64,000 bases of DNA. Origin: Pelagibacteraceae bacterium AG-464-P07 (GTDB taxonomy: Bacteria; Pseudomonadota; Alphaproteobacteria; Pelagibacterales; Pelagibacteraceae). Below the pieces are notes generated by a model, which made no database searches, was not told the origin of the DNA, and saw nothing but the letters and a program-made list of their open reading frames with translations. Both the position numbers and the translations under genes were made by a program. Positions 1 through 64,000 of this stretch are shown piece by piece; within the stretch, counting starts at the first letter, position 1, and the number at the start of each line of letters is the position of its first letter. The stretch spans positions 35,116 to 99,115 of the forward strand of contig QCSA01000001.1 of assembly GCA_003211695.1 (NCBI GenBank), written 5' to 3'.

Positions 1-1
1 A

Positions 2-529
2 ATGTATGTGAGAAGTGTATGGGTTACAACAGGAGACGCCCCTATAGTATATAAATATATTGATTGGTTAATTACCATGCCATTGTTGGCTTTACAATTT
101 TATCTAATATTATCTGCAGTAAGAAAAGTTTCATCAACAATATTTTGGAAACTTTTGATTGGTACATTAGTAATGGTATGCGGAGGCTATGCTGGTGAGG
201 CCGGCTATATTCTACCATTCTTAGGTTTCATTGTATGGATGTCAGCTTGGATATACATTCTGTACGAAATATTTGCAGGAGAAGTCGGAAAAATTATTAC
301 TAGATCCACTAACAAGGCTTTGGTTACAGCATTTGAAACAATGAGAATGATTGTAACAATTGGTTGGGCGATATATCCTTTAGGATATGTTTTTGGATAT
401 TTAACTGGTGGTGTAGATTCCAACACATTAAATGCCATTTATAATTTTGCGGACTTGATTAACAAAATCGCTTTTGGTCTGGTTATTTGGGTTGCTGCTA
501 CAGCCAATACTAGTGGATTAAGACGATAA
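2..529 (+). CDS. Proteorhodopsin, C-terminal 175 codons (5' end lies upstream of the window)
   Basis: The ORF is open to the window edge. Helix-C YIDWLITMPLL, GWAIYPLGY and the Schiff-base Lys in ADLINKIAFGL (codon 464-466) match the canonical proteorhodopsin sequence as I remember it. Confidence 0.9.
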   Translation: MYVRSVWVTTGDAPIVYKYIDWLITMPLLALQFYLILSAVRKVSSTIFWKLLIGTLVMVCGGYAGEAGYILPFLGFIVWMSAWIYILYEIFAGEVGKIITRSTNKALVTAFETMRMIVTIGWAIYPLGYVFGYLTGGVDSNTLNAIYNFADLINKIAFGLVIWVAATANTSGLRR

Positions 530-556
530 AAGAAAAAATTTTAATTATTAAAAAAA

Positions 557-588
557 GGCAAATATTCTTTGCTTGCCCTATTTTTTTT
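557..588 (+). terminator. Possible weak intrinsic terminator after proteorhodopsin
   Basis: GGCAA...TTGCC forms a 5-bp stem with a long loop, followed by a T8 run. The stem is weak. Confidence 0.35.
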
Positions 589-609
589 GCAATCTATAAG
601 TAAATTTTC

Positions 610-930
610 ATGGCAAAAATAACGTATATAGAACACACAAACAAAGAACACATTGTTGAGGTGCCTAATAATATAACTGTTATGGAGGGAGCAGTACAAA
701 ATAATATCCCGGGAATCGATGCAGATTGCGGCGGATCAATGGCTTGTGCTACATGTCATGTTTATGTCGATAAAAAATGGTTTAATAAGCTTGAAAAAAA
801 AGATGAAGGTGAAGAAGATATGCTGGATATGGCTTATCAACCAAACAAATTTAGTCGATTAAGTTGCCAGTTGTTAGTTTCGAATGAACTCGATGGTTTA
901 ATTGTAAGAATGCCATCAAAACAAAGTTAA
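610..930 (+). CDS. 2Fe-2S ferredoxin, adrenodoxin/putidaredoxin type
   Basis: Cys cluster [12 protein letters not shown] plus a distal Cys in RLSCQL; 106 aa. Confidence 0.85.
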
Positions 931-934
931 TTAA

Positions 935-1954
935 ATGATTACAACCGATGTTTTAGTTATTGGTGCAGGACCTACAGCTTTATTTGCTGTACAACAATTA
1001 GGCATAATAGGTTTAAAAGCAGAAGTTGTCGATAATTTAGATAAAGTGGGAGGTCAATGTAGAGAACTTTATCCTGATAAACCAATATATGATATTCCTG
1101 CAATTCCAGTATGTACGGGAGAAACTCTAACCAAAAATTTAATGAAACAAATTGAACCTTTTAATACTAATTTTCATTTAAGTGAGAGAGTAGAGCAATT
1201 AGTTAAGGAAGGAACCAAATGGAAAATTACAACAAATAAAAAAAAAATATTTGTTGCACCTAATATAATTATAGCTGGTGGTGTTGGTTCTTTTGAGCCT
1301 AGAAAATTTCCTTTAAAAGAAGCTGAAAAATTTGAGAAAAATAGTGTTTTTTATTCAATTAGAGATAAAAAATATTTTGATAAAAAAAAAATTTGTATTT
1401 TTGGTGGCGGAGACTCTGCGCTTGATTGGTCGATAGAATTATCTAAAAATTCTAAAGTTGTTTTAGTGCATAGAAGACCAGAATTTAGAGGAACACCCAA
1501 AAACGTCGAGATTGTTAAAAAACTTGAAAAAGATGGAAAAATTGAAATTGAAACACCTTATCAAATAAATTCTATTGAAGGAGATAATCAAATTAAAGTC
1601 ATTACAATAAAAGATGACAATGGAAAAATAAAAAAGATTGATACAGACTATATCCTTGGTTTCTTTGGTCTGATTATGAAATTGGGACCTATAGCTGAAT
1701 GGGGATTAAATTTAGATAAAAAGCATATACCTGTTAATACAGAAAATTTTCAAACTAATAAGGAAGGAATATTTGCTATTGGGGATATTTGTACCTATCC
1801 AGGAAAACTTAAATTAATCTTATCAGGTTTTCATGAAGGTGCATTAGCAGCTAGAGGGTGTTTCAAATTAGCTAGACCTAACGAAAAATATAGATTTGAA
1901 TTTACAACAACTTCTAAAAATATTCACGAAAGATTAGGTAAAAAGCAAACATAA
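935..1954 (+). CDS. Ferredoxin-NADP+ reductase, thioredoxin-reductase-like type
   Basis: Two dinucleotide folds (VIGAGPTALFA and IFGGGDSALDW). It starts 4 nt after the ferredoxin stop. Confidence 0.8.
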   Translation: MITTDVLVIGAGPTALFAVQQLGIIGLKAEVVDNLDKVGGQCRELYPDKPIYDIPAIPVCTGETLTKNLMKQIEPFNTNFHLSERVEQLVKEGTKWKITTNKKKIFVAPNIIIAGGVGSFEPRKFPLKEAEKFEKNSVFYSIRDKKYFDKKKICIFGGGDSALDWSIELSKNSKVVLVHRRPEFRGTPKNVEIVKKLEKDGKIEIETPYQINSIEGDNQIKVITIKDDNGKIKKIDTDYILGFFGLIMKLGPIAEWGLNLDKKHIPVNTENFQTNKEGIFAIGDICTYPGKLKLILSGFHEGALAARGCFKLARPNEKYRFEFTTTSKNIHERLGKKQT

Positions 1955-1960
1955 AGTTAT

Positions 1961-2614
1961 ATGATAGAATTATTTTATGCGCCGACTCCAAATGGGAAAA
2001 AAATTTCAATTATGCTTGAAGAAATTGGCTTTGAATACAAAATTACCCAAATAAAACTTAATCCTGAAGGAGGTTTTTCAAAGGGTGAACAATTTAAACC
2101 AGAATTTAGAAAAATTAGTCCTTTTAGTAAAATTCCAGTAATTATTGATCATGATAATAATAAAGAAGTTATTTTTGAATCCGGAGCTATCCTTATGTAT
2201 CTCGGAGAAAAAAGTAATAAATTTTATGAACAAAAAGATAGAACAAAAATTAACCAATGGTTAATGGCTCAAATGGGCTATGTTGGTCCAATGCTAGGAC
2301 AACACCATCAATTTCATCGTTATAATTCTGGTAAGGATAAATGGGGCGAAGAAAGATACTTTAAAATAACCAAAACTATATATGGCGATTTAGACGAAAG
2401 ATTAGGGCAATCAAAATATCTTGCTGGAGAAAATTACTCAATTGCTGACATTGCAACTTTCCCTTGGATTGCAAGACATGATTGGCATGATATAGGATTG
2501 AAAAATTACAAACATTTAAGCAGGTGGTATAAATTTATTTCTAATAGACCGGCTGTAGAAAAAGGATATGATTGTTTAAATACTGGTGAAAAGATACCCG
2601 AAATAAAATTATAA
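1961..2614 (+). CDS. Glutathione S-transferase, YfcG/YghU-like
   Basis: The N-terminus MIELFYAPTPNGKKISIMLEE...FRKISPFSKIPVIIDH...ESGAILMYL resembles E. coli YfcG-type GSTs. Confidence 0.8.
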   Translation: MIELFYAPTPNGKKISIMLEEIGFEYKITQIKLNPEGGFSKGEQFKPEFRKISPFSKIPVIIDHDNNKEVIFESGAILMYLGEKSNKFYEQKDRTKINQWLMAQMGYVGPMLGQHHQFHRYNSGKDKWGEERYFKITKTIYGDLDERLGQSKYLAGENYSIADIATFPWIARHDWHDIGLKNYKHLSRWYKFISNRPAVEKGYDCLNTGEKIPEIKL

Positions 2615-3028
2615 TTCTGCGTGAATTTTTTCTTCTCTTTCGTGTTTTTCTTGTGCTGCAATACCTAAAGTTGCAATAGGTCTTGCGATTAATCTTTTCA
2701 AACCAATTGGTTCGCCTGTCTCTTCACAAAATCCATAAGTCCCTTCCCTTAATCTCTTTAATGCGGCATCAATTTTAGAAATAAGTTTTATCTGTCTATT
2801 TACTGTTCTCATTTCCACATTTTTCTCCGTGTAAGAACTTGCCTGATCAACAATATCTGGGGAAGAGACATTGTCAACTAAATTGCTAGAGTATAAAGCT
2901 TGAGAATTAGATTTGATTATTTCATTTTTCCACTCGGTTAACTTGAGCTTGAAATAAGTCTTGTGTTTTTCACACATATACTTTTCTTTTTTATTAGGTA
3001 TATATTTCTTCGAATTTCTTATAGGCAT
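2609..3028 (-). CDS. dksA: DksA/TraR-family RNA polymerase-binding regulator
   Basis: Coiled-coil region with DQASSYTE...E and a C-terminal GTYGFCEETGEPIGLKRLIARP motif; 139 aa. Confidence 0.8.
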   Translation of the reverse strand: MPIRNSKKYIPNKKEKYMCEKHKTYFKLKLTEWKNEIIKSNSQALYSSNLVDNVSSPDIVDQASSYTEKNVEMRTVNRQIKLISKIDAALKRLREGTYGFCEETGEPIGLKRLIARPIATLGIAAQEKHEREEKIHAEL

Positions 3029-3101
3029 AGCAAAATAAACGAGGGAGTATATTCAGCAATAATTTACTGTCAAGCTAAGTTAGTTTATATAAATTATATC
3101 T

Positions 3102-4517
3102 ATGCTTGTTAAACAAGGTCAAATTATTAAGTTTTTTGTAATTTTTTTATTTGTTCATACTTCAATCTGGACATTAATTCCTACTTTAGCAAATTCAAAT
3201 CTTCCAATGGATACAATAGAAGCTTTAGCTTGGGCTAGCGATATTCAATGGGGTTATAGTAAACATCCGCCATTAAGTGCATGGTTTCCTGGAATAGTAT
3301 TTAAAATCTTTTCAAACCAAGATTGGGCATATTACCTCCTTAGTCAGCTATTTGTTGTTTTAAGTTTTACAATAGTGTGGAAATTTTCTGAGGATTTTTT
3401 TCAAAATAAAATTTATAGCTTGGTATCAGTATTATTACTAGAGGGTATTTATTTTTACAATTTTACTACACCAGAATTTAATGTTTATGTTTGTACACTA
3501 CCTTTCTGGGCTTTGACGGTTTTGTATTGTTGGAAAGGAATCAAACAAAATGATTATGTCAGTTGGTTATTATTCGGATTTTTTTCCGGATTAGGAGTTT
3601 TGTCACATTATCTATTTTTTTACCTATTAATGGCTTTAGATTTATTTTTTATCTACATGATATTTAAAAAAGAGTTTAATTATAAATGTTTAATTTCTCT
3701 AATCACCTTTTTAATAGTTCTTCTGCCTCATTTAATTTGGCTGACAGAAAATAATTTTATTACTATCAACTACGCACTACATAGAACAGGATTAGAGGAA
3801 TCAATTTTTTTAAACCACTTCTATTATCCTTTAATTTTTTTAACAAAGCAAATTGGAATACTCGTGCCTTTTTCTATAATGTTGTTATTTATTATTTCAA
3901 AATTTAAATACAAAATAAACTTTAAAGATAAAAAACTAATATTTCTAATTTTAATAAATGTTGGACCTTTACTTTTAATTTTTCTAACTTCATTTTTTTT
4001 AGGTGCAAAAATCAAAACTATGTGGATGACATCTTTTTACTTATTTATGGGAGTATTATGTATTTATATATTTCAAACCAAAATTCATATAGAAAGATTT
4101 AAGTATTTTTTATATGTGTTTTTATTTCTGTTTATTTTGTTTCCATCAATTTATTTTTATCATTCTATTTCCAAAAAAGATAAAAGAACCGATTATCCTG
4201 GAAAAGCAATTGCTCGAGTTATTCAAGCTAAATGGGATAACGCCTTTTCAAATGAAATTGAAATAGTGTTCGGGAATATATGGCACGCGGGAAACTTATC
4301 ATATCATCTAAAATCGAGACCAAAATGGACAGGGGGCATATGGTATGGAATAAAAAAAGTACCCAAAAATATAAACGGAGGAATAATTGTAATCGGAGAT
4401 TATAATAGCGATGTAAGAGTGCATAAAATTTGCACTTCTTCAAATACATCATTTCACATAGTTACATTTCAACTTAAATCTTTTAATCATAATGTCTGTA
4501 TGATTGGTAAAAAATGA
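3102..4517 (+). CDS. Polytopic glycosyltransferase, GT39/ArnT-like (lipid or protein glycosylation)
   Basis: 471 aa with many TM helices. The N-terminal loop PMDTIEALAWA...GYSKHPPL is typical of ArnT/PMT-like enzymes. It overlaps the following GT2 gene by 4 nt. Confidence 0.65.
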   Translation: MLVKQGQIIKFFVIFLFVHTSIWTLIPTLANSNLPMDTIEALAWASDIQWGYSKHPPLSAWFPGIVFKIFSNQDWAYYLLSQLFVVLSFTIVWKFSEDFFQNKIYSLVSVLLLEGIYFYNFTTPEFNVYVCTLPFWALTVLYCWKGIKQNDYVSWLLFGFFSGLGVLSHYLFFYLLMALDLFFIYMIFKKEFNYKCLISLITFLIVLLPHLIWLTENNFITINYALHRTGLEESIFLNHFYYPLIFLTKQIGILVPFSIMLLFIISKFKYKINFKDKKLIFLILINVGPLLLIFLTSFFLGAKIKTMWMTSFYLFMGVLCIYIFQTKIHIERFKYFLYVFLFLFILFPSIYFYHSISKKDKRTDYPGKAIARVIQAKWDNAFSNEIEIVFGNIWHAGNLSYHLKSRPKWTGGIWYGIKKVPKNINGGIIVIGDYNSDVRVHKICTSSNTSFHIVTFQLKSFNHNVCMIGKK

Positions 4518-5386
4518 AAAAATTTATAATTTTAATGCCCGTGTACAATGACTGGAAGTCAGCTTCAAAACTCCTAAAAGAAATTGATTTACAAATTGTT
4601 AATTGGGAATCAGAAGTGTCTATTTTAATTATTGATGATGCCTCAACTGAAATGAGGTCAGCTATGGATTCAAATTTTAAAAAAGTAAAATCAGTGAAAG
4701 TTTTGAATATGAAAAAAAACCAAGGTCACGCAAGATGTTTTGCTACTGGATTAAAGTTCATCATCGAAAAAGAAAATTTTGATTATGTAATACCTATGGA
4801 TGCAGATGGAGAAGATAGACCCGAGGAATTAAATTTGCTTTTTAATAAGTCCAAAGAGTATCCTGATAAAGTTATTACCGCAGACAGAGTCAAGAGATCG
4901 GAAGGACTGTTATTCAAATTTTGTTATAAAATGCATAAATATTTAACTTATATATTCACAGGACACCTAATTAAGTTTGGAAATTACTGTTGTTTATCTA
5001 GAGATTCTGTGGTCAAATTGATCAAAGATCCTTCAGTTTGGAGTAGTTTTTCAGGATCATTAACTAAATTAATTCCAGATCGAATTTCCATATCCTCTAT
5101 TAAAGGTTTGAGATATTACGGCCCATCTAAAATGAGTTTTTTTGAACTCTTAATTCATTCTTTTTCTATAATTGCGGTTTTTAAAAGAACCACTTTTTTT
5201 CGATCTTTTATTTTTTTATCTGTATATTTATTGTTAATTTTTCAATCTTTATCTTTCATTACCCTGTTACCTGTATTTCTAATCATAATTTTACTTTTTG
5301 CAGTAGTTTGGTTTTCAAATCGTGAAAATTTGGATCAGTTGAAAAAATCTTTGGATAATATTTCAAGTATTGATAATTTTAATTAA
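4514..5386 (+). CDS. GT2-family glycosyltransferase (polyprenyl-phosphate sugar transferase, ArnC/DPM1-like) with C-terminal TM helices
   Basis: ILMPVYND...IIDDAS...MDADGED motifs. Translationally coupled to the ArnT-like gene. Confidence 0.75.
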   Translation: MKKFIILMPVYNDWKSASKLLKEIDLQIVNWESEVSILIIDDASTEMRSAMDSNFKKVKSVKVLNMKKNQGHARCFATGLKFIIEKENFDYVIPMDADGEDRPEELNLLFNKSKEYPDKVITADRVKRSEGLLFKFCYKMHKYLTYIFTGHLIKFGNYCCLSRDSVVKLIKDPSVWSSFSGSLTKLIPDRISISSIKGLRYYGPSKMSFFELLIHSFSIIAVFKRTTFFRSFIFLSVYLLLIFQSLSFITLLPVFLIIILLFAVVWFSNRENLDQLKKSLDNISSIDNFN

Positions 5387-6659
5387 CCTTTATAATTGGT
5401 AAACAATCAAAATCAGCAGTATCAATTTTTGATGAATATTTTCTTCTTATATTCCATTTCTTATTTAGACCCGCATCAGCCAAGCTTAAAGTTGAACGTC
5501 CATATCTATAATTTGTATAATCAATAGATTTCATCAGACTTTTTATTCTATTTTCTTTTGGTGAGGAAAATAGATTATGAGTTTTTTCTGAATCCAATAA
5601 TCCTGATAAAATTATTCCTGTTTTTTGGTATTTATAATCCTTTTTAAAAATAGATTTTAATCCTCCTAAAGCATTTTTTACTATCTCAATACTGTTGTCG
5701 GTAGCAATTGGAAAATCAATTGTTCTTGAATTTGAATAAAATATTTTCTTGTCTTGAAAAAGACTTGTTCTTATAAAAATAGTTATGGTTTTTGCTAACA
5801 AAGATTCTGATCTTATTTTTTCTGCAGCATTCAAAGAATGAGAAGCAATAGACTCTGCGAGTGTGTGAAAACTTTCTACTTTTTTACCAAATGACCTTGA
5901 TACACAACAGCTTCCCCTTTTTGCTTGATAAGCTTCTAAATCAATACAAGAAATACCTCTTAATTCCATTGCTGTTCTAGCAGCTAAGACATTTGAATTA
6001 TTTTTTATCCAATTGCTAGACATATTTTTTAGTTGTTTTGCATTATTAATACCATGTTTAACATAAAACTTAGACGTTTGTCTTCCAACGCCCCATATAT
6101 CATTAATTTTTATTTTTTCTAATATCAAATCAATATTTTCTATACCTATTAAATTTACAATCCCAGATTTTTGTTTCTTAGCTATGTGATTTGCTATTTT
6201 GCTGAGAGTTTTAGTTTTTGCTATACCAATGCTTGTTGGTATGCCTACCCATTGTAATATTGTGTCTCTGATTTTTTTACCAAAAGATGGAATCATATTA
6301 TTAGGCATACTTGATAAATCTAAAAAAGCTTCGTCTATAGAATAAATTTCTATATTTGGGACAAGATATTTTAAAATTCGCATCACTCTTCTAGATATAT
6401 CTCCATATAGTGAATAATTTGAAGAAAACACATATACACCATTTTTAATAATTATTTCTTTTGCTTTAAAATACGGATCACCCATTTTAATACCCAATGC
6501 TTTTGCTTCGGAAGATCTTGAAATTATACATCCGTCATTATTTGAAAGAACAACTACTGGTTTTTTAAGAATGCATGGCTTAAACAATCTTTCACAAGAT
6601 ACATAAAAAGAATTGCAATCAACCAAAGCTATTTTTTTAGTATGTGGAATGTATGACAT
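5379..6659 (-). CDS. umuC: Y-family translesion DNA polymerase V catalytic subunit UmuC
   Basis: IALVDCNSFYVSCE, SNNDGCIISRS and SIDEAFLDL motifs. I prefer the ATG at 6659 over the GTG at 6671 in the ORF track. It overlaps the umuD 3' end. Confidence 0.8.
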   Translation of the reverse strand: MSYIPHTKKIALVDCNSFYVSCERLFKPCILKKPVVVLSNNDGCIISRSSEAKALGIKMGDPYFKAKEIIIKNGVYVFSSNYSLYGDISRRVMRILKYLVPNIEIYSIDEAFLDLSSMPNNMIPSFGKKIRDTILQWVGIPTSIGIAKTKTLSKIANHIAKKQKSGIVNLIGIENIDLILEKIKINDIWGVGRQTSKFYVKHGINNAKQLKNMSSNWIKNNSNVLAARTAMELRGISCIDLEAYQAKRGSCCVSRSFGKKVESFHTLAESIASHSLNAAEKIRSESLLAKTITIFIRTSLFQDKKIFYSNSRTIDFPIATDNSIEIVKNALGGLKSIFKKDYKYQKTGIILSGLLDSEKTHNLFSSPKENRIKSLMKSIDYTNYRYGRSTLSLADAGLNKKWNIRRKYSSKIDTADFDCLPIIKVN

Positions 6660-7032
6660 AAGTAACAACACCCCAAATAAAAATATCTGAGTTTGGGTTT
6701 ATGATAATTTTATCGTCAAGGTTTTTTGAACCAGAAGAAAGAAATTGTAAATTTTTTTCTTTTATAAAACTTTTTACTACAAGTTCATCATTTACATTTG
6801 CAATTACTGTTGAAAGATTTTTAGGTTCTAGACTTTTATCTACTATTAAAAGATCGCCATCATATATTCCAACGCTGGACATGGATTTACCCTGGACTCT
6901 AATTACAAATGTTGCGGGTGCATTTTTTATTAAATGAATGTTAAGATCTATGTCTTCTTCTATATAGTCGGTTGCCGGTGAAGGAAAACCTGCCCCTGCT
7001 TTATGTAAGTAAAATGGTAATAATGAATTCAT
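6637..7032 (-). CDS. umuD: UmuD, LexA-like S24 self-cleaving peptidase
   Basis: AGAGFPSPA cleavage region, catalytic Ser in VQGKSMS and Lys in ELVVKSF. It sits directly upstream of umuC. Confidence 0.8.
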   Translation of the reverse strand: MNSLLPFYLHKAGAGFPSPATDYIEEDIDLNIHLIKNAPATFVIRVQGKSMSSVGIYDGDLLIVDKSLEPKNLSTVIANVNDELVVKSFIKEKNLQFLSSGSKNLDDKIIINPNSDIFIWGVVTYVIHSTY

Positions 7033-7036
7033 AGAT

Positions 7037-7051
7037 GTTCTTATTTTGTTC
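7037..7051. promoter_or_regulatory. Alphaproteobacterial-type SOS (LexA) box GTTC-N7-GTTC
   Basis: The sequence is GTTCttattttGTTC, 5 nt upstream of the umuD start codon. Confidence 0.6.
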
Positions 7052-7204
7052 TTATTATTAACATATTAAAATGTATAGTCAACTAGCAGGTTGTATTTTG
7101 AGTCCAAATAAGAATCGTAAAAGAATCAAAACAAGAACATCTAAAATAGATTTAAATGTGCTGTGGATAATTATTATATGTCAGTATTTTTTACAATATG
7201 AAAT

Positions 7205-7645
7205 ATGAAATATGAAATTATTGAAATAGCTGAAGATTTTAGAGAAGAAAATCATGCTAAAAAGCTTATAAATAAACTGATGAAAAAATTAACTTGTCAC
7301 TGTGGCGGAGTAGAGATTGAGGTAAATGTACCTGATCAATTCAAAAAATTAGTAAGGTGTAACTGCTCACTTTGTAAAAGAAAAGGAACTATTATGACAA
7401 TGGTTGGACTTGATGATTTAAAAGTTATTAAAGGTCAAGATCTTTTAAAGCTTTATCAATATCATACAAAAGTAGCCAAACATTATTTTTGCTCAAATTG
7501 CGGAATTTATACTCATCACAAAATGCGTAGCAATCCAAACATGTATGGAATTAACGTAGCATGCCTAGAAGGTGTTAAACCTTTTGAACTAAAAAATGTT
7601 GGAGTTAATGATGGCATCAATCATCCCCTTGATAAAAAGAAATGA
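7205..7645 (+). CDS. GFA/CENP-V family zinc protein (glutathione-dependent formaldehyde-activating enzyme family)
   Basis: Cys motifs CHCGGVE, CNCSLCKRKG and FCSNCG. Confidence 0.75.
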   Translation: MKYEIIEIAEDFREENHAKKLINKLMKKLTCHCGGVEIEVNVPDQFKKLVRCNCSLCKRKGTIMTMVGLDDLKVIKGQDLLKLYQYHTKVAKHYFCSNCGIYTHHKMRSNPNMYGINVACLEGVKPFELKNVGVNDGINHPLDKKK

Positions 7646-8564
7646 AAAAGCTGTAGATTGTTTCTTAAAGGTAAAAAAGGATTATCTAAAATTTTTAAAC
7701 AAAGAAAAAATTTTTGATCAATCTGTTGCAACTAAAATAGCAAGCCTGAGAAGAATTTATATACCCATGTCATTTTGGATAGAAAATAAATATAAGAAAA
7801 AGGGGAAAACTTTATTTTTAGGTCTGTCAGGTGGACAGGGTTCTGGAAAAACAACAGTTGTAGGAATTTTAAAAATTATTTTAAAAAAATATTTTAAAAG
7901 AAAAACTCATGTTAGCTCTATTGATGATTTTTACAAGACATTGGAAGAACGTAATAAAATATCAAGTATAATACACCCTTTGTTTAAAACAAGAGGAGTT
8001 CCTGGCACTCATGATACAAATTTAATTAAAAAATTTTTTGGTTTTATTAAAAAAAAAAAATTTAAAAAATTTAAATTACCAAAGTTTGATAAATCAATAG
8101 ATGATCGTTTAAACGAAAAATACTGGTTTAATATAAAAGAAAGGCCAGAAATAGTAATATTTGAAGGATGGTGCGTTGGAGCTAAACCTCAGCTAAATTC
8201 TTTGTTAAAAAAACCAATAAATATTCTTGAAAAATACGAAGATAAAGATTTGATATGGAGGAAACATGCAAATGAAAAACTTAAAAAGGAATACAAAAAT
8301 TTTTTTGCAATGATCGATAATTTCATTTTTATGAAAATTCCAAATTTTAATATGGTTTTTAAATGGAGGCTTCTTCAAGAAAGGAAGTTAAAAAAAAGGT
8401 TGCGTACAACAAAAAAAATAATGTTATATGGTCAAATAAAACGTTTTGTTATGTTTTACCAAAGAGTAACTTTACAGATGTTTAAAGATATGCCAAAAAT
8501 AGCATCAGTCGTTTTGACATTAAATAACAAACATCAAATATACAAAATTAGGTTCAAAAATTAG
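7596..8564 (+). CDS. P-loop kinase of the D-glycerate 3-kinase (GLYK / COG4240) family
   Basis: GLSGGQGSGKTT Walker A, SIDDFY, RGVPGTHD, LPKFDKSIDDR, IFEGWCVG and FKWRLLQE resemble plant/cyanobacterial GLYK as I recall it. The start is uncertain because the ORF overlaps the GFA gene by 50 nt. Confidence 0.55.
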   Translation: MLELMMASIIPLIKRNEKAVDCFLKVKKDYLKFLNKEKIFDQSVATKIASLRRIYIPMSFWIENKYKKKGKTLFLGLSGGQGSGKTTVVGILKIILKKYFKRKTHVSSIDDFYKTLEERNKISSIIHPLFKTRGVPGTHDTNLIKKFFGFIKKKKFKKFKLPKFDKSIDDRLNEKYWFNIKERPEIVIFEGWCVGAKPQLNSLLKKPINILEKYEDKDLIWRKHANEKLKKEYKNFFAMIDNFIFMKIPNFNMVFKWRLLQERKLKKRLRTTKKIMLYGQIKRFVMFYQRVTLQMFKDMPKIASVVLTLNNKHQIYKIRFKN

Positions 8565-8609
8565 TTGATTTTCGCTTAAAATATAACAATTTATAACTAT
8601 TGATTAAAA

Positions 8610-8624
8610 GAACAAAATATGTAC
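8610..8624. promoter_or_regulatory. Imperfect SOS-like box upstream of recA
   Basis: GAACaaaatatGTAC is the reverse complement of GTAC-N7-GTTC, one mismatch from the direct-repeat consensus. It lies 49 nt upstream of the recA ATG. Confidence 0.35.
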
Positions 8625-8672
8625 ATTCAATTTAGCGATTCGTATAAAGAATGCTGAAGAAAAAGGATAAAA

Positions 8673-9782
8673 ATGACAAAAAACAACTTAAAAATAGTTA
8701 AATCAAATAAAAATCAAGAATTAGAGAACAAAGAGAAAAATAAGGCTTTGGAAGCAGCCATAAACCAAATTGATGATACTTTTGGTAAAGGTTCGGTAAT
8801 GAAGCTAGGTCAACAAACTGTTTTGGATATTGAATCAATATCTACAGGATCACTCAGTTTAGATCTGGCCTTAGGAATAGGGGGTCTACCAAAAGGAAGA
8901 GTAATAGAAATTTATGGACCTGAGGCATCAGGAAAAACTACCTTAGCATTACAAGTAGTTGCTGAAGCACAAAAATCAGAAGGAATTTGTGGATTTATTG
9001 ATGCAGAACACGCACTTGATCCAATATATGCAAAGAAACTAGGAGTTAAAACTGATGAGCTTTTAATTTCACAGCCAGATACTGGTGAACAAGCCTTAGA
9101 AATAGCAGATACCTTAATCAAATCGGGATCTATTTCTGTTCTAGTTATTGACTCCGTTGCTGCATTAACACCACGAGCTGAACTCGAGGGTGAGATGGGC
9201 GACCATCACGTTGGTTTACAATCAAGGTTAATGAGTCAAGCATTGAGAAAACTTACAAGTTCAATTTCGAAAACCAATACGATGGTAATTTTTATAAATC
9301 AAATAAGAATGAAAATTGGTATTATGTTTGGTAACCCAGAAACCACATCTGGTGGAAATGCATTGAAATTTTATTCATCGGTTAGAATGGATATTAGAAG
9401 GATCGGTGCAATAAAAGAAAAAGATCAAATAATTGGTAATTCAACGAGGGTAAAAGTAGTAAAAAACAAAGTATCTCCTCCATTCAAAGTAGTAGAATTT
9501 GATTTAATGTATGGAAAAGGAATCAGCAAAACAGGAGAACTAATAGATCTAGGAGCTAAAGCAGATATCGTAGAGAAGGCAGGTGCTTGGTATGCTTATA
9601 AAGGCGAAAAAATTGGTCAAGGAAGAGAAAACGCAAAGCTTTATTTAGAAAAAAATCCTAAAGTGGCGGCAGAAATTGAAATGGCAATTAGAACTAAAGC
9701 TGGCCTTATTGCAAAAAAAATAGAAGGCAATCCTATAGAAAAGAACGCTGAAACTGAAAAGGGAAATAATAAAAAAGATTAA
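8673..9782 (+). CDS. recA: Recombinase RecA
   Basis: Unmistakable RecA sequence: [37 protein letters not shown]. Confidence 0.97.
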
Positions 9783-9801
9783 CAAAATAGTCATCTAAAA
9801 C

Positions 9802-9837
9802 AAAGAAAGGTGTTTAATAAAACACCTTTCTTTTGTT
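9802..9837 (+). terminator. Intrinsic terminator after recA
   Basis: 13-bp perfect stem AAAGAAAGGTGTT / AACACCTTTCTTT with a 6-nt loop, followed by a T-rich tail. Confidence 0.7.
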
Positions 9838-9881
9838 CACAGTTATCTAGACATCAAATAAGAAAGCTGTATTTTATAAAT

Positions 9882-12539
9882 ATGGCTAGTAAATCACTAA
9901 ATGACATAAGAAGTGCTTTTTTAAATTATTTTAAAAAAAATGATCATAAAATAGTAGAGTCTAGTAATTTGGTTCCCAATAATGATCCAACCTTAATGTT
10001 TGCTAATTCAGGAATGGTTCAGTTTAAAAATGTATTTACAGGTTTAGAAAAAAGAAAATATTTAAGAGCAACTACTTCACAAAAATGTGTAAGAGCTGGT
10101 GGAAAACATAATGATCTAGAAAATGTTGGATATACACCAAGACACCATACGTTTTTTGAAATGTTAGGAAACTTCTCATTTGGTGATTATTTTAAAGATA
10201 AAGCAATAAGTTTAGCGTGGGATTTAATTACAAAAGAATTTGGCCTTAAAAAAGATAAATTATATGTAACTGTATTTAATGAAGATAATGATGCCTTTAA
10301 TTTATGGAAAAAAATTTCTGGTTTAAGTCAGGACAGAATTATTAAAATTTTTACATCTGATAATTTTTGGTCTATGGGAGAAACTGGTCCTTGTGGACCT
10401 TGTTCAGAAATTTTTTATGATCATGGAGACCACTTAAAAGGAGGGCCTCCTGGAAGCACTAATCAAGATGGAGATAGATTTATTGAAATATGGAATTTGG
10501 TTTTCATGCAATTTGAACAAATATCTAAGGAAAAAAGAATTAATTTGCCAAAACCATCGGTAGATACAGGTATGGGCTTAGAAAGAATTTCAGCTTTATT
10601 ACAAGGCACTCATGATAATTATCAAACAGACCATTTTAAAAAATTAATAAGCTCAACTTCTGAAATTTTAAAAATAAAAGTAGATAAAGAAAATATAGCA
10701 AGTTTTAGAGTTATTTCTGATCATTTAAGAGCAAGTTCTTTTTTAATTGCAGAAGGAGTTTTACCTTCTAATGAGGGAAGGGGTTATGTTTTAAGAAGAA
10801 TTATGAGAAGAGGTATGAGGCATTCTCATTTATTAGGTTCTCAAGAACCAATTTTTTATAAAATTTTAAAAACTTTAATTAATGAGATGTCTTCAAGTTA
10901 TCCTGAATTATTAAGAGCCGAGGCACTTATTTCTGAAACTTTAAAAACGGAAGAAGAAAAATTTTTAGTACTTCTTGAAAGAGGCATGGATATTCTCGAG
11001 GAGGAAACAAAAAAAGTTAAAGATGTATTACCAGGTGATGTTGCTTTTAAATTATATGATACCTATGGATTTCCATTAGACCTTACCCAAGATGTTCTAA
11101 GAAACAAATCTATAAAAGTTGACACCAAGTCATTTGATCAATTAATGGTCAAGAGAAGGGAGGATGCTAAAAAAAATTGGAAAGGCTCTGGCGACCGTGC
11201 TGTTGAACATATCTGGTTTAATATTAGAGAAAAATTGGAACCTACAGATTTTTTGGGATATGAAACTGATAATTCACAAGGTGTGGTTCTTTCTATCATT
11301 CATGAAGGAAAAGAAATTGACATTTTAAATGAAGGCAAAGAAGGCATAATAATTACAAACCAAACTCCTTTTTATGGGGAGTCAGGGGGTCAAATAGGAG
11401 ATACAGGTTTTCTTTTTGGCTCAAAAACTCGGTTTGAAGTAACAGATACTCAAAAAAAATTAGGAAATCTCCATATTCATATTGGTAAACTAATTAAAGG
11501 ATCAATATTAAAAGGAGATACTTTAGATTTAAAAATAGACTCAGAAAGAAGATCAAATATTAGAGCATATCATTCAGCAACACACTTATTAAATGAGGCA
11601 TTAAGAAGAGTATTAGGAAAACATGTAACCCAAAAAGGTTCATTTGTAGGACCAGATAGACTTCGATTTGATTTTAGCCATATGAAACCAATTTCAAAAG
11701 ATGAAGTAAATAAAATTGAAAACTATGTTAATTCAATGGTTGAGTCGAAAGGAGATGTTCGTACCAGATTAATGACACACAAAGAAGCAGTTGCAAATGG
11801 AGCCCTAGCTATATTTGGAGAAAAATATGGTGACGAAGTAAGGGTATTATCAATGGGTAATGATAAAGACACATATTTTTCAACAGAATTATGTGGTGGA
11901 ACTCACGTTAGAAATACATCTGAAATAGGTAATTTTAAAATAGTAAGTCAATCAGCAATTGCTGCTGGAGTAAGAAGAGTAGAGGCTTTGAGATCTTCAC
12001 AATTAACTGATTATTTAAACTCAAAAAAATTTGATCAAGAAAACAAAGACAAAAAATTACAAGAAAATATTAATCAAATTAAAAATCAAATTAAATCTCT
12101 TGGGGGAGAAATCATTCAAGATGAGCAAGATTTAAATAAATTAAAAAATCAGTATGAAAAATTATTAATAGATAGCATTTTAAAAGATAAAAACAAAAAT
12201 CAAGTTAAAGATGAAATTGTTAAAAAAATCAAAATTAGATTCCAGAAAATACAAGAATTTCCCACAAAAGAACTTAGATCAATAATTGATCAAGGAAAAA
12301 AGGATCTTAAAGAAGGAATTATAATAGCTTATGCAATACAAGAAAAGAAATTAGGAATTGCAATTGGAGTTACAAAAGAACTTTCCAAAAAATATAGTGC
12401 TGTAGACCTAGTTAAAATTGGATCTTCTGTATTAGGTGGAAAAGGAGGTGGTGGAAGAAATGATTTTGCTCAAGCAGGAGGAGAGAACATAGAAAAGATT
12501 GAAGAATCCTATAAAGAAATTTTAAAAAAAATTAATTAA
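9882..12539 (+). CDS. alaS: Alanine-tRNA ligase
   Basis: FTNAGMVQFK-like motif ([13 protein letters not shown]), [17 protein letters not shown] and the editing-domain HSATHLL. The ATG at 9882 is preferred because the ORF-track start at 9810 lies inside the recA terminator. Confidence 0.95.
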
Positions 12540-13746
12540 ACGCTTTCTTTAGCGTACCATTAATTTCTTCTAAAAATTGATTGGTAGTCAGGTATTTATT
12601 AGTAGGGCTTATTAGTATTGCTAAATCTTTTGTCATTGATCCTTTTGCAACGGTTGCTATACAAACCTTTTCTAAAGATGTGCTAAAATCAATTAATTTT
12701 TGGTTTGAATCTAATTTTCCACGGTGCGCTAATCCTCTTGACCAGGCAAATATTGAAGCAATAGGATTGGTTGAAGTTTCTTTTCCCTGCTGATGCATCC
12801 TATAATGCCTAGTCACAGTGCCATGGGCAGCTTCAGATTCCATCGTCTTACCGTCAGGAGTTAATAATACACTGGTCATTAATCCCAAAGATCCATATCC
12901 TTGTGCAACTATATCCGATTGAACATCACCATCATAATTTTTACATGCCCAAATATATTTTCCACTCCATTTCATTGCACATGCGACCATGTCATCGACA
13001 AGTTTGTGTTCGTAAGTAATATTGTTTTTTTTAAACTTAGTTTTGAATTCATCATCAAATACTTTTTGAAATATATCTTTAAACCTTCCATCATAAGTTT
13101 TTAAAATTGTATTTTTAGTAGAGAAATAAACTGGCCATTTTTTTATTAAACCATAATTAAAACAAGATCTTGCAAAGTCCTCAATAGATTTATCTAAGTT
13201 ATACATCGATAAAGCTATTCCTGGACCAGGAAAGTTAAAGACTTCATATTTTTTTTCATCTTTTTTATCTTCAGAGGTCCATTTAATTTCTAATTTTCCC
13301 TTTCCTGGAACTAAAAAATCTGTTGCTCTATATTGATCTCCAAAAGCATGCCTTCCAATAATTAGTGGATCAGTCCAAGATGGAACAAGTTTTGGAATAT
13401 TTTTACATATTATTGGTTCTCTAAACACAGTTCCCCCAATAATGTTTCTGATAGTTCCATTTGGTGAGCGCCACATTTTTTTTAAATTAAATTCTTTTAC
13501 TCGCGCATCATCAGGAGTAATTGTTGCACACTTAATTCCCACACCAATTTTTTTTATTGCATTGGCACTATCTATAGTTACTTTATCAGCAGTTTTGTCT
13601 CTATTTTGAATACTTAAATCGTAGCTTTCAATTTTTAAATCTAAGTAAGGTAAAATAAGTTTTTTCTTAATAAAATCCCAAATAACCCTAGTCATTTCAT
13701 CACCACTTAGGTCTACAATCGGATTATTTACTTGAATTTTACTCAT
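12532..13746 (-). CDS. icd: NADP-dependent isocitrate dehydrogenase (eukaryote-like homodimeric type, about 404 aa)
   Basis: [27 protein letters not shown] and [11 protein letters not shown] motifs. Confidence 0.93.
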
Positions 13747-13822
13747 TTAATTTAATCAATTTTAACAATTGAAATTAATTGGTTTTTATACATATTAACC
13801 TAAAATTATCAATTAGAGTAAT

Positions 13823-14488
13823 ATGAAAGTTGGAACACAAATAATTGACGCAGTATTTCAAAAAATTCACAATGAAGGTTATAAATTCATTGCCATTTCT
13901 ATTTTAGTTACCTTCATTTTATTATTAATTTCAAAATTCCTAGGTTTTATAGGAATATTAATTACCATTTGGGTTTATTATTTTTTTAGAGATCCAGATA
14001 GAGTTTCAATTGATGACCAAGACTATTTAGTAAGTCCAGCTGATGGACTAATTACTCAAATAGTAGAAACCAATGGACCAAAAGAATTTTCTTTGGAAAA
14101 CAAAAAATTTACTCGCGTTAGTATTTTTATGAGTGTTTTCAAATGCCATGTTAACAGATCACCCGTACTTGCAACAATAGAAGATATGTTTTATATCCCT
14201 GGAAAATTTTTAAATGCCACACTTGATAAAGCAAGCGAAGATAATGAAAGAAATTTAATTAAATTTAAAACCAACAGTGGAAATGAAATTATAGTTGTTC
14301 AAATAGCTGGTTTAATTGCTAGAAGAATAATTTGTGAATGCAGCAAATCCCAAACGCTACAACAGGGTGAAAAAATTGGCATGATAAGATTTGGTAGCAG
14401 AGTTGATATTTATTTTAATAATTATAAAAATTTAGTAAAACAAAATCAAACAACAGTTGCTGGAGAAACATTAATTGCTAAGAAATAA
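13823..14488 (+). CDS. psd: Phosphatidylserine decarboxylase proenzyme (short form)
   Basis: N-terminal TM segment, and FGSRVD (Gly-Ser self-cleavage site) near the C-terminus. Adjacent to pssA. Confidence 0.85.
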   Translation: MKVGTQIIDAVFQKIHNEGYKFIAISILVTFILLLISKFLGFIGILITIWVYYFFRDPDRVSIDDQDYLVSPADGLITQIVETNGPKEFSLENKKFTRVSIFMSVFKCHVNRSPVLATIEDMFYIPGKFLNATLDKASEDNERNLIKFKTNSGNEIIVVQIAGLIARRIICECSKSQTLQQGEKIGMIRFGSRVDIYFNNYKNLVKQNQTTVAGETLIAKK

Positions 14489-14493
14489 ATTAT

Positions 14494-15300
14494 ATGATCG
14501 AAAATAAAAAAAGTTTTGAGATTGTTTCTAATAAAAATCCTAGGATACTATTGCCAAACACATTAACTATCATCGGTGTTTGTATAGGTTTAAGTTCAAT
14601 TAAATTTGCTTTGGATCAAAATTATGGCCTGTCGATAATTGCCTTACTAATTTCTGGTATACTGGACACGTTGGATGGAAGAATTGCAAGATTAATCAAA
14701 GGTACATCAAAAGTTGGCAAAGAACTAGATTCGCTAACCGATATTGTTAGTTTTGGTGTAGCTCCAGCTTTTATAATGTATTTTTGGACGTTAAATGAAC
14801 TTGGAAAATTGGGATGGTTAATTGTCTTAATTTATGTTGTTTGTTGTGCATTAAGATTAGCACGATTTAATATTACGACTTATAGAGATGATTTTTTGTG
14901 GAAGCAAAATTTTTTTGAAGGAGTTCCTTCTCCTGGAGGTGCGGGCTTGGTGATGTTGCCATTAGTTTTATTTAAATCAGAAATATATAACTTTGATCAA
15001 TATAAACTATTAATTGTTTCAACAATTTTTATTATTACTTCAATTTTATTGATTAGCAAAATTCCGACTTATTCTTTTAAACGTATAGCGATTCCAAGAA
15101 GTACCACAATTTTTTTGTTGTTTGGTATTGGTTTATATTTTGGACTAGTATTTGTTTATACTTTCGAAGTTCTTTTTATTACAGGAGTTGTTTATCTTTG
15201 CACGATTCCTATTAGCTATCTTCATTTTCGAAAACTTAATAGCAAAGAGAAGATTTTAAAACAAACTCAAGATATTGATGAAACAGAGGACGTTCTTTAA
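14494..15300 (+). CDS. pssA: CDP-diacylglycerol-serine O-phosphatidyltransferase
   Basis: CDP-alcohol phosphatidyltransferase motif DTLDGRIAR...G.ELDSLTD and multiple TM helices. Confidence 0.85.
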   Translation: MIENKKSFEIVSNKNPRILLPNTLTIIGVCIGLSSIKFALDQNYGLSIIALLISGILDTLDGRIARLIKGTSKVGKELDSLTDIVSFGVAPAFIMYFWTLNELGKLGWLIVLIYVVCCALRLARFNITTYRDDFLWKQNFFEGVPSPGGAGLVMLPLVLFKSEIYNFDQYKLLIVSTIFIITSILLISKIPTYSFKRIAIPRSTTIFLLFGIGLYFGLVFVYTFEVLFITGVVYLCTIPISYLHFRKLNSKEKILKQTQDIDETEDVL

Positions 15301-15302
15301 GA

Positions 15303-16217
15303 ATGAAGTCGCAAGCAATTGTAACTCTTGCGGATTCAAATTATTTTGATCTATTACTTGAACTAATTTCTTCAATAAGACAATTTGAACAAAGTAAAAA
15401 TATTTCTATTTGTGTTCTTGATGCAGGTCTAAAGGATGATCAAATTCAAGAATTAAATAATAAAGTTGAAATAATAAAAAAAGCAAATTGGGATATTGAG
15501 GTTCCAAAATTTAAAATTTTGGGCAAAGAATGGCTAAAAAGTCAAGTCTCAAGAGCTTTTTTACCAAACTATTTTCCTGACTTTGAAAAATATTTATGGA
15601 TAGATTGTGATGCTTGGGTGAGTACCTGGGAGTGTGTTGATCTATATTTTAAGGCTTGTGAAAAAGGAAAAATTGGCATTACTCAAACAATTGGAGCAGG
15701 ATATAAAGTTTTAACGAGAGTAAAGTGGATTTTGGGAAGTCTAGCTGCGATAAAATCTCAAAACTATAAACATGCTAAAAAATCAGGTTTTTCAGAAACT
15801 ATTGCAAGAAAAATTGCTTTTGCTCCACATTTAAATATTGGAGTTTTTTCTTTAGAGCAAGATTCTAAATGCTGGAAAATTTGGCAGGAAAATTTAAAAA
15901 AAACTTTAAAAACTGGAAATATTTTTGGATCAGAGGGATTAGCGATGAACATAAGTGTCTATGTAGATGATGTTAAAGCAGAATTTTTGCCATTATCATG
16001 CAACTGGATAGCAAGTAATGTATTGCCAAAATATGATCAAGAATCAAAAAGTTTTGTAGAACCCTATCTTCCAAATACAAAAATTGGCATAATGCATCTT
16101 GCCGCTGGTATTTGGAATGACAACAGAGACATGAGAGTAAATAAAGATATAAAGATTCCAATTGAAACTACGCGGGGAAACAAAATTCTTAAAAGTCTTA
16201 GATACGGTATTATTTAG
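15303..16217 (+). CDS. Putative nucleotide-sugar glycosyltransferase (GT8-like, DxD)
   Basis: LADSNYFDLL at the N-terminus and WIDCDAW DxD-like motif. The family assignment is weak. Confidence 0.4.
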   Translation: MKSQAIVTLADSNYFDLLLELISSIRQFEQSKNISICVLDAGLKDDQIQELNNKVEIIKKANWDIEVPKFKILGKEWLKSQVSRAFLPNYFPDFEKYLWIDCDAWVSTWECVDLYFKACEKGKIGITQTIGAGYKVLTRVKWILGSLAAIKSQNYKHAKKSGFSETIARKIAFAPHLNIGVFSLEQDSKCWKIWQENLKKTLKTGNIFGSEGLAMNISVYVDDVKAEFLPLSCNWIASNVLPKYDQESKSFVEPYLPNTKIGIMHLAAGIWNDNRDMRVNKDIKIPIETTRGNKILKSLRYGII

Positions 16218-16841
16218 TTGAAAAAGAATAAAATTTCTAAAAATTGGATAAATAAACAAAATAGAGATATTTATGTAAGAGATTCTAGGGATCAAGGTTA
16301 TAGGTCTAGATCAGCATTTAAATTAATTGAAATTGATCAAAGGTTTCATTTTTTATCTAAATCTAGGACTCTTCTTGACTTAGGATCTGTACCAGGAAGT
16401 TGGTCGCAAGTTGCTTCCAAAAAAATTAAAGGTGGAAAAATTTTATCTGTGGATATAAAAGAAATGTTACCAATAAGTAATACCATATTTTTAAAGGGAG
16501 ATTTTACTAAATTAGAAACTCAAAACAAAATTAAGAAATTTTTTAATACAAGAATAGATACAGTGGTTTCTGACATGGCATCTAATACCACGGGTAATAA
16601 AGAGCTTGATTCTTTAAAAACTGGAAATTTATGTTTAAATACAATAGAATTTTCAAGAAAAATTTTAAAGACCAATGCATATTTTGTATCTAAAATTTTT
16701 ATGGGTGCTATTTTTAATGAGATTCAAATTCGCGCAAAGGAAATATTTAAAGAGGTACTGATTTTTAAACCAAAATCAAGTCGAAAAGAATCTAAGGAAA
16801 TTTATATTTTCTGTAGAAATTTAAGGATTTCAAATGATTAG
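16218..16841 (+). CDS. rlmE: 23S rRNA (U2552-2'-O)-methyltransferase RlmE/FtsJ
   Basis: GYRSRSAFKLIEID, LDLGSVPGSWSQV and VVSDMASNTTG motifs. TTG start immediately after the upstream stop. Confidence 0.85.
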   Translation: MKKNKISKNWINKQNRDIYVRDSRDQGYRSRSAFKLIEIDQRFHFLSKSRTLLDLGSVPGSWSQVASKKIKGGKILSVDIKEMLPISNTIFLKGDFTKLETQNKIKKFFNTRIDTVVSDMASNTTGNKELDSLKTGNLCLNTIEFSRKILKTNAYFVSKIFMGAIFNEIQIRAKEIFKEVLIFKPKSSRKESKEIYIFCRNLRISND

Positions 16842-17277
16842 GCTGTTTGTTTTACAAATGTTGATTATTTTTTTATTTTTATCAAATAATTCTATCGCTT
16901 CTAATCAAAATATTTTTGAGGATGCAAAAATATATTTTGAGAAAAAAGATTATAGTCAGTCAAAATTTTTGTTTCAAAAATTTTTAGTATTTAATCCAAA
17001 AGATTATTTATCATATTTGTATTTGGCAAAAATATATAAAGAAGAAGATAATAAAAAAGAAACAGAAAAAAATTTAAATACTACTTTGCTATTGAATCCA
17101 AAAAATGAAGAAGCTCTTTTTATGTTAATTGAACTACAATTAGAAAGATCAAATTTTTTAATGGCAAAAAAATTAAATGAAAAGTTTTCATTAATTTGTT
17201 CAAAGTTATGTAATAATAAAAGTATTATTGTTGAAAAAATTAAAAATCTTGAACCAAAAAAAGTCACACAGCACTAA
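16834..17277 (+). CDS. Secreted TPR-repeat protein
   Basis: N-terminal signal-like hydrophobic segment and TPR-like helical repeats (AKIYFEKKDYSQSKFLFQKFLVFNPKD...). Confidence 0.45.
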   Translation: MIRLFVLQMLIIFLFLSNNSIASNQNIFEDAKIYFEKKDYSQSKFLFQKFLVFNPKDYLSYLYLAKIYKEEDNKKETEKNLNTTLLLNPKNEEALFMLIELQLERSNFLMAKKLNEKFSLICSKLCNNKSIIVEKIKNLEPKKVTQH

Positions 17278-17296
17278 AAAAAATTCATTATTTATA

Positions 17297-18076
17297 ATGA
17301 AAAATAAAAAAATCAGAAAAATTCTTAAAAGAAAAAATAAAAATCCAATTGTTTGTCTTACAGCATATTCAAAAACGATTGCAGAAATTTTAGATAAGCA
17401 TTGCGATATAGTTCTGGTCGGAGATTCTCTCGGTATGGTTTTGTATGGAATGAAATCTACAAGAGAAGTTACTCTTGATATGATAATTAACCATGCAAAG
17501 AGTGTAAAAAAGGGTATTTACAAAAGTATTTTAGTTATCGATATGCCATACCATACGTATAGAAATAAGAAAGAAGCATACAAAAATGCAAAAAAAATAA
17601 TCAAATCAACTAAGTGTGATGCTTTAAAATTAGAAGGAGGAAAAAAAATTATAAATGTCATTAAATATTTAATTAAAAAGGATATTTCTGTTATGGGTCA
17701 TGTAGGTTTGTTGCCACAATCTGAAAAGGGCAAATTCAAATTTAAAGGAAGAAGTTCAGTTGAAAGGAAAAGAATTATTGAAGATGCAAGATTATTATCT
17801 AATGCTGGAGTGTTTGCAATCGTGATAGAATGTGTTGAAGAGAGTTTAGCTAAAATTATATCAAAATCTATTCCTGTTCCTACTATTGGCATTGGCGCAT
17901 CTAAATATTGTGACGGGCAAATTTTAGTCACCGATGATTTGTTGGGGTTGAGCAATTTTGCACCAAAATTTATAAGAAAATATTCTAATTTAAAAAAAAT
18001 AATAAATAAAAGTGTTTTAAGATTTAGACACGATGTTATAAACAAAAACTTTCCAAGTAGAAGGAATATATATTAA
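17297..18076 (+). CDS. panB: 3-methyl-2-oxobutanoate hydroxymethyltransferase
   Basis: CLTAYS, VLVGDSLGMV, DMPY, KLEGG and MGHVGLLPQS motifs. The ATG at 17297 is preferred to the upstream ORF-track start. Confidence 0.9.
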   Translation: MKNKKIRKILKRKNKNPIVCLTAYSKTIAEILDKHCDIVLVGDSLGMVLYGMKSTREVTLDMIINHAKSVKKGIYKSILVIDMPYHTYRNKKEAYKNAKKIIKSTKCDALKLEGGKKIINVIKYLIKKDISVMGHVGLLPQSEKGKFKFKGRSSVERKRIIEDARLLSNAGVFAIVIECVEESLAKIISKSIPVPTIGIGASKYCDGQILVTDDLLGLSNFAPKFIRKYSNLKKIINKSVLRFRHDVINKNFPSRRNIY

Positions 18077-18090
18077 TCTTTTAAAACTTT

Positions 18091-18735
18091 ATGAATGAAG
18101 ATTTAGCTATAATTGCAAAAAATGCTAGAAGGGAAGAAATAAAAAATTTTTTTATTAAACATAAAAAAAAATTATATTTTTTGGTGAGCTTAATATTATT
18201 AACTATTTTCTCAATTTTTTTTTATTTAGATAATGTTAAAAAACAAAAAGCTGAAATTGCTAATAAATTTATAAAAACATCGTTAAATTATAATTTAAAA
18301 CAAGAAGCATATTATCTAAAAGAATTTAATGAAATAATTAATACCCATGATTCAATATATGCTCCTCTGGCACTCTTTTTTTTAATAGATAATAAAATTT
18401 TAAAATCAAATGAAGAAATAAATTATTTATTTGATCAAGTACTTAATAAAGCCAATCTAGAAAAAGAAATCAAAAATCTAGTGATTTATAAAAAAGCGCT
18501 TATTAATGCTGATTTTCAATCGGAAAATATAATGATAGAGATTTTAAAACCAGTAATTAATTCTGAAAGCTTTTGGAAACCTCACTCTCTGTTATTACTA
18601 GGAGATTATTTTTTATTTAAAGGAGAAAAACAAAAAGCCAGAGATTTTTATTTTCAAATTTTAACATCCCAAAAAACCAATGAAAATATTTTTAACCAAG
18701 CTCAACAAAGAATTCTGAGAAGCAATGGTGAATAA
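18091..18735 (+). CDS. YfgM-like single-pass membrane protein with TPR-like domain
   Basis: N-terminal TM helix followed by a helical domain. It occupies the position directly upstream of bamB that YfgM-family genes hold in proteobacteria. Confidence 0.45.
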   Translation: MNEDLAIIAKNARREEIKNFFIKHKKKLYFLVSLILLTIFSIFFYLDNVKKQKAEIANKFIKTSLNYNLKQEAYYLKEFNEIINTHDSIYAPLALFFLIDNKILKSNEEINYLFDQVLNKANLEKEIKNLVIYKKALINADFQSENIMIEILKPVINSESFWKPHSLLLLGDYFLFKGEKQKARDFYFQILTSQKTNENIFNQAQQRILRSNGE

Positions 18736-20051
18736 AGTTTTTAGATCTATTTTAATATTTTTTTTATCGATTATTCTCTTCGAATGTTCTTTTGATGACA
18801 AAACTGGTATATGGATAGATAAACCAAAACTGAAAGCTGCTAATACTTTACTCATAAAATTATCTGATGAGCAAAATAAATTTCAAAAGGAGCTTAATCC
18901 TGAATTAACAATTAATTTTAATTCTCAAGCAAAAACAAATAAAAAATGGATAATGTCAGGATTAAATTATTCAAATCTTACTTATCATTTAAGGTTTGAT
19001 GGTCAGATTGACAAATTTTCTAAATATAAATTTAAAACAATTCAACATAGCACAATTAAAGAGAATCCATTAATTGTAGAAAAAAATTATTTTATTGTTA
19101 TTGCAGAGAAAGGTTCAATTTTAAAATTTGTTAACAGAGGAAAACTGCAGTGGAGTAGAAATGTTTATAGCAAAAAAGAGAAAAAGAAAATTGAAAGTAT
19201 TTCCCTAGCTCTCTCTAAAGGTAATCTGTATGCCATAGATAATTTGGGAAAATACTATGCAATAAATGTGGATACTGGTGAAATAATTTGGGTTAAACGA
19301 CATGATGCGTTGTTTAATTCTCAAATAAAAGTCTACAAGGGCAAAATATATGCAGTTGATAGCAACAATATGATTAATTGTTTTTTCTACAACTGACGGA
19401 AAGCGAATATGGAAATTTGAAACACCTTCCACATTTATAAAAACAAATAAAAAAGTTTCAATTATTATAACCCCTAGTTCAGTTTTATTTTCAAATACAG
19501 CGGGTGATATTGCAAAAGCAAATATAAATAATGGTGAATTAAATTGGTTTATACCAACTCAAAACACCTTAATCCAACACGAAACAGATTTTTTAGAAAC
19601 ATCAGATATTGTTTTGTTTAAAAAAAATATATTTTTTTCAAATAATTTTTCAAAATTATTTTCTCTGAACGTAGATTCTGGAATATTAAATTGGATACTA
19701 AATATTAATTCAAACTTAAGGCCCATTCTAATAGATAATTTCTTATTTACTATATCGCAAGAAGGTTACTTGATAGTGATTGATAGTATTAAAGGAAAAA
19801 TTATCAGATCAAATTACATTTTTGATAAATTTAAAACAAAACAAAGAAAGAAATTATTTATGCAAGGTTTTTTAATTGCCTCAGATAAAGTATATATAAC
19901 AACTAATCTTGGTTATTTAATAATCTGCTCTGTTAGCACAGGCAAAGTTGAAACGGTGACCAAACTTAGCAACTCCCAATTATCTGAGCCTATAATAAGT
20001 AACAATCATCTATATGTTTTAACCAATAAATCATTACTTATCTCCAATTAA
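18725..20051 (+). pseudogene. bamB: bamB-like outer-membrane assembly beta-propeller lipoprotein, interrupted by a +1-nt frameshift in a T6 run (19381-19386)
   Basis: ORF 18725-19396 (frame 2) and the open frame from 19374 to 20051 (frame 0) both carry repeated blade motifs: AINVDTGEIIW, (C)FSTTDGKRIWKF, ANINNGELNW, LNVDSGILNW. Removing one T restores ...NMINCFSTTDGKRIWKFET... Confidence 0.7.
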
Positions 20052-20097
20052 AAAATATATTTCTTTAAATATATATCCTTAAATGTAAATTAATTTA

Positions 20098-20532
20098 ATG
20101 TTTTTAATATTATTAGAAAAGCTTGGAAGGAAAAAGTTATTACTGGACCGCGGGCCCGCTCATCCTGAATTTTATAAAGCAAAACCATGGATGAATCGAT
20201 ATTATGTATTATTTAAAAAAAGACCTAAGTGGTTTCCTTTTAATATTATAATTCATGAAATGCTGGATAACGATCACGGGGACGGAGTTCATAACCATAT
20301 GTGTCCTTATATTACAATTGTGTTAAGAGATGGTTACTGGGAAACCCTAAGTGATGGAAGACACTGGAGGTCACCAGGTTATATTGGTTTTCGCTCTGCT
20401 GACAATCTTCATAGAGTGGATTTAAAAACAGAAACGAAACCACTTACGATTTTTATTCCAGGACCCTTTGGATTAAGAAAGAAGCCTCGAGCAGTATATA
20501 ATCAGGATTTCAAGACCGAGAAAAACCAGTAA
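20098..20532 (+). CDS. Hypothetical protein with His-rich metal-binding-like motif
   Basis: 144-aa ORF with HEMLDNDHGDGVHNH...LHRV. It is locally GC-richer than its neighbours by eye. I recognise no family with confidence. Confidence 0.4.
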   Translation: MFLILLEKLGRKKLLLDRGPAHPEFYKAKPWMNRYYVLFKKRPKWFPFNIIIHEMLDNDHGDGVHNHMCPYITIVLRDGYWETLSDGRHWRSPGYIGFRSADNLHRVDLKTETKPLTIFIPGPFGLRKKPRAVYNQDFKTEKNQ

Positions 20533-20533
20533 T

Positions 20534-20950
20534 ATGCAGATTTTTTATGAATTGATTGTTAAAACTAAAGGCCAAGGTCTTTATGATTTTACAAAGGAAA
20601 CTATAGATTGGGTAAATAAACAAAAAATACATAGTGGAATATTAAACCTAAATATTTTACATACTAGCGCGTCACTAACTATTCAAGAAAACGCTGATCC
20701 AGATGTTCTTTACGATATTAAAAATTTTTTCGATAAATTAGTTCCAATGAATAATGATTTGTATAAACATACTACCGAAGGCATTGATGATATGCCTGCT
20801 CACTTAAAAACAATGTTGACCAATACCCAACTTACATTAAGTGTTAAAAACAAAAAACCAATCCTAGGAACCTGGCAAGGACTTTATTTGTTCGAACATC
20901 GATTAGAAAATCAGAACAGAACGATCTCCCATCATTTAATGGGTGATTAA
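20534..20950 (+). CDS. yjbQ: YjbQ/UPF0047 family protein (secondary thiamine-phosphate synthase family)
   Basis: ILHTSASLTIQENADPDV, DDMPAHLK and GTWQGLYLFEHR motifs. Confidence 0.8.
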   Translation: MQIFYELIVKTKGQGLYDFTKETIDWVNKQKIHSGILNLNILHTSASLTIQENADPDVLYDIKNFFDKLVPMNNDLYKHTTEGIDDMPAHLKTMLTNTQLTLSVKNKKPILGTWQGLYLFEHRLENQNRTISHHLMGD

Positions 20951-20954
20951 ATAA

Positions 20955-22280
20955 TTAACAATCCAGGGTATTTAATTTTTCCCAATCTGTAATTGGTTTT
21001 TCCTTTGAGAAAATTTCTTTGGAGTTAAAGTTATTTATTTCATTATTTTTTAATTTTATGTAACTATTAATTACTTTTTCATCAAACGCCTCATTTAGTT
21101 CTTGACTTTCCTTGAGCTTTTCCAGGGCGCTTTCTAAATCAAAGGGCAGTTTTTTTAGATGAGGATAATCTTTGTAATCTGTATACATGTTGATCAATAA
21201 TGGTTTACCAGGGTCTTTTTTTTTATCCATCCCATCTTTTCCTGCAGCAAGTATTCCAGCTTGTAACAAATATGGGTTTGCAGAACCATCCATTAACCTC
21301 AATTCAAATCTGCCTTCATCGGGTATTCTTATCATGTGTGTTCTATTATTTCCGCTATACGTGATACTACTTGGTGACCAAGTTGCACCAGATGAAGTAG
21401 CCGGAGCGTCAATTCTTCTATAGCTATTTATTGTAGGGTTGAAAAAGGCACTTAATGATTCAGCGGAATGCAAAATACCCCCAAGGAAGTTATAAGCTAT
21501 TTTTGATAAACCAAATCGGTCTCCTTTATCTAAAAATATATTTTTATCTCCTTGCCAAAGAGAAATATGTGCATGGCATCCGTTTCCAGTTAAATTTTCA
21601 AAGGGTTTTGGCATGAAAGTGGCTCTTAATCCATGTTTTTCAGCAATTGTTTTAACCATGAATTTAAAAAAAACGTGTCGATCAGCTGTTTGAAGACAGT
21701 CAGAATAATCCCAATTCATTTCAAATTGACCATTTGCATCTTCATGATCGTTTTGGTAGGGATTCCATCCTAATTGAATCATCGAGTCACATATCTCTTT
21801 AATTAACTCATATTGACGCATAAGTGCTGACTGGTCATAGCAAGGTTTGGACTGAATATCTTTTTTGTCAGCAATTTCTGTACCTTCACTGTTGATTAGA
21901 AAATACTCACACTCGACACCAGACTTCATAATTAAGTTTTTTTTGCTTAATTTTTCTATTTGTTTTTTTAACATTATACGCGGAGATGCATCTACTGGCT
22001 TATTATTCATTATTAAGTCTGAAGCAAGCCAACCAACTTCTTTATTCCATGGTAACAGAATTAAACTATCGGGATCAGGTATTGCAAACATGTCGGCATC
22101 CGCCGGCGTCATATCCAGCCATGTAGCGAACCCAGCAAATCCGGCTCCATTTTTTTGCATGTCTTTGATTGCACCTGCTGGAACTAATTTTGATCTTAAA
22201 ACACCAAAAAGATCAACAAAACTTATTAAAAAATACTTAATTTTTTTTTGTTTCGCAATTGATGCTAGATTTTTTGCCAT
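20955..22280 (-). CDS. Type III glutamine-synthetase-like ligase (GlnT/GmaS family)
   Basis: 441 aa. FVDLFGVLRSKLVP, GAGFAGFATWLDMTP, FMPKPF...GNGCHAHISLW and NSYRR motifs are typical of GSIII / gamma-glutamylmethylamide synthetase-like enzymes. Confidence 0.8.
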   Translation of the reverse strand: MAKNLASIAKQKKIKYFLISFVDLFGVLRSKLVPAGAIKDMQKNGAGFAGFATWLDMTPADADMFAIPDPDSLILLPWNKEVGWLASDLIMNNKPVDASPRIMLKKQIEKLSKKNLIMKSGVECEYFLINSEGTEIADKKDIQSKPCYDQSALMRQYELIKEICDSMIQLGWNPYQNDHEDANGQFEMNWDYSDCLQTADRHVFFKFMVKTIAEKHGLRATFMPKPFENLTGNGCHAHISLWQGDKNIFLDKGDRFGLSKIAYNFLGGILHSAESLSAFFNPTINSYRRIDAPATSSGATWSPSSITYSGNNRTHMIRIPDEGRFELRLMDGSANPYLLQAGILAAGKDGMDKKKDPGKPLLINMYTDYKDYPHLKKLPFDLESALEKLKESQELNEAFDEKVINSYIKLKNNEINNFNSKEIFSKEKPITDWEKLNTLDC

Positions 22281-22292
22281 AAAATAAATTAT

Positions 22293-22436
22293 TTATAAAA
22301 TTGAATCTTTGTAAAATAATAATAAAACTACAACAATAAATATTATTGCTAGGTAAACTCCATATTTTGCTTTTGGAAAAGCAATTCTGCTCATTCGATG
22401 TGGTATTTCAGGTTTTTTTTGATCTTTATCAAACAT
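22293..22436 (-). CDS. Possible 47-codon small membrane ORF (not in the supplied track)
   Basis: Hand translation gives MFDKDQKKPEIPHRMSRIAFPKAKYGVYLAIIFIVVVLLLFYKDSIL. It ends 13 nt before the GSIII-like start and begins just downstream of the amt-operon terminator. There is no homology support. Confidence 0.2.
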   Translation of the reverse strand: MFDKDQKKPEIPHRMSRIAFPKAKYGVYLAIIFIVVVLLLFYKDSIL

Positions 22437-22460
22437 AACAATTGTTTCAAAATTAACTTA

Positions 22461-22492
22461 AAAAAAAAGGGCGCTGGTAAAACCAGCGCCCT
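22461..22492 (-). terminator. Strong intrinsic terminator ending the amt operon
   Basis: GGGCGCTGG / CCAGCGCCC 9-bp GC stem with a 5-nt loop, followed on the minus strand by a T9 run. Confidence 0.85.
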
Positions 22493-22514
22493 AAATTCTT
22501 AATATTTTATAATA

Positions 22515-22736
22515 TTACCACTCGGGAATATTATTTTTATATTCGTTAGCTCCATGTTTCTTTCTAGCTAACTTTTGATGTTCTTCATCTTCTCCGGTAG
22601 CTGTAGCAAAAGTCCACCAAAGCCAGTAAATAATACCAGCAATTACCCACCACAGTTCGGTTCCAACGTAAGGATAAATTTGTCCTGCCACCTCACTTGC
22701 GGTTAGATGATCAACCCAATTTGTTACTGTAGCCAT
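22515..22736 (-). CDS. Small (73 aa) Trp-rich single-pass membrane protein co-transcribed with amt
   Basis: The ATG at 22736 is preceded by AAGGAGGG with a 6-nt spacer, and this SD overlaps the amt stop codon. TM segment LWWVIAGIIYWLWWTF and a charged C-tail. Confidence 0.6.
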   Translation of the reverse strand: MATVTNWVDHLTASEVAGQIYPYVGTELWWVIAGIIYWLWWTFATATGEDEEHQKLARKKHGANEYKNNIPEW

Positions 22737-22749
22737 ATATATCCCTCCT

Positions 22750-24129
22750 TTATCTATTGCTTGAAGCAACAGCTCTTTCATCTTTTCGAGCTTGCTCCAT
22801 TATGTTGTAGTCTAAACCAGCCAATTCAACATCGCGAGGTATACGTAATTTACCTGCACCATGAAGTATTTTAGCAAGTATCCAACCTGGTAAGAAACCA
22901 AGAACTCCGAACATAATAACTGCTCCGATAATCATTCCAATAGGATTAATTGCTGCATAACCATCGTATCCTGATGATGGATAGCCCCATAGAACAAAAC
23001 CGCATATTACAAGTCCGACAACTCCTGCATAACCATGCACCGCAACTGCACCAACGGCATCGTCAATTTTGAAACGACGTTCAACGATGTAATGTAGTTT
23101 ATATGCACAATATGTACCAATACCAGCTATTATCAGTGACTGCATTGGGTGATACAAATCATTACCCGCTGAAGCAGCGATGATACCAGCTAGTCCTCCT
23201 GAATAAGTCCAGAACGGATCGCCTTTAGAAACCCAATATCCAGCTAAAAATCCACCAGATAAAGACATCAAAAAGTTCATCGTAATACCACCAAGTGTTG
23301 TTGGTGTTATATAAATGTTAGTTGCGGTCCAGTAAGTTACTCCTTCCATTCCATATTCGGGTCCTAGATCAAATATTGGAATATTGCACGCCGCATAAAA
23401 TCCCCAGAAGCCTGTAAAAATTAAAAATAATCCTACACAAACTAGCCAAGGGTTTCTCGGTCCAATATTTCTCGGTTCTCCACTGGATGAAAATTTTCCA
23501 ATCCGTGGACCTAAGACAGCAAGTACACCTAAGGCAAATCCACCGCAAACTGCGTGAATTACGCCAGAAGCATACGCGTCGTGATAACCTAGAAGTTTAA
23601 CCATCCAACCATTGAAATGCCATCCCCAAGCAGCATCAATCGACCAGAATACAGAACCAATTGCGATGGCCAATATACCAAATGCAAAAGTTGTAATTCT
23701 TTCGATAACTGCTCCTGAGACAATAGAAGCTGCTGTCCATGAAAATAGTAAGAACGCAGCCCAGAACACTCCCATGATATGGTCGTTTAGATTAACTGCC
23801 ATTAAAGCATTTGTAGGATTAGCAAGCTCATTTGCCCCAAATCCTGCAACACCAATAAAAGCTTCGCTTTCCAAAATTAAACCACCGCCATGAATGTATG
23901 GTCCATTTGGAAATGCCCAGTATATCCACCAACCGAAAAAAAACCACGTAATTGTTACCAGAGGTATCAGCAACGTATTTTTCATCAACGTGTGTTGATG
24001 GTGTTTATAACGGGAAGCTCCGACTTCATACATACAGAATCCCACGTGAATTAAAAACATGAGTACCACTGTCATCCAGTAGTAAAATTCTGTAAACAAG
24101 GTCCTTAGAGCTGTTAACTCATTATCCAT
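22750..24129 (-). CDS. amt: Ammonium/methylammonium transporter, Amt family
   Basis: 459 aa, about 11 TM helices, Amt signatures (DAAWGWHFNGW..., VHGYAGVVGL). Strong SD GGGAGG upstream. Confidence 0.92.
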   Translation of the reverse strand: MDNELTALRTLFTEFYYWMTVVLMFLIHVGFCMYEVGASRYKHHQHTLMKNTLLIPLVTITWFFFGWWIYWAFPNGPYIHGGGLILESEAFIGVAGFGANELANPTNALMAVNLNDHIMGVFWAAFLLFSWTAASIVSGAVIERITTFAFGILAIAIGSVFWSIDAAWGWHFNGWMVKLLGYHDAYASGVIHAVCGGFALGVLAVLGPRIGKFSSSGEPRNIGPRNPWLVCVGLFLIFTGFWGFYAACNIPIFDLGPEYGMEGVTYWTATNIYITPTTLGGITMNFLMSLSGGFLAGYWVSKGDPFWTYSGGLAGIIAASAGNDLYHPMQSLIIAGIGTYCAYKLHYIVERRFKIDDAVGAVAVHGYAGVVGLVICGFVLWGYPSSGYDGYAAINPIGMIIGAVIMFGVLGFLPGWILAKILHGAGKLRIPRDVELAGLDYNIMEQARKDERAVASSNR

Positions 24130-24138
24130 ATTTCCTCC

Positions 24139-24162
24139 CTTATTTACTTATTTACTTATTTA
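24139..24162 (-). repeat. Tandem octamer (TAAATAAG)x3 in the amt leader, abutting its Shine-Dalgarno
   Basis: The plus strand reads CTTATTTA three times in perfect tandem. The first unit overlaps the SD. Confidence 0.8.
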
Positions 24163-24259
24163 ATGAGAATATTCTATTGTCTACATCAAGCAGTACAACA
24201 ATATAAAATTGTTATTTCCCAGTACTTTTAAACATTAATACAACTAATGATTGTAGACT

Positions 24260-24670
24260 TTAACCTTTTTTATAAGCCTTCTTTAAATCGACTAAAGGAT
24301 GTCGTGGAGACATTTGAAACTTAATTAATAATTCTCGAGCAATCATATCTCTTGATTGTTGATCGTTTGGTAGTTTGATTTTTTTTGGAATAGTAACCCA
24401 GCCATTAGCATTTCTACAAAAAACAGCGGGTCGACCTTCTTCGTATCCCATGTGAACATCTTCTAGCCAATTCAAATCATCCCACCCCATAGCTTCTACA
24501 TATTTTTTTAGAAAGGGAGTAATTTTTTTATAATCAGGCAACATGTTAACATCATATCTGTACCCGATATGTTGACCGATCATTTTTTCTCTAGCAGTCT
24601 CTTTTGAGGTTCCTAATTTTATTTTTTTTTCTTTTTTATTTTTAATTTTTTTCTTATTTTTCTTAGCCAT
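24260..24670 (-). CDS. Hypothetical protein with Lys-rich N-terminus, embedded in the mgs-amt operon
   Basis: 136-aa ORF 9 nt downstream of the mgsC-like stop. It begins MAKKNKKKIKNKKEKKIK followed by a globular region. No family recognised. Confidence 0.5.
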   Translation of the reverse strand: MAKKNKKKIKNKKEKKIKLGTSKETAREKMIGQHIGYRYDVNMLPDYKKITPFLKKYVEAMGWDDLNWLEDVHMGYEEGRPAVFCRNANGWVTIPKKIKLPNDQQSRDMIARELLIKFQMSPRHPLVDLKKAYKKG

Positions 24671-24679
24671 AATTAATTC

Positions 24680-26086
24680 TTATATTTTATGGAAGTCATC
24701 AACACCAACAGTGTGATTAGTTCCAGTCAAAGGTACTTTTGCTAAAGCAGAAGCTTCCATTGTTAATGCAGCTAAATCTTCTGGCTCTAACGAGTGAATG
24801 TTAGTTTTTCCACAGGCTCTAGCTAGAAGCTGAGCTTCCAAAGTCATTGCATGTAAATAATTATAAACTCTTAATGCAGCATCATCTGGATTTAATCTTT
24901 TCCTTAATTTTGGATCTTGAGTAGCAACTCCAACAGGACAACGACCTGTGTGACAATGATAGCAATGTCCAGCTTTAACTCCCATTTCTTTTTCAAAGTT
25001 GGCTTCAGGGATATCTTTGTTGCAGTTTAGTGCAATCAATGCGCCAGTTCCAATTGCTATTGCATCTGCACCTAAAGCTAAAGCTTTAGCCATATCTGCG
25101 CCATCTCTAACACCACCAGCATAGATTAATGTTACTCTTCCAGTTTGTCCTACATCGTCCAAAGCTCTCCTTGCTTCTCTAATTGCAGCAATACCAGGAA
25201 TACCCGTGTTTGCAGCGGCGATGTGTGGTCCTGCTCCAGTAGATCCTTCCATTCCATCTAAAAAAATAGAGTCTGGATTACATTTTGCAGCCATTCGAAC
25301 ATCATCATAAACTTTTGCAGCACCTAATTTTAATTGAATAGGAACTTTATTTTTTGTTAGCTCTCTTAATTCTTGAACTTTTAAAAATAAATCATCCGGA
25401 CCTAGCCAGTCGGGATGTCTTGCGGGTGACCTTTGATCAATACCAGAAGGTAAAGATCTCATTTCAGCAACTTGATCAGTAACTTTTTGACCCATTAAAT
25501 GTCCACCCATTCCAACTTTTTGACCTTGGCCGATGAATACTTCTATTGCATCGGCAAGTTGTGCGTGGTGTGGATTAAAACCATATCTTGATTGAATACA
25601 TTGGTAATACCATTTTTCAGAATATCTTCTTTCATCAGGTATCATTCCACCCTCTCCTGAACAGGTAGCACTACCAGCCATTGTAGCACCTCTTGCTAAA
25701 GCAGTTTTTGCTTCATATGAAAGTGCACCAAAACTCATACCAGTAATATAAACAGGAATATCTAATTCAATTGGGTTTTCGCATCTAGGACCAATTACAG
25801 TTTTTGTTTCACATTTCTCTCTATAACCCTCGATTACAAATCTTGTAAGAGTTCCTGGCAAGAAAACTAAATCATCAAATGTAGGAATTTTTTTCATTAA
25901 TGCCATTCCCCGCATTCTGTATCTTCCTAACTGAGCTTTTATATGAATATCGTCTATAACTTCAGGAGTAAAAATTACATTTTGCCCAAGCAAACTTTTG
26001 TTTTTGCTATCATCTTCATTTATATGTACGTCAGCTTTTCCGCCAACTTTACCATTGGCTTTTTCTTTAGGTTTCTTTTTAACCAT
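24680..26086 (-). CDS. mgsC: N-methylglutamate synthase subunit C-like (glutamate synthase FMN/GltB-domain-2 protein, GlxD-like)
   Basis: PIYITGMSFGALS, GEGG, GQGQKVGMGGHL, DGMEGSTGA and a C-terminal Cys cluster CYHCHTGRCPVG. Start and stop overlap the upstream subunit. Confidence 0.75.
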   Translation of the reverse strand: MVKKKPKEKANGKVGGKADVHINEDDSKNKSLLGQNVIFTPEVIDDIHIKAQLGRYRMRGMALMKKIPTFDDLVFLPGTLTRFVIEGYREKCETKTVIGPRCENPIELDIPVYITGMSFGALSYEAKTALARGATMAGSATCSGEGGMIPDERRYSEKWYYQCIQSRYGFNPHHAQLADAIEVFIGQGQKVGMGGHLMGQKVTDQVAEMRSLPSGIDQRSPARHPDWLGPDDLFLKVQELRELTKNKVPIQLKLGAAKVYDDVRMAAKCNPDSIFLDGMEGSTGAGPHIAAANTGIPGIAAIREARRALDDVGQTGRVTLIYAGGVRDGADMAKALALGADAIAIGTGALIALNCNKDIPEANFEKEMGVKAGHCYHCHTGRCPVGVATQDPKLRKRLNPDDAALRVYNYLHAMTLEAQLLARACGKTNIHSLEPEDLAALTMEASALAKVPLTGTNHTVGVDDFHKI

Positions 26087-26940
26087 TAAATTGCTCCTTT
26101 TTTCTCTGTAGGCTCTAAATTGTCATAATTCCAAAGTTTTTTACCAGCTACTATTTTTGTCATTTTACTGACATCAAAATTTTCATCAATTTCTGCCACT
26201 TTTAATTTTCTCTTTAGCCAATCTTTGTCACTAGAAGTTAAATCAGAAGTAACAGCATCACTTCCAAATGATCCAATTTTGCCACCAATAAATATATTTC
26301 CATCATACATAGAGTCACCTAAGTTTATTCCAACATTTCCTAGAACAATTATTCTTCCTCTTTGCATCATAAAACCAGTAAAAGCTCCAGCGTCCCCACC
26401 AACTATGATTGTGCCTCCTTTCATGTCAATACCAGTTCGAGCACCAACACTACCTTTACAAATTAAATCACCACCTCTTATAGCGGCCCCAAAACTTGAT
26501 CCTGCATTTTTTTCAACAACAACTTTTCCAGCCATTAAGTTTTGAGCACAAGACCATCCAACTCTTCCGTTAATTCTTACGCTTGGTCCATCACATGATC
26601 CGACACCAAAATATCCTAAACTTCCTTCGAAAATTAGATTTAGTTTATTTAAAATTCCAACACCTAAACTATGTTTTCCTTGAGGGTTTTTAATTACAAT
26701 TGTTCCATATCCTTCACTCATTAAGCTATCGATTTTTTTGTTAGCCTCAGGAGCTTCCATGTTCTTTACATCGAGTTCTGTTCTTTTATTGAAATCAACT
26801 TCGTAAGTTCCAAAGTAATAAAAATTTTCTGCCTCATCGGGATTGAAAAATTTTTGCTGCGTTCTTCCTGTTAAAACTTCCGTGTGCATACCCATTGATT
26901 GGGCTTTTGATTTTTTTTCTGTAGTTTTTAGATTTGCCAT
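26086..26940 (-). CDS. mgsB: N-methylglutamate synthase subunit B-like (GXGXG-motif glutamate synthase C-terminal domain protein, GlxC-like)
   Basis: Repeated GxxGxxxG beta-helix motifs (GSLGYFGVG, GSSFGAAIRGG, GARTGIDMKGG, GAFTGFMMQRG). Confidence 0.75.
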   Translation of the reverse strand: MANLKTTEKKSKAQSMGMHTEVLTGRTQQKFFNPDEAENFYYFGTYEVDFNKRTELDVKNMEAPEANKKIDSLMSEGYGTIVIKNPQGKHSLGVGILNKLNLIFEGSLGYFGVGSCDGPSVRINGRVGWSCAQNLMAGKVVVEKNAGSSFGAAIRGGDLICKGSVGARTGIDMKGGTIIVGGDAGAFTGFMMQRGRIIVLGNVGINLGDSMYDGNIFIGGKIGSFGSDAVTSDLTSSDKDWLKRKLKVAEIDENFDVSKMTKIVAGKKLWNYDNLEPTEKKGAI

Positions 26941-27869
26941 ACTTTTACTTCGCCATCAAATGGATCATAAGTATCAATCTCTTGTGGTAGAATTGATCTA
27001 ATAGCTATCTCTTCTGATCCCATTGCAACTAAATTATCCGATTCATAAAGTACTAATGGTTTTGCAGCCATAGTATCTTTTGCCATCCCTAAAGAATCTT
27101 TTGTTGCAACAAAATAAGTAAATACACCATCAAGTCCTTTTAAAGAGTCTTTCATTCCTTCTTCTAGAGTTGCGTCATTTCTCATTTTTTCTGCTAAGTA
27201 TACGGCGATAAGTTCAGAGTCGCATTCAGACATGAATCTCATACCTTTGTTTTCCAGTGCTCTTCTATTGTTCCAATAATTTGTTAATTGACCGTTATGA
27301 ACTACAGATACGTCGCTAAAAGGATAACCCCAAAAAGGATGAGCTGATTTAATATCAACACCAGACTCAGTTGCCATTCTAGCATGACCAATTCCATGAG
27401 TGCCGGTAATTTTGTCTAAATTGTATCTATCGCAAACTTCCTTTGCGTCACCAATATCTTTTATTAACTCTAAAGATTTTCCAATAGAAAGAATTTCAGT
27501 CATTTCTGCACTTTCAATTTTTTTAGAAAATTTCATTAAATCTTTATCGTATTTAATTTCATATCTAAAAGAATAAGGTGTAAGTCTTTCCTCTTTAACA
27601 ATTATAGCGCCTAAATCTGATAAATTTTTATCAACTATTTTTTTTCTTTCATCATAAACAGAGGCTTCTTCATTTACAGCATTACTACCTTCTCCAACGT
27701 TTTCACCAACTTTAAATCTCATGATAAAATTTTGGCCATCATTATCAGCATAAAGAGCGTATCCTGTTGAGTCAGGACCTCTATGTTTTAATGCTTGGAG
27801 CATACTCTGAAGCTCAGAACCTATATTTACTGATTTATCTTTATGAATTAGCCCTGCAATTCCACACAT
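26928..27869 (-). CDS. mgsA: N-methylglutamate synthase subunit A-like (class II glutamine amidotransferase, GlxB-like)
   Basis: MCGIAG N-terminal nucleophile Cys, so the ATG at 27869 (preceded by AAGGAAA) is preferred over the ORF-track start at 27902. Confidence 0.75.
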   Translation of the reverse strand: MCGIAGLIHKDKSVNIGSELQSMLQALKHRGPDSTGYALYADNDGQNFIMRFKVGENVGEGSNAVNEEASVYDERKKIVDKNLSDLGAIIVKEERLTPYSFRYEIKYDKDLMKFSKKIESAEMTEILSIGKSLELIKDIGDAKEVCDRYNLDKITGTHGIGHARMATESGVDIKSAHPFWGYPFSDVSVVHNGQLTNYWNNRRALENKGMRFMSECDSELIAVYLAEKMRNDATLEEGMKDSLKGLDGVFTYFVATKDSLGMAKDTMAAKPLVLYESDNLVAMGSEEIAIRSILPQEIDTYDPFDGEVKVWQI

Positions 27870-27889
27870 AATAATATTTCCTTTTTTGA

Positions 27890-29362
27890 CTACGGCAAAC
27901 AATCCAAATAGGTATCAAGATCCCATTGAGTTGTTGCTCCTAAAAATTTTTCCCATTCATCGTTTTTATACCAATGAAATACTTTATACATTTCATCCGG
28001 CATAGCTGATTGAATAACTTTATCTTCTTTTAAACGATCCAAGGCTTCACCAAGGCTTAATGGTAATTTTTTAACATCTTTACCTGCTTTTTGAGCTTCG
28101 TAGATGTTTCTTGATTCAGGTTTTCCAGGATCAATATTATTAGTCAGGCCATCGTCAAAAGATTTTAATAATGCTGAGCCCATTAAATAAGGGTTATGCA
28201 TCGAGTCAACTGAACGGTATTCAAATCTTCCTGGAGCAGAAACTCTTAGTCCGCAAGTTCTATTTTGATAACCCCAGTCTGCATAAACTGGTGCCCAGAA
28301 ACCTTGATCCCATAAACGTCTATAAGAGTTTACAGTTGATGAGCCAATAGCAGTTAAAGCACCCAAGTGTTTCATAACACCGCCAATACATTTTAAACCA
28401 ATTTTTCCTGGCAGCTGAACATCTTTTGTATCTGGCATAAATGTGTTTTCTCCACCTTGAACATATGTGAAAACTTCTTCTACACCTGGCAATGTTTTAT
28501 GATGTAATTTATTTACTTTATCACTTCCACCTGTCCATAGTGACATGTTTGTATGACATCCGCTGGCCGAAACTCCCATAAAAGGTTTTGTCATGAAGCA
28601 TGCAATTATTCCATGTTCTCTAGCAACTTGTGCGCATATTTGTCTATATGTTGAAAGTCTATCTGCGTTTCTTAATACATCATCAAACATCCAATTCAAT
28701 TCTAACTGACCAGGCGCATCTTCATGATCTCCTTGAATCATGTCTAATCCCATTGCGTTTGAGTATTCAATCACTTTCATAAATACTGGTCTTAAGGATT
28801 CAAATTGGTCAATGTGATAACAATATGGTTTCGAAAAACCTTTACCAGTTGGCGTACCATCTTGATTTCTAGTTAACCACATCATTTCTGGTTCAGTTCC
28901 AATTCTTAATTTCAAACCTTTGTGTTTCTTTGTAAATTCTTCGTGATGTATTCTTAAATTACCTCTACAATCAGATGTTAAATGTCCACCTGGATTATCT
29001 CTTTCTTCTCTATTTCTAAAACAAGTACAATAAACTCTTCCAACTCTTTTATCCCAAGGCACTTGAACAAAAGTTTCTGGATCAGGAATTCCAACTAATT
29101 CTTTAGCTTCTGGTCCATAGCCAATATAATTTTTATGACGATCTACAAATAAGTTTGCCGTCGATCCGTAAACTAATTGAAAACCTTTTTCAGCAATCCT
29201 TTCCCAGTGGTCAGCAGGGATCCCTTTACCGACAACTCTTCCTGTTACTGATATAAATTGAAAATAAACATATGTAATTCCTAATTCGTCAATTTTTTTT
29301 CTTACATCTTTTACTATTTTATCACGTCCAGGTCTGCTAACGTGTTTCTCAAGATCTGTCAT
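27890..29362 (-). CDS. Glutamine-synthetase-family ligase, gamma-glutamylmethylamide synthetase candidate
   Basis: GS catalytic-domain motifs (EPEMMW, GDHEDAPGQLELNW, FMTKPF...ASGCHTNMSLW, NSYRRL). The ATG at 29362 is preceded by GAGGGAG. It lies directly upstream of mgsABC-like genes. Confidence 0.75.
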   Translation of the reverse strand: MTDLEKHVSRPGRDKIVKDVRKKIDELGITYVYFQFISVTGRVVGKGIPADHWERIAEKGFQLVYGSTANLFVDRHKNYIGYGPEAKELVGIPDPETFVQVPWDKRVGRVYCTCFRNREERDNPGGHLTSDCRGNLRIHHEEFTKKHKGLKLRIGTEPEMMWLTRNQDGTPTGKGFSKPYCYHIDQFESLRPVFMKVIEYSNAMGLDMIQGDHEDAPGQLELNWMFDDVLRNADRLSTYRQICAQVAREHGIIACFMTKPFMGVSASGCHTNMSLWTGGSDKVNKLHHKTLPGVEEVFTYVQGGENTFMPDTKDVQLPGKIGLKCIGGVMKHLGALTAIGSSTVNSYRRLWDQGFWAPVYADWGYQNRTCGLRVSAPGRFEYRSVDSMHNPYLMGSALLKSFDDGLTNNIDPGKPESRNIYEAQKAGKDVKKLPLSLGEALDRLKEDKVIQSAMPDEMYKVFHWYKNDEWEKFLGATTQWDLDTYLDCLP

Positions 29363-29469
29363 ATAACCTATCTCCCTCAAAGATTAATATTTTGAACTTA
29401 ACTCTCTTAAATTTAGAAATATGTTAACTGAAAAATAAATACTCGTCCATATAGAAACTTTAATTTTAT

Positions 29470-30807
29470 CTAAGCCCAAGGAAACGGACTATGAGAAGTA
29501 GGATGTAATTGACCATTCGCGTAACGAGTGAATCTAAATGGTTTTAATAGTTCACTTTCTTTTTCAAGTATTTCTTCAGCAACAAGTTTTCCAACTCCTA
29601 ACATTTTATAACCATGGTTTGAGTCAGCGATAATGTAAACATTTTCACAAAATCGATCGAAGATTGGAAAATTATCTGGAGTAAAACAACCTAAACCACC
29701 CGATGGTACTCTATTATATAAATTTGATTTTCCTTCAAATCTTTTTTGGCAATGAGCTAGCGCGGAAGCCCACATATTGGCAAATTTTTCATCTGTTTGA
29801 TATTCCTTTGATGCTATTCCATAAGGATCAACATTTACTTGATCTAATGGTTTTTCAACTTTATACGGAGCAGTACCACCTTGGACACCAAGTGACTCAA
29901 CAATATCGGGCTTATAATAAATTCCCCACATTTTGTCTGTAATTAGGGATCCATCTACATCAGAATATAATGGTTCATTGCTATCAACATGAATAAGTGG
30001 AGGCATATCACCATTATCAGTTTTCAAAAAATCCATACCAACTTTCATTACCCCCTCTTGTAAAAACCAATATTTCCACATTGGTATGTCTTTATTAATT
30101 TCGCCAGTACCATTTTTTATATTTACTTTTTTTGGCAGTTCTAACATTTTCCATAAATTATTTATCCAAGGTCCAACAGCAATAATTACCTGTTCACATT
30201 CTATGATACCTTTTGATGTTTCCGCACCTGTTATTGCGTTACTATTACTTTCTTTTTTAAATCCAATGATTTCAACTCCTGTAATAATTTTTGCACCAGC
30301 CGCTTGTGCTTTTTTTGCTACTCCTTGTATTGCAATTTTACTTTTTGAATATCCTCCTCTTTTTTCATGTAAAATATTTGTAATTCCCTTTGCTTGCCAG
30401 TCGCTAAAAATTTTTTTCATGTAGACTGTACATTGTTTTTCACCTTCTATGAAATCTGATTCATATCCAATAGCTTTTTGTTGTTGATATACAGACTGCA
30501 TATCTTTTTTCATACTTTCAGGACTAATTGCCATAAAACCTACTGAATCATACGCAAAAGTTTTTGGGTCACTTTCCCAAACTTTAACACTATGTGCCAT
30601 TAGTTCTCTCATAGCAGGTTGAAAATAGTTGTTTCTAACAACTCCACAAGCGGTACCGCTAGCACCAGCTGCGATATCTGTTTTGTCTATGACAAGGACA
30701 TCGTCTTCTTTAAGACTGCCATTTTTATTTTTAAGTTTTTCTGCAAGATGCCAAGCGGTGCTCAAACCATGCACTCCGGCACCAATAATTAAGTATTTTG
30801 ATTTCAC
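29470..30807 (-). CDS. DAO-family FAD-dependent oxidoreductase, paralog 1 (first gene of the gmaS-mgs-amt operon)
   Basis: IIGAGVHGLSTAWHLA FAD fold; 445 aa; GTG start. About two-thirds identical (by eye) to ORF 38367-39716. Confidence 0.8.
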   Translation of the reverse strand: MKSKYLIIGAGVHGLSTAWHLAEKLKNKNGSLKEDDVLVIDKTDIAAGASGTACGVVRNNYFQPAMRELMAHSVKVWESDPKTFAYDSVGFMAISPESMKKDMQSVYQQQKAIGYESDFIEGEKQCTVYMKKIFSDWQAKGITNILHEKRGGYSKSKIAIQGVAKKAQAAGAKIITGVEIIGFKKESNSNAITGAETSKGIIECEQVIIAVGPWINNLWKMLELPKKVNIKNGTGEINKDIPMWKYWFLQEGVMKVGMDFLKTDNGDMPPLIHVDSNEPLYSDVDGSLITDKMWGIYYKPDIVESLGVQGGTAPYKVEKPLDQVNVDPYGIASKEYQTDEKFANMWASALAHCQKRFEGKSNLYNRVPSGGLGCFTPDNFPIFDRFCENVYIIADSNHGYKMLGVGKLVAEEILEKESELLKPFRFTRYANGQLHPTSHSPFPWA

Positions 30808-30812
30808 GGTCC

Positions 30813-30890
30813 GATGATGAAAAAGAATTTGAGAGAATAAAATAATTTTTTTTATTACTAAAAAATATATATAAAAAAAATAAGTGAAAT
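30813..30890 (-). promoter_or_regulatory. Duplicated 78-nt leader/promoter element, copy A (upstream of flavoprotein paralog 1)
   Basis: Ungapped 63/78 match (hand count) to 37833-37910. It begins 5 nt from the start codon. Confidence 0.6.
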
Positions 30891-30925
30891 AGACTTATTT
30901 ATGTATAGCTTGATGCGATTGATTT

Positions 30926-32101
30926 ATGCCAAAATCAAATACATATAAAGCTGGGCGGCATTTTTTGCAGGTTCCTGGACCAACAAATCTTCCCGATCGA
31001 ATTCTACGTGCAATGAATCGTCCCGCAATAGACCATCGTGGTCCTCAATTTGCTGAATTATCAAAAAGAATCTTAGAGAGAATTAAATTAATATTTAAAT
31101 CAACAGACCCAGTCATAATTTGGCCTAGCTCAGGTACGGGTGCTATGGAAGCTTCAATAGTTAACACTTTAAATGAGGGAGATAAAGTTTTAATGTTTGA
31201 AACTGGACACTTTGCTACTGAATGGTGTCAAGCTGCACGAAGATATAATGTAAATGTTGATTTTGTTCCAGGAGATTGGAGGCATGGGGCAGATCCAAAA
31301 ATAGTCGAACAAAAATTACTTGCCGATAAAAAACATGAAATTAAAGCTGTATTAGTTACTCATAATGAAACTTCTACAGGGATAGCGAGTAGAGTAGAGG
31401 AAATAAGAAATGCAATCGATAACGCAAAACACCCAGCATTATTTATGGTGGATACGATTTCTTCTTTAGGTTCGTTTAATTATGATCACAAGAAATGGAA
31501 AGTAGATGTTTCTGTGGGAGGATCACAGAAAGGTCTAATGTTACCCCCAGGACTGTCTTTTAATGCAGTTAGTCATAAAGCACTGGAGGCATATAAAAAT
31601 TCAAAACTTCCAAAATCATATTGGCATTGGGGTCAAATGCTAGAAAATAATAAAAACGGTTTTTATCCTTATACGCCTGCTGTGAATATTTTGTATGGAT
31701 TAAATGAATCAATAAATATGTTGATGGAAGAAGGCCTTGACAATGTCTTTGCCAGGCATGCCAGGCATGCAGAAGCAACTAGAATAGCAGTTCAGGCTTG
31801 GGGATTAGAAATACTTGCTAAAAATCCTGAAGAACGTTCAAATTCAATAACAGCAATTTTGATTCCAGACGGACATGATTCAGATAATTTACGAAAAATA
31901 ATTTACGATAATTATGACATGTCTCTAGGAACTGGACTTGCCAAAGTGAAGGGGAAAGTTTTTAGGATTGGTCATGTTGGAGACTTTAATGATTTGATGC
32001 TTGCAGGTACTCTTGCTGGGGTAGAAATGGGTTTAAAACAATCAGGTATACCTTTCAAGCCAGGAGGTATAATGGCTGCTCTAGATTTTCTTTCAAAATA
32101 A
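30926..32101 (+). CDS. sga: Serine-glyoxylate aminotransferase (class V, AGXT family)
   Basis: Close resemblance to Methylobacterium SgaA as recalled: VPGPTN.PDR, HEIKAV.V.HNETSTG, GGSQKGLMLPPGL, GKVFRIGHVGD. Confidence 0.85.
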   Translation: MPKSNTYKAGRHFLQVPGPTNLPDRILRAMNRPAIDHRGPQFAELSKRILERIKLIFKSTDPVIIWPSSGTGAMEASIVNTLNEGDKVLMFETGHFATEWCQAARRYNVNVDFVPGDWRHGADPKIVEQKLLADKKHEIKAVLVTHNETSTGIASRVEEIRNAIDNAKHPALFMVDTISSLGSFNYDHKKWKVDVSVGGSQKGLMLPPGLSFNAVSHKALEAYKNSKLPKSYWHWGQMLENNKNGFYPYTPAVNILYGLNESINMLMEEGLDNVFARHARHAEATRIAVQAWGLEILAKNPEERSNSITAILIPDGHDSDNLRKIIYDNYDMSLGTGLAKVKGKVFRIGHVGDFNDLMLAGTLAGVEMGLKQSGIPFKPGGIMAALDFLSK

Positions 32102-32113
32102 TTATTGCAGCAG

Positions 32114-34834
32114 CTATCCTGTATTTTTCATTGCAGCAGCTATTCCTGCTATAGTTACCATCATAGCGTCCATTAATAATTTTTTATCTGCATTTCTTAA
32201 ATTAGTTGCTTTTAGTTTTTTCATTACATCGGCTTGCAATAAATTTAATGTTTCGGCATATATATTTCTAATTCTTATTGATTCTCTATATGATTTGCGT
32301 TGTTCTAAAATATATTTTGGTATCAAAGTTTTATTTATATGAATTAATGATAACAATTGTTTTCTAAGTTTATTACCGATATTTTGCAATTCTTTGTCAC
32401 CAAGGCATTCTTCATAAAATTGAATTACCCGTAGATCGGTTTTTGTTAACACCATATCTAACATATCCATCATTGCATAAAAAAAATGCCACTTATTTAA
32501 CATATCTTTTAGTATAACTTTATTTTTTCCTATTTTAGCTAATTCTAAACCCTCAAAAGTTCCTAACCAAGCGGGTAAAATAAAACGAATTTGAGTCCAA
32601 GAAAACACCCAAGGTATCGCTCGCAAGTTTTTTATTTCATCACCTTTTTTTCTCTTAGTTGGCCTTGAACCAATTGATAATTGGTCCAAAATTTTCTGAG
32701 GAGTGATTGTTCTGTAATATCTCAAAAAATTAGGATCATGTATGCGACTACGATACGCTGTGCTGGCAGCTTCACTCATATCATTCATCAATCCACGCCA
32801 GCTTTTTTTAGGTCGAGTAGGAGGTATCAAGGTCGCTTCTAATACCGAGGATATATAGGTACCAAGCGTGTGTTCAGCTAATGATTCTGTACTATATTTT
32901 TGTTGAATGATTTCTCCTTGTTCAGTTACGCGCGTTCTTCCATTAACAGTACCTGGCGGTTGGGATAATAATGCTGAATAAATAGGTCCGCCCCCTCGAC
33001 CAACTGATCCACCGCGACCGTGAAACAAAGTTAATTTTACTTTATGTTTATCCGAAACCGATTGTAAATTTTCCTGAGCTTTATATTGAGCCCAACTCGC
33101 TGCAAGCTTTCCAGCATCTTTGCTTGAATCAGAGTAGCCGATCATTACTTCTTGATAACATTTAAATTTTTTTAAATACCAGGAAATATTGTACAAAGAT
33201 TTTATTATTTGATGAGAGTTTTGAAGATCAGATAAAGTTTCAAATAATGGAACAACACGCAAATAGGTTTTTATTCCTGATTCTTTTTGAAGAAACACCA
33301 CAGCCAAAATATCAGAAACATTGGAAGCCATAGAAATAATGTAAGCTCCTAAACATTCTTGTGGTAATTTTGCTATCATTTGAAAAGTAGCCCACACTTC
33401 TTTATCTTCTTTATCCAATACTATATTTTTAGGAATTAAAGAGCGTTTGGATTTGAAATGTTTAGATAAAAAAGAGATTTTTTCTTCTTCTGACCATTCC
33501 TGATAATTGCCTAAGCCCAAACGTAGACAAATATTTTTTAGTAGCTTTCCATGTCGACTAGCCTCTTGACGAATGTCTAATTTTGCTAAATTTAAACCAA
33601 AACAATGTGCTCGTCTCAACAAATCTAACACAGAACCATTAGCAATAGATTCGCACTTAACATCGCAAAGAGAATTGTAAACTATATTTAACGGTTGAAT
33701 GACTTCGTTAATTGATCGAACTAAATATGGTTCGTTTAAAACTTTTCTATTATTTAAATGTAGCTCAATCAATCTTTGGGTATTTTTCATTTTATCCCGA
33801 ATGGGTCTTAAAAAAACTCTATATGGCTCTGAGCTATTACCAACTTTATCTAGAAGGGTTTTGGAACATTCGTGAAGTGACAAATTTCGTATTAATTTCG
33901 TAAGTTCTTTTTCATATAAATTAGCTGCCATCCATCTAGACAACAAAACAACTTCTTCGGTAATTTTTGATGTTACGCTAGAATTACCGTCACGATCTCC
34001 GCCCATCCAAGACCCGAATGTAATTGGAGAAAAATTAATTGGTAAACGTTTACCTACATAATTTAGTATAGCTTGATCAAAATAAGAACAAATTTTTGGT
34101 AACGCATTCCATAAACTATCCTCAATAATTGCCAATCCCCACTTTGCCTCATCTATGGGCGTTGGTTTAGATCGTTTTAACTCATCAGTTTTCCATATGG
34201 ATGTAATTTCTTCATGGAGACTTTCTTCCAATAATTTTGCTTCACGATCAACATTTTTTTTTGTAAAAATTCTTAAATTAACAAATCTTTCTAAAATGTT
34301 ATTTATATGTTTAAATTTATGTATAAGCGTTCTTCTTTTAACTTCCGTTGGATGTGCAGTTAAAACTAATTCGATTTTTAATTTTTTAACGGTTTGAAAA
34401 AATTTCTTTTTGGAAATAGATTTATTTTTTATTAGACGATCTATAGCTTCATCTAAAATAACAAGTTCATTTGTTCCTTGGGCTTTGCGAACGTCAAGAT
34501 TATGTATTTTGTGAACACTATAAAGCGATTCTGCTAAATTAGAAAAATTTAAAAATTGACTAAAAGACCGAGATATTACTAATGACTCTCGATAACTTAA
34601 CTTACGAATATTTGATTTTAATTGACGAAACTTTTTTGTCTCATTCAATCTTATTTTTTTCTTGCTCTTTTTGCCTCTGCTTGTCTTTGATAAAAGTCTA
34701 ATTTTTTCAATTTTATTAAAAAAAGAAATACCCTCTTGTTCTTTAATGACTAGTCCTAATATTTTTCCCAGTAAATGAACAATTTTAGAAAGTTTAAAAA
34801 TTGCTAGGTTTTTGTATTTAGTTTTTTTTACCAT
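32114..34834 (-). CDS. ppc: Phosphoenolpyruvate carboxylase
   Basis: VLTAHPTE, GSWMGGDRDGN, GYSDSSKDAG, FHGRGGSVGRGGGP and the C-terminal ...MKNTG. Confidence 0.93.
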   Translation of the reverse strand: MVKKTKYKNLAIFKLSKIVHLLGKILGLVIKEQEGISFFNKIEKIRLLSKTSRGKKSKKKIRLNETKKFRQLKSNIRKLSYRESLVISRSFSQFLNFSNLAESLYSVHKIHNLDVRKAQGTNELVILDEAIDRLIKNKSISKKKFFQTVKKLKIELVLTAHPTEVKRRTLIHKFKHINNILERFVNLRIFTKKNVDREAKLLEESLHEEITSIWKTDELKRSKPTPIDEAKWGLAIIEDSLWNALPKICSYFDQAILNYVGKRLPINFSPITFGSWMGGDRDGNSSVTSKITEEVVLLSRWMAANLYEKELTKLIRNLSLHECSKTLLDKVGNSSEPYRVFLRPIRDKMKNTQRLIELHLNNRKVLNEPYLVRSINEVIQPLNIVYNSLCDVKCESIANGSVLDLLRRAHCFGLNLAKLDIRQEASRHGKLLKNICLRLGLGNYQEWSEEEKISFLSKHFKSKRSLIPKNIVLDKEDKEVWATFQMIAKLPQECLGAYIISMASNVSDILAVVFLQKESGIKTYLRVVPLFETLSDLQNSHQIIKSLYNISWYLKKFKCYQEVMIGYSDSSKDAGKLAASWAQYKAQENLQSVSDKHKVKLTLFHGRGGSVGRGGGPIYSALLSQPPGTVNGRTRVTEQGEIIQQKYSTESLAEHTLGTYISSVLEATLIPPTRPKKSWRGLMNDMSEAASTAYRSRIHDPNFLRYYRTITPQKILDQLSIGSRPTKRKKGDEIKNLRAIPWVFSWTQIRFILPAWLGTFEGLELAKIGKNKVILKDMLNKWHFFYAMMDMLDMVLTKTDLRVIQFYEECLGDKELQNIGNKLRKQLLSLIHINKTLIPKYILEQRKSYRESIRIRNIYAETLNLLQADVMKKLKATNLRNADKKLLMDAMMVTIAGIAAAMKNTG

Positions 34835-35711
34835 TTAAAACTGATTTTACCGTCTCACCCATTACAGATGGATTTTTAGAGATTGTCACACCACATTCCT
34901 TTAAAAGTTCGACTTTTTCAACAGCACTTTCTCCATAGGCTGAAACAATCGCTCCGGCGTGACCCATTACTCTTCCGATAGGGGCTGTCAATCCAGCTAT
35001 ATAAGCTATCACTGGTTTTGACATATTTTCTTTTGCAAATTTACCTGCTGCGACTTCCTGAGGTCCTCCTATCTCACCAATCATCAATATGGCTTTGGTT
35101 TGATCGTCTTGTTCAAATTTTTCCAAAATATCTCTAAATGAACATCCATTAATTGGATCTCCTCCAATGCCAACGCTAGTTGAGATACCTATATTTAAAT
35201 TTTTCATTTGTTGTGCCGCTTCATATCCAAGTGTACCCGATCGTCCAATAACACCAACTTTGCCTTGCGTATAAATATGTCCCGGCATAATTCCTAACAG
35301 AGATTTTCCAGGACTGATAACGCCAGCACAATTCGGACCTATTAATGTCATTTTATCTTTTTTAGAATATCTCCTCATATAACGTTTAATTTTAATCATA
35401 TCATGAGAAGGAATTCCGTCGGTAATTGCTACGCATGTTTTAATTCCGGCATCCGCTGCTTCCATTGCAGAATCTGCCGCAAACTCTGGTGGAACAAACA
35501 GAATAGTACAAAAAGCATCTGTTTTTTTTACTGCTTCTTTTACAGTATTAAAAACTGGTAAATCTAGGTGTGTTTGTCCTCCTTTACCAGGAGTTACTCC
35601 ACCAACAATATTAGTACCATATTTAATCATCTCTTTTGCATGGAAAGAGCCAAACTTACCAGTAAAACCTTGAACTATTATTTTTGTTTTCTTATCAATT
35701 AATATAGACAT
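34818..35711 (-). CDS. mtkB: Malate-CoA ligase (malate thiokinase) alpha subunit, SucD-like
   Basis: CoA-ligase alpha motifs (VQGFTGKFGSFH, GPNCAGVISPG, GHAGAIV). It shares one base (TAATG) with mtkA and its context is mcl/ppc. Confidence 0.78.
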   Translation of the reverse strand: MSILIDKKTKIIVQGFTGKFGSFHAKEMIKYGTNIVGGVTPGKGGQTHLDLPVFNTVKEAVKKTDAFCTILFVPPEFAADSAMEAADAGIKTCVAITDGIPSHDMIKIKRYMRRYSKKDKMTLIGPNCAGVISPGKSLLGIMPGHIYTQGKVGVIGRSGTLGYEAAQQMKNLNIGISTSVGIGGDPINGCSFRDILEKFEQDDQTKAILMIGEIGGPQEVAAGKFAKENMSKPVIAYIAGLTAPIGRVMGHAGAIVSAYGESAVEKVELLKECGVTISKNPSVMGETVKSVLNGKKN

Positions 35712-36886
35712 TAATTTTTCCCCAATTCTTTAAGAGCCTTAACCGCTTTATTTGCTGCATCTTCTAAAGTTGAGGCTTCAATGTAATTTATTTTTCTTTC
35801 TTTTAAAATTTTATTGCCCTTTTCTACGTTTGTACCTGCTAAACGTATTACAAGAGGCATATTAATTTCTATTTTTTGTAAAGCTTGAACTATTCCTTCA
35901 GCAACCCAGTCGCATCTATTTATACCAGCAAAAATATTTACTAAAATAACTTTCACTTTTTCATCTTGAGAAATTAATTTAAACGCTTTAACCATTTTTT
36001 CAGGACTAGCACCTCCACCAACATCAAGAAAGTTTGCAGGTTCTCCTCCAGCTAATTTAATCATATCCATAGAAGCCATTGCTAAACCCGCTCCATTAAT
36101 TATGTTGCCGATATTACCTTCAAGACTTATGTAATTAAGTCCTCTATCTGATGCATAAACTTCGTTTAGATTTTCTTGGGCCTTATCTCTTAGTTCAGAT
36201 ATCTGACTTCTACGAAATAACGCATTGTTGTCAAAACTCATTTTACAATCGAGAGCTAAAATGTGTTCATCTTTTGATATTACTAGTGGATTAATTTCTA
36301 CCATGGTAGCATCCAATTCACTGAAGGCACGGCAACATCCCATAATTGCGTCAGCCGTTCTAGAAATAAGTTTAGGATCGATACCCAAACCAAAAGCAAT
36401 CTCTCTTGCTTGAAATCTTTGCATTCCAACGGCAACTTCTATTTTTGATCTAATTATACTTTCGGGCTTCTTTTTAGAAATTTCTTCTACACTCATACCG
36501 CCTTCTGTTGAAGCAACCACCATTATACACTCAGAAGCACGATCGAAAACTAATCCTAGATATAATTCTTTTTTAATATCCGTCACTTCTTCAATATAAA
36601 CTCTATGAACGATTTTACCTTGTGGACCTGTTTGTTTTGTAACTAATTTTTTTCCAAGTAATTTGTCAGCCGCTTGGGCAACCTCTATTTTACTATTACA
36701 AATTATAATTCCGCCCGCTTTTCCTCTTGCTCCAGAATGAATTTGGGCTTTAACAACCCATTTCGATCCACCAATTTCACGAGCTTTATATTCTGCATTT
36801 TCTGGACTATATGCAATGGCGCCACGAGGAATATTTATACCAAAACCGGAAAGTATTTTTTTTGCTTGATATTCATGAATGTCCAT
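35711..36886 (-). CDS. mtkA: Malate-CoA ligase (malate thiokinase) beta subunit, SucC-like
   Basis: MDIHEYQAKK start (the ATG at 36886 is preferred over the ORF-track start at 36955). FQAREIAFGLG, MSFDNNALFRR and NIFAGINRCDWVAEG resemble Methylobacterium MtkA rather than SucC, from memory. Confidence 0.8.
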   Translation of the reverse strand: MDIHEYQAKKILSGFGINIPRGAIAYSPENAEYKAREIGGSKWVVKAQIHSGARGKAGGIIICNSKIEVAQAADKLLGKKLVTKQTGPQGKIVHRVYIEEVTDIKKELYLGLVFDRASECIMVVASTEGGMSVEEISKKKPESIIRSKIEVAVGMQRFQAREIAFGLGIDPKLISRTADAIMGCCRAFSELDATMVEINPLVISKDEHILALDCKMSFDNNALFRRSQISELRDKAQENLNEVYASDRGLNYISLEGNIGNIINGAGLAMASMDMIKLAGGEPANFLDVGGGASPEKMVKAFKLISQDEKVKVILVNIFAGINRCDWVAEGIVQALQKIEINMPLVIRLAGTNVEKGNKILKERKINYIEASTLEDAANKAVKALKELGKN

Positions 36887-36887
36887 T

Positions 36888-37826
36888 TCACTTGCTCCCA
36901 ATAAGTTTATTAATATTAACAATATTTTCTGCCATGCGAGCTGAAGCTGCGTCAATCATTCTTCCATCTAATTGTGCTGCACCTTTTCCTTCTTTTGCGG
37001 CTTTGTCTAGTTCTTCAAGAATTTTTTTTGCTCTATTAACTTCTGCAGCCGGTGGCGAAAATACTTTATTTGCAAGATCAATTTGAGAAGGATGTATTGC
37101 CCATTTACCCTCTATACCGATTGCAGCTGCTCTTTTTGCTGATGCTACATATGCGTCAGGATCCTTAAAATCACCGAAGGGACCATCAATTGCTCTTAGC
37201 CCATAAGCTCTACACGTCATTACTAACTGTGACAAACCGTGATGCCATTGATCACCTGGGTAATCTGGGTTCAGCCCACCAATTACAACAGTTCTTGCTC
37301 TTAAGCTTGCTGCATAGTCTGCCACTCCAAAATGAAGTGCTTCTAATCGATTACTAGATTTTGCTATCTCTTTAATGTTTGACATACCTAAAGCAGTTTC
37401 AATTAAACATTCTATTCCAACTTTATTTTTAAATTTTTTTTGATTTTCAATTTGAGTTAATAGACAATCAACTGTGTAGATATCGCTGTCTGTTCCAACT
37501 TTTGGAACTAAAATAGTATCAATTTTATCACCAACCTGTTCCATTATGTCAACCACATCACGATACATATAGTGTGTATCCAAGCTGTTAATTCGAACTG
37601 AAATAGTTTTGCCTCTTTCTCTCCAATTAATTTCATTAAGCGCTTTAATTATATTTTCACGAGCTGATAGCTTATCATTTGGCGAGACAGCGTCTTCAAG
37701 ATCTAGAAAGATATAATCTGCATTTGAATTTAGAGCCTTTTCAAACATTTTTGGAGATGAACCAGGAACAGCTAATTCACTCCTTTGCAAACGCGTTCTT
37801 GCAGGATTATAATATTGATGACTCAT
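36888..37826 (-). CDS. mcl: Malyl-CoA lyase (HpcH/CitE-like)
   Basis: RSELAVPGS, IFLDLEDAV, NSLDTHYMYRDVVDI, FGVADYAAS and GKWAIHPSQIDLAN closely resemble MclA as recalled. Confidence 0.85.
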   Translation of the reverse strand: MSHQYYNPARTRLQRSELAVPGSSPKMFEKALNSNADYIFLDLEDAVSPNDKLSARENIIKALNEINWRERGKTISVRINSLDTHYMYRDVVDIMEQVGDKIDTILVPKVGTDSDIYTVDCLLTQIENQKKFKNKVGIECLIETALGMSNIKEIAKSSNRLEALHFGVADYAASLRARTVVIGGLNPDYPGDQWHHGLSQLVMTCRAYGLRAIDGPFGDFKDPDAYVASAKRAAAIGIEGKWAIHPSQIDLANKVFSPPAAEVNRAKKILEELDKAAKEGKGAAQLDGRMIDAASARMAENIVNINKLIGSK

Positions 37827-37832
37827 AATTTT

Positions 37833-37910
37833 GATGATGAAAAAAAATTGTAATAGATAAAATATTTTTTTTTAGAACTAATAAATATATATAAAAAAAA
37901 TAAGCATTAT
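37833..37910 (-). promoter_or_regulatory. Duplicated 78-nt leader/promoter element, copy B (upstream of mcl)
   Basis: Ungapped 63/78 match to 30813-30890. It begins 6 nt from the mcl ATG. Confidence 0.6.
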
Positions 37911-37931
37911 TAATGTTGATATGAAACAATA

Positions 37932-38321
37932 TTAACCGCTTAGATTTTTAAGAGTAACAAGGTAATCATTAAATTCACTAACAAATTTAATACTTGGTTT
38001 AATAAATTTTTTTCTCATATCACTTGATGTTTTTTCTAAATAAAAAAAACCCTTTTCACACGCTTCATTAATTATCAAAGCAGATTTAGGCCTTGATGTT
38101 TTAAATAATTTTGTCTTCAATTCTTCCACTGATAAGTTTTTTTTATTATAGTGAGCTGTCATGACCAACAACATCATGTGATAATGCGAAGGTGATTTTC
38201 TAAAAAAATAGTTACTGGAAGTATGAGCTTTTCTCATTTGCTGCTCCCAAAACATTAGAAGAGATTTGGTATTTTTTATCATTAAGTGAAGTGTATAATA
38301 AACGTCTAAACCCGGAAACAA
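37932..38321 (-). CDS. Possible MarR-like winged-helix regulator
   Basis: Small ORF of 116-129 aa, depending on the start. LSVEELKTKL...ALIINEACEKGFFYLEKTSSDMRKKFIKPS looks like HTH plus wing (D.R...). The assignment is by pattern only. Confidence 0.4.
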   Translation of the reverse strand: MFPGLDVYYTLHLMIKNTKSLLMFWEQQMRKAHTSSNYFFRKSPSHYHMMLLVMTAHYNKKNLSVEELKTKLFKTSRPKSALIINEACEKGFFYLEKTSSDMRKKFIKPSIKFVSEFNDYLVTLKNLSG

Positions 38322-38366
38322 TATTAATAGAGATTTTTTATGTAATTTTAGCGATGTTTAGAAGAT

Positions 38367-39716
38367 TTAGCTCCAAGGAAAGGGGCTATGAGAAGTGGGA
38401 TGCAATTGACCCTTTTCGTATCGATTAAATCTAAAAGGTTTTAATAATTCAGTTTCCTTATTTTCTAAAATTTCTTCTGCTACAAGTTCTCCAACTCCTA
38501 TCATTTTATAACCATGGTTTGAGTCAGCGATAATATAAACGTTTTCGCAAAATCGATCAAAAATAGGAAAAGAATCTGGAGTGAAACATCCTAATCCTCC
38601 AGAAGGACCTTTTTTATATACATTTATTTTTCCTTTAAATCTTTTTTGGCAATGGGCTAATGCAGAACACCACATATGTGCAAATTCGTCACCTGTTTGA
38701 TGATCTTCCGAATCTACTCCATAAGGGTCTACTTTTACATCACCAGTTGGTTTGTTGATTTTATATGGTGCAGCTCCTCCTTGAACTCCATTAAAATTAA
38801 AATCTGGCTTATAGTATATTCCCCACATTTTATCGGTTATTAAGGATCCATCTACATCTGAAAATAAATGTGCATCGCTATCGACATGAATTACCGGTGG
38901 CATTTTACCAGCATCCGTTTTTTGAAAATTTGGATCAACCCCAAGAACGCCTTCTGTCAGAAACCAATATATCCACATTGGGTAATCTTTGTGTATTTTA
39001 CCTTTTTCATCTTTGATTGAAATTTTTTTTGGAAGTTCAAGCTTATCCCATAAACCTTTGATCCATGGACCGGCCCCAACGATTACATGCTCACAATCAA
39101 TAGTACCCTTTGAAGTTACTACGCCAGTCACAGACTTACTGTTACTTCCTTTCCTAAAACCTGTGACTTTAGTGCCTGTTAAAATTCTTACTCCAAAACT
39201 TTCAGCCTTATTAGCCAATCCATAGATTGAAGCGGTGTTGTTAGCATATCCACCTTTTTTTTCATGTAAGATAGAAGTTATTCCTTTAGCCTGCCAATCA
39301 TGAAATATATTTTTCATGTATTTCGTAGAATCTTCTCTCCCTTCAATAAATTCAGATTCATAACCAATAGCTTTTTGTTGTTCGTAGATGCTTGAAATAT
39401 CTTTATGCATGCTTTCGGGACTTATTTGCATGTAACCAACAGGATGATAGTTAAAATTTTTTGGATCACTTTCCCAAATTTTTACACTGTGCATCATGAG
39501 TTCTCTCATGGCGGGTTGAAAGTAATTGTTTCTTACTACACCACAGGCGATACCACTTGCACCAGATGCAATTCCTCCTTTATCGATAACTACAATATCG
39601 TTGTTAATACCATTTCCATTCTTTTTCTTAAGTTTTTCTGCAAGATGCCAAGCGGTACTTAAACCATGTATTCCAGCTCCAATAACAACAAATCTTGCCT
39701 TCTTTGGAAACGCCAT
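38367..39716 (-). CDS. DAO-family FAD-dependent oxidoreductase, paralog 2 (translationally coupled to tdm)
   Basis: VIGAGIHGLSTAWHLA FAD fold; 449 aa. The ATG lies 2 nt after the tdm stop codon. Paralog of 29470-30807. Confidence 0.8.
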   Translation of the reverse strand: MAFPKKARFVVIGAGIHGLSTAWHLAEKLKKKNGNGINNDIVVIDKGGIASGASGIACGVVRNNYFQPAMRELMMHSVKIWESDPKNFNYHPVGYMQISPESMHKDISSIYEQQKAIGYESEFIEGREDSTKYMKNIFHDWQAKGITSILHEKKGGYANNTASIYGLANKAESFGVRILTGTKVTGFRKGSNSKSVTGVVTSKGTIDCEHVIVGAGPWIKGLWDKLELPKKISIKDEKGKIHKDYPMWIYWFLTEGVLGVDPNFQKTDAGKMPPVIHVDSDAHLFSDVDGSLITDKMWGIYYKPDFNFNGVQGGAAPYKINKPTGDVKVDPYGVDSEDHQTGDEFAHMWCSALAHCQKRFKGKINVYKKGPSGGLGCFTPDSFPIFDRFCENVYIIADSNHGYKMIGVGELVAEEILENKETELLKPFRFNRYEKGQLHPTSHSPFPWS

Positions 39717-39717
39717 A

Positions 39718-42057
39718 TTAAGATTTTACTCTTAGTTTTTCAGGATCGTAAAAAGGAAATTTAACTACTTTTGCTCCAATTCTTTTTTGATGACCGTCAA
39801 TTTTACCAACCTCTACATTTGTACCTATGTCAGAATATTTAATATCCATTCTACAAAGTGCAATATTTTTGTTTAGAGTAGGGGATATCATTCCACTAGT
39901 TATTACACCAACAGTAGCTCTTCCCACGTGTACACCATCTCCATTACTAGCTTGTTCTTTACCAATTAATTCTAAACCAACAAGTTTTTTTTGTGGAGAT
40001 TCTTTTCTTTTTATCAAAGTATCTTTACCTACAAAATCATCTTCTTTAGTTTTCAGCGCGACAGAAAATCCAATGCCAGCTTCAAAGGGATCTGTTTGAT
40101 CGTTAAATTCGTATCCATAAAATATAAGTCCAGCTTCAATTCTTACCATGTCCAAACCTTCTAAACCCATTGGAGTAATGCCTAAATCTTTTCCTGAATC
40201 CCAAACTTTATCCCAAATTTTAGAAGCATCATTGGGATGACACCAAATTTCAAAACCAAGTTCACCTGTATAACCTGTTCTTGATACAATAATCGGTGTA
40301 CCTATATGATCATCAATTCTAGCAATAGAAAACCTAAACCATTGAAGTTCATTTATCTTTGCTTGTGCAGGTGGAGTCCAAACAAATTTTTCTAAAATTT
40401 TTCTACTATTTGGTCCCTGAACTGAAATATTATGAATTTGATCAGTTGAAGATTTTACCCAAACTTTATATTTTTTTTTCTTAGCTAATTCTCTAAGCCA
40501 TGTACCGCCATATTCTTGGCCACCAATCCAACGGAAATTATCTTTACCTAGACGAAAAATTGTTCCATCGTCGATCATGCAGCCGTTGTCATAGCACATG
40601 GCTGAATAACTAACTTGTCCTATTGAAAGTTTTTTTACATTTCTTGTAAGAGCATACTGCATTAGATTTTCAGAGTCTGGACCCATAATTTCAAATTTTC
40701 TTAGGGGAGATAAATCAATTGCGATAGCCTTTTCTCTGCACGCTGTATATTCGTTGATGGTTCCATAATTTGTATAGTTATTGGCTAACCAATAACCATT
40801 ATAATCAATAAAATTTCTGGTAAGCTTGGATGTTTTTTTGTGGAATCCAGTTTCTTTTGTTAATTTTGGTTCTGAATCTTCTTTCATTCTAAACGCTATA
40901 GCTTTCGAGTATTTTTGTTCTTTAGGATAAGTTCTAACAAATATATCGGTTGGATTCCATCCATTTGCTGGATCAACATCGCATGGGCAAGCAGAAGAAG
41001 CGCACACTAAATCTTTTGTTGCTCTAAATAAAACATAATCTCCTGGTCTAGACCACGGCTCATCAAAAGATGCAATATTTAGTTGATTAATACTTGTATT
41101 AAAAAAAAGATTAATAGCAGTCCAACCTTTTCTTGATTTCACTTCATATTTTTTTAAAGCTTTATTAAAATTTTCTGAGCAATTTATATGACCAAAGTAA
41201 CCCATATCTTCATAGTATTTCGCAGTACATGCATAATTAAAAGTATCATGTCTACCAACAGTGTCTCTGACAACTTCAATCATTGGGTCATGGTCCATAT
41301 CAAAAAATTTTGAAAATAAACCAGGCACTGGATAAGCAGCTCCCATAAATGTACGAGTGGCCGTAGCATCAATTATACTTTCAATTCTTTTATCAAGTTT
41401 TGCTTTGTCAAAAGCTAAAAAATCTGAACACTGTCTTCCCGCAGGATCTATGATTTGAATGTATTCTCCTGCTTTTACTTCATAAGTATAAGCAGTACGT
41501 CTTTTAATAAGTTTTTCGTTTAAAGGGTCACTTAAAGGCTCTGGCAAAACAAATTGCTCTCCATTATTATTATCATCAAATTTAGATTTATTTAAAAGAA
41601 CAGTTAAATCAGTTGGAGGATTTTGATTATGAATGTTCATAGCTTCGCCAGGAGCAGCAAGCATAACTGTGCATTTATCTTTAGATTTTAAAATTATTTT
41701 TTCATCTATTTGACAATCTTTATCAAATATTGTTGAGGATTTTGCCTTAGTAAGATCAAATTTTTTTCTTTTAAATAATTTTGTAATTTTTTCATCATTT
41801 AAGATTGTTTTTTTTGAAAAACTAGCATCCGAGTTTTCTTTTAAATTTAATAATGATAGATCACATTTACCTTTAGAATTAAAAACAACAACTTCACATG
41901 TTTGTTTGCCTTCATCGTTAATTATTTCTAATTTATCTTCTGGCAAAACTTCTATAACTGATAAACCTCCACCTCTAACAAAATACCTTTCAACTCCTGG
42001 TGGTAAAGTCCTTAAGCCAGGATTTCTTATATCTAAACTAGTTGATATGTTTTCCAT
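39718..42057 (-). CDS. tdm: Trimethylamine N-oxide demethylase (DUF1989 domain fused to GcvT-like aminomethyltransferase domain)
   Basis: About 779 aa. The N-terminal DUF1989-like half and C-terminal GcvT fold (TGYTGELGFEIW, RIEAGL) match the architecture described for Tdm. Divergent from tmoX. ATG at 42057. Confidence 0.85.
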   Translation of the reverse strand: MENISTSLDIRNPGLRTLPPGVERYFVRGGGLSVIEVLPEDKLEIINDEGKQTCEVVVFNSKGKCDLSLLNLKENSDASFSKKTILNDEKITKLFKRKKFDLTKAKSSTIFDKDCQIDEKIILKSKDKCTVMLAAPGEAMNIHNQNPPTDLTVLLNKSKFDDNNNGEQFVLPEPLSDPLNEKLIKRRTAYTYEVKAGEYIQIIDPAGRQCSDFLAFDKAKLDKRIESIIDATATRTFMGAAYPVPGLFSKFFDMDHDPMIEVVRDTVGRHDTFNYACTAKYYEDMGYFGHINCSENFNKALKKYEVKSRKGWTAINLFFNTSINQLNIASFDEPWSRPGDYVLFRATKDLVCASSACPCDVDPANGWNPTDIFVRTYPKEQKYSKAIAFRMKEDSEPKLTKETGFHKKTSKLTRNFIDYNGYWLANNYTNYGTINEYTACREKAIAIDLSPLRKFEIMGPDSENLMQYALTRNVKKLSIGQVSYSAMCYDNGCMIDDGTIFRLGKDNFRWIGGQEYGGTWLRELAKKKKYKVWVKSSTDQIHNISVQGPNSRKILEKFVWTPPAQAKINELQWFRFSIARIDDHIGTPIIVSRTGYTGELGFEIWCHPNDASKIWDKVWDSGKDLGITPMGLEGLDMVRIEAGLIFYGYEFNDQTDPFEAGIGFSVALKTKEDDFVGKDTLIKRKESPQKKLVGLELIGKEQASNGDGVHVGRATVGVITSGMISPTLNKNIALCRMDIKYSDIGTNVEVGKIDGHQKRIGAKVVKFPFYDPEKLRVKS

Positions 42058-42139
42058 GTGAAACAAATAGTATATCAGAGATTAATTATGTGCAATTGGC
42101 ATTGACTCGCAAAAAATGAGCACATAGACTTTGGTTAAG

Positions 42140-42153
42140 TAATGTTAACATTA
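42140..42153. promoter_or_regulatory. Perfect 14-bp palindrome TAATGTTAACATTA in the tdm/tmoX divergent control region
   Basis: Self-complementary by inspection; 22 nt upstream of the tmoX ATG. Confidence 0.35.
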
Positions 42154-42175
42154 ATTAATTATGGGAGAAAAATAC

Positions 42176-43120
42176 ATGATTAAAACAATAAAAGGGTTGA
42201 TTGTTGCAGCGATCATATCGGCATTCAGTTTTGCCACGTATGCAGCTGACAGCAGAAAACCAACTAGAATTCCAGTGCACAATTGGTCAAGCCAAATTGT
42301 TATGGCTTATGTAATTGGTGGAATTCTTACGGACCACATGGGTCAGAACGTGGAATACGTTCCAGCAGACACTCAAGCAGTTTACGAGTCAATTCGTATT
42401 GGCGATGTAGATATATCGCACGAAGTTTGGCAATCTGCATTCGGTAAATCATTTGATACAGCACGTGATGCTGGAGGTTTATTAGATTGGGGTGATCACG
42501 AAGCTAGAACTTTAGAAGATATGGGTTATCCAAACTGGGTAGTAGATAAAGGATTATGTCCTGGTTTACCAAGTTGGGAAGCTTTAAAATCTGCAGACTG
42601 CGCTAAGAACTTTGTAACACCTGACTCAGATGGAAAAGGAAGAATGTTAGAAGGTCCACAAACTTGGCACGGAGATTTAATACCTCAAAGAATTGATGCT
42701 TTAGGGTTAGGAGATCTTTGGACAGTTAAATTTGCTGGAAGTGCTGATGCACTATGGGCAGAATTAGCAGCAGCTGAAAAAGAAGGAAGAGGAACAATAA
42801 TCTTTAACTGGACACCAAACTTTACAGATGGTGCTGGTTTTACATTTATTGACTTTCCGCCATACACGGATGGTTGCAGACCTGCTGATGGTGGTGATGG
42901 AAAATGTGGTTCACCAGATGGTTATCTGAAAAAAGCTGTTAATGAAAACTGGACAAAAAGTCATCCAGATGCAGCGGCTATGTTTAAAAAACTGTCATTT
43001 ACGACAGGTCAGATTGGTGCAATGGCTGCTTATGTAGACACTGATAAAATGACTCACCAAGATGCCGCAAAAGAATGGTTGAAGAAAAACAAAAAAGTTT
43101 GGAAAAAATTTCTAAAATAA
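42176..43120 (+). CDS. tmoX: Periplasmic substrate-binding protein, OpuAC/ProX family; TMAO-binding TmoX candidate
   Basis: Signal peptide (...SFATYAA). OpuAC-type fold motifs and aromatic-rich binding residues. Divergent from tdm. SD GGGAGAAA before the ATG at 42176. Confidence 0.8.
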   Translation: MIKTIKGLIVAAIISAFSFATYAADSRKPTRIPVHNWSSQIVMAYVIGGILTDHMGQNVEYVPADTQAVYESIRIGDVDISHEVWQSAFGKSFDTARDAGGLLDWGDHEARTLEDMGYPNWVVDKGLCPGLPSWEALKSADCAKNFVTPDSDGKGRMLEGPQTWHGDLIPQRIDALGLGDLWTVKFAGSADALWAELAAAEKEGRGTIIFNWTPNFTDGAGFTFIDFPPYTDGCRPADGGDGKCGSPDGYLKKAVNENWTKSHPDAAAMFKKLSFTTGQIGAMAAYVDTDKMTHQDAAKEWLKKNKKVWKKFLK

Positions 43121-43148
43121 TTTTTTGTAAAGTTTAAGCTTTTAATAA

Positions 43149-43186
43149 TCTCCCCTAGTTTTAATAACTAGGGGGGATTTTTTTTT
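43149..43186 (+). terminator. Intrinsic terminator after tmoX
   Basis: 12-bp stem TCTCCCCTAGTT / AACTAGGGGGGA (one G-U pair) with a 5-nt loop, followed by T9. Confidence 0.85.
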
Positions 43187-43202
43187 AGTTTTGGTGTAAT
43201 TT
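43170..43202 (+). repeat. 33-nt direct repeat, left copy (terminator right arm + T9 + AGTTTTGGTGTAATTT)
   Basis: 31/33 identical to 44181-44213 by hand alignment. Confidence 0.8.
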
Positions 43203-43218
43203 GTGTAGAGTGGCGGAT

Positions 43219-43602
43219 ATGAAAAAACTGTTTCTATATATATTTTTAGGTTTGATCCTTTGCAATACAGGGTTTGCGCGTACAACCGGATGTACTGACG
43301 GTGACTGTGAAGACGGAGTTGGGACTTGGACTTATACAGACAAAACCACATATGTAGGTGAGTGGAGTCTAGGTAAAAAGCATGGACAAGGGACTGTGAC
43401 TTGGCCAAATGGATACATATACAAGGGAGAATTTCAAGAAAGTAAATGGCATGGACAAGGGACTTTGACTTTTCCAGATGGAGCCGCATACGCAGGTGAG
43501 TGGCGTGATGGTTTCATGAATGGACAAGGAACTTTTACCTTGGCAGACGGAACAGTTAAGAAAGGCATCTGGAAAGACGGCGAATTAGTTGAACCGAATT
43601 AG
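43219..43602 (+). CDS. Secreted MORN-repeat protein
   Basis: Signal peptide MKKLFLYIFLGLILCNTGFA, then tandem MORN motifs (YVGEWSLGKKHGQG, YKGEFQESKWHGQG, YAGEWRDGFMNGQG). Visibly GC-richer than its surroundings. Confidence 0.75.
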   Translation: MKKLFLYIFLGLILCNTGFARTTGCTDGDCEDGVGTWTYTDKTTYVGEWSLGKKHGQGTVTWPNGYIYKGEFQESKWHGQGTLTFPDGAAYAGEWRDGFMNGQGTFTLADGTVKKGIWKDGELVEPN

Positions 43603-43610
43603 ATAGAACA

Positions 43611-44162
43611 ATGTTGTTAGAAAATAATTTAAAAAAATACAAAGAAGCTCCGGAAGGCATTAAGCAAATAGTAGGTCTTGTTGGTTTAACAACACTAATA
43701 ATTTTTACATTTATCATTTTGAACATTTTTTTTGGAGAGATTAAAGAGAGCGATAAGACAGCTGAGAGCGATAAGACAGCTGAGAGCGTTAAGACTGCAG
43801 AGATTGATAAAGTCATTACTTCACTTCCAAGAGGTAGATTAATTTTTTATGAAAGTAGTGAGGGTCATCAATTATCACTGAGCGAATATGAAGCGGTGTG
43901 CAAAAATACTAAAATTGTAACCCAACGTGCAATGATGGGGGCAAACATTTTAAACTTCAGTGCAACGAAATTATATTTTGATAACGGAAATAAAATTGAT
44001 GAACGTTCTGTAAAATGGGACAGTTCTTCAAATAAATGTTTTGCTGAATATACGATAAGGGCTATAGAAGGGGTGAGTGATACAATTACAGTTTCAGGTG
44101 AAGCCAAAGGTTTTTTTAAAACTAGTATAGACACTAGAGTATATTTTATAAAAAATTTTTAG
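43611..44162 (+). CDS. Hypothetical N-terminally anchored membrane protein with ESDKTA tandem repeat linker
   Basis: One TM helix (IVGLVGLTTLIIFTFIILNIFF), a repeat linker and an approximately 120-aa C-terminal domain. No family recognised. Confidence 0.5.
   Translation: MLLENNLKKYKEAPEGIKQIVGLVGLTTLIIFTFIILNIFFGEIKESDKTAESDKTAESVKTAEIDKVITSLPRGRLIFYESSEGHQLSLSEYEAVCKNTKIVTQRAMMGANILNFSATKLYFDNGNKIDERSVKWDSSSNKCFAEYTIRAIEGVSDTITVSGEAKGFFKTSIDTRVYFIKNF
43746..43799 (+). repeat. 18-nt in-frame tandem repeat x3 (GAGAGCGATAAGACAGCT)
   Basis: Two perfect units and one diverged unit, encoding ESDKTA-ESDKTA-ESVKTA. Confidence 0.9.
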
Positions 44163-44180
44163 AGCGTTTATGAAATAAAT

Positions 44181-44213
44181 AGGGAGGATTTTTTTTTAGT
44201 TTTAGTGTAATTT
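44181..44213 (+). repeat. 33-nt direct repeat, right copy (immediately upstream of tmoW)
   Basis: AGGGAGGA + T9 + AGTTTTAGTGTAATTT. It lacks the left arm of the hairpin seen at copy 1. Confidence 0.8.
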
Positions 44214-44227
44214 ATTGAATAAAATTT

Positions 44228-45265
44228 ATGTCTTCTGAACCAGTAATTAAATGCGATGCGGTTTATAAAATTTTTGGAGCAAATGCAAAAAAAATGCTCC
44301 AAGCTGTCAGTGGAAAAGTTGATGCCAAAACCTTCCAAGAGGCCGGCTGTATTGTAGGTGTTAATAATGCTTCTTTTGAGGTTTCAAAAGGAGAGATGTT
44401 GGTAGTAATGGGATTATCCGGCTCTGGAAAATCAACTTTACTTCGATGTATATCAAGATTGACGGATGCGACAGCAGGTAAAATTTTTATTGAAGGTCAA
44501 GATTTATTATCTTTAAAAAATAAAGAATTGATTGAGTTGAGACGAAATAAAATGGGAATGGTTTTTCAAAGCTTTGCTCTTCTTCCACATAAAACAGTTT
44601 TGGAAAACATTGCTTTTCCTTTGCAGATAAAAGGAATGAAAACTGAAGACAGCATTTCAAAGGCTATGGAAATGGTTAAGCTTGTTGGTCTTGAGGGAAG
44701 AGAAAATTATTTTCCAAGAGAATTATCTGGCGGACAACAGCAAAGAGTTGGAATTGCCAGATCTTTAGCTGTTGAGCCTGATATTTGGTTTTTAGATGAA
44801 CCTTTTTCTGCTCTCGACCCATTAATCAGAAAAGAAATGCAAGATGAATTTTTAAGATTACAAGGTGTTTTAAAAAAAACAATTATGTTTATCACGCATG
44901 ATTTTGACGAAGCTCTTAGGCTAGCAGATCGAATTGCAATAATGAAGGACGGCATAATAGAGCAATTAGATACTCCAGCAAAAATTGTTTTAAATCCAGC
45001 CACAGAATACGTTAGAAAATTTACAGAAGAGGTTCCAAGAGAAAAAGTATTGAAAATAGAGGCAGTAATGGATCCAGTCAGTGATGATCAAAATTTAAGT
45101 GATTTAAAAGTTTCTAAAGATGTAATTATAGAAACTGTTGCTGAAAAAATATTAAGCCAAGAAAAATCTGTGGCAGTTATAGATTCTAATAATAAAGTTG
45201 TTGGAATTGTTAAACCTTCCAAAGTAATTCATACTGTATTTGGTGGACGAAAAGAAAATTCATAG
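44228..45265 (+). CDS. tmoW: ABC transporter ATPase, ProV/OpuAA-like (TmoW candidate)
   Basis: Walker A GLSGSGKST, signature LSGGQQQRV, Walker B IWFLDEP and a C-terminal CBS-like tail. Confidence 0.85.
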   Translation: MSSEPVIKCDAVYKIFGANAKKMLQAVSGKVDAKTFQEAGCIVGVNNASFEVSKGEMLVVMGLSGSGKSTLLRCISRLTDATAGKIFIEGQDLLSLKNKELIELRRNKMGMVFQSFALLPHKTVLENIAFPLQIKGMKTEDSISKAMEMVKLVGLEGRENYFPRELSGGQQQRVGIARSLAVEPDIWFLDEPFSALDPLIRKEMQDEFLRLQGVLKKTIMFITHDFDEALRLADRIAIMKDGIIEQLDTPAKIVLNPATEYVRKFTEEVPREKVLKIEAVMDPVSDDQNLSDLKVSKDVIIETVAEKILSQEKSVAVIDSNNKVVGIVKPSKVIHTVFGGRKENS

Positions 45266-45268
45266 TTT

Positions 45269-47428
45269 ATGGAAATTTTAAAAAAATATCCAAAGTCATT
45301 TCAGTGGTTATTTTTATTAATTGTTTTTTTTGCTTTATGTTTTGCGATAGATGTTCCAGAGGGTTATAAATTTATAAGGTCTGTAGCTGAATTTACAAAA
45401 GATCCAAATCTAAGTTCTTATAATTTTTTTGGCATAGAAGTTAGATATTATGGATATGAAACTCTTTGGAGGTTGCCACCATTTCTTGGATGGCTTCCAG
45501 TTTGGGTACATAATTCATTGTTTTTTTTATTAAACGATTGGATGCCAATTGAGTTTTGGAATGCTGATATTCAAGAGTATCAAACGCGACCATTAGTTCT
45601 GCAAATTACCAGAATGATTTCAGCTTCCATGCTTTTTTTAATTGAATTTATTCGTGAAATTTTAATTGGAGGAATTAAGACCGTTGTCGCATTTACAAGT
45701 TGGGATTGGATTGATGCAAACCCATGGGCGGAATTACCTGGACTTCCTTGGACTATAGTTACCGCTGGAGCAATTATATTGGGTTATAAACTTAATGGAA
45801 AAGGTCTTGCAATACTTGCAGGTATTACCATGATTTATATTTCTGTATTTGGTCAGTGGAAACCTTCAATGGAGACGCTTTCATTTGTGTTGGTTGCTGC
45901 ACCAATTTCTTTTCTCCTTGGTTTGGCCTTAGGGATTTGGTCGTATAAAAGCAAAAGGATTGAAGCAATATTAAATCCTATACTCAATGTAATGCAGACC
46001 ATGCCTCACTATGCTTATCTGGTTCCGATAATGGTACTGTTTGGAGTTGGAGATCATGCCGGAGCAATTGCAACAATAATTTTTGCAACACCACCAATGG
46101 TACGTCTGACTTTGTTGGGACTTAGAAAGGTATCTCCAGAAGTTGTTCAAGCCGGAAAGATGAGTGGCTGTAACGAATTTCAACTTTTATTTAAAGTATT
46201 AATTCCAACTGCGAGACGTGACATTTTAATTGGTGTGAACCAAGTCATCATGCAGTGTTTGGCCATGGCGGTTATTGCATCTTTTATAGGCGCTAAGGGA
46301 TTAGGTTGGAATCTATTGCTGGCCTTAAATCAACTTAGAATTGGTTTAGCTTTAGAAGCGGGTATTTGTATTAGTCTAATTGCAGTACTTTTAGATAAAA
46401 TGTCTTTAGCTTGGGCACATAAACAAACAGATTATTTTGCCAACCTTACTTTTTTCCAGCGTCATAAATATGGATTATTTTTTGTTGGGGCAGTAATAGT
46501 TGGATTAATACTTGCCTCCTTTGGATCTTTTTATTTTAAAGAAGGTTTTAACTACCTGTATGAGGTTCCACATAACAAAGGAATATCAGGCGAACCTTTC
46601 TGGAATGCAGGGGTTGATTGGATTTGGGATACTTTCTTTTACCAATTAAAAATTTTTAATACATGGCTGATTGTAGACGTACTACAACCAATGAGAGCTG
46701 CTTACCTAAGGATGCCAGTTGTTGCAACGTTTGTTTTGGTTATGGGTACCGGTTATATAATCGGTGGTATCCGATCAGCGCTTGTAGTCGGTAGCTTTAC
46801 ATTATTTATTGCTCTAACCCCATGGTGGGATAGAGCTTTAGTCACAGCTTACATGGCGACTTGTGGTGTAATTGCATCAGGTGTCATCGGAATAATCACT
46901 GGTTCTTTGGCCGCACAAAACACAACTAGTACAAAAATTACTTTAGGGATTTGTGATACTCTCCAAACATTTCCATCCTTTGTTTATTTAATTCCTGTTA
47001 TGATGCTTTTTGGCGTGACTGACACATCGGTGTTAATTGCTGTGATCATTTACGCAACTATTCCTGCAACCCGTTACACTATTGAGGGGCTTCGTAGTGT
47101 TCCGTCAGCTTTACACGATGCAGCTTCGATGTCGGGTGTAACACGCTTACAAAGATTACTTCAGATTGAATTTCCTTTAGCATTTCCTCATATCATGCTT
47201 GGAATTAATCAAACAGTGGTCTTCGCATTATTTATGGTAATTATTGGAGCTTTTATTGGAACAGAAGATTTAGGTCAATATATTTTGAAAGCTTTATCTG
47301 ATAATAAAGGTGGCGGTAAAGGACTAATCCTTGGTCTCTGTGTTGCATTTATTGGTTTAGCTGTTGATAATTTAATTCGTACTTGGGCAAACAAACGAAA
47401 AAAATTGTTAGGATTAGAAGAATATTAA
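45269..47428 (+). CDS. tmoV: Fused double-domain ABC permease, ProW/OpuAB-like (TmoV candidate)
   Basis: 719 aa with two binding-protein-dependent transport permease modules (two EAA-like loops: VSPEVVQAGKMSG and VPSALHDAASMSG). Confidence 0.85.
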   Translation: MEILKKYPKSFQWLFLLIVFFALCFAIDVPEGYKFIRSVAEFTKDPNLSSYNFFGIEVRYYGYETLWRLPPFLGWLPVWVHNSLFFLLNDWMPIEFWNADIQEYQTRPLVLQITRMISASMLFLIEFIREILIGGIKTVVAFTSWDWIDANPWAELPGLPWTIVTAGAIILGYKLNGKGLAILAGITMIYISVFGQWKPSMETLSFVLVAAPISFLLGLALGIWSYKSKRIEAILNPILNVMQTMPHYAYLVPIMVLFGVGDHAGAIATIIFATPPMVRLTLLGLRKVSPEVVQAGKMSGCNEFQLLFKVLIPTARRDILIGVNQVIMQCLAMAVIASFIGAKGLGWNLLLALNQLRIGLALEAGICISLIAVLLDKMSLAWAHKQTDYFANLTFFQRHKYGLFFVGAVIVGLILASFGSFYFKEGFNYLYEVPHNKGISGEPFWNAGVDWIWDTFFYQLKIFNTWLIVDVLQPMRAAYLRMPVVATFVLVMGTGYIIGGIRSALVVGSFTLFIALTPWWDRALVTAYMATCGVIASGVIGIITGSLAAQNTTSTKITLGICDTLQTFPSFVYLIPVMMLFGVTDTSVLIAVIIYATIPATRYTIEGLRSVPSALHDAASMSGVTRLQRLLQIEFPLAFPHIMLGINQTVVFALFMVIIGAFIGTEDLGQYILKALSDNKGGGKGLILGLCVAFIGLAVDNLIRTWANKRKKLLGLEEY

Positions 47429-47432
47429 ATTA

Positions 47433-48911
47433 GTGAAAAGATTTATTGTTGCAATAGATCAGGGCACAACTTCAAGCAGAGCAATATTATTTAGTTTATC
47501 TGGCAAACCTGTTTATTCTTCTCAAAAAGAATTTAGACAATATTTTCCTAAAGATGGATGGGTTGAACATAATCCCAATGAAATTTGGAATACAACGAAA
47601 AAAGTATTGATAGATGTAATTAATAAAAGCAAAAGGTTAAAAGGAAAAATTTTAACCATTGGTATTACCAACCAAAGAGAAACAACCATTCTTTGGGAAA
47701 AAAAAACAGGAAAACCAATTTATAATGCTATTGTGTGGCAAGATAGAAGAACTGCTGAATTTTGTAAAAAATTTAAAACAAACAATAAAGAAAAAATTAT
47801 TAATAGAAAAACTGGCTTACTAATTGATCCATATTTTTCAGGAACAAAAATAAAATGGATACTAGATAATGTTCCAAAAGCAAAAAAATTAGCAAAAAAT
47901 AACAATCTTCTTTTTGGTACGGTTGATACTTTTTTGTTATGGAAACTAACAAAAGGTAAGTTACATGCTACGGATGCTACTAACGCATGTAGAACAATGC
48001 TATTTAATATTTCTACTAATAAATGGGATAAGGATATTCTAAAAAGTTTGAAAATTCCAAAAAATATTCTTCCTCAAGTTAAAGATTCTTCAGATGATTT
48101 TGGCTTAACCGATAAATCTATAATTGGAAAATCTTATCCAATAAATGGAGTTGTTGGAGATCAACAGGCAGCAACAATTGGACAATCTTGTTTTACAAAA
48201 GGATCTGTGAAAAGTACTTATGGAACAGGAGCATTTGTATTAATGAATACTGGAAATAAAAAAATATATTCAAAAAATAAATTACTAACTACGATCTGTT
48301 ATCGACTTAATGGAAAAATAACTTATGCGCTTGAAGGTTCAATATTTATTGCGGGAGCAGGGATTCAATGGTTAAGAGATAAAATAAAACTTATTAGTAG
48401 TGCTGCTGAAACGGAAAAAATTGTTAAATCTTTAAAAACTAATAATGGAATTTATTTAGTACCAGCTTTTACAGGATTAGGAGCACCTTATTGGAATCCA
48501 AATTCAAGAGGTATTATCTGTGGTTTGACAAGAGACACCAGTCAAAAAGAAATTGTAAGGGCAACTCTCGAGTCAGTGGCTTATCAATCTTATGATTTAT
48601 TCAATGCAATGAAAAATGACGGCCTTAAGCCAAATTTAATTAAAGTTGACGGAGGGATGGTAAAAAATAACTGGTTTTCTCAATTCTTATCAAATGTAAT
48701 TGATATAAAAGTTGTTAGACCGAAAGTTCAAGAAACAACCGCTTTAGGCGCCGCTTTTATGGCCGGGTTAAAAATTGGTGTTTATAAATCGTTGTCAGAT
48801 ATTTCTAAAAATTGGAAAATAGATCGGAAATTTGTACCAAAAATAAGTAAATCAAACCGTACTAAGCTGTTGAAAGGTTGGCAGCAAGCAATTAGAAAAA
48901 CTTTAATATAA
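47433..48911 (+). CDS. glpK: Glycerol kinase
   Basis: IDQGTTSSR, GITNQRETT, WQDRRT and GDQQAA motifs; GTG start. Confidence 0.93.
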   Translation: MKRFIVAIDQGTTSSRAILFSLSGKPVYSSQKEFRQYFPKDGWVEHNPNEIWNTTKKVLIDVINKSKRLKGKILTIGITNQRETTILWEKKTGKPIYNAIVWQDRRTAEFCKKFKTNNKEKIINRKTGLLIDPYFSGTKIKWILDNVPKAKKLAKNNNLLFGTVDTFLLWKLTKGKLHATDATNACRTMLFNISTNKWDKDILKSLKIPKNILPQVKDSSDDFGLTDKSIIGKSYPINGVVGDQQAATIGQSCFTKGSVKSTYGTGAFVLMNTGNKKIYSKNKLLTTICYRLNGKITYALEGSIFIAGAGIQWLRDKIKLISSAAETEKIVKSLKTNNGIYLVPAFTGLGAPYWNPNSRGIICGLTRDTSQKEIVRATLESVAYQSYDLFNAMKNDGLKPNLIKVDGGMVKNNWFSQFLSNVIDIKVVRPKVQETTALGAAFMAGLKIGVYKSLSDISKNWKIDRKFVPKISKSNRTKLLKGWQQAIRKTLI

Positions 48912-48923
48912 TAAATATTAAAA

Positions 48924-49952
48924 ATGAAAAAAATATTAGTTTTAGGTGCAGGAGCAATGGGTTCGGCATTTACAGTTCCATGTGCTGAAAATAGAAACGA
49001 AATTTCTTTAATCGGCACTCATTTAGAAGATGAGTTAGTTGATAATTTAAATAAGAATAATTTTTTGCATCCAGCTTTAAATACACATCTTCCAAAAAAA
49101 ATTAAAATATCAAAATTTGAAAAATTTGATGAAGAGTTGAAATCAAATCCAGATATTGTTGTTTTAGCAATTAGTTCAAAGGGAATTGATTGGGCATGTG
49201 AACAATTAATAAAAAATTACTCCAAAGATCATCGTTTTGTTTTACTTACTAAAGGCTTGACTTTAATGGATAATAAAATCAGCACGATTTCATCAAAAAT
49301 TAATTCAATTTTTAAAAAAAAAGATTTATCTGAGCAAAACTTATCATCAGTTAAAGGGCCTTGTTTAGCAACTGGGTTGGCAAATAAAATAAGAACTAGC
49401 ACAGTAATTGCGAATAAAAATATTTCCATAGCTAAAGAAATAAGTGAAATTGTATCAACCGACTATTACAGGACTGAAATTTCAGAAGATATTATAGGAG
49501 TGGAAATAGCTGGTGCTATTAAAAATATTTATTCAATGTTGATTGGGGCATCCATCGGCCTAAGTGGTGAAAAAATAAAAAAAGATATACAAGAAAAATA
49601 TTATCATAATACTGCTTCAACCTTATTCAAAAATGCATTAGCTGAAATGAAAAAATTTATTAAATTGATGGGTGGCAAAGAAGATACCGCCTATGGTTTA
49701 GCGGGGTTGGGAGATCTCTATGTAAGTGTTGCAGGAGGAAGAAACAGTATGATGGGTAAGTATTTAGGAAAAGGACATCTTTATTTAGATATAAAAGAAA
49801 AATTTATGAAAAATGTTACGGTTGAAGGAGCTGATTTAGCTCTTGAAATAGGTCCAAAAATTTTAAAGGATTTTAATAACAATGATTTCCCAATAATGTT
49901 TAGTTTAGTAAAATCAATTTGCGAAAATAAAAAACTAGAAATTAATTGGTAA
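48924..49952 (+). CDS. NAD(P)H-dependent glycerol-3-phosphate dehydrogenase-like
   Basis: LGAGAMGSAF Rossmann fold and GpsA-like central and C-terminal regions (GAIKNIY, GLGDL). It follows glpK by 12 nt. Confidence 0.7.
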   Translation: MKKILVLGAGAMGSAFTVPCAENRNEISLIGTHLEDELVDNLNKNNFLHPALNTHLPKKIKISKFEKFDEELKSNPDIVVLAISSKGIDWACEQLIKNYSKDHRFVLLTKGLTLMDNKISTISSKINSIFKKKDLSEQNLSSVKGPCLATGLANKIRTSTVIANKNISIAKEISEIVSTDYYRTEISEDIIGVEIAGAIKNIYSMLIGASIGLSGEKIKKDIQEKYYHNTASTLFKNALAEMKKFIKLMGGKEDTAYGLAGLGDLYVSVAGGRNSMMGKYLGKGHLYLDIKEKFMKNVTVEGADLALEIGPKILKDFNNNDFPIMFSLVKSICENKKLEINW

Positions 49953-51113
49953 ATGGATTCAAACTGGAATTATCCCACAACTATTTGGGTTGGAGAAGGA
50001 AGAATAAAAGATCTTTATTTAGCTTGTAATCAACTTAAATTTAAAAAGCCTTTATTTGTCACAGACAATGATCTCGCTCAGTCTCAAATGGTAAAAGAAA
50101 TAATTAAAGATTTAAATCAAAAATCTTTATCTATTAATATTTTTTCTAACGTGAAAGGTAATCCTGTAGGATCAAATGTTTCTGAAGGTGTTGAAGCTTA
50201 TAAAAAAGGTAACCATGATGGAGTAATTGCTTTTGGGGGCGGTAGTGGATTGGATGTTGGAAAAGCAGTTGCTTTTATGTCTGTTCAATCAAGACCTATA
50301 TGGGATTTTGAAGATATAGGAGATTATTGGACCAGAGCTAATTCAGATGGTATTGCACCAATAATTGCTGTTCCTACAACAGCTGGAACAGGATCTGAAA
50401 CTGGCAGGGCCTCAGCAATAGTAAATGAACAAACAGGTGTAAAAAAAATAATTTTTCATCCAAAAATTTTACCATCAATAGTAATTTTAGATCCAGTTTT
50501 AACCGTTGGTTTATCTCCAAAACTTACTGCAGCTACAGGAATGGATGCTTTAGCACATAATCTAGAAGCATTTTGTGTTTCAGGTTTTCATCCAATGGCA
50601 GATGGAATAGCTCTTGAAGGAATGTATTTAATAAAAAAATGGTTAACAACTGCAGTCAAAGATGGAAAAAATTTACAAGCAAGATCTAACATGTTGGTAG
50701 CAGCAAGCATGGGATCAACTGCATTTCAAAAAGGTTTGGGGGCAATCCATTCACTAAGTCACCCGGTTAATTCTTTATTCAATGTTCATCATGGATTATC
50801 TAATGCAATATTTATGCCTTATGTATTAACGTATAATAAAAAGAAAATTGAACATAAAATAATTAAATTGAGCAAATACTTGGAACTAAAAGAAAAAACA
50901 TTTGATTGTTTTTTAAACTGGATTTTAGAACTTAGAATAGAACTTAAAATACCCCACAAATTATCTGATGTTGCTAAGATTACAACGAAAGATCTTGATA
51001 AATTGTCATTAATGGCATTAGAAGACCCATCTACAACGGGAAATCCAAAAAAACTTCAACTAAAAGATATGAAAATTATGTACGAACATAGCCTAAATGG
51101 ACAGTTGTTTTAA
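49953..51113 (+). CDS. Iron-containing (type III) alcohol dehydrogenase
   Basis: GGGSGLDVGKA, VPTTAGTGSE and the metal-binding His pair in AIHSLSHP. Confidence 0.85.
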   Translation: MDSNWNYPTTIWVGEGRIKDLYLACNQLKFKKPLFVTDNDLAQSQMVKEIIKDLNQKSLSINIFSNVKGNPVGSNVSEGVEAYKKGNHDGVIAFGGGSGLDVGKAVAFMSVQSRPIWDFEDIGDYWTRANSDGIAPIIAVPTTAGTGSETGRASAIVNEQTGVKKIIFHPKILPSIVILDPVLTVGLSPKLTAATGMDALAHNLEAFCVSGFHPMADGIALEGMYLIKKWLTTAVKDGKNLQARSNMLVAASMGSTAFQKGLGAIHSLSHPVNSLFNVHHGLSNAIFMPYVLTYNKKKIEHKIIKLSKYLELKEKTFDCFLNWILELRIELKIPHKLSDVAKITTKDLDKLSLMALEDPSTTGNPKKLQLKDMKIMYEHSLNGQLF

Positions 51114-51117
51114 TTAT

Positions 51118-51915
51118 ATGACAAAATTAAAAATATTAGTTGTTGAAGGGAATGTTGCTGAAGAAAATATTAATTTTCAAAAAGCAGGTTGTGTTGCACA
51201 ATCAGAAAATTTTAGTCAACATGTTAAAGTGTTTGAGCCCAATAGCGAAATAGATATTGTTGAGCCAGGCAATGATAGTTCTATTTCAAAAATTATTTCT
51301 TCATTAAACAAATACAATGGAATTATTTTAACAGGCAGCACTTTACGAGTTAATGATAACAGTAGTGAAATTAAAAAACATATAGAATTTGCTAAAACAT
51401 GTTTTAAATATAACAATTTTTTTTTTGCAGCTTGTTGGGGATTACAGGTAACAGTAACCGCCGCAGGTGGTAAATGTAGAGTTGCTCCAAAAGGACCACA
51501 TATTGGTATTGCTTATGATATCGAGCTTACAGAGGAAGGAAAAAAACATAGACTTTATTCTTCTAAACCTAACAAATTCACATCTCCTGGATTTAATTTT
51601 GATGAAGTAGAAATTCCACCAAATAACGCTGTTCTACTTGCAACTGATAAGATTAATAAATTTCAAGCTCTTCACTTTAAAGTTGGTAATTCTGAGATTT
51701 GGGGATTGCAATACCATCCAGAAATACCTTACGATTATATGATTAAATTGATCAAACATAGAAAACAAAGATTATTAAATATAAAAAGTTTCAAAAATGA
51801 AAAAGAAATTCAACAACACATTGCCTTAATAGAGCAAGAGAAAAACAAACTTACTGATGAGATGCGTACTTTAGAATTGAAAAATTGGTTAAACTATCTC
51901 AAGGAGCGTAATTAA
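51118..51915 (+). CDS. Class I glutamine amidotransferase-like protein
   Basis: Nucleophile elbow AACWG and the GLQYHPE His-Glu motif. The ATG at 51118 is preferred. Confidence 0.7.
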
Positions 51916-53603
51916 AATAAACCTTCTATTTCACCTTTATTATTTAGTTTAATAGAGTTTGCAGCAGGAACTCTAGGAAGTCCCGGCATAGTCATGATTG
52001 CTCCACATATAACAACTATGAATTCAGCACCACTAGATAATTTTATTTCTCTAATTGGCAGAACATGTCCTGAAGGAGCTCCTTTTAAATTTGGATCGGT
52101 TGAAAAACTATATTGTGTTTTAGCTATACAAATAGGTAATTTACCAAACCCTTTCTCATGAATTGTTTTTAGTTGTTCTCTTATTTTAGTATCTGCCACT
52201 ACTTCACTTGCTCCATATATTTCTTTCGCAATAATTTCTATTTTCTGCCAAAGATTAATATCGTTTGAATATAATAATTTAAAATCCTCTTTTTTTGCCT
52301 TTTTACAAAGCTCTATGACATGATTTGCAAGCTCCCTGGTTCCTTCTCCACCTTTTGACCAATGCATACAAAGATTTGCTTTAACACCAAGTTTAGAGCA
52401 ATGTTCTTCAATGATTTTAACTTCTTTGTCGGTATCAGTAGTAAAATGATTAATAGCAACAGTAACTTGTAAACCAAATTTTTTAACATTTGTAATATGG
52501 CGTTCAAGATTGGGTAGACCTTTTTTAAGTGCCTCAATATTTTCTTTTTTTAATTCGTCCTTTTTTACACCACCATGCATTTTTAATGCTCTAACTGTAG
52601 CAACAAGTACAGCACAATTTGGTTGAATGCCTGCTTTACGACATTTAATATTCAAGAACTTTTCAGCACCAAGGTCAGCTCCAAAACCCGCTTCTGTAAC
52701 AACATATTCAGATAATTTCAAAGCCGCCTTTGTTGCAATGATTGAATTGCATCCATGAGCTATATTACCAAAAGGACCACCATGAATAATCGCAGGATTG
52801 TTTTCAAGAGTTTGAGTAACATTAGGTCTGATGGCTTCTCTTAATAGTACTGTCATTGGACCTTGAGCATTTAAATCTTTTGCGTAGATTGGTTTTTTTT
52901 CTCTAGTATAAGCGATAGTAATATTTCCAATTTTTTCTTCTAGATCTTTCAAGTTATTGGATAAGCAGAAAATTGCCATGATTTCAGACGCAACAGTAAT
53001 GTCAAACCCATCTTCTCTTGGAAAACCATTCGCTACGCCACCTAAATTAATATTTATGGACCGCAGAGCGCGATCATTTAAATCAATTACTCTTTTCCAT
53101 TCAATTCTTCTGATATCAATATTTAATTTATTTCCCCAGTAAATATGATTGTCTATTAATGCAGATAGAAGATTGTGAGCACAAGTTATAGCATGAAAGT
53201 CACCTGTAAAATGTAAATTAATTTGTTCCATCGGAACAACTTGAGCGTAACCTCCTCCAGCAGCACCACCTTTCATTCCAAAAGAGGGGCCAAGACTTGG
53301 TTCTCTTAAGCAAACAACTGATTTTTTTCCAATCTTATTTAATCCATCACTTAAACCTACTGAAGTAGTAGTTTTTCCCTCACCAGCAGGAGTAGGAGTA
53401 ATCGCTGTGACCAAAATTAAATTGCTATTTTTTTCTTTTAATTTGTCGATATACTCTAAATTCAATTTTGCAATATGACGACCCATAGGACTATAAGAAC
53501 TTGGCTCATCCGGTACATTGAGTGTTGCAAGAACGTCCTTAATAGGCTTCATTTTTGCTGCTCTTGCGATTTCAATATCCGATTTTACATTGCTCATCGG
53601 CAC
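51912..53603 (-). CDS. fhs: Formate-tetrahydrofolate ligase
   Basis: [12 protein letters not shown] and other highly conserved FTHFS sequence throughout; 563 aa. Confidence 0.95.
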
Positions 53604-53694
53604 TCCTATATATAAAAAAGTGAACTATGTATACATTATTTGCAGGATCTTTTACAATTAGAAAAATTTCAAATGCTAATATAGTCTCGTTGCC

Positions 53695-54951
53695 ATGCAA
53701 AAATATTCCATATTCAGTCTAATAAAAAATTCCTTTAGCAATCATCAAAACTGGGAACCTGCCTGGAGGGATCCCGAACTAAAAAAAGAATATGATGTTG
53801 TAATTGTAGGTGGTGGTGGCCATGGACTAGCAACCGCTTATTATTTAGCTAAAGAACATAAAATTACAAACGTTGCAATTTTAGAAAAAGGTTGGATCGG
53901 CGGAGGAAATGTTGGAAGAAATACAACAATTCTTAGATCCAATTATATGTGGGATGCCAATGGACTTTTTTATGAATATGGAATGAAACTTTGGGAAAAT
54001 TTATCACAGGAATTAAATTATAACGTCATGTATTCACCTAGGGGGGTTATCAATCTAGCCCACTCAGATGCACAACTTAATGTATTTGCACGCAGAGGCA
54101 ATTCTATGAGATTAAATGGGATTGATGCAATAATGTTGAGTAAAGAAGAATTAATAACAAAAATTCCCTTTGCAGATTTTTCTAATTCTGCAAGATTTCC
54201 AATATTTGGAGCTTTAATGCAGCCCAAAGGAGGAACAGCTAGACACGATGCTGTTGCCTGGGGTTATGCAAGAGGAGCAGATAATCTAGGAGTTGATATA
54301 ATTCAACACTGTGAAGTTACAGGATTTGATGTTCAAAATGGAAAAATTATAGGGGTGCAAACTTCACGTGGAAATATTAAGACAAAAAAAATAGGTTTAT
54401 GTGTGGCTGGTAATACATCGTTACTAGCCTCAAAATTAAATATGAAACTTCCTATCGAGTCCCATGTACTTCAAGCCTGTGTTTCAGAGCCAGTAAAACC
54501 TTTTCTTGATCATGTAGTTACATTTGGAGCAGGTCACTTTTATTGTAGTCAATCTGATAAAGGTGAAATGGTTATGGGCGGAGATCTAGATGGATACAAT
54601 AGTTATGCACAAAGAGGAAACCTTCCAACCTTGCAACATGTATTATCTGAGGGAGTAGCCATGTTTCCAAATTTAAGTAGATTGAAAATGTTAAGAACCT
54701 GGGGCGGTATTATGGATATGTCTATGGATGGATCGCCTATTATTGACAAAACTCACATCGAAGGAGTTTATTTAAATTGTGGCTGGTGTTACGGTGGATT
54801 TAAAGCAACACCTGTATCAGGATGGACTTTTGCATATACTATTGCTCAAGATCATCCTCACGAATTAAATTCAAAATTTCGTCTAAATAGATTTCACACT
54901 GGTCATCTTATTGATGAAAAAGGCGTTGGCACAAAAACCTGGATAGGCTAA
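53695..54951 (+). CDS. soxB: Heterotetrameric sarcosine oxidase beta subunit (or N-methylglutamate dehydrogenase MgdA-type)
   Basis: VVIVGGGGHGLATAYYLA FAD fold; 418 aa; followed by delta, alpha and gamma subunits. Confidence 0.85.
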   Translation: MQKYSIFSLIKNSFSNHQNWEPAWRDPELKKEYDVVIVGGGGHGLATAYYLAKEHKITNVAILEKGWIGGGNVGRNTTILRSNYMWDANGLFYEYGMKLWENLSQELNYNVMYSPRGVINLAHSDAQLNVFARRGNSMRLNGIDAIMLSKEELITKIPFADFSNSARFPIFGALMQPKGGTARHDAVAWGYARGADNLGVDIIQHCEVTGFDVQNGKIIGVQTSRGNIKTKKIGLCVAGNTSLLASKLNMKLPIESHVLQACVSEPVKPFLDHVVTFGAGHFYCSQSDKGEMVMGGDLDGYNSYAQRGNLPTLQHVLSEGVAMFPNLSRLKMLRTWGGIMDMSMDGSPIIDKTHIEGVYLNCGWCYGGFKATPVSGWTFAYTIAQDHPHELNSKFRLNRFHTGHLIDEKGVGTKTWIG

Positions 54952-54954
54952 TAA

Positions 54955-55221
54955 ATGCTGGAAATCAAATGTCCTTACTGTGGTAAAAGATCTCAAAATG
55001 AATTTTCTTATGGAGGAGATGCAAAAATTAAAAGGCCAGAACTCGGTAAAGAAATTTCAGATAAAGAATGGGATAATTTTGTATATTATAGAGACAATCC
55101 AAAGGGCAAACATTCAGAACTATGGCATCACATTTCAGGCTGTAGACAGTGGTTTAAAGTTTCAAGAGATACTGCTTCACACGAAATTTTTAAGACAGCA
55201 AAATTAGATGAGGATTTATAA
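54955..55221 (+). CDS. soxD: Sarcosine oxidase delta subunit
   Basis: 88 aa with the zinc-ribbon-like CPYCG...H..GC motif typical of SoxD. Confidence 0.85.
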   Translation: MLEIKCPYCGKRSQNEFSYGGDAKIKRPELGKEISDKEWDNFVYYRDNPKGKHSELWHHISGCRQWFKVSRDTASHEIFKTAKLDEDL

Positions 55222-55227
55222 TTAATT

Positions 55228-58227
55228 ATGTCGCAAACTTACCGATTAAACAATGTTGGTTATATAAATAGAGATAAAAAAATTTCGTTTAAATTTAATG
55301 GAAAAAAATATTTTGGTTATAAAGGTGATACTTTAGCCTCAGCTTTACTTGCTAATGGGGTACATCTTGTTGGAAGGAGTTTTAAATATCATAGACCCAG
55401 GGGTTTTGTTGGAGCTGGAGTTGATGAACCCAATGCTAAAGTTCAGCTATATTTCAAAGGAGCAGATACCGAACCTAACGCTAACGCAACAGAAGTTGAA
55501 TTAGTAGAAGGACTTATAGCAAGAAGCCAAAATTGTTGGCCATCAGTTTCTTTTGATTTTGGTGCAATTAACAATTTATTAAACAAATTTTTTCCAGCTG
55601 GTTTTTATTACAAAACATTCATGTGGCCTAAAAGCTTTTGGTATAAAATTTATGAACCGATTATAAGAAAAGCTGCAGGATTAGGCATAGCTCCGCTAAA
55701 ACCTGACCCAGATAAATACGAACATAAGTATGAATATTGTGATGTTTTAGTTGCTGGTTCAGGACCTTCAGGATTATCCAGTGCTTTAGCAGCAGCCAAA
55801 AACGGGGCTCGTGTAATTTTGGCCGAAGATAAAGTTAGATTTGGAGGCAGTCTATTGACAGACGAAGTTACGATTGGAAATAAAAAAGGAAAAGAATGGG
55901 CTGATGAAATTATTTCTCAACTTAAATCAATGCCTAATGTAATTGTTAAAAATAGATCACAAGTCTTTGGTTATTACGATCACAATATGATGGTAATGTG
56001 TGAAAGGACAAAGGACCATATAGAAAATCCAAGCGAATTTACTCCAAGACAAAAGCTTTGGCATATACGAGCAAAGGAAGTAATTATTTCAACAGGATCT
56101 ATAGAAAGACCTTTGACCTTCGGCAATAATGATAGACCCGGCATAATATTAGCCTCTGCAGCCAGAGAATATATGAAAGTCTATGGAGTTCTTGTTGGGA
56201 AAAAACCAATTATTTTTACCAATAACGACAGCGCTTACGATACAGCAATTGATTTTAAAAAAAATGGTATCGATCCAATAATTGTTGATACTAGAAATGA
56301 TTCTCAAAGCTCTGTTGCCAATGAAGCAAAAAGTTTAAACATTAGTATTAAATTTTTCTGCGCAGTTGTTAATACAAAAGGTTATTTAAGATTAAATTCT
56401 GCAACAATTGGTAAATTTAATAGTGATAAAAGTGATTATGAAAAGTTAGAAAATATATCATGTGATTGTATTTGTGTATCAGGTAACTGGACGCCTACGG
56501 TTCATTTATCATCACAATCAGGTAATAAATTAAAATTCAATGAGACAATAGATGCATTTATTCCCAATCAATCAAAGCAAAACGAAAATACCATAGGATC
56601 TGCAAAAGGATCATTTACTTTAAAAGAATCTTTGGAAGATGGTTTTAAAAAAGGATTTGAATTATCAAATAAAATAACTGGTAAAAACGAGAAAAGCATA
56701 ACGCCTACTTCTAATGAAAAGAATTACGGTCAACATGATAAATTTTGGTGCATGCCTCTACCAAAAAAAAAACATTACAAGAGATTTGTAGATTTTCAAA
56801 ATGACGTAGCTGTTTCAGATATTGAGTTGGCCGTAAGAGAAGGATTTAAATCTATCGAACATGTTAAAAGATATACTACACTAGGGATGGCAACAGATCA
56901 GGGAAAAACAAGTAATTTAAGTGGATTACAATTAGTATCTGATATTGAAAAAAAAATAATACCAGAAGTTGGTCACACCACCTTTAGACCTCCATATACT
57001 CCCATAACTATTGGAGCCATAGTTGGAAGAGAAGTTGGAAAACATTACCGACCAACTAGAAAATCTCCAATACATGAATGGCATGAAAAAAATAATGCTG
57101 TTTTTGTTGATGCCGGGTTATGGTTAAGACCACGCTATTATAAAAAAGGAAATGAAAATTTATTAGAAGCATCAACTCGTGAAGCTAGGAATGTAAGAAA
57201 AAATGTTGGTGTTTGTGATGTTACGTCTCTTGGAAAAATAGACATCAAAGGTGCAGATTCTGCAGAATTTTTAAATAGAGTTTACACAAATGCTTGGATG
57301 AAATTGCCAATAGGCAAGGGGAGATATGGAGTAATGTTGCGCGAAGATGGAATTGTGTTTGATGATGGAACTACCACCAGAATTTCAGAAAATCATTTTC
57401 ACATGACAACTACAACAGCCCAGGCCGCGAATGTTTTATCGCATTTAGAATATTATTTACAAGTTGTTTGGCCAGAACTAGATGTAAATGTTGTTTCTGC
57501 AACAGAACAGTGGGCTGGTGCAGCTTTAGCCGGGCCTAATTCAAGAAAATTATTGGGTAAACTTTTCAAAAATATTGATGTTTCCAACGAAGGTATCCAG
57601 TTTATGGGCTACAAGGAATCTGATTTATTTGGTGTTCCAGCTAGAATTTTTCGAATTTCATTTTCAGGAGAATTAGCCTACGAAATTAATGTTGAGTCTG
57701 ATTACGGAATATTTATGTGGAAAAAAATTATTGAATTAGGTAAAGAAATGAACATTGAGCCTTATGGTACCGAAGCGCTTTCTACTTTAAGAATAGAAAT
57801 GGGTCATGTAGCTGGATCAGAAATTGACGGCAGAGTCATTTCCTCTGACCTTTCACTAGAGGGCATGTTAAGTAAAAAGAAAGATTTTATAGGTAAAAGA
57901 TCTTTATTTAGAGAAGCCTTTGTAAATCCAAATAGAGAAAAAATTGTTGGTGTGATCCCAATTGATAAAAAAACAATGATTCCAGAAGGTTCACATTTGG
58001 TTAATGATGGAAACGCTACCTTACCAAATCCGAAGCTTGGTCATGTCTCTGCATCTTGTTGGAGTGTTGAATATAACAATCCTTTTTCACTTGCCATACT
58101 TAAAGACGGAAAAAATAAAATAGGTGAAAAGCTTTATGCAGTTTCTCCATTAAAAAATAAAAATATTCCTGTAGAGATAATTTCTTCCCATTATGTGGAT
58201 CCAAAAGGAGAAAGAGTAAGATCATGA
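55228..58227 (+). CDS. soxA: Sarcosine oxidase alpha subunit
   Basis: 999 aa. N-terminal ferredoxin-like region, VAGSGPSGLSSA dinucleotide fold and a C-terminal GcvT-like folate domain (SFSGELAYEI). Confidence 0.85.
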   Translation: MSQTYRLNNVGYINRDKKISFKFNGKKYFGYKGDTLASALLANGVHLVGRSFKYHRPRGFVGAGVDEPNAKVQLYFKGADTEPNANATEVELVEGLIARSQNCWPSVSFDFGAINNLLNKFFPAGFYYKTFMWPKSFWYKIYEPIIRKAAGLGIAPLKPDPDKYEHKYEYCDVLVAGSGPSGLSSALAAAKNGARVILAEDKVRFGGSLLTDEVTIGNKKGKEWADEIISQLKSMPNVIVKNRSQVFGYYDHNMMVMCERTKDHIENPSEFTPRQKLWHIRAKEVIISTGSIERPLTFGNNDRPGIILASAAREYMKVYGVLVGKKPIIFTNNDSAYDTAIDFKKNGIDPIIVDTRNDSQSSVANEAKSLNISIKFFCAVVNTKGYLRLNSATIGKFNSDKSDYEKLENISCDCICVSGNWTPTVHLSSQSGNKLKFNETIDAFIPNQSKQNENTIGSAKGSFTLKESLEDGFKKGFELSNKITGKNEKSITPTSNEKNYGQHDKFWCMPLPKKKHYKRFVDFQNDVAVSDIELAVREGFKSIEHVKRYTTLGMATDQGKTSNLSGLQLVSDIEKKIIPEVGHTTFRPPYTPITIGAIVGREVGKHYRPTRKSPIHEWHEKNNAVFVDAGLWLRPRYYKKGNENLLEASTREARNVRKNVGVCDVTSLGKIDIKGADSAEFLNRVYTNAWMKLPIGKGRYGVMLREDGIVFDDGTTTRISENHFHMTTTTAQAANVLSHLEYYLQVVWPELDVNVVSATEQWAGAALAGPNSRKLLGKLFKNIDVSNEGIQFMGYKESDLFGVPARIFRISFSGELAYEINVESDYGIFMWKKIIELGKEMNIEPYGTEALSTLRIEMGHVAGSEIDGRVISSDLSLEGMLSKKKDFIGKRSLFREAFVNPNREKIVGVIPIDKKTMIPEGSHLVNDGNATLPNPKLGHVSASCWSVEYNNPFSLAILKDGKNKIGEKLYAVSPLKNKNIPVEIISSHYVDPKGERVRS

Positions 58228-58811
58228 CAGCTTTATCAGCATTAAATACAATACATAAAACAGGATTGTTTGGAAATTGCCAAAACAAGGAAAAAAGTGA
58301 ATTAACAACTGTATCAGAAGTAAAAGATATACAAATTATACAAATAGTTCATTACAGTAAATCAACTGTAAAAATTTCCTCGATAAATTTAGATAATTTA
58401 AAATTTCCTGAAGAAGCCATGCATGTAAGTTCAAACAACAAAACAAGAATTTTTTGGAATGGCCCCAACAATTGGATTGTAGTGTCAAACAATAAAGAAA
58501 TTTTAAGCAATATTAAGAAAAAATGTGATGATAAAAATTTTGCTGTAACCGATCTTTCGCATTCAAGAACTGTTATTGAACTTAAAGGAAACAATGTAAA
58601 AGAAATTTTAAAAAAAGGTTGTCCAATTAATTTTAGCGAATTTAAATTAAATAATTGCGCTAATTCGATTTTTCATGGCATAACAATCACTATTGATATG
58701 ATTAATAATAATCCTGAAACTTTTAGAATTTTTGCACTTAGAAGCTTTGGCGAATCTTTATACCATAGTATTACGGATGCTTGTTTGGAGGATGGATATA
58801 AAGGAATTTAA
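58224..58811 (+). CDS. soxG: Sarcosine oxidase gamma subunit
   Basis: 195 aa. It overlaps the soxA stop by 4 nt, in the position and at the size of SoxG. Confidence 0.7.
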   Translation: MTALSALNTIHKTGLFGNCQNKEKSELTTVSEVKDIQIIQIVHYSKSTVKISSINLDNLKFPEEAMHVSSNNKTRIFWNGPNNWIVVSNNKEILSNIKKKCDDKNFAVTDLSHSRTVIELKGNNVKEILKKGCPINFSEFKLNNCANSIFHGITITIDMINNNPETFRIFALRSFGESLYHSITDACLEDGYKGI

Positions 58812-58815
58812 ATTG

Positions 58816-59217
58816 TTAGGAATAACGATTAAACTTTGGTAATTTTTTATCAAGTTTGTAGTAGTCTAGCTTTCCCTTTATAAAAATGTTCATCTTAGTT
58901 TTTAATTTTGTTGGATTGCTGAACATTCCAGCCGAGATAGAAATTGTATTATTTCCGTAGAATTTAAAAAAAATACTAGCACCACATTTTTTACAAAACC
59001 CTCTTTTAGCTTTTTTTGAAGACCTAAACCATTTTAACGTTCCTCTTTTTAGAAAAATTACATCTTTTTCTTTGGCATTCGTATATGCAGAATAATTACC
59101 ATGTGTTTTCATGCATTGAATACAATGGCAATTTGAAACATGGCGCAGGGGTCCATTTACCTTAAGCTTTATACCACCACAGAGGCAACTTATTATTTTA
59201 TTATTTCTGCTAGACAT
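58816..59217 (-). CDS. GFA/CENP-V family zinc protein, second copy
   Basis: CLCGG, CHCIQC and CKKCG Cys motifs. Confidence 0.75.
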   Translation of the reverse strand: MSSRNNKIISCLCGGIKLKVNGPLRHVSNCHCIQCMKTHGNYSAYTNAKEKDVIFLKRGTLKWFRSSKKAKRGFCKKCGASIFFKFYGNNTISISAGMFSNPTKLKTKMNIFIKGKLDYYKLDKKLPKFNRYS

Positions 59218-59819
59218 AACCAGGCTTCTACATCTTTAGTAGTTATATAATTCGATTTGAAAAATTCTTTTACGTTCCATAATTTATTGTTTGTTAATTC
59301 TTTTATTTTTTTATCAAAACCATATTCTTCATATATTCCTTCATTTATCGTAAAACAAATCAAACCTTTATTCTTGGTTAACCTGATGATTTCATCCAAG
59401 GCATGAGGTTTGACATGTCCATAAGTGAAAGTACCAACACACATCACTACATCATATATATTGTTTTTTAATTTGAGAGGTTTATTCAAATCAATTTTTT
59501 CAATTTTTTTATAAATATTTTGAGGCACGAGATCCAACATACTTTGGGAAAAATCAACCCCCTCAATATTTGAATAGCCATATTTTTTTAATTCAATGCC
59601 CACGAGGCCAGTACCACAACCCGCATCCAATATCTTGGAATTTTTGTTTAAAGCATATTTCCTTAGAACAGACACTGTTTCTTGTGGAGCAGTATAATTC
59701 CAATCCACCATGTCTTTGTTGTATTTATTATTATCTGTCCAATCTTGATAATATTGCAATAATTCTTCTGGTTTCTTGATTTTGTAAATATCAAGTTTGC
59801 TTATTACTTCCTTTTTCAT
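59193..59819 (-). CDS. Class I SAM-dependent methyltransferase
   Basis: ILDAGCGTGLVG motif I followed by an acidic D in GVDFS. Confidence 0.7.
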   Translation of the reverse strand: MKKEVISKLDIYKIKKPEELLQYYQDWTDNNKYNKDMVDWNYTAPQETVSVLRKYALNKNSKILDAGCGTGLVGIELKKYGYSNIEGVDFSQSMLDLVPQNIYKKIEKIDLNKPLKLKNNIYDVVMCVGTFTYGHVKPHALDEIIRLTKNKGLICFTINEGIYEEYGFDKKIKELTNNKLWNVKEFFKSNYITTKDVEAWLCLAEIIK

Positions 59820-59849
59820 GGTTTAAAATTAACCAATTAATGTTAAACA

Positions 59850-59895
59850 ATTTTGTTTTCAATTCAAACAAAATATGATTAGTTTTATTTTGTTT
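59850..59895 (+). promoter_or_regulatory. Two mutually exclusive AT-rich hairpins / overlapping palindromes upstream of bhmT
   Basis: AAACAAAAT (59866-59874) can pair with either ATTTTGTTT (59850-59858; 9 bp) or TATTTTGTTT (59886-59895; 10 bp, with 59875). Confidence 0.35.
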
Positions 59896-59907
59896 CTATA
59901 ATAAACC

Positions 59908-60954
59908 ATGAGTAAGAATTTAATAAGTAGGCTTAATGAAGGTCCCGTTCTTTGTGCGGAAGGTTATCTTTTTGCAATGGAAAGAAGGGGATATTTACAG
60001 GCAGGAGCTTTTGTTCCAGAAGTAGTTCTGGAACATCCAGAGGTAGTTTCGCAATTGCATAGAGAATTTATTAGAGCTGGCTCTGACGTAGTGCAAGCAT
60101 TTACCTACTACGGTCATAGAGAAAAATTAAAAATAATTGGAAAAGAACATCTTCTTGAATCCCTTCAGAAAAATGCTTTAAAAATTGCAAAAGATGCCAG
60201 GAATGAATTTAAAGATTTAGATTTATTAGTTTGTGGAGATGTAGCAAATACAAATATTTATGATCCAGGTGATAAAAAAACTAATATTGAATGTCAAAAA
60301 ATGTTTGAGGAACAGGTGGCATGGGCCAAAGAAGCAGGTGTAGATTTTATTGTTGCCGAAACAATTACATGGCTTGAAGAGGCAAAAATTGCTCTTAAAG
60401 CTATTAAAGATGTTGGCTTAATTGCAGTATCTAATCTTTCCATCAAAAAAGGTGACAAAACTAGAGACGGTTATACCTCAGAAGATGCATGTAAAATTTT
60501 AGAAGATAATGGAGCAGATGTTGTTGGTTTAAATTGTTTTAGGGGACCAAAAATGACAATGAAACTACTGAACAAAATAAGAGAAAAGGTTTCTTGTCAT
60601 GTTGCAGGACTACCAGTTCCTTATAGAACAACAGAAAAAGAACCGGGATTTTTAAATCAAACCGATCCAGGTTGTGATTGTATTCCTGGAGGCAATGCAT
60701 TTCCTGTTGCCCTGGATAATCTTTATTGTAATAGATTCGAAATGGCCGAATTTGCTAAAGAATGTGCAACTAAGAAAATAAATTTTATTGGAATTTGCTG
60801 TGGAGCTTCACCTCATCACGTCAGAGAAATGGCGGTTGCACTTGGAAGAAAACCAATTTCTTACAAGTATTATCCTGACATGAGCAAACACTATGTTCAC
60901 GGTACACATAAAACATTAAAAAGAATTTATACTGACCACGCAAAAGAATATTAA
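59908..60954 (+). CDS. bhmT: Betaine-homocysteine S-methyltransferase
   Basis: The N-terminus aligns with animal BHMT as recalled (ERRGYLQAGAFVPEVVLEHPEVVSQLHREFIRAGSDV). Zn-ligand Cys in GLNCF and ICCGASPHH. Confidence 0.82.
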   Translation: MSKNLISRLNEGPVLCAEGYLFAMERRGYLQAGAFVPEVVLEHPEVVSQLHREFIRAGSDVVQAFTYYGHREKLKIIGKEHLLESLQKNALKIAKDARNEFKDLDLLVCGDVANTNIYDPGDKKTNIECQKMFEEQVAWAKEAGVDFIVAETITWLEEAKIALKAIKDVGLIAVSNLSIKKGDKTRDGYTSEDACKILEDNGADVVGLNCFRGPKMTMKLLNKIREKVSCHVAGLPVPYRTTEKEPGFLNQTDPGCDCIPGGNAFPVALDNLYCNRFEMAEFAKECATKKINFIGICCGASPHHVREMAVALGRKPISYKYYPDMSKHYVHGTHKTLKRIYTDHAKEY

Positions 60955-60965
60955 AAGATAACTAA

Positions 60966-63383
60966 ATGGAAACGCACGCTAAAGTAGTTGTGATTGGTGG
61001 CGGTGTGGTTGGTTGCTCAATACTTTTTCACCTAGCTAAGTTTGGATTAAAAGATTGTATTCTTTTAGAAAGATCAGAACTTACTTCTGGATCTTCATGG
61101 CATGCAGCGGGAAATGTTCATGTCATTTCGTCTGATCCAAATATTTCTAGATTAATGGCCTATACTATTAATCTTTATAAGGAAATTGAAAAAACCTCCG
61201 GTCATTCAGTTGGATTTAAGCCAAGCGGAGGATTTTATTTGGCCTCAAATGAAATTTGGCATGATTATCTAAAGAGAGAAAGATCCAAGGCAAGATATAT
61301 GGGCCTTGATCAAGAATTTATTTCTTTAAAGGAAGTTGTTAAAAAAAATCCATTAATCGATCCCAAACATTATATAGCAGCTCTTTGGGATCCAATTGAT
61401 GGAGAAGTAGATCCATCGGGGGTGACGTATGCTTATGCTAAATCAGCAAAAGTACATGGAGCCAAATATTATACAAATACCCCTGTCGTAGAAACCAAGC
61501 AAAAACAAGATGGAACGTGGGATGTGATTACTAAAAAAGGAAATATTAATGCAGAGATTATAATTAATGCTGGAGGGTTATGGGCTAGGGAAGTGGGAAA
61601 ATTAGCCGGAGTAAATTTACCAGTTCAACCCATGGAGCATCATTACTTAATTACAGAGTCGATACCCAAACTTAAAGAAAGAGGAGAAGAAAAACGTATT
61701 CCCGTTGGCACTGATTTTGAGGGAAATATTTACTTTAGACAAGAAGGACATGGAATGTTGTTAGGAACTTACGAGCCTAAATCTACACCCTGGCAAGTAA
61801 ATGGAACTCCAATGAATTTTGGTCATGAATTGCTTGATCCAAAATTAGAAAATATTCAAGACCGTCTTGCAATTGGTTTTAAAAGATTTCCAGCCTTAGA
61901 AAAAGCTGGAATCAAAAACATCGTTAATGGTCCCTTTACATTTGGACCTGATGGCAATCCGTTGATTGGTCCTGTTCCAGGAATGAAAAATTACTGGGTT
62001 GCAGTTGGAGTTATGGCAGGCTTTTGCCAAGCCGGCGGTGTTGGAAGAACTATTGCTGAATGGATTATAGAAGGAGAACCTTCAATAGATGTATGGGCAA
62101 TGGATATAGCGCGCTTTGGAAATTATGCCTCGCCACAATATGGAACCATCAAATCTTCAGAAAATTATGAGAGAAGATTTATTATGACTTTTCCAAACGA
62201 AACATTACCAAAAGGAAGAAAACAAAAAACCACCGCTTTGTACGATCGTCTAGTTGCTAGAGGAGCCGTCATGGGCGATGCCTTTGGTTTAGAAAATGTT
62301 TTGTGGTTTGCAAAAGATCCCAAAGATGCTCATGAAGAACCAACTTTTAAACGTTCACGTTCTCATGACTATGTCGCAGCAGAAGTTAAAGCCGTCAGAA
62401 CTGCGGTTGGAGCAACTGAAATAGCAAATTTTGCAAAACATGAAATAAGAGGACCAGGATCAAGAAAATTTCTTGATTACATTTTAGCTGGAAGAATACC
62501 AAAGCCAGGAAGGATTGTATTAACTCCAATGTTGACTGCAAAAGGAAAATTATATGGAGATTTGACCGTTGCCTGCTACCACGAGGAAAAATTTATAATT
62601 TATGGATCTGGAGCAGCACAAGAAATGCACCGGAGATGGTTTGAAAAGTTTTTACCCAAAGAAGGAGTAAAATATAAAAATCGATCTGATGATTTTCATG
62701 GTATTGCAATTTCAGGACCAAACTCGCGTAAATTATTATCTAAAATTTGCAGAGACGATGTATCTGCTGAGGCATTAAAATTTAGGGATACAAGAGAAAC
62801 ATTTGTTGGAGGAGTTCCAGCTATTTTAAACCGAATATCTTTTTCAGGAGAATTGGGATATGAAATTTATGTAGCACCTCAATTTCAATTAAAATTATTT
62901 GAAGAAATTGAAACTAATGGAAAAGATTTAGGATTGAAACTCTATGGTAGTAGAGCCTTAATGTCTCTAAGATTGGAAAAAAACTGGGGTGCGTGGACAT
63001 TAGATTTTAGACCCGATTTTACAGCATTGGAGTCTGGTTTGGATGCATTTATAAATTGGGATAAAAATTTTGTTGGCAAAGAAGCAGCTTTAAATGAAAA
63101 AAAACAAGGTCCTAATAAAAAACTTGTTACAATGACAGTGGATACAAAAGATATAGACGTTACTAATGATGAGGCAATTTTAAAAGATAATAAATGTGTT
63201 GGTTATGTTACTTCAGGTGGATACGCACACCACGTGAAAAAAAGTATGGCACTTGGTTATGTACCGATAAATTTTTCAAAACATGAAACGATTTTAGATA
63301 TAGAAATAAATGGAATATTTTATAAAGCACATGTCACTGATAGACCTTTATATGATGCTAATGGTGGAAAGATGAAGAGTTGA
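60966..63383 (+). CDS. dmgdh: Dimethylglycine dehydrogenase/oxidase (FAD DAO domain fused to GcvT-like folate domain)
   Basis: VIGGGVVGCS, SSWHAAG (covalent-FAD His context) and C-terminal SFSGELGYEIY; 805 aa. Confidence 0.85.
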   Translation: METHAKVVVIGGGVVGCSILFHLAKFGLKDCILLERSELTSGSSWHAAGNVHVISSDPNISRLMAYTINLYKEIEKTSGHSVGFKPSGGFYLASNEIWHDYLKRERSKARYMGLDQEFISLKEVVKKNPLIDPKHYIAALWDPIDGEVDPSGVTYAYAKSAKVHGAKYYTNTPVVETKQKQDGTWDVITKKGNINAEIIINAGGLWAREVGKLAGVNLPVQPMEHHYLITESIPKLKERGEEKRIPVGTDFEGNIYFRQEGHGMLLGTYEPKSTPWQVNGTPMNFGHELLDPKLENIQDRLAIGFKRFPALEKAGIKNIVNGPFTFGPDGNPLIGPVPGMKNYWVAVGVMAGFCQAGGVGRTIAEWIIEGEPSIDVWAMDIARFGNYASPQYGTIKSSENYERRFIMTFPNETLPKGRKQKTTALYDRLVARGAVMGDAFGLENVLWFAKDPKDAHEEPTFKRSRSHDYVAAEVKAVRTAVGATEIANFAKHEIRGPGSRKFLDYILAGRIPKPGRIVLTPMLTAKGKLYGDLTVACYHEEKFIIYGSGAAQEMHRRWFEKFLPKEGVKYKNRSDDFHGIAISGPNSRKLLSKICRDDVSAEALKFRDTRETFVGGVPAILNRISFSGELGYEIYVAPQFQLKLFEEIETNGKDLGLKLYGSRALMSLRLEKNWGAWTLDFRPDFTALESGLDAFINWDKNFVGKEAALNEKKQGPNKKLVTMTVDTKDIDVTNDEAILKDNKCVGYVTSGGYAHHVKKSMALGYVPINFSKHETILDIEINGIFYKAHVTDRPLYDANGGKMKS

Positions 63384-63474
63384 TTCAATTCAGAGTTGTT
63401 TTATTTTTTTAGGTTACAATTTTAGGTTTATTATGATTTATTAAATTCAACTTAATAAATTAATAAAGGAAGTA

Positions 63475-64000
63475 ATGATGAAATATATTAAGAAGCTAAT
63501 ATTTTCTGCATTGTTTGCGTTGGGCATTACATCATTCAGTGTAACAGCGAATGCGGCATGTGGAAAAATTGTTATGGCAGACATGAATTGGGCGTCTGCT
63601 AATTTAATGGCAAATGTTGACAAGGTGATACTTGAAGCAGGTTACGGCTGTGAAATCGAATTAATCGCAGGCGCAACTATGCCGACATTTACATCTATGA
63701 ATGAAAAAGGTGCTCCCGATGTTGCTGCTGAGCAATGGGCAAATGCGGTAGCAAATCCTTTAGCAAAAGCTGTAGAAGAAGGTCGTTTGCATATAGCAAA
63801 CAAAGCACCGATCACAGGTCTTGGAGAAGGCTGGTGGGTAACACCTGGTACACTTAAAAGACATCCAGAACTAAAAACTGCCTTGGATATTTTAGATCAT
63901 CCAGAATTGTTTCCTTACGCAGAAGATCCTTCAAAAGGTGCGTTTGTTGGTTGCCCCGCAGGTTGGGGTTGTCAGTTAGCGAATGCTAATCTTTACAGAG
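63475..64000 (+). CDS. Periplasmic glycine betaine-type substrate-binding protein (OpuAC/ProX family), N-terminal 175 codons; continues past the window
   Basis: Hand translation gives MMKYIKKLIFSALFALGITSFSVTANAACGKIVMADMNWASANLMANV...GEGWWVTPG. It has a signal peptide and an SD AAGGAAG. It is absent from the supplied ORF track because it has no stop in the window. Confidence 0.75.
   Translation, partial: MMKYIKKLIFSALFALGITSFSVTANAACGKIVMADMNWASANLMANVDKVILEAGYGCEIELIAGATMPTFTSMNEKGAPDVAAEQWANAVANPLAKAVEEGRLHIANKAPITGLGEGWWVTPGTLKRHPELKTALDILDHPELFPYAEDPSKGAFVGCPAGWGCQLANANLYR

Follow-up and report, generated by a model that had tools for sequence, protein, structure and literature searches.

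Two stand-alone SAR11_1304-family flavoproteins in a Pelagibacteraceae methylated-amine locus: candidate N-methyl-amino-acid demethylases

Introduction

The locus described here raises the question of what two related flavoprotein genes do among the methylated-amine genes of a SAR11 bacterium. The dimethylamine (DMA) monooxygenase genes dmmDABC have been reported missing from all SAR11, a group in which tmm, tdm and gmaS are found throughout (PMC5520151), in agreement with the original prediction, which proposed for the two genes either a DMA-to-methylamine (MMA) enzyme or a single-subunit N-methylglutamate oxidase. Both genes belong to the SAR11_1304 family, the SAR11 “monomeric sarcosine oxidase”, noted under that name in 2011 and 2013 as of unknown function and labeled “methylglutamate dehydrogenase subunit A” by some pipelines. 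The idea of placing SAR11_1304 beside the missing DMA step is not new, as it was raised by Smith et al. (2013), who treated the gene alongside the missing DMA monooxygenase (PMC3870248); our literature search found no paper giving the family a function. The family is a good candidate for filling a gap in the breakdown of methylamines in the sea. We will refer to the whole stretch of DNA analyzed (64,000 nucleotides) as “the window”, and to the two genes as DAO-1 and DAO-2 (Table 1).

Table 1. Positions of the features discussed, counted from the first letter of the window.
Feature	Position	Strand	Remarks
Canonical gamma-glutamylmethylamide synthetase (GmaS/GlnT type III)	20955..22280	-	TIGR03105 610 bits, above cutoff
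Amt-family transporter (SAR11_1310 type)	22750..24129	-	TIGR00836 169 bits, below cutoff; literature
136-aa protein	24260..24670	-	Always after Mgs'C
Mgs'ABC, split glutamate-synthase-like trio	24680..27902	-	Pfam; GATase-II 26928-27902, GXGXG 26086-26940, FMN domain 24680-26086
GS-like ligase (GSL, SAR11_1305 type)	27890..29380	-	Pfam Gln-synt_C; TIGR03105 295 bits, cutoff 470
DAO-1	29470..30807	-	445-aa paralog, GTG start, divergent-type copy, heads GS-like/Mgs' operon; ORF
~72-nt AT-rich upstream block, copy 2	30813..30884	-	Immediately 5' of DAO-1, in divergent intergenic region shared with aminotransferase gene
Cassette between DAO-1 and DAO-2	30926..37826	mixed	
Class-V aminotransferase	30926-32101	+	BhcA-like match below cutoff
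PEP carboxylase (ppc)	32114-34834	-	NCBIfam ppc 937 bits, above cutoff
Malate-CoA ligase alpha and beta	34818-36955	-	NCBIfam beta 635 bits, above cutoff
CitE/malyl-CoA-lyase-like	36888-37826	-	NCBIfam CitE-like match below cutoff
~72-nt AT-rich upstream block, copy 1	37833..37904	-	Immediately 5' of malyl-CoA-lyase-like gene; aligned with copy 2
Small ORF (about 101-129 aa)	37932..38321	-	Kept after tdm or DAO gene in SAR11
DAO-2	38367..39716	-	449-aa SAR11_1304-family flavoprotein, conserved-type copy; ORF, Pfam DAO 128 bits
tdm, TMAO demethylase (DUF1989 + GcvT)	39718..42066	-	NCBIfam NF053776 1151 bits, cutoff 1100; Pfam DUF1989, GCV_T, GCV_T_C
OpuAC/ProX-type substrate-binding protein (TmoX-like)	42161..43120	+	Divergent from tdm; weak ProX match
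ABC ATPase and permease genes	44228-47428		After OpuAC/ProX-type gene
soxBDAG, heterotetrameric sarcosine-oxidase/N-methylglutamate-dehydrogenase-type set	53695..58811	+	soxB, gap fitting soxD, soxA, soxG
DMGDH-like gene	60966-63383		

Results

Two old paralogs of a widespread family

Both open reading frames are present and intact, as predicted. They share 69% identity and 83% positives over their full length (BLASTP), close to the two-thirds first estimated, and the C-terminal tail noticed in both, GQLHPTSHSPFPW[A/S], is invariant in all 82 family members examined. The proposal of a recent duplication or gene conversion finds no support in the overall nucleotide identity of 73%, a dS of 1.32 and a dN/dS of 0.15; the 33-nt run cited in its favor (29602-29634 = 38502-38534) is indeed exactly identical, but runs of at least 33 nt between the copies occur in 2.7-4.6% of codon-level permutations (P about 0.03-0.05), a marginal signal. 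Given its dN/dS, DAO-1 is under purifying selection; it departs from 14 of 178 conserved positions, the highest count of any member, DAO-2 from 2. The closest relatives of DAO-2 come from loci L001 (91%), L002 (85%) and L003 (82%), and those of DAO-1 from locus L018 (79%) and a metagenome cluster (P0270, 91%, 361 members); a neighbor-joining tree likewise groups DAO-2 with L001/L002/L003 and DAO-1 with L018. The two genes are thus old paralogs from different SAR11 sub-lineages. The term “orphan”, initially applied to them, was wrong, since the family comprises at least 588 species representatives from several phyla (65-72% identity) and more than 8000 clusters at 90% identity.

The gene after which the family is named, SAR11_1304, belongs to “Ca. 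Pelagibacter ubique” HTCC1062, where it is annotated “sox”, a monomeric sarcosine oxidase; SAR11 Ia orthologs are 65-69% identical to the window copies. In HTCC1062, too, the gene stands between tdm (SAR11_1303) and a GS-like gene (SAR11_1305); nonetheless, HTCC1062-type genomes carry one copy, with a small ORF between tdm and the DAO gene, whereas the present genome carries two old paralogs, a malate-CoA-ligase/ppc cassette between them, and DAO-2 tight on the tdm stop.

Protein class and active-site residues

The reading of both products as single-subunit DAO-superfamily flavoproteins set among methylated-amine genes was borne out by Pfam DAO, which matches the N-terminal half of each, although neither reaches the cutoff of any curated family model, including soxB (TIGR01373, 80-95 bits, cutoff 529), MSOX (48-57 bits, cutoff 480) and MTOX (62-64 bits, cutoff 257). 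By sequence and fold (structure model of moderate confidence, pLDDT 66.7), their best solved relatives are SoxB beta subunits, the Pyrococcus horikoshii proline-dehydrogenase beta subunit, DMGO/DMGDH and MSOX. On these comparisons, both proteins are placed as stand-alone members of one tightly conserved clade in the sarcosine-oxidase superfamily (MSOX/SoxB/DMGDH).

The SoxB/MgdA beta subunits (PDB 2GAG_B, 1VRQ_B) give the best sequence matches (E 8e-18), are among the best fold matches, and share the GxGxHG dinucleotide, RxNY and C-terminal G-x-K motifs; however, the alignment is limited to the N-terminal about 215 and the last about 65 residues, the covalent-FMN His173 is replaced by Asn, and the DAO genes, unlike the SoxB/MgdA type, have no adjoining soxD/A/G. 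With MSOX/MTOX (PDB 1EL5, 2UZZ) the DAO proteins have in common a single subunit, a Cys at the 8-alpha-S-cysteinyl-FAD site, and Arg and Lys at the carboxylate positions, but identity is about 20%, and the DAO proteins are about 60 residues longer, with extra mid-protein insertions relative to MSOX and the conserved C-terminal tail. Profile alignment to MSOX (95.7% probability) pairs R62 with Arg52, K404 with Lys348, H401 with His345, and C377 with the flavinylated Cys315; Arg52 and Lys348 are what we take to be the carboxylate binders of MSOX. R62, K404 and H401 are invariant (82/82 sequences), and Cys377 is found in 66/82, all SAR11 members included, and replaced in 16/82. The oxygen-activating Lys265 of MSOX corresponds to an invariant Gly in the SAR11_1304 family, and its His269 to an invariant Pro.

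Gene context in the window

DAO-1 comes first in its operon, as had been proposed, a minus-strand row continuing with the GS-like gene, the GATase-II, GXGXG and FMN glutamate-synthase domains, the 136-aa ORF and amt. The earlier description of this row as a “gmaS/mgs operon” needs qualification: the GS-like/Mgs-like/amt row is real, but it is a paralogous set, canonical gmaS lying apart (against the solved GmaS 7CQL, 556 bits for its product and 166 bits for GSL). The two ligases are 28% identical, and GmaS also gives 328 bits against the glutamate-methylamine ligase 9QUR. Unlike canonical MgsC, the FMN subunit Mgs'C carries a GltB-like cysteine motif, CxxCxxxxCPxG, where GltB has its 3Fe-4S site; all 41 DAO-linked homologs have this motif, and the canonical GlxD encoded in L054 lacks it. 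The 136-aa gene recurs in 40 loci across phyla (67-99% identity), and its product has no Pfam or NCBIfam match.

The DAO-2 ATG lies 1 nt past the tdm TAA stop, a junction as tight as first described, albeit with a spacing of 1 rather than 2 nt. Orthologs of the OpuAC/ProX-type gene (76-87% identical) adjoin tdm in SAR11 loci. C1 genes of the window include fhs, soxBDAG, bhmT, the DMGDH-like gene and malate-CoA ligase/ppc. The statement that partner subunits are missing holds for the genes adjoining DAO-1 and DAO-2, but not for the window, where a soxB-(soxD)-soxA-soxG set (soxB 690 and soxA 1326 bits, both above cutoff; soxG 91 bits) lies 14 kb from the DAO genes, followed by the DMGDH-like gene. 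A dedicated mgdABCD-type set, which the original prediction had named as counting against it, is thus encoded in the window, which weakens the argument that N-methylglutamate oxidation requires the flavoprotein. No DUF3445/dmm-like gene was found among the annotated window ORFs, nor in tdm-containing loci with annotated neighbors.

Gene neighborhoods in other genomes

Synteny was compared over 80 species-level loci (28 SAR11 and 52 others for tdm; 74 evaluable for GSL). The GS-like gene lies immediately 3' of the DAO gene in 23/26 SAR11 and about 30/48 non-SAR11 loci, the latter spanning Alpha-, Beta- and Gammaproteobacteria and an Eremiobacterota MAG, and is usually followed by Mgs'ABC and the 136-aa gene, often also by amt; in about one third of non-SAR11 loci the flavoprotein occurs without this module. 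Conservation of the tdm-flavoprotein linkage applies to SAR11, with tdm at most 10 kb from the DAO gene in 24/28 loci, but not elsewhere (6/52). The family-wide linkage is therefore with the GS-like/Mgs' module, linkage to tdm outside SAR11 being confined to a few marine relatives. A soxBDAG/mgdABCD-type set shares the cluster with DAO-GSL-Mgs' in at least seven non-SAR11 loci, and adjoins the DAO gene in six others that lack GSL; in L013 and L044 the DAO gene lies between tdm and soxBDAG. Some gammaproteobacterial DAO genes adjoin choline dehydrogenase and a GbdR-like regulator, and in several Alphaproteobacteria the gene is found beside soxBDAG and DMGDH-like genes.

Discussion

A possible second methylamine route

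Of the two functions initially offered, the second, or a similar activity on another N-methyl amino acid, is favored here, the first being less supported in view of the GSL/Mgs' linkage, the scarcity of tdm outside SAR11 and the invariant Arg/Lys pair. We tentatively propose, with a probability of roughly 0.4, that DAO-1 and DAO-2 are stand-alone N-methyl-amino-acid demethylases acting most likely on N-methylglutamate in a second methylamine route. The flavoprotein, its FAD possibly tethered in SAR11 via Cys377, would act on an N-methylated amino acid by oxidizing its N-CH3 bond, and hydrolysis of the imine would give the primary amino acid and formaldehyde, the latter entering the folate-linked C1 pathway encoded nearby. 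The substrate, N-methylglutamate or another N-alkylglutamate, would be supplied by the adjoining module of Amt, the GS-like ligase, Mgs'ABC and the 136-aa protein, and both together would form a self-contained glutamate-mediated route parallel to GmaS/MgsABC/MgdABCD. Detection of the SAR11_1304 protein solely under nitrogen limitation (PMC3870248) fits an enzyme converting N-methyl nitrogen to usable amino nitrogen.

Several observations argue against this proposal. A second N-methylglutamate oxidizer looks redundant, because an accepted N-methylglutamate-dehydrogenase-type set co-occurs in the loci and the window; the flavoprotein is found without the GS-like module in the above-mentioned third of non-SAR11 loci; and in HTCC1062 under nitrogen limitation the flavoprotein rises while SAR11_1305 and SAR11_1308 fall. 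Moreover, N-methylglutamate is only the presumed product of Mgs', whose C subunit bears the GltB-like motif.

Alternative explanations

A direct DMA oxidase or dehydrogenase, converting DMA via N-methylmethanimine to methylamine and formaldehyde, would fill the dmmDABC gap, and the order tdm-DAO-GSL-Mgs' would then mirror TMAO > DMA > MMA > gamma-glutamyl-MMA > N-methylglutamate. The known enzymes of this reaction belong to unrelated protein families, Dmm being a multi-subunit haem/flavin/Fe-S monooxygenase and DMA dehydrogenase an FMN/4Fe-4S enzyme, and nothing in the DAO-family sequences ties them to either. The SAR11 gene order speaks for such an enzyme, with the DAO gene between tdm and methylamine-handling genes in the 24 loci and tight on the tdm stop in the window, L002 and L018, as do the lack of dmm-like genes and the presence of the flavoprotein alongside the soxBDAG set rather than in its place; in L013/L044 it even holds the place that dmm takes in Ruegeria, between tdm and mgdABCD (PMC13390433). 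Nonetheless, we consider it unlikely: DMA has no carboxylate for the invariant Arg and Lys, the close solved relatives all act on amino acids, evidence of DMA oxidation by SAR11 is lacking (PMC5520151), and a protein that stays 65-72% identical, although tdm is near its gene in only 6/52 non-SAR11 loci, points to one substrate, untied to TMAO.

The carboxylate binders and the Cys at the flavinylation position would also suit a sarcosine or general N-methyl-amino-acid oxidase, a role near to the current annotation, scavenging nitrogen and C1 units in a general “methylated nitrogen” island. In line with it are the choline-dehydrogenase/GbdR and soxBDAG/DMGDH neighborhoods and the detection of the protein solely under nitrogen limitation (PMC3870248), a change uncoupled from the falling downstream neighbors. 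This role seems rather doubtful, as genes of the SARDH/DMGDH type and soxBDAG sets are already available to SAR11 for sarcosine (PMC3160333; window), the scores are far below the MSOX cutoff, Lys265 is replaced, and the GSL-Mgs' operon linkage in about 55/74 evaluable loci would go unexplained. The absence of the oxygen-site Lys suggests an acceptor-dependent dehydrogenase, and the flavoprotein might be a redox partner of an Fe-S-bearing Mgs' complex. Electrons from its flavin, reduced as the N-methyl product is oxidized, would pass through the Mgs'C cluster to FMN for a GOGAT-like reductive amination (net, methylamine + 2-oxoglutarate > glutamate + formaldehyde), and the pathway would in this form assimilate nitrogen. 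The motif in all 41 DAO-linked Mgs'C, lacking in the L054 GlxD, and an extreme C-terminal tail that could be a docking motif are consistent with it; however, the cysteine motif is a putative cluster site, the interaction is hypothetical, Mgs' is missing from about one third of non-SAR11 loci, and the HTCC1062 protein levels shift in opposite directions, so that we regard it as very improbable.

Origin of the gene order

On the history outlined here, the tight tdm-to-DAO-2 junction would be inherited gene order and no proof of a Tdm-specific partnership. The ancestral SAR11 order was probably tdm - DAO - GS-like - Mgs'ABC - 136-aa gene - amt - gmaS, and the unsplit tdm-DAO-GSL order is found in L002 and L018. 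Here, the cassette (malyl-CoA lyase-like, malate-CoA ligase, PEP carboxylase, aminotransferase) appears to have split the row, each half holding its own flavoprotein copy from two old SAR11 sub-lineages; in the relatives L042, L056 and L082 it stands beside a single DAO gene. The small ORF has orthologs in 21 SAR11 loci (68-83% identity) and no Pfam or NCBIfam match, and could conceivably be a regulator. The AT-rich upstream block is found 5' of both DAO-1 and the lyase-ligase-ppc row; with 0.02 occurrences of its 21-nt core expected, the window contains two.

The Two Flavoprotein Genes and Their Family

The flavoprotein genes DAO-1 and DAO-2 lie in DNA of ~30-35% G+C and encode proteins that align end to end with 69% identity and 83% positives. 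They share the C-terminal end GQLHPTSHSPFPW[A/S] and an identical 33-nt stretch (29602-29634 = 38502-38534). Both ORFs, their paralogy, the common tail, the 33-nt run and the operon places had been described accurately in the original prediction. The DAO-2 ATG follows the TAA stop of the TMAO demethylase gene (tdm) after 1 nt, and this upstream gene passes the NCBIfam TMAO-demethylase model (1151 bits, cutoff 1100). On the 3' side of DAO-1, an 89-nt spacer is followed by a GS-like ligase gene, by GATase-II, GXGXG and FMN glutamate-synthase-domain genes (the split glutamate-synthase-like trio Mgs'ABC), a 136-aa ORF and an Amt transporter gene.

Features of the window discussed in the text
Feature	Position	Strand	Remarks
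GmaS (second GS-type protein)	20955-22280	-	441 aa
136-aa protein	24260-24670	-	lysine-rich N terminus
FMN subunit (Mgs'C)	24680-26086	-	cysteine motif CYHCHTGRCPVG
GS-like ligase	27890-29380	-	496 aa
DAO-1	29470-30807	-	ORF, 445 aa, GTG start
AT-rich block, DAO-1 side	30813-30884	-	5' of DAO-1
Serine-cycle-like cassette	30926-37826		between DAO-1 and DAO-2
AT-rich block, lyase-gene side	37833-37904	-	5' of malyl-CoA-lyase-like gene
Small ORF	37932-38321	-	~101-129 aa
DAO-2	38367-39716	-	ORF, 449 aa, ATG start
Formate-THF ligase (fhs)	51912-53603	-	precedes second C1 block
soxB/(D)/A/G set	53695-58811	+	complete; soxB at 53695-54951; in second C1 block, 53695-63383
DMGDH/SARDH-like flavoprotein	60966-63383	+	805 aa, GcvT domain; in second C1 block

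Both genes are members of an already known family, and the hypothesis that this family might handle dimethylamine (DMA) is not new. Each product has ~445 aa, >60% identity to members, the peptides CGVVRNNY and DSNHGYKM, and a C-terminal LHPxSxSPFPW, the features of the SAR11_1304 family, a clade defined in this analysis. The HTCC1062 member, SAR11_1304, adjoins SAR11_1303 (now tdm) and was named "monomeric sarcosine oxidase" (Sun et al., 2011; PMC3160333). Smith et al. considered its function uncertain and treated it beside the absence of a DMA monooxygenase (PMC3870248), so that the DMA proposal, put forward for the present genes as novel, had already been raised. No later paper assigning the family a function was found in the literature. 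Nor are these genes orphans, as they had been called: a pattern scan with each species represented by one genome confirmed at least 588 relatives among at least 600 matches, and a word-indexed search gave at least 8000 clusters at 90% identity. Among the matches listed, carriers include Pelagibacterales, Kiloniellales, Dongiaceae, Rhodospirillales, Hyphomicrobiales (with Methyloceanibacter), Burkholderiaceae, many Gammaproteobacteria, one Acidimicrobiia MAG and one Eremiobacterota MAG. The family proteins of all these listed carriers share 65-72% identity with DAO-2. Clustered at 50% identity, the whole family falls together, and only a few full-length relatives occur at 38-49% identity. P0123 is a distant full-length relative (45% identity) whose genomic context held nothing informative. 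The plasmid collection contained no homolog at E <= 1e-40, and an exact-sequence look-up for DAO-1 returned no record. Four points are new: a SAR11 Ic-like genome carries the gene in duplicate, the family is broad, a distinct GS-like/Fe-S-motif glutamate-synthase-like module is its conserved partner, and an amino-acid substrate is argued for at the level of residues.

Relation to Characterized Flavoenzymes

Both copies possess the N-terminal GxGxxG FAD fold and score 116 and 128 bits on Pfam DAO (PF01266, cutoff 27.9), the match covering the N-terminal ~220 residues only (profile positions 2-217 of 353). As anticipated, an HMM search places neither in a curated characterized family: scores are 80.5 and 95.0 bits for SoxB/MgdA (TIGR01373, cutoff 529.45; the genuine soxB of the window reaches 690), 47.9 and 57.1 for monomeric sarcosine oxidase (MSOX; TIGR01377, cutoff 479.65), and 62.1 and 63.5 for N-methyltryptophan oxidase (NF008425, cutoff 257). 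Among solved proteins, DAO-2 by itself matches SoxB beta subunits best in sequence (E 8e-18), and the family profile matches the P. horikoshii proline-dehydrogenase beta subunit best (E 4e-22); L-amino-acid deaminase, DMGO, glycine oxidase, DMGDH and MSOX come next. The same proteins are the best fold matches of a moderate AlphaFold model (pLDDT 66.7, pTM 0.71), which is sufficient for the fold class, not for pocket analysis, and the two-domain fold class is confirmed.

The family differs from SoxB/MgdA at the flavin site. In a phmmer alignment, His173 of 2GAG_B, the established covalent-FMN attachment site of the SoxB beta subunit, stands opposite Asn159/Asn160; over the 82 members, His occurs at neither position, the first having N, F or K and the second having N in 80, S in one and Q in one. 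Furthermore, neither copy has soxD, soxA or soxG at its side, the complete set in the window being a different one that includes a soxB of its own; and unlike the DMGDH/SARDH/DMGO type, with its fused C-terminal GcvT domain, neither gives a GCV_T hit. The claimed lack of a GcvT domain and of adjacent partner subunits thus holds, yet a complete soxBDAG-type set does exist elsewhere in the window.

A profile alignment to MSOX (95.7% probability; MSOX sequence checked against PDB 3BHF/1EL5) places Cys377, present in 66/82 sequences including all SAR11 members, on the flavinylated Cys315. Arg62, Lys404 and His401, invariant in all 82, fall on Arg52, Lys348 and His345, the first two of which bind the substrate carboxylate in MSOX, as established by its structural papers. 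A cysteine at the 8-alpha-S-cysteinyl FAD position and this Arg/Lys pair are thus features shared with MSOX, and the flavin may be covalently attached. The oxygen-activating Lys265 and catalytic His269 of MSOX lie opposite the invariant Gly313 and Pro317, in a stretch where the alignment is less certain, and this replacement is a hint of dehydrogenase activity instead of oxidase activity. Compared with MSOX, the family also has inserted segments in mid-protein and an invariant C-terminal tail. Judged by its sequences, it forms a hybrid clade of its own, which resembles SoxB at the N terminus and MSOX at the flavin-tether and carboxylate positions.

Age of the Two Copies

The 33-nt run had been taken as a sign of recent duplication or gene conversion, a reading contradicted by several lines of evidence. 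The genes are 73% identical at the nucleotide level, with a dS of 1.32, near saturation (dN/dS 0.15). In a neighbor-joining tree of both copies and 80 species-level homologs, DAO-2 clusters with L001, L002 and L003 (L-numbers denote family loci from other genomes or contigs) and DAO-1 with L018, a SAR11 single-cell genome where a DAO-1-type gene is the sole copy. They are, as far as tree and divergence indicate, old paralogs from different SAR11 sub-lineages. The run itself encodes IIADSNHGYKM, the most conserved peptide, is found in none of the 80 other related loci, and is matched by identical runs of at least 33 nt in 2.7-4.6% of codon-level permutations (P about 0.03-0.05, marginal), so that it indicates a micro-conversion tract weakly at best.

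Of all family members DAO-1 deviates most, at 14 of 178 positions conserved at >=95% (DAO-2 at 2). That it might be a decaying copy is ruled out by its intact ORF, the dN/dS value and an environmental clade of its own, with metagenome relatives reaching 91% identity in a 90% cluster that comprises 361 member sequences; DAO-1 is under purifying selection.

A Partner Module Distinct From gmaS/mgs

Window proteins were mapped onto 80 species-level loci by tblastn, all ORFs were clustered, and recurrent neighbor families were named. In the dominant order the DAO gene precedes the GS-like gene, Mgs'A, Mgs'B, Mgs'C and the 136-aa gene, and amt often comes next. No other gene separates DAO from GS-like in 23/26 evaluable SAR11 loci and in ~30/48 of the remaining ones; outside SAR11, many loci also have a divergent GntR-family regulator. 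Linkage to tdm, the conservation of which the original prediction wished to see checked, is kept within SAR11 (<=10 kb away in 24/28 loci) but rare elsewhere (6/52). A typical SAR11 Ia locus has one DAO copy in the row tmoX, tdm, small ORF, DAO, GS-like, Mgs'ABC, 136-aa gene, amt and gmaS, and in L002 and L018 the DAO gene directly adjoins tdm on one side and the GS-like gene comes after it. The lyase/malate-CoA-ligase cassette stands beside a single DAO gene in L042 (with ppc), L056 and the metagenome contig L082. Closest to the window is L003, from the SAR11 single-cell genome SCGC AAA288-N07, with Mgs'ABC 99% identical. The present arrangement appears to have arisen when the cassette split an ancestral row, each half now holding a flavoprotein gene of a different sub-lineage.

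The adjoining genes had been labeled gmaS/mgs, a label that belongs to their paralogs. On the solved GmaS 7CQL, the GS-like protein beside DAO-1 scores 166 bits and the second GS-type protein 556, the latter also passing the TIGR03105 cutoff, so the former is rejected as GmaS; the two are 28% identical, with a ~25-residue insertion in the DAO-1-adjacent one. In HTCC1062 they correspond to SAR11_1305 (GS-like) and SAR11_1316 (true GmaS), the canonical glxBCD being SAR11_1313-1315, which was the best hit for the Methyloversatilis N-methylglutamate synthase. Among SAR11 loci with flank past amt, a canonical trio was seen only in L054, between amt and the locus end, and is 34-51% identical to the DAO-linked one. 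The motif CxxCxxxxCPxG occurs in all 41 DAO-linked Mgs'C proteins, at the GltB 3Fe-4S cluster site, and none of these cysteines is present in the canonical GlxD/MgsC of L054 (20065-21324). This suggests that the paralogous set, unlike the redox-neutral N-methylglutamate synthase, may exchange electrons with a partner. Because the GS-like protein is far from GmaS and Mgs'C bears a cysteine motif that its canonical counterpart lacks, the flavoprotein is assigned to the paralogous module and not to canonical gmaS/mgsABC. Annotation pipelines do not keep this module apart from gmaS/mgsABC or from glutamine and glutamate synthase, and gene surveys could confuse the two GS-type genes. The 136-aa protein, always encoded 3' of Mgs'C, matches nothing in Pfam or NCBIfam; its identity among Alpha-, Beta- and Gammaproteobacteria and an Eremiobacterota MAG is 67-99%, and it may be an unrecognized subunit of the module.

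Outside SAR11, the module is accompanied in 18 loci (among them L016, L017, L021-L024, L029, L031, L034 and L035) by a conserved ~190-aa ORF on the opposite strand past the 136-aa gene (family f21), with no NCBIfam or Pfam domain match. Six Gammaproteobacterial loci (L015, L021, L026, L030, L039 and L041) have the flavoprotein without the GS-like module, together with choline dehydrogenase, a PatB-type C-S lyase, GbdR-like AraC regulators, a RACo-like corrinoid activator, a second DAO-family gene, a JmjC-domain gene and, downstream, an ArsR/ArsI/Acr3-like arsenic set. Other quaternary-amine genes also lie beside the flavoprotein in Gammaproteobacterial loci.

Candidate Substrates

The data show the fold class, the residue conservation, the synteny, and the age and selection of the paralogs; the substrate and acceptor are what we infer from them. 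With a probability of roughly 40%, the flavoprotein acts on an N-methyl amino acid from the GS-like/Mgs' module, N-methylglutamate being the obvious candidate; this is the simplest fit to an operon linkage that extends across phyla and to carboxylate binders that never vary. Its reading as a single-subunit N-methylglutamate oxidase is complicated by the Gammaproteobacterial contexts, by expression in HTCC1062, and by soxBDAG-type sets. The latter occur in the same cluster as DAO, GS-like and Mgs' genes in at least seven non-SAR11 loci (soxB 687 bits on TIGR01373), and directly beside a DAO gene without the GS-like module in six others, two of them Pelagibacterales. A dedicated mgd-type set elsewhere had been named originally among the refuting observations, and the window contains a complete set, which weakens the N-methylglutamate-oxidase case and, with the sets in the same clusters, the idea of a simple replacement for MgdABCD. 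In HTCC1062 under nitrogen limitation the flavoprotein goes up and SAR11_1305 and SAR11_1308 go down. Nitrogen scavenging from sarcosine or another N-methyl amino acid would suit these expression data and the active site, but it does not fit the synteny and we regard it as unlikely. Somewhat more doubtful is direct oxidation of DMA. The gene position in SAR11, the soxBDAG co-occurrence and the missing dmm genes would agree with it (dmmDABC is reported missing from all SAR11; Lidbury et al., 2017, PMC5520151; our own search, over the window and the ±10 kb loci, gave none among the annotated window ORFs or the annotated neighbors in tdm-containing loci), whereas the conserved carboxylate binders and the lack of tdm linkage outside SAR11 conflict with it. 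That the flavoprotein is a redox partner of the Fe-S-bearing Mgs'C has a very slim chance.

A glutamate-mediated DMA route via N,N-dimethylglutamate, involving the flavoprotein, the GS-like ligase, Fe-S-bearing Mgs'ABC and the 136-aa protein, is purely conjectural and improbable. The GS-like enzyme would gamma-glutamylate DMA, Mgs' would transfer DMA onto the glutamate skeleton, and the resulting N,N-dimethylglutamate would lose its first methyl group to the SAR11_1304-type flavoprotein and the second to a SoxBDAG/Mgd-type enzyme. If true, it would account for amino-acid carboxylate binders in the flavoprotein, for soxBDAG co-occurring with it instead of being replaced by it, and for the retention of both a true GmaS and a GS-like ligase in one SAR11 row by tdm. 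It would reconcile all the observations weighed here, and would offer SAR11 a way past the DMA bottleneck that has been reported for genomes lacking dmmDABC. A simpler variant with the same ecological consequence would be that the flavoprotein oxidizes free DMA directly.

SAR11 is the most abundant marine heterotroph. As it has tmm, tdm and gmaS and no known DMA-degrading enzyme, DMA has been argued to accumulate, escape to the atmosphere and seed aerosols (PMC5520151). Within that gene row, no candidate is better placed than the SAR11_1304 family; it is not SAR11-specific, and its conserved partner is the paralogous GS-like/glutamate-synthase-like module. If this module were a second methylamine (or DMA) pathway, surveys of canonical gmaS/mgs/mgd/dmm alone would misjudge how much methylated amine is turned over in the sea and elsewhere. 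The proteins being small and single-subunit, the question is directly open to heterologous expression, which makes the long-standing problem of marine DMA turnover directly testable.

Other C1 Genes and Intergenic DNA

The second C1 block also includes a betaine-homocysteine-methyltransferase-like gene (bhmT), and residues 467-804 (C-terminal half) of its 805-aa flavoprotein match GcvT, TMAO-demethylase and soxA C-terminal models. The small ORF 3' of DAO-2, with no domain found, is kept in 21 SAR11 loci, 3' of tdm or of the DAO gene; a regulatory role would be a guess. No Rfam match (riboswitch or other known RNA) was found at 20-44 kb of the window with E <= 0.1, and promoter and terminator scans gave counts equal to those of shuffles in this AT-rich DNA.

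Inside the methylamine island, the cassette contains malate-CoA ligase (mtkAB type), CitE/malyl-CoA-lyase-like, PEP carboxylase and serine/aspartate-glyoxylate-type aminotransferase genes, which are serine-cycle-like; it recurs in L003, L019, L042, L056 and L082. SAR11 Ia has been described as devoid of C1 assimilation pathways (PMC3160333). Directly 5' of both DAO-1 and the malyl-CoA-lyase-like gene stands a copy of one ~72-nt AT-rich block, which probably serves as a common promoter or operator; the DAO-1 and lyase-gene rows probably share regulation. The 21-nt core of the block, TTTTTATATATATTTNTTAGT, has two copies against 0.02 expected, and occurs once in L003, upstream of the DAO gene on the opposite strand.

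What the first reader, a model, noticed from the sequence alone, without database searches (positions are those of the whole stretch)
30813..37910. 78-nt leader element duplicated in front of two different operons
**The match.**
- 30813-30890 (upstream of flavoprotein paralog 1) and 37833-37910 (upstream of mcl) align without gaps.
- I count 63 of 78 identities by hand.
- The core is about 40/44: AATAWTTTTTTTTTA..ACTAA.AAATATATATAAAAAAAATAAG.

**Position relative to the genes.**
- Both copies begin with GATGATGA, 5 and 6 nt from their respective start codons.
- On the coding strand each gene is therefore preceded by ...TTTTTCATCATC plus 5-6 nt and then the start codon.

**Interpretation.** AT-richness inflates chance similarity. 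An ungapped, start-codon-anchored match of this length in only these two spacers still looks like a shared promoter or 5'-UTR. It could be a regulator binding site or a cis-acting RNA coupling the methylamine operon to the mcl-mtkAB-ppc operon.
Basis: seen in the sequence. Interest (0 to 1): 0.65.

Follow-up and report, generated by a model that had tools for sequence, protein, structure and literature searches.

The report
Duplicated promoter-leader in SAR11 methylamine locus
A 78-base AT-rich stretch in front of two operons of a SAR11 marine bacterium is a real duplication of the conserved upstream control region (probably promoter plus short leader) of its methylamine-oxidation operon. The second copy would put a glyoxylate/C1-assimilation operon under the same control.

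Summary
**Observation.** It is confirmed. 30813-30890 and 37833-37910 match without gaps at 63/78 positions. The local score is 39, against 9.8 ± 1.4 (maximum 19) in 1000 shuffles.

**What it is.**
- The window is from a SAR11 (Pelagibacteraceae) methylated-amine locus.
- The element, called E here, is not a structured RNA, a mobile element or a terminator.
- Its core is T-run, TATATAT, TTTTAG, A-run. It lies once per locus upstream of the flavoprotein (DAO)-gmaS-mgsABC operon in dozens of SAR11 relatives.
- By gene order, that flavoprotein corresponds to SAR11_1304, one of the two genes most induced by nitrogen limitation in HTCC1062.
- The hexamer before TTTTAG varies as TATAAT, TATAAA or TATATT, as a -10 box would. 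The leader is about 52 nt long, has no predicted stable structure and has no clear Shine-Dalgarno sequence.

**The duplication.**
- Only the window's own lineage has two good copies: the window, L166 with both, and four contigs that each reach one copy. The two copies flank the sga-ppc-mtkBA-mcl cassette as direct repeats.
- The order is exactly what integration of a circular cassette by recombination at E would produce.
- Both copies are conserved in that clade, with 54 of 78 columns invariant.

**Neighbouring gene.** The adjacent 116-aa gene has a MarR/SarA-like predicted fold and is a candidate regulator.

**Verdict.** Real, probably a shared promoter-leader. It is an ordinary kind of feature but a useful lead. 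Transcription starts and protein binding are untested.

The parts
30813..30890 (-). Copy 1 of element E. It is read on the - strand towards flavoprotein gene DAO1. Its far end lies 35 nt from the divergent sga start codon.
   Evidence: core HMM hit 30885-30841, E = 4.8e-5; orthologous copies in L163, L164, L166
37833..37910 (-). Copy 2 of element E. It is read on the - strand towards mcl and lies 21 nt downstream of the stop codon of the MarR-like gene.
   Evidence: core HMM hit 37904-37861, E = 8.8e-6; identical or near-identical copies in L162, L161, L166
30864..30869 (-). -10-like hexamer TATATT of copy 1. It is followed by TTTT and then AG (30859/30858), the inferred transcription start.
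   Evidence: Read from the sequence. The same position in relatives holds TATAAT, TATAAA, TATATT, TATACT or TATAGT. The transcription start has not been measured.
37884..37889 (-). -10-like hexamer TATATT of copy 2, with a possible -35 TTAATA at 37913-37908. It is followed by TATT and then AG (37879/37878), the inferred transcription start.
   Evidence: Promoter scan: TTAATA-18-TATATT, 9/12 matches
30873..30880 (-). T8 tract (on the - strand) directly upstream of the (AT)4 core of copy 1. The matching tract of copy 2 is at 37893-37900.
   Evidence: invariant or nearly so in 8 copies
30846..30853 (-). A8 tract (on the - strand) at about +7 to +14 of the inferred transcript of copy 1. Copy 2 has an A9 tract at 37865-37873.
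30813..30824 (-). Proximal box TTTTTCATCATC (on the - strand), 5 nt before the GTG of DAO1. The same box lies at 37833-37844, 6 nt before the ATG of mcl. There is no clear Shine-Dalgarno sequence.
   Evidence: TTTTT(C/A)AT(C/T)AT is kept in all 8 copies of the clade
29470..30807 (-). DAO1, an FAD-dependent amine-oxidase-like flavoprotein with a GTG start. It is the first gene of DAO1-gmaS-mgsA-mgsB-mgsC-(136 aa)-amt, which runs down to 22750.
   Evidence: Pfam PF01266; NCBIfam soxB-like, below cut-off; 69% identical to DAO2; GTG start and short N-terminus shared with L163, L164, L166
30926..32101 (+). sga-like class V aminotransferase (glyoxylate aminotransferase type), divergent from DAO1. 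Its promoter must overlap copy 1.
   Evidence: Pfam PF00266; best NCBIfam match BhcA, 453 bits, below cut-off; its spacer is collinear with the sga-E spacers of L001, L094, L096
32114..37826 (-). mcl-mtkA-mtkB-ppc operon: mcl 36888-37826, mtkA 35711-36955, mtkB 34818-35711, ppc 32114-34834.
   Evidence: Pfam HpcH_HpaI, ATP-grasp_2/Ligase_CoA, CoA_binding/Ligase_CoA, PEPcase
37932..38282 (-). A 116-aa protein with a MarR/SarA-like winged-helix predicted fold ('u129'). It is a candidate regulator and lies directly upstream of copy 2.
   Evidence: No Pfam, NCBIfam or PDB sequence hit; more than 5300 homologs of about 116 aa; AlphaFold2 pLDDT 76; nearly all of the top 50 Foldseek PDB hits are MarR/SarA-family regulators
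38367..42066 (-). tdm (39718-42066, TMAO demethylase) followed by DAO2 (38367-39716), upstream of u129.
   Evidence: NCBIfam NF053776 equivalog, 1151 bits, above the cut-off of 1100; Pfam

Best explanation
**What the element is.** E is the upstream control module of the SAR11 methylamine-oxidation operon (flavoprotein DAO, gmaS, mgsABC).
- It is most likely a sigma-70-type core promoter: a T-tract, then a -10 hexamer TATATT, then a start at the A/G of TTTTAG. This is inferred.
- It is followed by a leader of about 52 nt that is A/U-rich, has no predicted stable structure and has no clear Shine-Dalgarno sequence. The leader runs to within 5-6 nt of the start codon.

**What happened in this lineage.**
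- The module exists twice, as direct repeats that bracket the sga / ppc-mtkB-mtkA-mcl cassette. This is shown.
- Copy 2 sits where E sits in ordinary SAR11 genomes, just downstream of the small MarR-like gene, but now drives mcl-mtkAB-ppc.
- Copy 1 has the sga-side flank seen in genomes where E drives mcl, but now drives DAO1-gmaS-mgsABC.
- The simplest origin is one homologous recombination at E. A circularised or imported cassette [E-mcl-mtkA-mtkB-ppc-sga] would recombine with a chromosome carrying [u129-E-DAO-gmaS]. This is inferred.

**Consequence (inferred).**
- Both operons receive the same promoter and leader. Production of a glyoxylate/glycine acceptor (malate thiokinase, malyl-CoA lyase, PEP carboxylase, glyoxylate aminotransferase) would then be switched on together with release of C1 units and ammonium from methylated amines.
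- The likely signal is nitrogen limitation or methylamine supply.
- Because copy 1 lacks a recognisable -35, the promoter probably depends on a protein factor. The adjacent MarR/SarA-like protein is the obvious candidate.
- The (AT)4 core may also serve the divergent sga gene as a back-to-back -10.
For: **The duplication is real**

**Source organism**
- The window is SAR11. Its mcl is 83-89% identical to those of Pelagibacteraceae single-cell and metagenome-assembled genomes.

**One copy per locus in relatives**
- A 20-sequence core HMM was searched over 160 fetched loci and hit only SAR11 loci, at most once each.
- The hit lies 33-67 nt upstream of DAO. In the sga-containing loci L001 and L094 it lies between sga and mcl and points to mcl. 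The window alone gave two hits in that search.
- The six closer contigs L161-L166 were fetched later and inspected by eye and by alignment. L166 also carries both copies.

**Promoter-like variation**
- In 25 of 38 copies the hexamer 4 nt before a conserved AG is TATATT (8), TATAAT (7), TATAAA (6), TATACT (2), TATAGT (1) or TATATA (1).
- From the AG to the start codon is 52-53 nt in every copy of the window's clade and 41-57 nt in most type A relatives.
- Copy 2 matches TTAATA-18-TATATT.

**No RNA structure**

**Both copies persist**
- L162, L161 and L166 carry u129-E-mcl. L163, L164 and L166 carry E-DAO1.
- In the 8-copy alignment, 54 of 78 element columns are invariant.
- Orthologous copies match at 65-78/78 and paralogous copies at 61-69/78.
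- Third-codon-position identity of the flanking DAO gene is 0.64-0.80.

**Flanks fit an exchange at E**
- The sga side of copy 1 aligns with the sga-E spacers of L001, L094 and L096.
- The u129 side of copy 2 is collinear with the u129-E spacers of the common arrangement.

**Physiology**
- By gene order (tmoX, tdm, flavoprotein, glnT, ..., amt) DAO corresponds to SAR11_1304 (PMC3160333).
- SAR11_1304 is the second most induced gene under nitrogen limitation in HTCC1062. Its protein was detected only in N-limited cells (PMC3870248).

**Candidate regulator**
- u129 has a MarR/SarA-like predicted fold.
Against: - No transcription start, expression or binding data exist for this genome. The -10 and start assignment rests on sequence pattern alone, in DNA where TATA-like hexamers are common.
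- Copy 1 has no acceptable -35, whereas the tmoX promoter nearby is canonical TTGACT-17-TAGACT.
- Copy 2 has no terminator upstream, so mcl could also be read through from tdm-DAO2-u129.
- The single-crossover model does not by itself explain why the two copies share the proximal box TTTTTCATCATC right up to both start codons. It also does not explain the extra DAO2 gene.
- The locus is rearranged in many ways in relatives, so other histories are possible.
- Identity of the whole copy 1 spacer between relatives is similar inside and outside E, so constraint is not specific to E at short evolutionary distance.
- The correspondence to SAR11_1304 is by gene order only.
Confidence: 0.6

Rival explanations
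1. E is chiefly an operator. The conserved AT-rich core is the binding site of the adjacent MarR/SarA-like 116-aa protein (or of NtrX). The duplication extends that regulator's regulon to mcl-mtkAB-ppc. This overlaps with the best explanation rather than excluding it.
For: - u129 has a MarR/SarA-like predicted fold, and SarA-type proteins bind AT-rich DNA (the binding preference is from general knowledge).
- u129 ends about 30 nt upstream of E in the common SAR11 arrangement and at copy 2.
- In one group of relatives (L093, L099, L108, L081, L082) the core is a perfect 20-bp palindrome T6(AT)4A6.
- Copy 1 lacks a -35, which suggests dependence on a factor.
Against: - In the window and most relatives the core is not palindromic. 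The T8 and A8 tracts are 19 nt apart, with the asymmetric TTTTAGT between them.
- No E-like site lies in the tdm-tmoX spacer that heads the operon encoding u129.
- In several arrangements u129 is separated from E by the cassette.
- No binding data exist.
Confidence: 0.25
2. The second copy is only a scar of recombination. The direct repeats are left over from insertion or rearrangement of the cassette at E. Copy 2 has no regulatory role, and mcl is expressed by read-through from tdm-DAO2-u129.
For: - The repeats exactly bracket the sga...mcl cassette.
- The locus is a hot spot of rearrangement.
- There is no terminator between u129 and mcl.
Against: - Copy 2 is retained at 70-78/78 identity in L161, L162 and L166, whose flanking DNA is 84-96% identical.
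- It keeps the same invariant boxes as copy 1.
- Paralog divergence (81% identity) shows the duplication is old, yet the copy has not decayed.
- The differences between the copies fall at positions that also vary among relatives.
Confidence: 0.1
3. E is a structured cis-regulatory RNA (a riboswitch or attenuator) in the 5'-UTR of both operons.
For: - SAR11 relies heavily on riboswitches (PMC2704228, PMC3870248).
- In HTCC1062 the SAR11_1304 protein changed far more than its mRNA (PMC3870248).
- A U8/A8 pairing is possible.
Against: - Minimum free energies are -4.6 and -2.4 kcal/mol, and the z-score of copy 2 is +0.2.
- RNAalifold on 8 copies gives -1.5 kcal/mol with 0 compensatory pairs.
- Rfam gives no family at gathering score and only noise at E up to 10.
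- If transcription starts at TTTTAG, the U8 arm is not transcribed at all.
Confidence: 0.03
4. E is a mobile-element end, an attachment site or a dispersed repeat (MITE-like), or the match is chance similarity of AT-rich spacers.
For: Direct repeats flank a 7-kb cassette.
Against: - Chance is excluded.
- There is no integrase or transposase in the cassette and no tRNA in the window.
- No further copies occur in the window or in about 160 loci beyond the one per SAR11 locus.
- A 27-mer of the core has no match in viral contigs.
- The repeats are 81% identical rather than the near-identical copies expected of a recent integration.
Confidence: 0.02

Closest known systems
Sigma-70 promoters of AT-rich bacteria with a strong -10, T-rich upstream DNA and a weak or absent -35 (for example Campylobacter and Helicobacter; general knowledge)
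   Same: A TATAnT hexamer is preceded by a T-tract. A purine start lies about 5-6 nt downstream. Copy 1 has no recognisable -35.
   Different: - No transcription start has been mapped here.
- SAR11 does use canonical -35/-10 promoters nearby (tmoX: TTGACT-17-TAGACT). E would therefore be a special, probably factor-dependent, promoter rather than the organism's norm.
Bidirectional promoters built on a symmetric -10 element (Warman et al. 2021, Nature Microbiology; recalled, not read here)
   Same: - The (AT)4 core is symmetric.
- The far end of E lies 33-64 nt from a divergent gene's start codon: sga at copy 1, and mcl or sga in relatives.
   Different: This is inferred from positions only. Copy 2 has no divergent gene, only the 3' end of u129.
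TmaR-dependent promoters of the trimethylamine catabolic cluster in Ruegeria pomeroyi (PMC13390433)
   Same: One control logic is shared by several operons of methylated-amine catabolism, including gmaS-mgs. Induction depends on a downstream catabolite.
   Different: - TmaR is an AraC-type activator. No AraC-type gene is evident among the genes scanned (about 20.9-45.3 kb of the window).
- The candidate here is a 116-aa MarR/SarA-like protein with no Pfam family.
- The target set here includes mcl-mtkAB-ppc.
QscR control of the serine-cycle operons sga-hpr-mtdA-fch and mtkA-mtkB-ppc-mcl in Methylobacterium extorquens (general knowledge)
   Same: Serine-cycle-type genes (sga, mtkAB, ppc, mcl) are co-ordinated with C1 oxidation.
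   Different: - In M. extorquens a LysR-type activator binds different promoters.
- Here coordination would come from physically copying one promoter-leader module.
- The gene order differs (mcl first).
MarR/SarA-family repressor-operator pairs
   Same: A small winged-helix protein is encoded next to an AT-rich site that overlaps a -10-like box.
   Different: - The protein matches by predicted fold only (12-20% identity).
- The site in the window is not a clear palindrome.
- The regulator gene is co-directional and upstream, not divergent.

Membership tests
Sigma-70-type promoter | A -10 hexamer close to TATAAT, with A at position 2 and T at position 6 | tested here: met
   TATATT in both copies. 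The same position in relatives holds TATAAT, TATAAA, TATATT, TATACT or TATAGT.
Sigma-70-type promoter | A -35 hexamer close to TTGACA, 16-18 bp upstream | tested here: inconclusive
   Copy 2 has TTAATA with an 18-bp spacer, 9/12 matches overall. Copy 1 has nothing acceptable on the - strand. The -35 position lies outside the duplicated segment.
Sigma-70-type promoter | A mapped primary 5' end 6-8 nt downstream of the -10 | not testable with these tools
   No transcript data exist for this genome. The HTCC7211 start-site table of PMC5069720 is not in the stored text.
Riboswitch / structured cis-regulatory RNA | A stable conserved secondary structure supported by covariation | tested here: not met
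   -2.4 to -4.6 kcal/mol; consensus fold -1.5 kcal/mol; 0 compensatory pairs
Riboswitch / structured cis-regulatory RNA | A match to a described RNA family | tested here: not met
   Rfam 15: 0 hits at gathering score and only sub-threshold noise at E up to 10
MarR-family operator | A MarR-family protein encoded next to the site | tested here: met
   At fold level only: pLDDT 76, and nearly all of the top 50 PDB hits are MarR/SarA-family regulators. No sequence-family match.
MarR-family operator | A (pseudo)palindromic site of about 16-20 bp overlapping the promoter | tested here: inconclusive
   A perfect T6(AT)4A6 palindrome occurs in one group of relatives. In the window only the (AT)4 is symmetric, and the T8 and A8 tracts are 19 nt apart.
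MarR-family operator | Demonstrated binding of the protein to the site | not testable with these tools
   Needs a gel shift or footprint.
Mobile element / attachment site | An integrase or transposase, terminal inverted repeats, a target tRNA, or dispersed copies | tested here: not met
Intrinsic terminator | A G+C-rich hairpin followed by a T-run | tested here: not met
   0 terminator-like sites in either spacer

The most novel reading that the evidence does not exclude
**The proposed circuit.** The 116-aa MarR/SarA-like protein is the unknown transcription factor for methylated-amine use in SAR11, a functional counterpart of TmaR in roseobacters. Its family has more than 5300 homologs and no Pfam family. 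E is its operator, combined with a bidirectional promoter.

**What this lineage did.** By copying E in front of mcl-mtkAB-ppc, and leaving sga divergent from the other copy, it has wired a serine-cycle-like route to methylamine oxidation. The route runs malate, malyl-CoA, glyoxylate, glycine, and then serine with CH2-THF. Methylamine carbon and nitrogen would then be assimilated into glycine and serine, the amino acids that SAR11 otherwise needs from outside.
Probability: 0.2. Interest if true: 0.7.

Novelty: new member of a known kind. Interest (0 to 1): 0.4.

Why it matters
- SAR11 is the most abundant bacterial clade of the surface ocean and has very few regulators. How it controls methylated-amine use is unknown. 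The roseobacter regulator TmaR was described only in 2026 (PMC13390433).
- This analysis pins down a conserved cis-element upstream of the flavoprotein that, by gene order, corresponds to the nitrogen-limitation-induced SAR11_1304.
- It names a candidate trans-factor: an uncharacterised small MarR/SarA-like family.
- It shows a natural 'promoter copy' that links methylamine oxidation to glyoxylate/C1-assimilation genes in one SAR11 lineage.
- If the co-regulation is real, some SAR11 populations may assimilate methylamine-derived carbon and nitrogen rather than merely oxidise it. That bears on marine carbon and nitrogen budgets and on methylamine flux to the atmosphere.
- As a sequence feature it is ordinary: a duplicated promoter-leader.

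Tried and rejected
- **Rfam.** The whole window at gathering score and both spacers at E up to 10 gave nothing but noise.
- **tRNA or attachment site.** No tRNA genes in the window.
- **A profile of just the two copies.** Searched against 80 mcl loci, it found no full copy elsewhere. A core-only profile built from relatives was needed.
- **Exact-protein look-ups.** DAO1 and mcl of the window are not on record.
- **Metagenome scan with DAO1.** The best hit was only 70% identical. Closer relatives came only through protein searches with u129 and DAO1 followed by contig look-ups.
- **Published start sites.** The HTCC7211 table of the Red Sea mdRNA-Seq paper is not in the stored part of the supplement.
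- **Literature.** Lidbury et al. 2014 is not held. No paper on mcl/mtk in SAR11 was found.
- **Leader peptide on the coding strand.** There is none.
- **Mini-ORF on the + strand.** MMKKNLRE* and MMKKNCNR* are present in both window copies, but the ATG is lost in L166 E1, so this is chance.
- **Simple inversion.** Deriving the window from the common 'mcl divergent from DAO' arrangement by one inversion does not reproduce the window's gene order (reasoned).
- **E-like site upstream of tdm/tmoX, amt or glutamine synthetase.** None found.
- **Viral origin.** A 27-mer of the core has 0 matches in viral contigs.
Full report
**1. The observation**

The two stretches are as described. On the + strand, 30813-30890 and 37833-37910 align without gaps at 63 of 78 positions. 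A 44-nt core is 40/44 identical and a 22-mer is identical.

Each copy begins with GATGATGA. Copy 1 lies 5 nt from the GTG of the flavoprotein gene (30807-30805). Copy 2 lies 6 nt from the ATG of mcl (37826-37824).

The window is 32% G+C, so chance had to be tested.
- The best ungapped local score of the two spacers is 39. In 1000 dinucleotide-preserving shuffles the mean is 9.8, the sd 1.4 and the maximum 19.
- Among all pairs of the 19 spacers of at least 30 nt, on both strands, this pair ranks first. The next pair scores 29 and is an unrelated duplicated spacer. All others score 13 or less.
- The identical 22-mer occurs nowhere else in the window, even with three mismatches allowed.

**2. 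Context**

Pfam and NCBIfam give this gene map for the - strand:
- TMAO demethylase tdm, 39718-42066 (equivalog, above cut-off)
- flavoprotein DAO2, 38367-39716
- a small ORF, 'u129'
- [copy 2]
- mcl, mtkA, mtkB, ppc, 37826 down to 32114
- sga-like aminotransferase on the + strand, 30926-32101
- [copy 1]
- flavoprotein DAO1, 29470-30807
- a gmaS-like glutamine-synthetase homolog, mgsA/B/C-like genes, a 136-aa ORF and an Amt transporter

DAO1 and DAO2 are 69% identical. The organism is a SAR11 bacterium: its mcl is 83-89% identical to those of Pelagibacteraceae single-cell and metagenome-assembled genomes.

**3. What the element is not**

*Not a structured RNA.*
- As RNA the 78-mers fold at -4.6 and -2.4 kcal/mol. 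Copy 2 is no better than shuffles, with a z-score of +0.2.
- The only recurrent pairing is U8 with A8.
- RNAalifold on eight copies from at least five assemblies gives -1.5 kcal/mol with no compensatory pair.
- Rfam finds nothing at gathering score and only noise at E up to 10.

*Not a terminator.* Neither spacer has a terminator-like site.

*Not a mobile element.* There is no tRNA, no integrase or transposase in the cassette, no dispersed copies and no match in viral contigs.

*Not a leader peptide.* The coding strand has no leader-peptide ORF. A mini-ORF on the opposite strand is not conserved.

**4. What relatives show**

I fetched 80 loci around mcl homologs from genomes and 80 loci around DAO homologs from metagenomes. 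I mapped the window's genes onto them.

SAR11 shows several arrangements, written here with DAO on the + strand:
- **(A)** The commonest: tmoX(-) tdm u129 [spacer] DAO gmaS mgsABC (136 aa) amt.
- **(B1)** tdm u129 | (ppc-) mtkB- mtkA- mcl- | [spacer] DAO. Here mcl is divergent from DAO.
- **(B2)** u129 | ppc- | [spacer] DAO.
- **(B3)** u129 | ppc- mtkB- mtkA- mcl- [spacer] sga+ DAO.
- In many other SAR11 genomes mcl-mtkAB sits elsewhere, behind hisE.

The region upstream of DAO carries a recognisable homolog of the window's element in all SAR11 arrangements with a free-standing DAO. Its form is ...TAT-(T-run)-TATATA-(A/T)(A/T)TTTTAGT..TA-(A-run)-T.ATAT....

I built a core HMM from 20 such sequences and searched it over the 160 loci and the window.
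- It hit only SAR11 loci, at most once each, and always in that spacer.
- In type A the hit lies about 30 nt after u129 and about 40 nt before DAO.
- In type B1 it lies 47-64 nt from the divergent mcl and 42-67 nt before DAO.
- In the B3 loci L094 and L001 it lies between sga (33 nt away) and mcl (134-137 nt away), pointing to mcl.
- It found nothing near tdm/tmoX, amt or glutamine synthetase.
- Only the window gave two hits in that search.

So copy 1 is the orthodox upstream region of the flavoprotein operon. The second copy in front of mcl is the unusual part.

**5. Closer relatives**

The public species representatives are too distant, so I searched with u129 and DAO1 proteins and looked up their contigs.
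- L162 (96% nt identity) carries tdm-u129-E-mcl with an E identical to copy 2.
- L161 (89%) carries DAO2-u129-E-mcl with two substitutions in E.
- L163, L164 and L166 carry E-DAO1-like genes (77-91% aa). They share the same GTG start and the same N-terminus, about four residues shorter than DAO2 and the DAO of more distant SAR11.
- L166 carries both copies: ppc, sga(-), E1, DAO, u129, E2, mcl.
- The DAO of L166 is a mosaic, DAO1-like in its first 150 codons or so and DAO2-like at the end. It is either a real recombinant or an assembly chimera of a window-like genome.

In the eight-copy alignment, 54 of the 78 element columns are invariant.
- Orthologous copies match at 65-78/78 and paralogous copies at 61-69/78.
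- Third-codon-position identity of the adjacent DAO gene is 0.64-0.80 for the same genome pairs.
- The duplication therefore predates this clade. Both copies have been kept, and there is no strong concerted evolution.

**6. Anatomy and most likely mechanism**

Read towards the genes, both copies are:

CTTA-T8-ATATATAT-TT(T/A)TTAGT-NN-T-A8/9-(T/A)TATTTTAT-[12 variable nt]-TTTTTCATCATC-5/6 nt-start

The hexamer that ends four bases before the conserved AG occurs in 25 of 38 copies as TATATT (8), TATAAT (7), TATAAA (6), TATACT (2), TATAGT (1) or TATATA (1).
- TATA is fixed and the last base is mostly T or A, while position 5 is free. This is how a -10 box varies.
- A purine 5-6 nt downstream, preceded by Ts, is how a start site looks.
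- The consensus scan reports TTAATA-18-TATATT for copy 2.
- Copy 1 has no acceptable -35, and the -35 position lies outside the duplicated segment.
- SAR11 does use canonical promoters: the tmoX promoter in the tdm-tmoX spacer is TTGACT-17-TAGACT, and the TTGACT hexamer with a comparable -10-like hexamer recurs in the relatives' spacers.

I therefore read E as three things:
- (i) a -10 plus T-tract core promoter that probably needs a factor;
- (ii) a start at about 30859/30858 and 37879/37878;
- (iii) a leader of 52-53 nt in all copies of this clade that is A/U-rich, has no predicted stable structure and has no clear Shine-Dalgarno sequence.

These three steps are inferred, not shown.

Copy 1 leaves only 35 nt before the divergent sga start codon. 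In B1 and B3 relatives the divergent gene starts 33-64 nt from E. The divergent promoter must therefore overlap E. The symmetric (AT)4 core could act as back-to-back -10 boxes (inference).

**7. Link to physiology**

In HTCC1062 the gene order is tmoX (SAR11_1302), the aminomethyltransferase now known as Tdm (1303), 'monomeric sarcosine oxidase' (1304), glnT (1305), ..., gltB2 (1308), ..., amt (1310) (PMC3160333, PMC3870248). This matches arrangement A, so DAO corresponds to SAR11_1304. That correspondence is by gene order only.

SAR11_1304 was the second most induced gene under nitrogen limitation. Its mRNA rose 2.3-fold and its protein was detected only in N-limited cells, while the downstream genes did not rise (PMC3870248). 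It has been discussed as a possible amine oxidase filling the missing dimethylamine step (PMC5520151).

E is thus the upstream region of a strongly regulated gene. In roseobacters the pathway is controlled by the AraC-type TmaR (PMC13390433). Nothing is known for SAR11.

**8. The neighbouring small protein**

u129 is really 116 aa (37932-38282).
- It has more than 5300 homologs of the same length and no Pfam, NCBIfam or PDB sequence match.
- An AlphaFold2 model (pLDDT 76) has the MarR topology of helices, a helix-turn-helix, a beta-wing and a C-terminal helix.
- Nearly all of the 50 best Foldseek matches in the PDB are MarR/SarA-family regulators, including PefR, SarX, Rot, MepR and MarR. E-values run from 2e-4 to 6e-3 and TM-scores from about 0.43 to 0.64.
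- Its gene ends about 30 nt before E in arrangement A and at copy 2.

This makes it the obvious candidate for the factor acting at E. However, the site in the window is not a clear palindrome, and no binding data exist.

**9. Origin of the duplication**

The repeats bracket exactly the cassette sga / ppc-mtkB-mtkA-mcl.
- The sga-side flank of copy 1 aligns with the sga-E spacers of the B3 loci, where E points to mcl.
- The u129-side flank of copy 2 is collinear with the u129-E spacers of arrangement A, where E points to DAO.
- The middle of copy 2 (TATTAGTTCTA) resembles type A elements such as L097. The middle of copy 1 (TTTTTTAGTAATA8) resembles B1 elements such as L087 and L002.

One crossover at E would give exactly the window's order, including the convergent ppc/sga junction. 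The partners would be a circular or imported [E-mcl-mtkA-mtkB-ppc-sga(-)] and a chromosome carrying [u129-E-DAO-gmaS]. A single inversion of the B arrangements does not give that order.

This model is an inference. It does not explain the shared proximal box up to both start codons, nor the extra DAO2.

**10. Verdict**

The finding is real.

In kind this is a duplicated promoter-leader module, which is ordinary. It has three points of interest:
- it defines the conserved control element of the flavoprotein gene that, by gene order, corresponds to the nitrogen-limitation-induced SAR11_1304;
- it nominates an uncharacterised MarR/SarA-like family as the regulator;
- it shows one SAR11 lineage coupling methylamine oxidation to glyoxylate/C1-assimilation genes.

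Scores: confidence in the main explanation is 0.6 and interest is 0.4.

Noticed in passing
window 43150-43200 and 44174-44211 (+): A second duplicated spacer segment, 35/38 identical: AATAAMTAGGGRGGATTTTTTTTTAGTTTTRGTGTAAT.
- The first copy is the 3' arm and T-run of a terminator-like hairpin after tmoX (CCCCTAGTT-TTAAT-AACTAGGGG followed by T9). It lies just upstream of a MORN-repeat ORF.
- The second copy, upstream of the ABC ATPase gene at 44228, lacks an obvious 5' arm.
   Followed up: partly
window 42067-42160 (tdm-tmoX divergent spacer): A canonical promoter for tmoX, TTGACT-17-TAGACT. The TTGACT hexamer and a TATGT(T/G)C motif recur in SAR11 relatives. In the window the motif forms an inverted repeat, TATGTGC-N26-GCACATA. 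This site is different from E and may be another operator.
   Followed up: partly
window 37932-38282 (-): The 116-aa ORF belongs to a large family (more than 5300 homologs, all about 116 aa) with no Pfam or NCBIfam model. Its predicted fold is MarR/SarA-like.
   Followed up: yes
window 29470-30807 (-), and L163, L164, L166: DAO1 starts with GTG and is about four residues shorter at the N-terminus than DAO2 and the DAO of more distant SAR11. The same start is kept in relatives, and L165 has ATG at that position. DAO1-type genes are rare: the best match in the metagenome contig collection is only 70% identical.
   Followed up: partly
L166:1412-2749: The flavoprotein gene is a mosaic, DAO1-like in codons 1 to about 150 and DAO2-like at the 3' end. 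It is flanked by sga-E1 and u129-E2-mcl. This fits a circle or tandem junction from recombination between DAO1 and DAO2, or an assembly chimera. The contig has 2x coverage and its 3' end runs into an unrelated efflux-pump-like sequence.
   Followed up: partly
L001:5700-5815 (also L094, L096): In genomes where E points to mcl with a leader of about 135 nt, the leader contains an 11-bp hairpin, AAAAAGAGTGC...GCACTCTTTTT. It lies about 25 nt before a GGAG Shine-Dalgarno sequence and the mcl start codon. It may be an attenuator or regulatory stem, and it is absent from the window.
   Followed up: no
window about 22400-22740 (-): A small ORF below the 100-aa threshold used lies directly downstream of amt. 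It has a strong Shine-Dalgarno sequence (AAAGGAGGG) and is followed by a clear terminator (GGGCGCTGG-TTTTA-CCAGCGCCC followed by T9). It looks like a small membrane protein.
   Followed up: no
window 35711-36955 against 36888-37826 (-): The longest mtkA ORF (TTG start) overlaps the end of mcl by 68 nt. In relatives mtkA starts a few nt after mcl, so the real start is probably the downstream one.
   Followed up: no

What the first reader, a model, noticed from the sequence alone, without database searches (positions are those of the whole stretch)
30926..37826. Methylotroph-style serine-cycle module (mcl-mtkA-mtkB-ppc facing sga) inside a SAR11-like C1 island
**Gene arrangement.** Four minus-strand genes are tightly coupled:
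- mcl stops at 36888 and the mtkA ATG is at 36886.
- The mtkA TAA and the mtkB ATG share a base at 35711.
- mtkB and ppc overlap by 17 nt.

The operon converges on a serine-glyoxylate aminotransferase gene with only a 12-nt gap.

**Basis for the calls.**
- The MtkA-versus-SucC call rests on signatures I recall from Methylobacterium MtkA (NIFAGINRCDWVAEG, FQAREIAFGLG).
- The same five genes cluster in the Methylobacterium extorquens serine-cycle island.

**Why it matters.** SAR11-type cells are usually described as oxidising C1 units for energy rather than assimilating them, and as conditionally glycine/serine-requiring. The module could mean either of two things:
- genuine C1 assimilation;
- a route from malate to malyl-CoA to glyoxylate plus acetyl-CoA to glycine, co-regulated with methylamine use.
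Basis: partly seen in the sequence, partly recalled or inferred. Interest (0 to 1): 0.75.

Follow-up and report, generated by a model that had tools for sequence, protein, structure and literature searches.

The report
Serine-cycle genes in SAR11 methylamine island
A SAR11-type marine bacterium carries genuine malate thiokinase, malyl-CoA lyase, PEP carboxylase and a glyoxylate aminotransferase inside its methylamine/TMAO gene island, which probably lets it build glycine and serine from malate plus methyl-derived one-carbon units, although a complete methylotroph serine cycle is not shown.

Summary
The enzyme calls hold:
- MtkA passes NCBI's curated malate--CoA ligase model.
- MtkA and MtkB sit in a clade (bootstrap 100) with serine-cycle methylotroph proteins, apart from SucC/SucD.
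- Mcl is closest to the solved Methylobacterium Mcl, not to CitE.
- Ppc is canonical.
- The aminotransferase belongs to the SGAT/BhcA clade, but its amino donor is unresolved.

- The mcl-mtkA-mtkB trio occurs in at least 60 Pelagibacterales species, in at least four genomic contexts. The commonest is beside the histidine operon.
- The five-gene form is a recurrent variant of the C1 island. It is also present in the complete isolate genome Ca. Pelagibacter sp. Uisw_094.
- hprA and gck flank these genes in methylotrophs but are absent from every SAR11 locus examined, so a closed serine cycle is unproven.

New evidence for co-regulation: a 72-nt upstream element occurs twice in the window, before mcl and before the DAO1-gmaS-mgsABC methylamine operon.

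Best reading: PEP to malate to malyl-CoA to glyoxylate to glycine, then serine using methyl-derived methylene-THF.

The genes are already named in public annotation. I found no paper discussing them in SAR11. This is a new member of a known kind, of moderate-to-high interest.

The parts
36888..37826 (-). mcl, malyl-CoA lyase (312 aa); first gene of the four-gene operon
   Evidence: The best solved relative is M. extorquens Mcl (5ugr): E 1.5e-114 over residues 6-310. Next is R. sphaeroides Mcl1 (4l9y) at 1.8e-84. CitE-type chains score E 5e-30 or weaker. The protein falls below the cut-offs of the CitE, RipC and haloarchaeal Mcl models. It is 61-71% identical to the lyase gene beside mtkA in methylotrophs.
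35711..36886 (-). mtkA, malate--CoA ligase beta subunit (391 aa)
   Evidence: It scores 635.5 bits on NCBIfam NF010647, above the curated cut-off of 604; the SucC model scores only 522. It is 60-65% identical to annotated malate--CoA ligases and at most 52% identical to annotated SucC. It falls in the Mtk clade with bootstrap 100. Twelve clade-specific invariant columns were found, including A320, N323 and W327.
34818..35711 (-). mtkB, malate--CoA ligase alpha subunit (297 aa)
   Evidence: Only SucD-type NCBIfam models exist, and it matches them at 423 bits, as does Aminobacter MtkB. It is 65-72% identical to the MtkB of methylotroph clusters and 48-54% identical to SucD. It falls in the Mtk-type clade with bootstrap 100. 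Its start is coupled to the mtkA stop as TAATG.
32114..34834 (-). ppc, phosphoenolpyruvate carboxylase (906 aa); overlaps mtkB by 17 nt
   Evidence: It scores 936.9 bits on NCBIfam NF000584, above the cut-off of 815. The junction was read. The same overlap is present in Uisw_094.
30926..32101 (+). Class V glyoxylate aminotransferase of the SGAT/BhcA clade (391 aa); convergent with ppc across a 12-nt gap
   Evidence: The best solved relative is Arabidopsis serine--glyoxylate aminotransferase (6pk1) at E 1.1e-110; the next is an AGT at 3.8e-48. It scores 453 bits on the BhcA model, below the cut-off of 650. Aminobacter Sga scores 600 on the same model. It is 45-47% identical to the sga genes beside mcl in methylotrophs.
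37833..37904 (-). Upstream element, copy 2 (putative promoter/leader of mcl-mtkAB-ppc)
   Evidence: It is part of a 72-nt direct repeat, 85% identical to 30813-30884. The core TTTTTTTTATATATATTT lies 57 nt upstream of the mcl ATG. The same 18-mer lies 56 nt upstream of mcl in L085-L089.
30813..30884 (-). Upstream element, copy 1 (before DAO1-gmaS-mgsABC; in the region shared divergently with the aminotransferase gene)
   Evidence: This is the same repeat. Its core 18-mer lies 56 nt upstream of the DAO1 start. The 18-mer occurs only twice in 64 kb; 0.25 matches are expected at up to 2 mismatches. No stable RNA fold and no Rfam match were found.
37932..38282 (-). Conserved small ORF (116 aa from M14 of the 129-aa ORF), between DAO2/tdm and mcl
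   Evidence: It is 70-73% identical to a 115-aa ORF next to tdm in other SAR11 C1 islands. It has no Pfam or NCBIfam match. The single-sequence structure model is unusable, with pLDDT 46.
29470..30807 (-). DAO1, FAD-dependent oxidoreductase (445 aa); first gene of the co-directional methylamine array
   Evidence: It matches Pfam DAO over its N-terminal half. It is 69% identical to DAO2. A homologue is conserved between gmaS and sga/mcl in SAR11 islands.
38367..39716 (-). DAO2, paralogue of DAO1 (449 aa); immediately downstream of tdm
   Evidence: The same tdm-DAO2-orf-mcl order is found in metagenome contigs L106 and L108.
39718..42066 (-). tdm, TMAO demethylase; co-directional with and upstream of the mcl operon in this lineage
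   Evidence: It scores 1151.2 bits on NCBIfam NF053776, above the cut-off of 1100.
24680..29380 (-). gmaS-like and mgsA/B/C-like genes of the N-methylglutamate route for methylamine
   Evidence: The region holds a GS-like protein, a GATase, a GXGXG protein and a glutamate-synthase-like protein. The same Pfam domain series appears in Uisw_094.

Best explanation
**Proposed function.** The block is an operon for making glyoxylate. In this lineage it is wired to methylamine and TMAO catabolism.

**Route (inferred).**
1. Ppc carboxylates PEP to oxaloacetate.
2. The cell's malate dehydrogenase reduces oxaloacetate to malate.
3. MtkAB activates malate to malyl-CoA at the cost of ATP.
4. Mcl cleaves malyl-CoA to glyoxylate plus acetyl-CoA.
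5. The adjacent SGAT-family aminotransferase converts glyoxylate to glycine.
6. GlyA, encoded elsewhere, then joins glycine to methylene-THF to give serine.

**Why the link to the island makes sense.**
- Tdm and the GmaS/Mgs route of the surrounding island release both methylene-THF and ammonia.
- One methylamine plus one glyoxylate therefore supplies everything needed for one serine.
- Acetyl-CoA returns to the TCA or glyoxylate cycle.
- The result is partial incorporation of methyl carbon and CO2 into glycine and serine. It also relieves the clade's glycine/serine dependence when methylated amines are available.

**Shown versus inferred.**
- Shown: the gene identities, the translational coupling, the placement in the island, and the shared upstream element.
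- Inferred: the direction of flux, the amino donor, and the co-regulation.
For: **Enzyme identities.**
- MtkA exceeds the curated malate--CoA ligase cut-off.
- Mtk-type clades have bootstrap 100 for both subunits.
- Identity is bimodal: 60-65% to annotated malate--CoA ligases and at most 52% to SucC.
- Mcl is closest to the solved M. extorquens Mcl.
- Ppc is canonical.
- The aminotransferase is closest to a solved SGAT.

**Direction of flux.**
- ppc overlaps mtkB by 17 nt, both here and in Uisw_094. Ppc is effectively irreversible, so coupling it to Mtk/Mcl argues for flux from PEP towards glyoxylate. This is the direction used in methylotroph clusters that also contain ppc.

**Link to C1 metabolism.**
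- The module lies between gmaS-mgsABC and tdm in the window, in Uisw_094 and in about 25 metagenome or SAG contigs.
- In the common arrangement the aminotransferase gene heads the co-directional DAO-gmaS-mgsABC-amt array.
- In the window, a 72-nt element (85% identical copies) precedes both mcl and DAO1 at the same 56-57 nt spacing. Its 18-mer core occurs only at these two places in 64 kb.

**Need for the product.**
- Pelagibacter genomes lack serABC but all carry glyA.

**Against a closed cycle.**
- hprA and gck are absent from all SAR11 loci examined. hprA directly follows mtkB in 10 of the roughly 20 non-SAR11 loci, and gck is nearby in three of them.
Against: - No expression, enzyme or labelling data exist. 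The direction of the reversible MtkAB and Mcl steps is inferred only from gene coupling.
- ppc and the aminotransferase are missing from most SAR11 copies of the trio. The trio must therefore have a function independent of both, and that function could run in the opposite direction.
- SAR11 cultures are reported to need glycine. If those strains also carry mcl-mtkAB, which I could not determine, a glycine-supplying role would be hard to maintain.
- The amino donor is unknown. If it is serine, hydroxypyruvate must be handled by genes not seen here.
- The 72-nt element is AT-rich and its promoter function is untested. The generic promoter scan was no better than chance.
Confidence: 0.5

Rival explanations
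1. A complete serine cycle operates. hprA, gck, glyA, eno and mdh are encoded elsewhere, and glyoxylate is regenerated through isocitrate lyase. These SAR11 lineages would then assimilate methyl carbon net into biomass and be facultative methylotrophs.
For: - Five signature genes (sga-like, ppc, mtkA, mtkB, mcl) are clustered as in methylotrophs and embedded in the C1 island.
- The aminotransferase's best solved relative is a serine--glyoxylate aminotransferase.
- glyA is in all, and isocitrate lyase in 99, of 135 complete Pelagibacter genomes.
- Hydroxypyruvate-reducing enzymes exist in some SAR11 flexible islands.
Against: - hprA and gck are never linked to the module in about 130 SAR11-type loci. 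Among the non-SAR11 loci, hprA follows mtkB in 10 and gck is nearby in three.
- Published work on SAR11 Ia found methyl carbon mostly oxidised and predicted no net assimilation pathway.
- The aminotransferase is only 45-47% identical to methylotroph Sga. It scores lower on the related BhcA model than Aminobacter Sga does.
- The genomes are extremely streamlined.
Confidence: 0.2
2. The trio runs in reverse as an energy-conserving malate synthase. Mcl condenses glyoxylate with acetyl-CoA to malyl-CoA. The glyoxylate comes from glycolate, isocitrate lyase, or surplus glycine from glycine-betaine or sarcosine breakdown via the aminotransferase. MtkAB then releases malate while making ATP.
For: - Both reactions are reversible (established biochemistry of CoA ligases of the SucCD type and of Mcl; my knowledge).
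- The trio is conserved on its own, without ppc or the aminotransferase, in housekeeping contexts in most SAR11 species.
- The window's island also encodes betaine-to-glycine demethylation enzymes (BHMT-like, DMGDH-like, sarcosine-oxidase-like) that would generate glycine.
- An ATP-yielding route would suit an energy-limited oligotroph (inference).
Against: - SAR11 already has malate synthase under a glycine riboswitch.
- Translational coupling of ppc to mtkB makes little sense for a malate-producing direction.
- No natural example of MtkAB working as an ATP-forming malyl-CoA-consuming enzyme is known to me.
Confidence: 0.15
3. The genes are ordinary succinyl-CoA synthetase (sucCD) and a citrate-lyase-like CitE, and the serine-cycle resemblance is superficial.
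For: - MtkB matches only SucD family models, and MtkA also passes the generic SucC models.
- The solved relatives of MtkA are all SucC, because no malate thiokinase appeared among the solved-structure matches.
Against: - MtkA passes the specific malate--CoA ligase equivalog.
- Both subunits fall in a bootstrap-100 clade with methylotroph Mtk proteins. That clade is separate from SucCD of mdh-sucCD-sucA operons.
- Substitutions occur in the GGI motif, which I recall from SucCD structural work as part of the carboxylate-binding loop.
- The genes are always next to mcl and never next to mdh or sucAB.
- A separate sucD-sucC-mdh block is near-universal in Pelagibacter.
Confidence: 0.03

Closest known systems
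Serine-cycle gene clusters of alphaproteobacterial methylotrophs, verified here in Aminobacter sp. MDW-2 pMDW1 and Paracoccus aminovorans plasmid II (the M. extorquens sga-hprA-mtdA-fch / mtkAB-ppc-mcl island is recalled from memory only)
   Same: - They hold orthologous mcl (61-70% identity), mtkA (63%) and mtkB (66-67%).
- A class V glyoxylate aminotransferase sits next to them, and ppc lies in the same cluster in P. aminovorans.
- In P. aminovorans the cluster is linked to methylamine use through an ammonium/methylammonium transporter gene.
   Different: - The SAR11 module lacks hprA, gck and glyA at the locus.
- Its aminotransferase is only 45-47% identical.
- Its ppc is about 30% identical to the P. 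aminovorans enzyme.
- It is embedded in a TMAO/N-methylglutamate island of a streamlined, roughly 1.3-Mb oligotroph genome.
Succinyl-CoA synthetase SucCD of the TCA cycle
   Same: - Same fold and two-subunit architecture, with 45-54% identity.
- Generic SucC and SucD family models are matched.
   Different: - It forms a separate clade with bootstrap 100.
- Twelve diagnostic columns differ, including the substitution of NIFGGI by NIFAGINRCDW.
- Its neighbour is mcl rather than mdh or sucAB.
Beta-hydroxyaspartate cycle aminotransferase BhcA and plant peroxisomal SGAT (AGT1)
   Same: The window's aminotransferase belongs to the same class V subfamily. Its best NCBIfam hit is BhcA and its best solved relative is Arabidopsis SGAT.
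   Different: - It scores below the BhcA cut-off (453 against 650).
- No bhcBCD genes are nearby.
- Its amino donor is unknown.
Mcl1/Mcl2 of the ethylmalonyl-CoA pathway (Rhodobacter sphaeroides)
   Same: Mcl is homologous to Mcl1 (4l9y, E 1.8e-84), which works in the condensing direction. This shows that the lyase step can run either way.
   Different: - The window protein is closer to the M. extorquens enzyme.
- It is paired with a thiokinase rather than a malyl-CoA thioesterase.
- No ethylmalonyl-CoA genes are seen in the window.

Membership tests
Malate--CoA ligase (malate thiokinase, MtkAB, EC 6.2.1.9) | Beta subunit meets the curated family model | tested here: met
   It scores 635.5 bits on NF010647, above the cut-off of 604. 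The SucC model PRK00696 scores 522.3.
Malate--CoA ligase (malate thiokinase, MtkAB, EC 6.2.1.9) | Both subunits group with Mtk of serine-cycle organisms and not with SucCD | tested here: met
   NJ trees with 200 bootstraps place the Mtk-type clade at 100 for MtkA and for MtkB. Identity is 60-65% to annotated malate--CoA ligases and at most 52% to SucC. Caveats: only 4-5 SucCD outgroups were used, and no SAR11 SucCD was included.
Malate--CoA ligase (malate thiokinase, MtkAB, EC 6.2.1.9) | Encoded next to malyl-CoA lyase | tested here: met
   The mcl stop and the mtkA start are one base apart. The trio is conserved in about 59 of 62 Pelagibacterales-type loci.
Malate--CoA ligase (malate thiokinase, MtkAB, EC 6.2.1.9) | A separate TCA-cycle sucCD exists in the same genome | not testable with these tools
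   Only 64 kb of this genome is available, and it holds no sucCD or mdh. Indirect support: sucD-sucC-mdh adjacency is found in at least 130 of 135 complete Pelagibacter genomes.
Malate--CoA ligase (malate thiokinase, MtkAB, EC 6.2.1.9) | ATP-dependent formation of malyl-CoA from malate | not testable with these tools
   This needs an enzyme assay.
Malyl-CoA lyase (Mcl, EC 4.1.3.24) | Closer to characterised Mcl than to CitE, CLYBL or malate synthase | tested here: met
   E-values are 1.5e-114 for 5ugr (M. extorquens Mcl), 1.8e-84 for 4l9y (Mcl1), and 5e-30 or weaker for citrate-lyase-beta-like chains. It falls below the cut-offs of the citE (171 against 443) and RipC (176 against 375) models. 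NCBIfam returned no bacterial Mcl equivalog.
Serine--glyoxylate aminotransferase (SgaA, EC 2.6.1.45) | Class V aminotransferase of the SGAT/AGT1/BhcA subfamily | tested here: met
   6pk1 (Arabidopsis SGAT) scores E 1.1e-110, against 3.8e-48 for the next family. The best NCBIfam hit is BhcA.
Serine--glyoxylate aminotransferase (SgaA, EC 2.6.1.45) | Orthology to methylotroph SgaA and use of serine as amino donor | tested here: inconclusive
   It is 45-47% identical to the sga genes beside mcl in Hyphomicrobium, Aminobacter and Labrys. It scores 453 bits on the BhcA model, where Aminobacter Sga scores 600; the cut-off is 650. Donor specificity needs an assay.
Complete serine cycle for C1 assimilation | Hydroxypyruvate reductase (hprA) and glycerate kinase (gck) | tested here: not met
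   Both are absent from the 64-kb window. Both are also absent within 8-10 kb of the module in all SAR11-type loci. hprA follows mtkB in 10 non-SAR11 loci, and gck is present in 3. Their presence elsewhere in the genome cannot be excluded.
Complete serine cycle for C1 assimilation | ppc, mtkAB and mcl present | tested here: met
Complete serine cycle for C1 assimilation | glyA, eno, mdh and a glyoxylate-regeneration route (isocitrate lyase or the ethylmalonyl-CoA pathway) | not testable with these tools
   None is in the window. The literature reports glyA in 135 of 135 and isocitrate lyase in 99 of 135 complete Pelagibacter genomes.
SAR11 (Pelagibacterales) methylamine/TMAO island | Tdm, TmoX-type binding protein, and GmaS and MgsABC homologues in SAR11 order and with SAR11-level identity | tested here: met
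   Tdm scores 1151 bits, above the cut-off of 1100. The island is collinear with Ca. Pelagibacter sp. Uisw_094 and many Pelagibacteraceae SAGs, with MgsC 92-98%, GmaS 83-98% and Tdm 60-97% identity.

The most novel reading that the evidence does not exclude
The SAR11 populations that carry the five-gene form run an isocitrate-lyase-dependent serine cycle. These include the window's lineage, Ca. Pelagibacter sp. Uisw_094 and related metagenome populations. They would fix methyl-group carbon from TMAO or methylamine, plus CO2, into biomass. The most abundant marine heterotrophs would then include facultative methylotrophs that make their own glycine and serine when methylated amines are present. 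This is contrary to the 'methylovore, glycine-dependent' description of the clade.
Probability: 0.2. Interest if true: 0.85.

Novelty: new member of a known kind. Interest (0 to 1): 0.6.

Why it matters
**Current view of SAR11.**
- SAR11 is described as oxidising C1 units only for energy and lacking assimilation pathways (Sun et al. 2011).
- A 2026 survey of 135 complete genomes still describes SAR11 as dependent on external glycine.

**Why these genes are relevant.**
- mtkAB and mcl are the enzymes usually taken as diagnostic of the serine pathway.
- They are widespread in Pelagibacterales.
- In some lineages they are fused with ppc and a glyoxylate aminotransferase inside the methylamine/TMAO island.
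- This gives a concrete candidate route for making glycine and serine from malate, methyl groups and CO2.

**What would follow if the route is active.**
- It would change carbon-budget assumptions for methylated amines in the ocean.
- It would help explain the conditional nature of SAR11 glycine auxotrophy.

**Testability.** A complete isolate genome (Uisw_094) carries the full set, so the question can be tested directly.

Tried and rejected
- **Riboswitch or RNA leader.** The Rfam gathering scan of the whole window gave 0 hits. The 72-nt upstream element folds no better than shuffled sequence, with z-scores of 0.38 and -1.06. I rejected an RNA switch and favour a DNA promoter or operator.
- **Generic promoter/terminator scan of 30.4-38.5 kb.** Counts equalled the shuffled expectation, so the scan was uninformative.
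- **Structure of the conserved 116-aa ORF.** The single-sequence AlphaFold2 model has pLDDT 46 and is unusable, so I ran no fold search. Alignments built from locus sequences are not accepted by the tool.
- **Exact look-up of the window's MtkA.** It is not on record, so the source genome could not be retrieved.
- **Direct test for a second sucCD in the same genome.** This was not possible.
  - None of the held SAR11 loci (about 2 Mb) contains mdh-sucCD.
  - The protein searches list only the best 120 hits, all of them Mtk-type.
  - Cluster look-ups named no cultured model strain, so I could not establish whether HTCC1062 or HTCC7211 carry the trio.
  - No paper links SAR11 or Pelagibacter with malyl-CoA lyase, malate thiokinase or the serine cycle.
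  - Two searches were wasted on prefix matches ('sucC', 'citE').
  - Supplement look-ups were empty or truncated.
  - Subscription-only papers are not covered.
- **Single-inversion history.** A simple single inversion relating the window's arrangement to the common divergent one does not fit the gene orders. At least two flips are needed: the aminotransferase gene alone, and the mcl-ppc block.


Full report
**1. The observation**

The ORF list reproduces the five genes at the stated coordinates.

I read all four junctions directly:
- mcl ends with TGA at 36890-36888, and the mtkA ATG begins at 36886. A GGGAG lies just upstream.
- The mtkA TAA and the mtkB ATG overlap as TAATG at 35711.
- mtkB and ppc overlap by 17 nt.
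- The convergent stop codons of the aminotransferase gene and ppc are 12 nt apart.

The mechanical ORF for mtkA runs back to a TTG at 36955. The ATG at 36886 matches the N-terminus of every homologue.

**2. What the genes are**

*MtkA and MtkB*
- MtkA scores 635.5 bits on NCBI's equivalog model for malate--CoA ligase subunit beta (cut-off 604). It scores 522 on the SucC model.
- A tblastn search of annotated plasmids and chromids gives a clean split. Genes annotated malate--CoA ligase are 60-65% identical. Genes annotated sucC are at most 52% identical. The sucC of a Sinorhizobium meliloti mdh-sucC-sucD-sucA operon is 45.7% identical.
- I built neighbour-joining trees (Kimura distances, 200 bootstraps) from 26 Mtk-type and 4-5 SucCD sequences.
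  - The window's MtkA and MtkB fall in a clade with bootstrap 100. The clade includes Hyphomicrobium, Aminobacter, Labrys, Ruegeria and Paracoccus aminovorans.
  - A long branch separates it from SucC/SucD.
- Twelve alignment columns are invariant in all Mtk-type sequences and absent from all SucC. They include A320, N323 and W327, within NIFAGINRCDW in place of NIFGGI[VM][KR]CD[VL].
  - From memory of SucCD structural work, the GGI stretch contributes to the carboxylate-binding loop. A change there fits a change of substrate. I did not test this.

*Mcl*
- Its closest solved relative is M. extorquens malyl-CoA lyase (5ugr, E 1.5e-114). Next is Rhodobacter Mcl1 (E 1.8e-84).
- CitE-like chains are at E 5e-30 or weaker.
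- It misses the CitE and RipC model cut-offs by a wide margin.

*Ppc*
- It passes the PEP carboxylase equivalog model, 937 bits against a cut-off of 815.

*The aminotransferase*
- Its best solved relative is Arabidopsis serine--glyoxylate aminotransferase (E 1.1e-110; the next family is at 3.8e-48).
- Its best family model is BhcA at 453 bits, below the cut-off of 650.
- As a calibration, the Sga of the Aminobacter serine-cycle cluster scores 600 on the same model.
- The window protein is only 45-47% identical to methylotroph Sga.
- It is therefore a divergent member of the glyoxylate-aminotransferase subfamily, and its amino donor is unassigned.

**3. Surroundings**

The first 20 kb of the window is housekeeping: dksA, umuDC, recA, alaS, icd, psd/pssA, rlmE and panB.

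From about 21 kb onward it is a C1 island. In order it holds:
- a type III GS-like gene, an Amt-family transporter, mgsC/B/A-like genes, a gmaS-like gene and the flavoprotein DAO1
- the five-gene module, a conserved small ORF, the paralogue DAO2 and tdm (1151 bits against a cut-off of 1100)
- tmoX/W/V-like ABC transporter genes, glpK and fhs
- sarcosine-oxidase-like subunits, a GFA-domain protein, a BHMT-like gene and a DMGDH-like gene

The window contains no sucCD, mdh, glyA, hprA or gck. It has no Rfam family match.

**4. Relatives**

*Distribution in genomes*
- A scan of one genome per GTDB species found about 60 loci, nearly all from Pelagibacteraceae or Pelagibacterales genomes, with MtkA at 82-88% identity. 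Three are labelled otherwise: two as Gammaproteobacteria and one as Dokdonia.
- Marine alpha/gamma MAGs follow at 74-76%, and methylotrophs at 63-67%.

*Genomic contexts of the trio*

| Context | Loci | Notes |
|---|---|---|
| C1 island | 12 | ppc in 4; the aminotransferase in 1 |
| hslVU-hisBHAFE-[trio]-hit-GNAT-lolA-ftsK | 23 | housekeeping |
| other housekeeping setting | 24 | three of these are the 74-76% marine MAG/SAG loci; the one locus examined lies between an SRAP peptidase gene and a histidine-phosphatase-family gene |
| mtkAB without mcl | 3 | beside DUF3604 and TauD genes |

- In the MtkA tree, C1-island copies and his-context copies are intermixed within one SAR11 clade. The trio therefore moved within the clade rather than being acquired repeatedly.

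*The five-gene form*
- It is present in the complete genome of the isolate Ca. Pelagibacter sp. Uisw_094 (CP159823.1), where NCBI already names the protein malate--CoA ligase subunit beta.
- About 20 of the 55 metagenome loci carry the aminotransferase gene together with Mtk/Mcl genes.
- The usual layout is sga-DAO-gmaS-mgsABC-amt on one strand, diverging from mcl-mtkAB-ppc. The mcl operon then converges on orf115-tdm.
- The window's layout differs. The mcl-ppc block is co-directional with tdm-DAO2-orf, and the aminotransferase gene converges on ppc.
- This layout recurs at 86-97% protein identity in contigs L104 and L106-L108. It therefore represents a real population, not an assembly artefact.

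**5. A shared control element**

- The repeat finder reports a 72-nt ungapped direct repeat of 85% identity, at 30813-30884 and 37833-37904.
- The two copies lie immediately upstream of DAO1 (start at 30807) and of mcl (start at 37826).
- The core 18-mer TTTTTTTTATATATATTT occurs exactly twice in the window. It lies 56 and 57 nt upstream of those two start codons. At up to 2 mismatches, 0.25 matches are expected.
- The same exact 18-mer lies 56 nt upstream of mcl in L085-L088, with one mismatch in L089, and 158 nt upstream in L001. Only 17 matches at up to 1 mismatch exist in 1.38 Mb of loci.
- The element has no significant RNA structure.
- I read it as a promoter or operator shared by the mcl-mtkAB-ppc operon and the DAO1-gmaS-mgsABC operon. 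The aminotransferase gene diverges from the DAO1 copy.
- This is sequence-level support for co-regulation with methylamine catabolism. The function itself is inferred.

**6. Mechanism**

*Flux direction (inferred)*
- Ppc is effectively irreversible and is translationally coupled to mtkB.
- The aminotransferase family acts on glyoxylate.
- The island's Tdm and N-methylglutamate route yield methylene-THF and ammonia.
- The most economical reading is this route: PEP, then oxaloacetate, then malate, then malyl-CoA, then glyoxylate plus acetyl-CoA. Glyoxylate then goes to glycine, and glycine plus methylene-THF gives serine via GlyA.

*Why the product would be needed*
- Pelagibacter genomes lack serABC, yet all carry glyA. 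A route to glyoxylate and glycine would meet a real need.

*Whether the cycle closes*
- In methylotroph reference clusters, hprA directly follows mtkB and gck is nearby.
- Neither gene is found near the module in any SAR11-type locus.
- A closed serine cycle is therefore possible only if those steps are encoded elsewhere. I could not test that.

*The trio on its own*
- Most SAR11 species keep the trio without ppc or the aminotransferase. A reverse, ATP-conserving glyoxylate-assimilating role therefore remains a live rival for the trio in general.

**7. Comparison with what is known, and novelty**

- Every component is a member of a known enzyme family, and the cluster resembles methylotroph serine-cycle clusters. 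This is a new member of a known kind.
- It is already named in automated annotations.
- I found no paper in the searchable library that connects SAR11 with these enzymes.
  - Sun et al. 2011 state that SAR11 Ia lacks C1 assimilation pathways.
  - A 2026 preprint on 135 complete Pelagibacter genomes lists glycine as a genus-wide dependency and does not mention malyl-CoA.
  - The same preprint reports a near-universal sucD-sucC-mdh block. That argues the mcl-linked pair is an additional paralogue.
  - ppc is known to be common in SAR11 outside subclade III.

**8. Limits**

- No SAR11 SucCD sequence could be placed in the trees.
- The window's own genome could not be retrieved.
- Whether model strains such as HTCC1062 carry the trio is unknown.
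- Everything about flux direction, amino donor and regulation is inference.

Noticed in passing
window 30813-30884 and 37833-37904: A 72-nt direct repeat (85% identical) lies immediately upstream of DAO1 and of mcl. Its 18-mer core TTTTTTTTATATATATTT sits at the same 56-57 nt spacing from both start codons and is conserved upstream of mcl in related contigs. It is probably a shared promoter or operator.
   Followed up: yes
window 29470-30807 and 38367-39716: Two paralogous 445/449-aa FAD-dependent oxidoreductases (69% identical) bracket the module. Only their N-terminal halves match Pfam DAO. One homologue is conserved between gmaS and sga/mcl in SAR11 C1 islands. Their function is unknown; they may be an amine or N-methyl amino-acid oxidase of the methylamine route.
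   Followed up: partly
window 37932-38282: A conserved 116-aa ORF with no family match is always found next to tdm in SAR11 C1 islands (70-75% identity). Its sequence pattern suggested a winged-helix regulator, but the single-sequence structure model was unusable.
   Followed up: partly
L023, L095-L100 (his context); L024 (other context); L007, L009, L010: The mcl-mtkA-mtkB trio sits in housekeeping neighbourhoods in most SAR11 species: after hisBHAFE in one group, and next to an SRAP peptidase gene in a locus from another group. Three Pelagibacterales-type loci have mtkAB without mcl, beside DUF3604 and TauD-family genes.
   Followed up: partly
L126, L128, L130, L152 compared with L106, L116, L119: The ppc gene fused behind mtkB is far more variable between SAR11 contigs (94% down to 49% identity to the window) than the adjacent mtkA (87-95%). 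This suggests replacement or much faster evolution of the in-operon ppc.
   Followed up: no
L124: One metagenome contig has tdm-orf followed directly by the aminotransferase and DAO genes, with no mcl-mtkAB-ppc between them. The aminotransferase can therefore persist in the island without the rest of the module.
   Followed up: no
L135-L148: A second group of homologues of the aminotransferase (69-70% identical) lies in contigs with none of the C1-island or Mtk/Mcl genes nearby. Their context was not examined.
   Followed up: no
window 18725-19396 and 19614-20051: Two consecutive same-strand ORFs both match BamB/PQQ-repeat models. This may be a split or frameshifted bamB gene.
   Followed up: no
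window 43201-43602: A small MORN-repeat ORF, together with a neighbouring 183-aa ORF of no known family, lies between the tmoX-like binding-protein gene and the ABC ATPase gene. Both are conserved at 45-67% identity in other SAR11 islands.
   Followed up: no
window 5379-7032 and 8673-9782: umuD/umuC-like translesion polymerase genes lie close to recA. Two GFA-domain (glutathione-dependent formaldehyde-activating-like) ORFs are present at 7205-7645 and 58816-59217.
   Followed up: no
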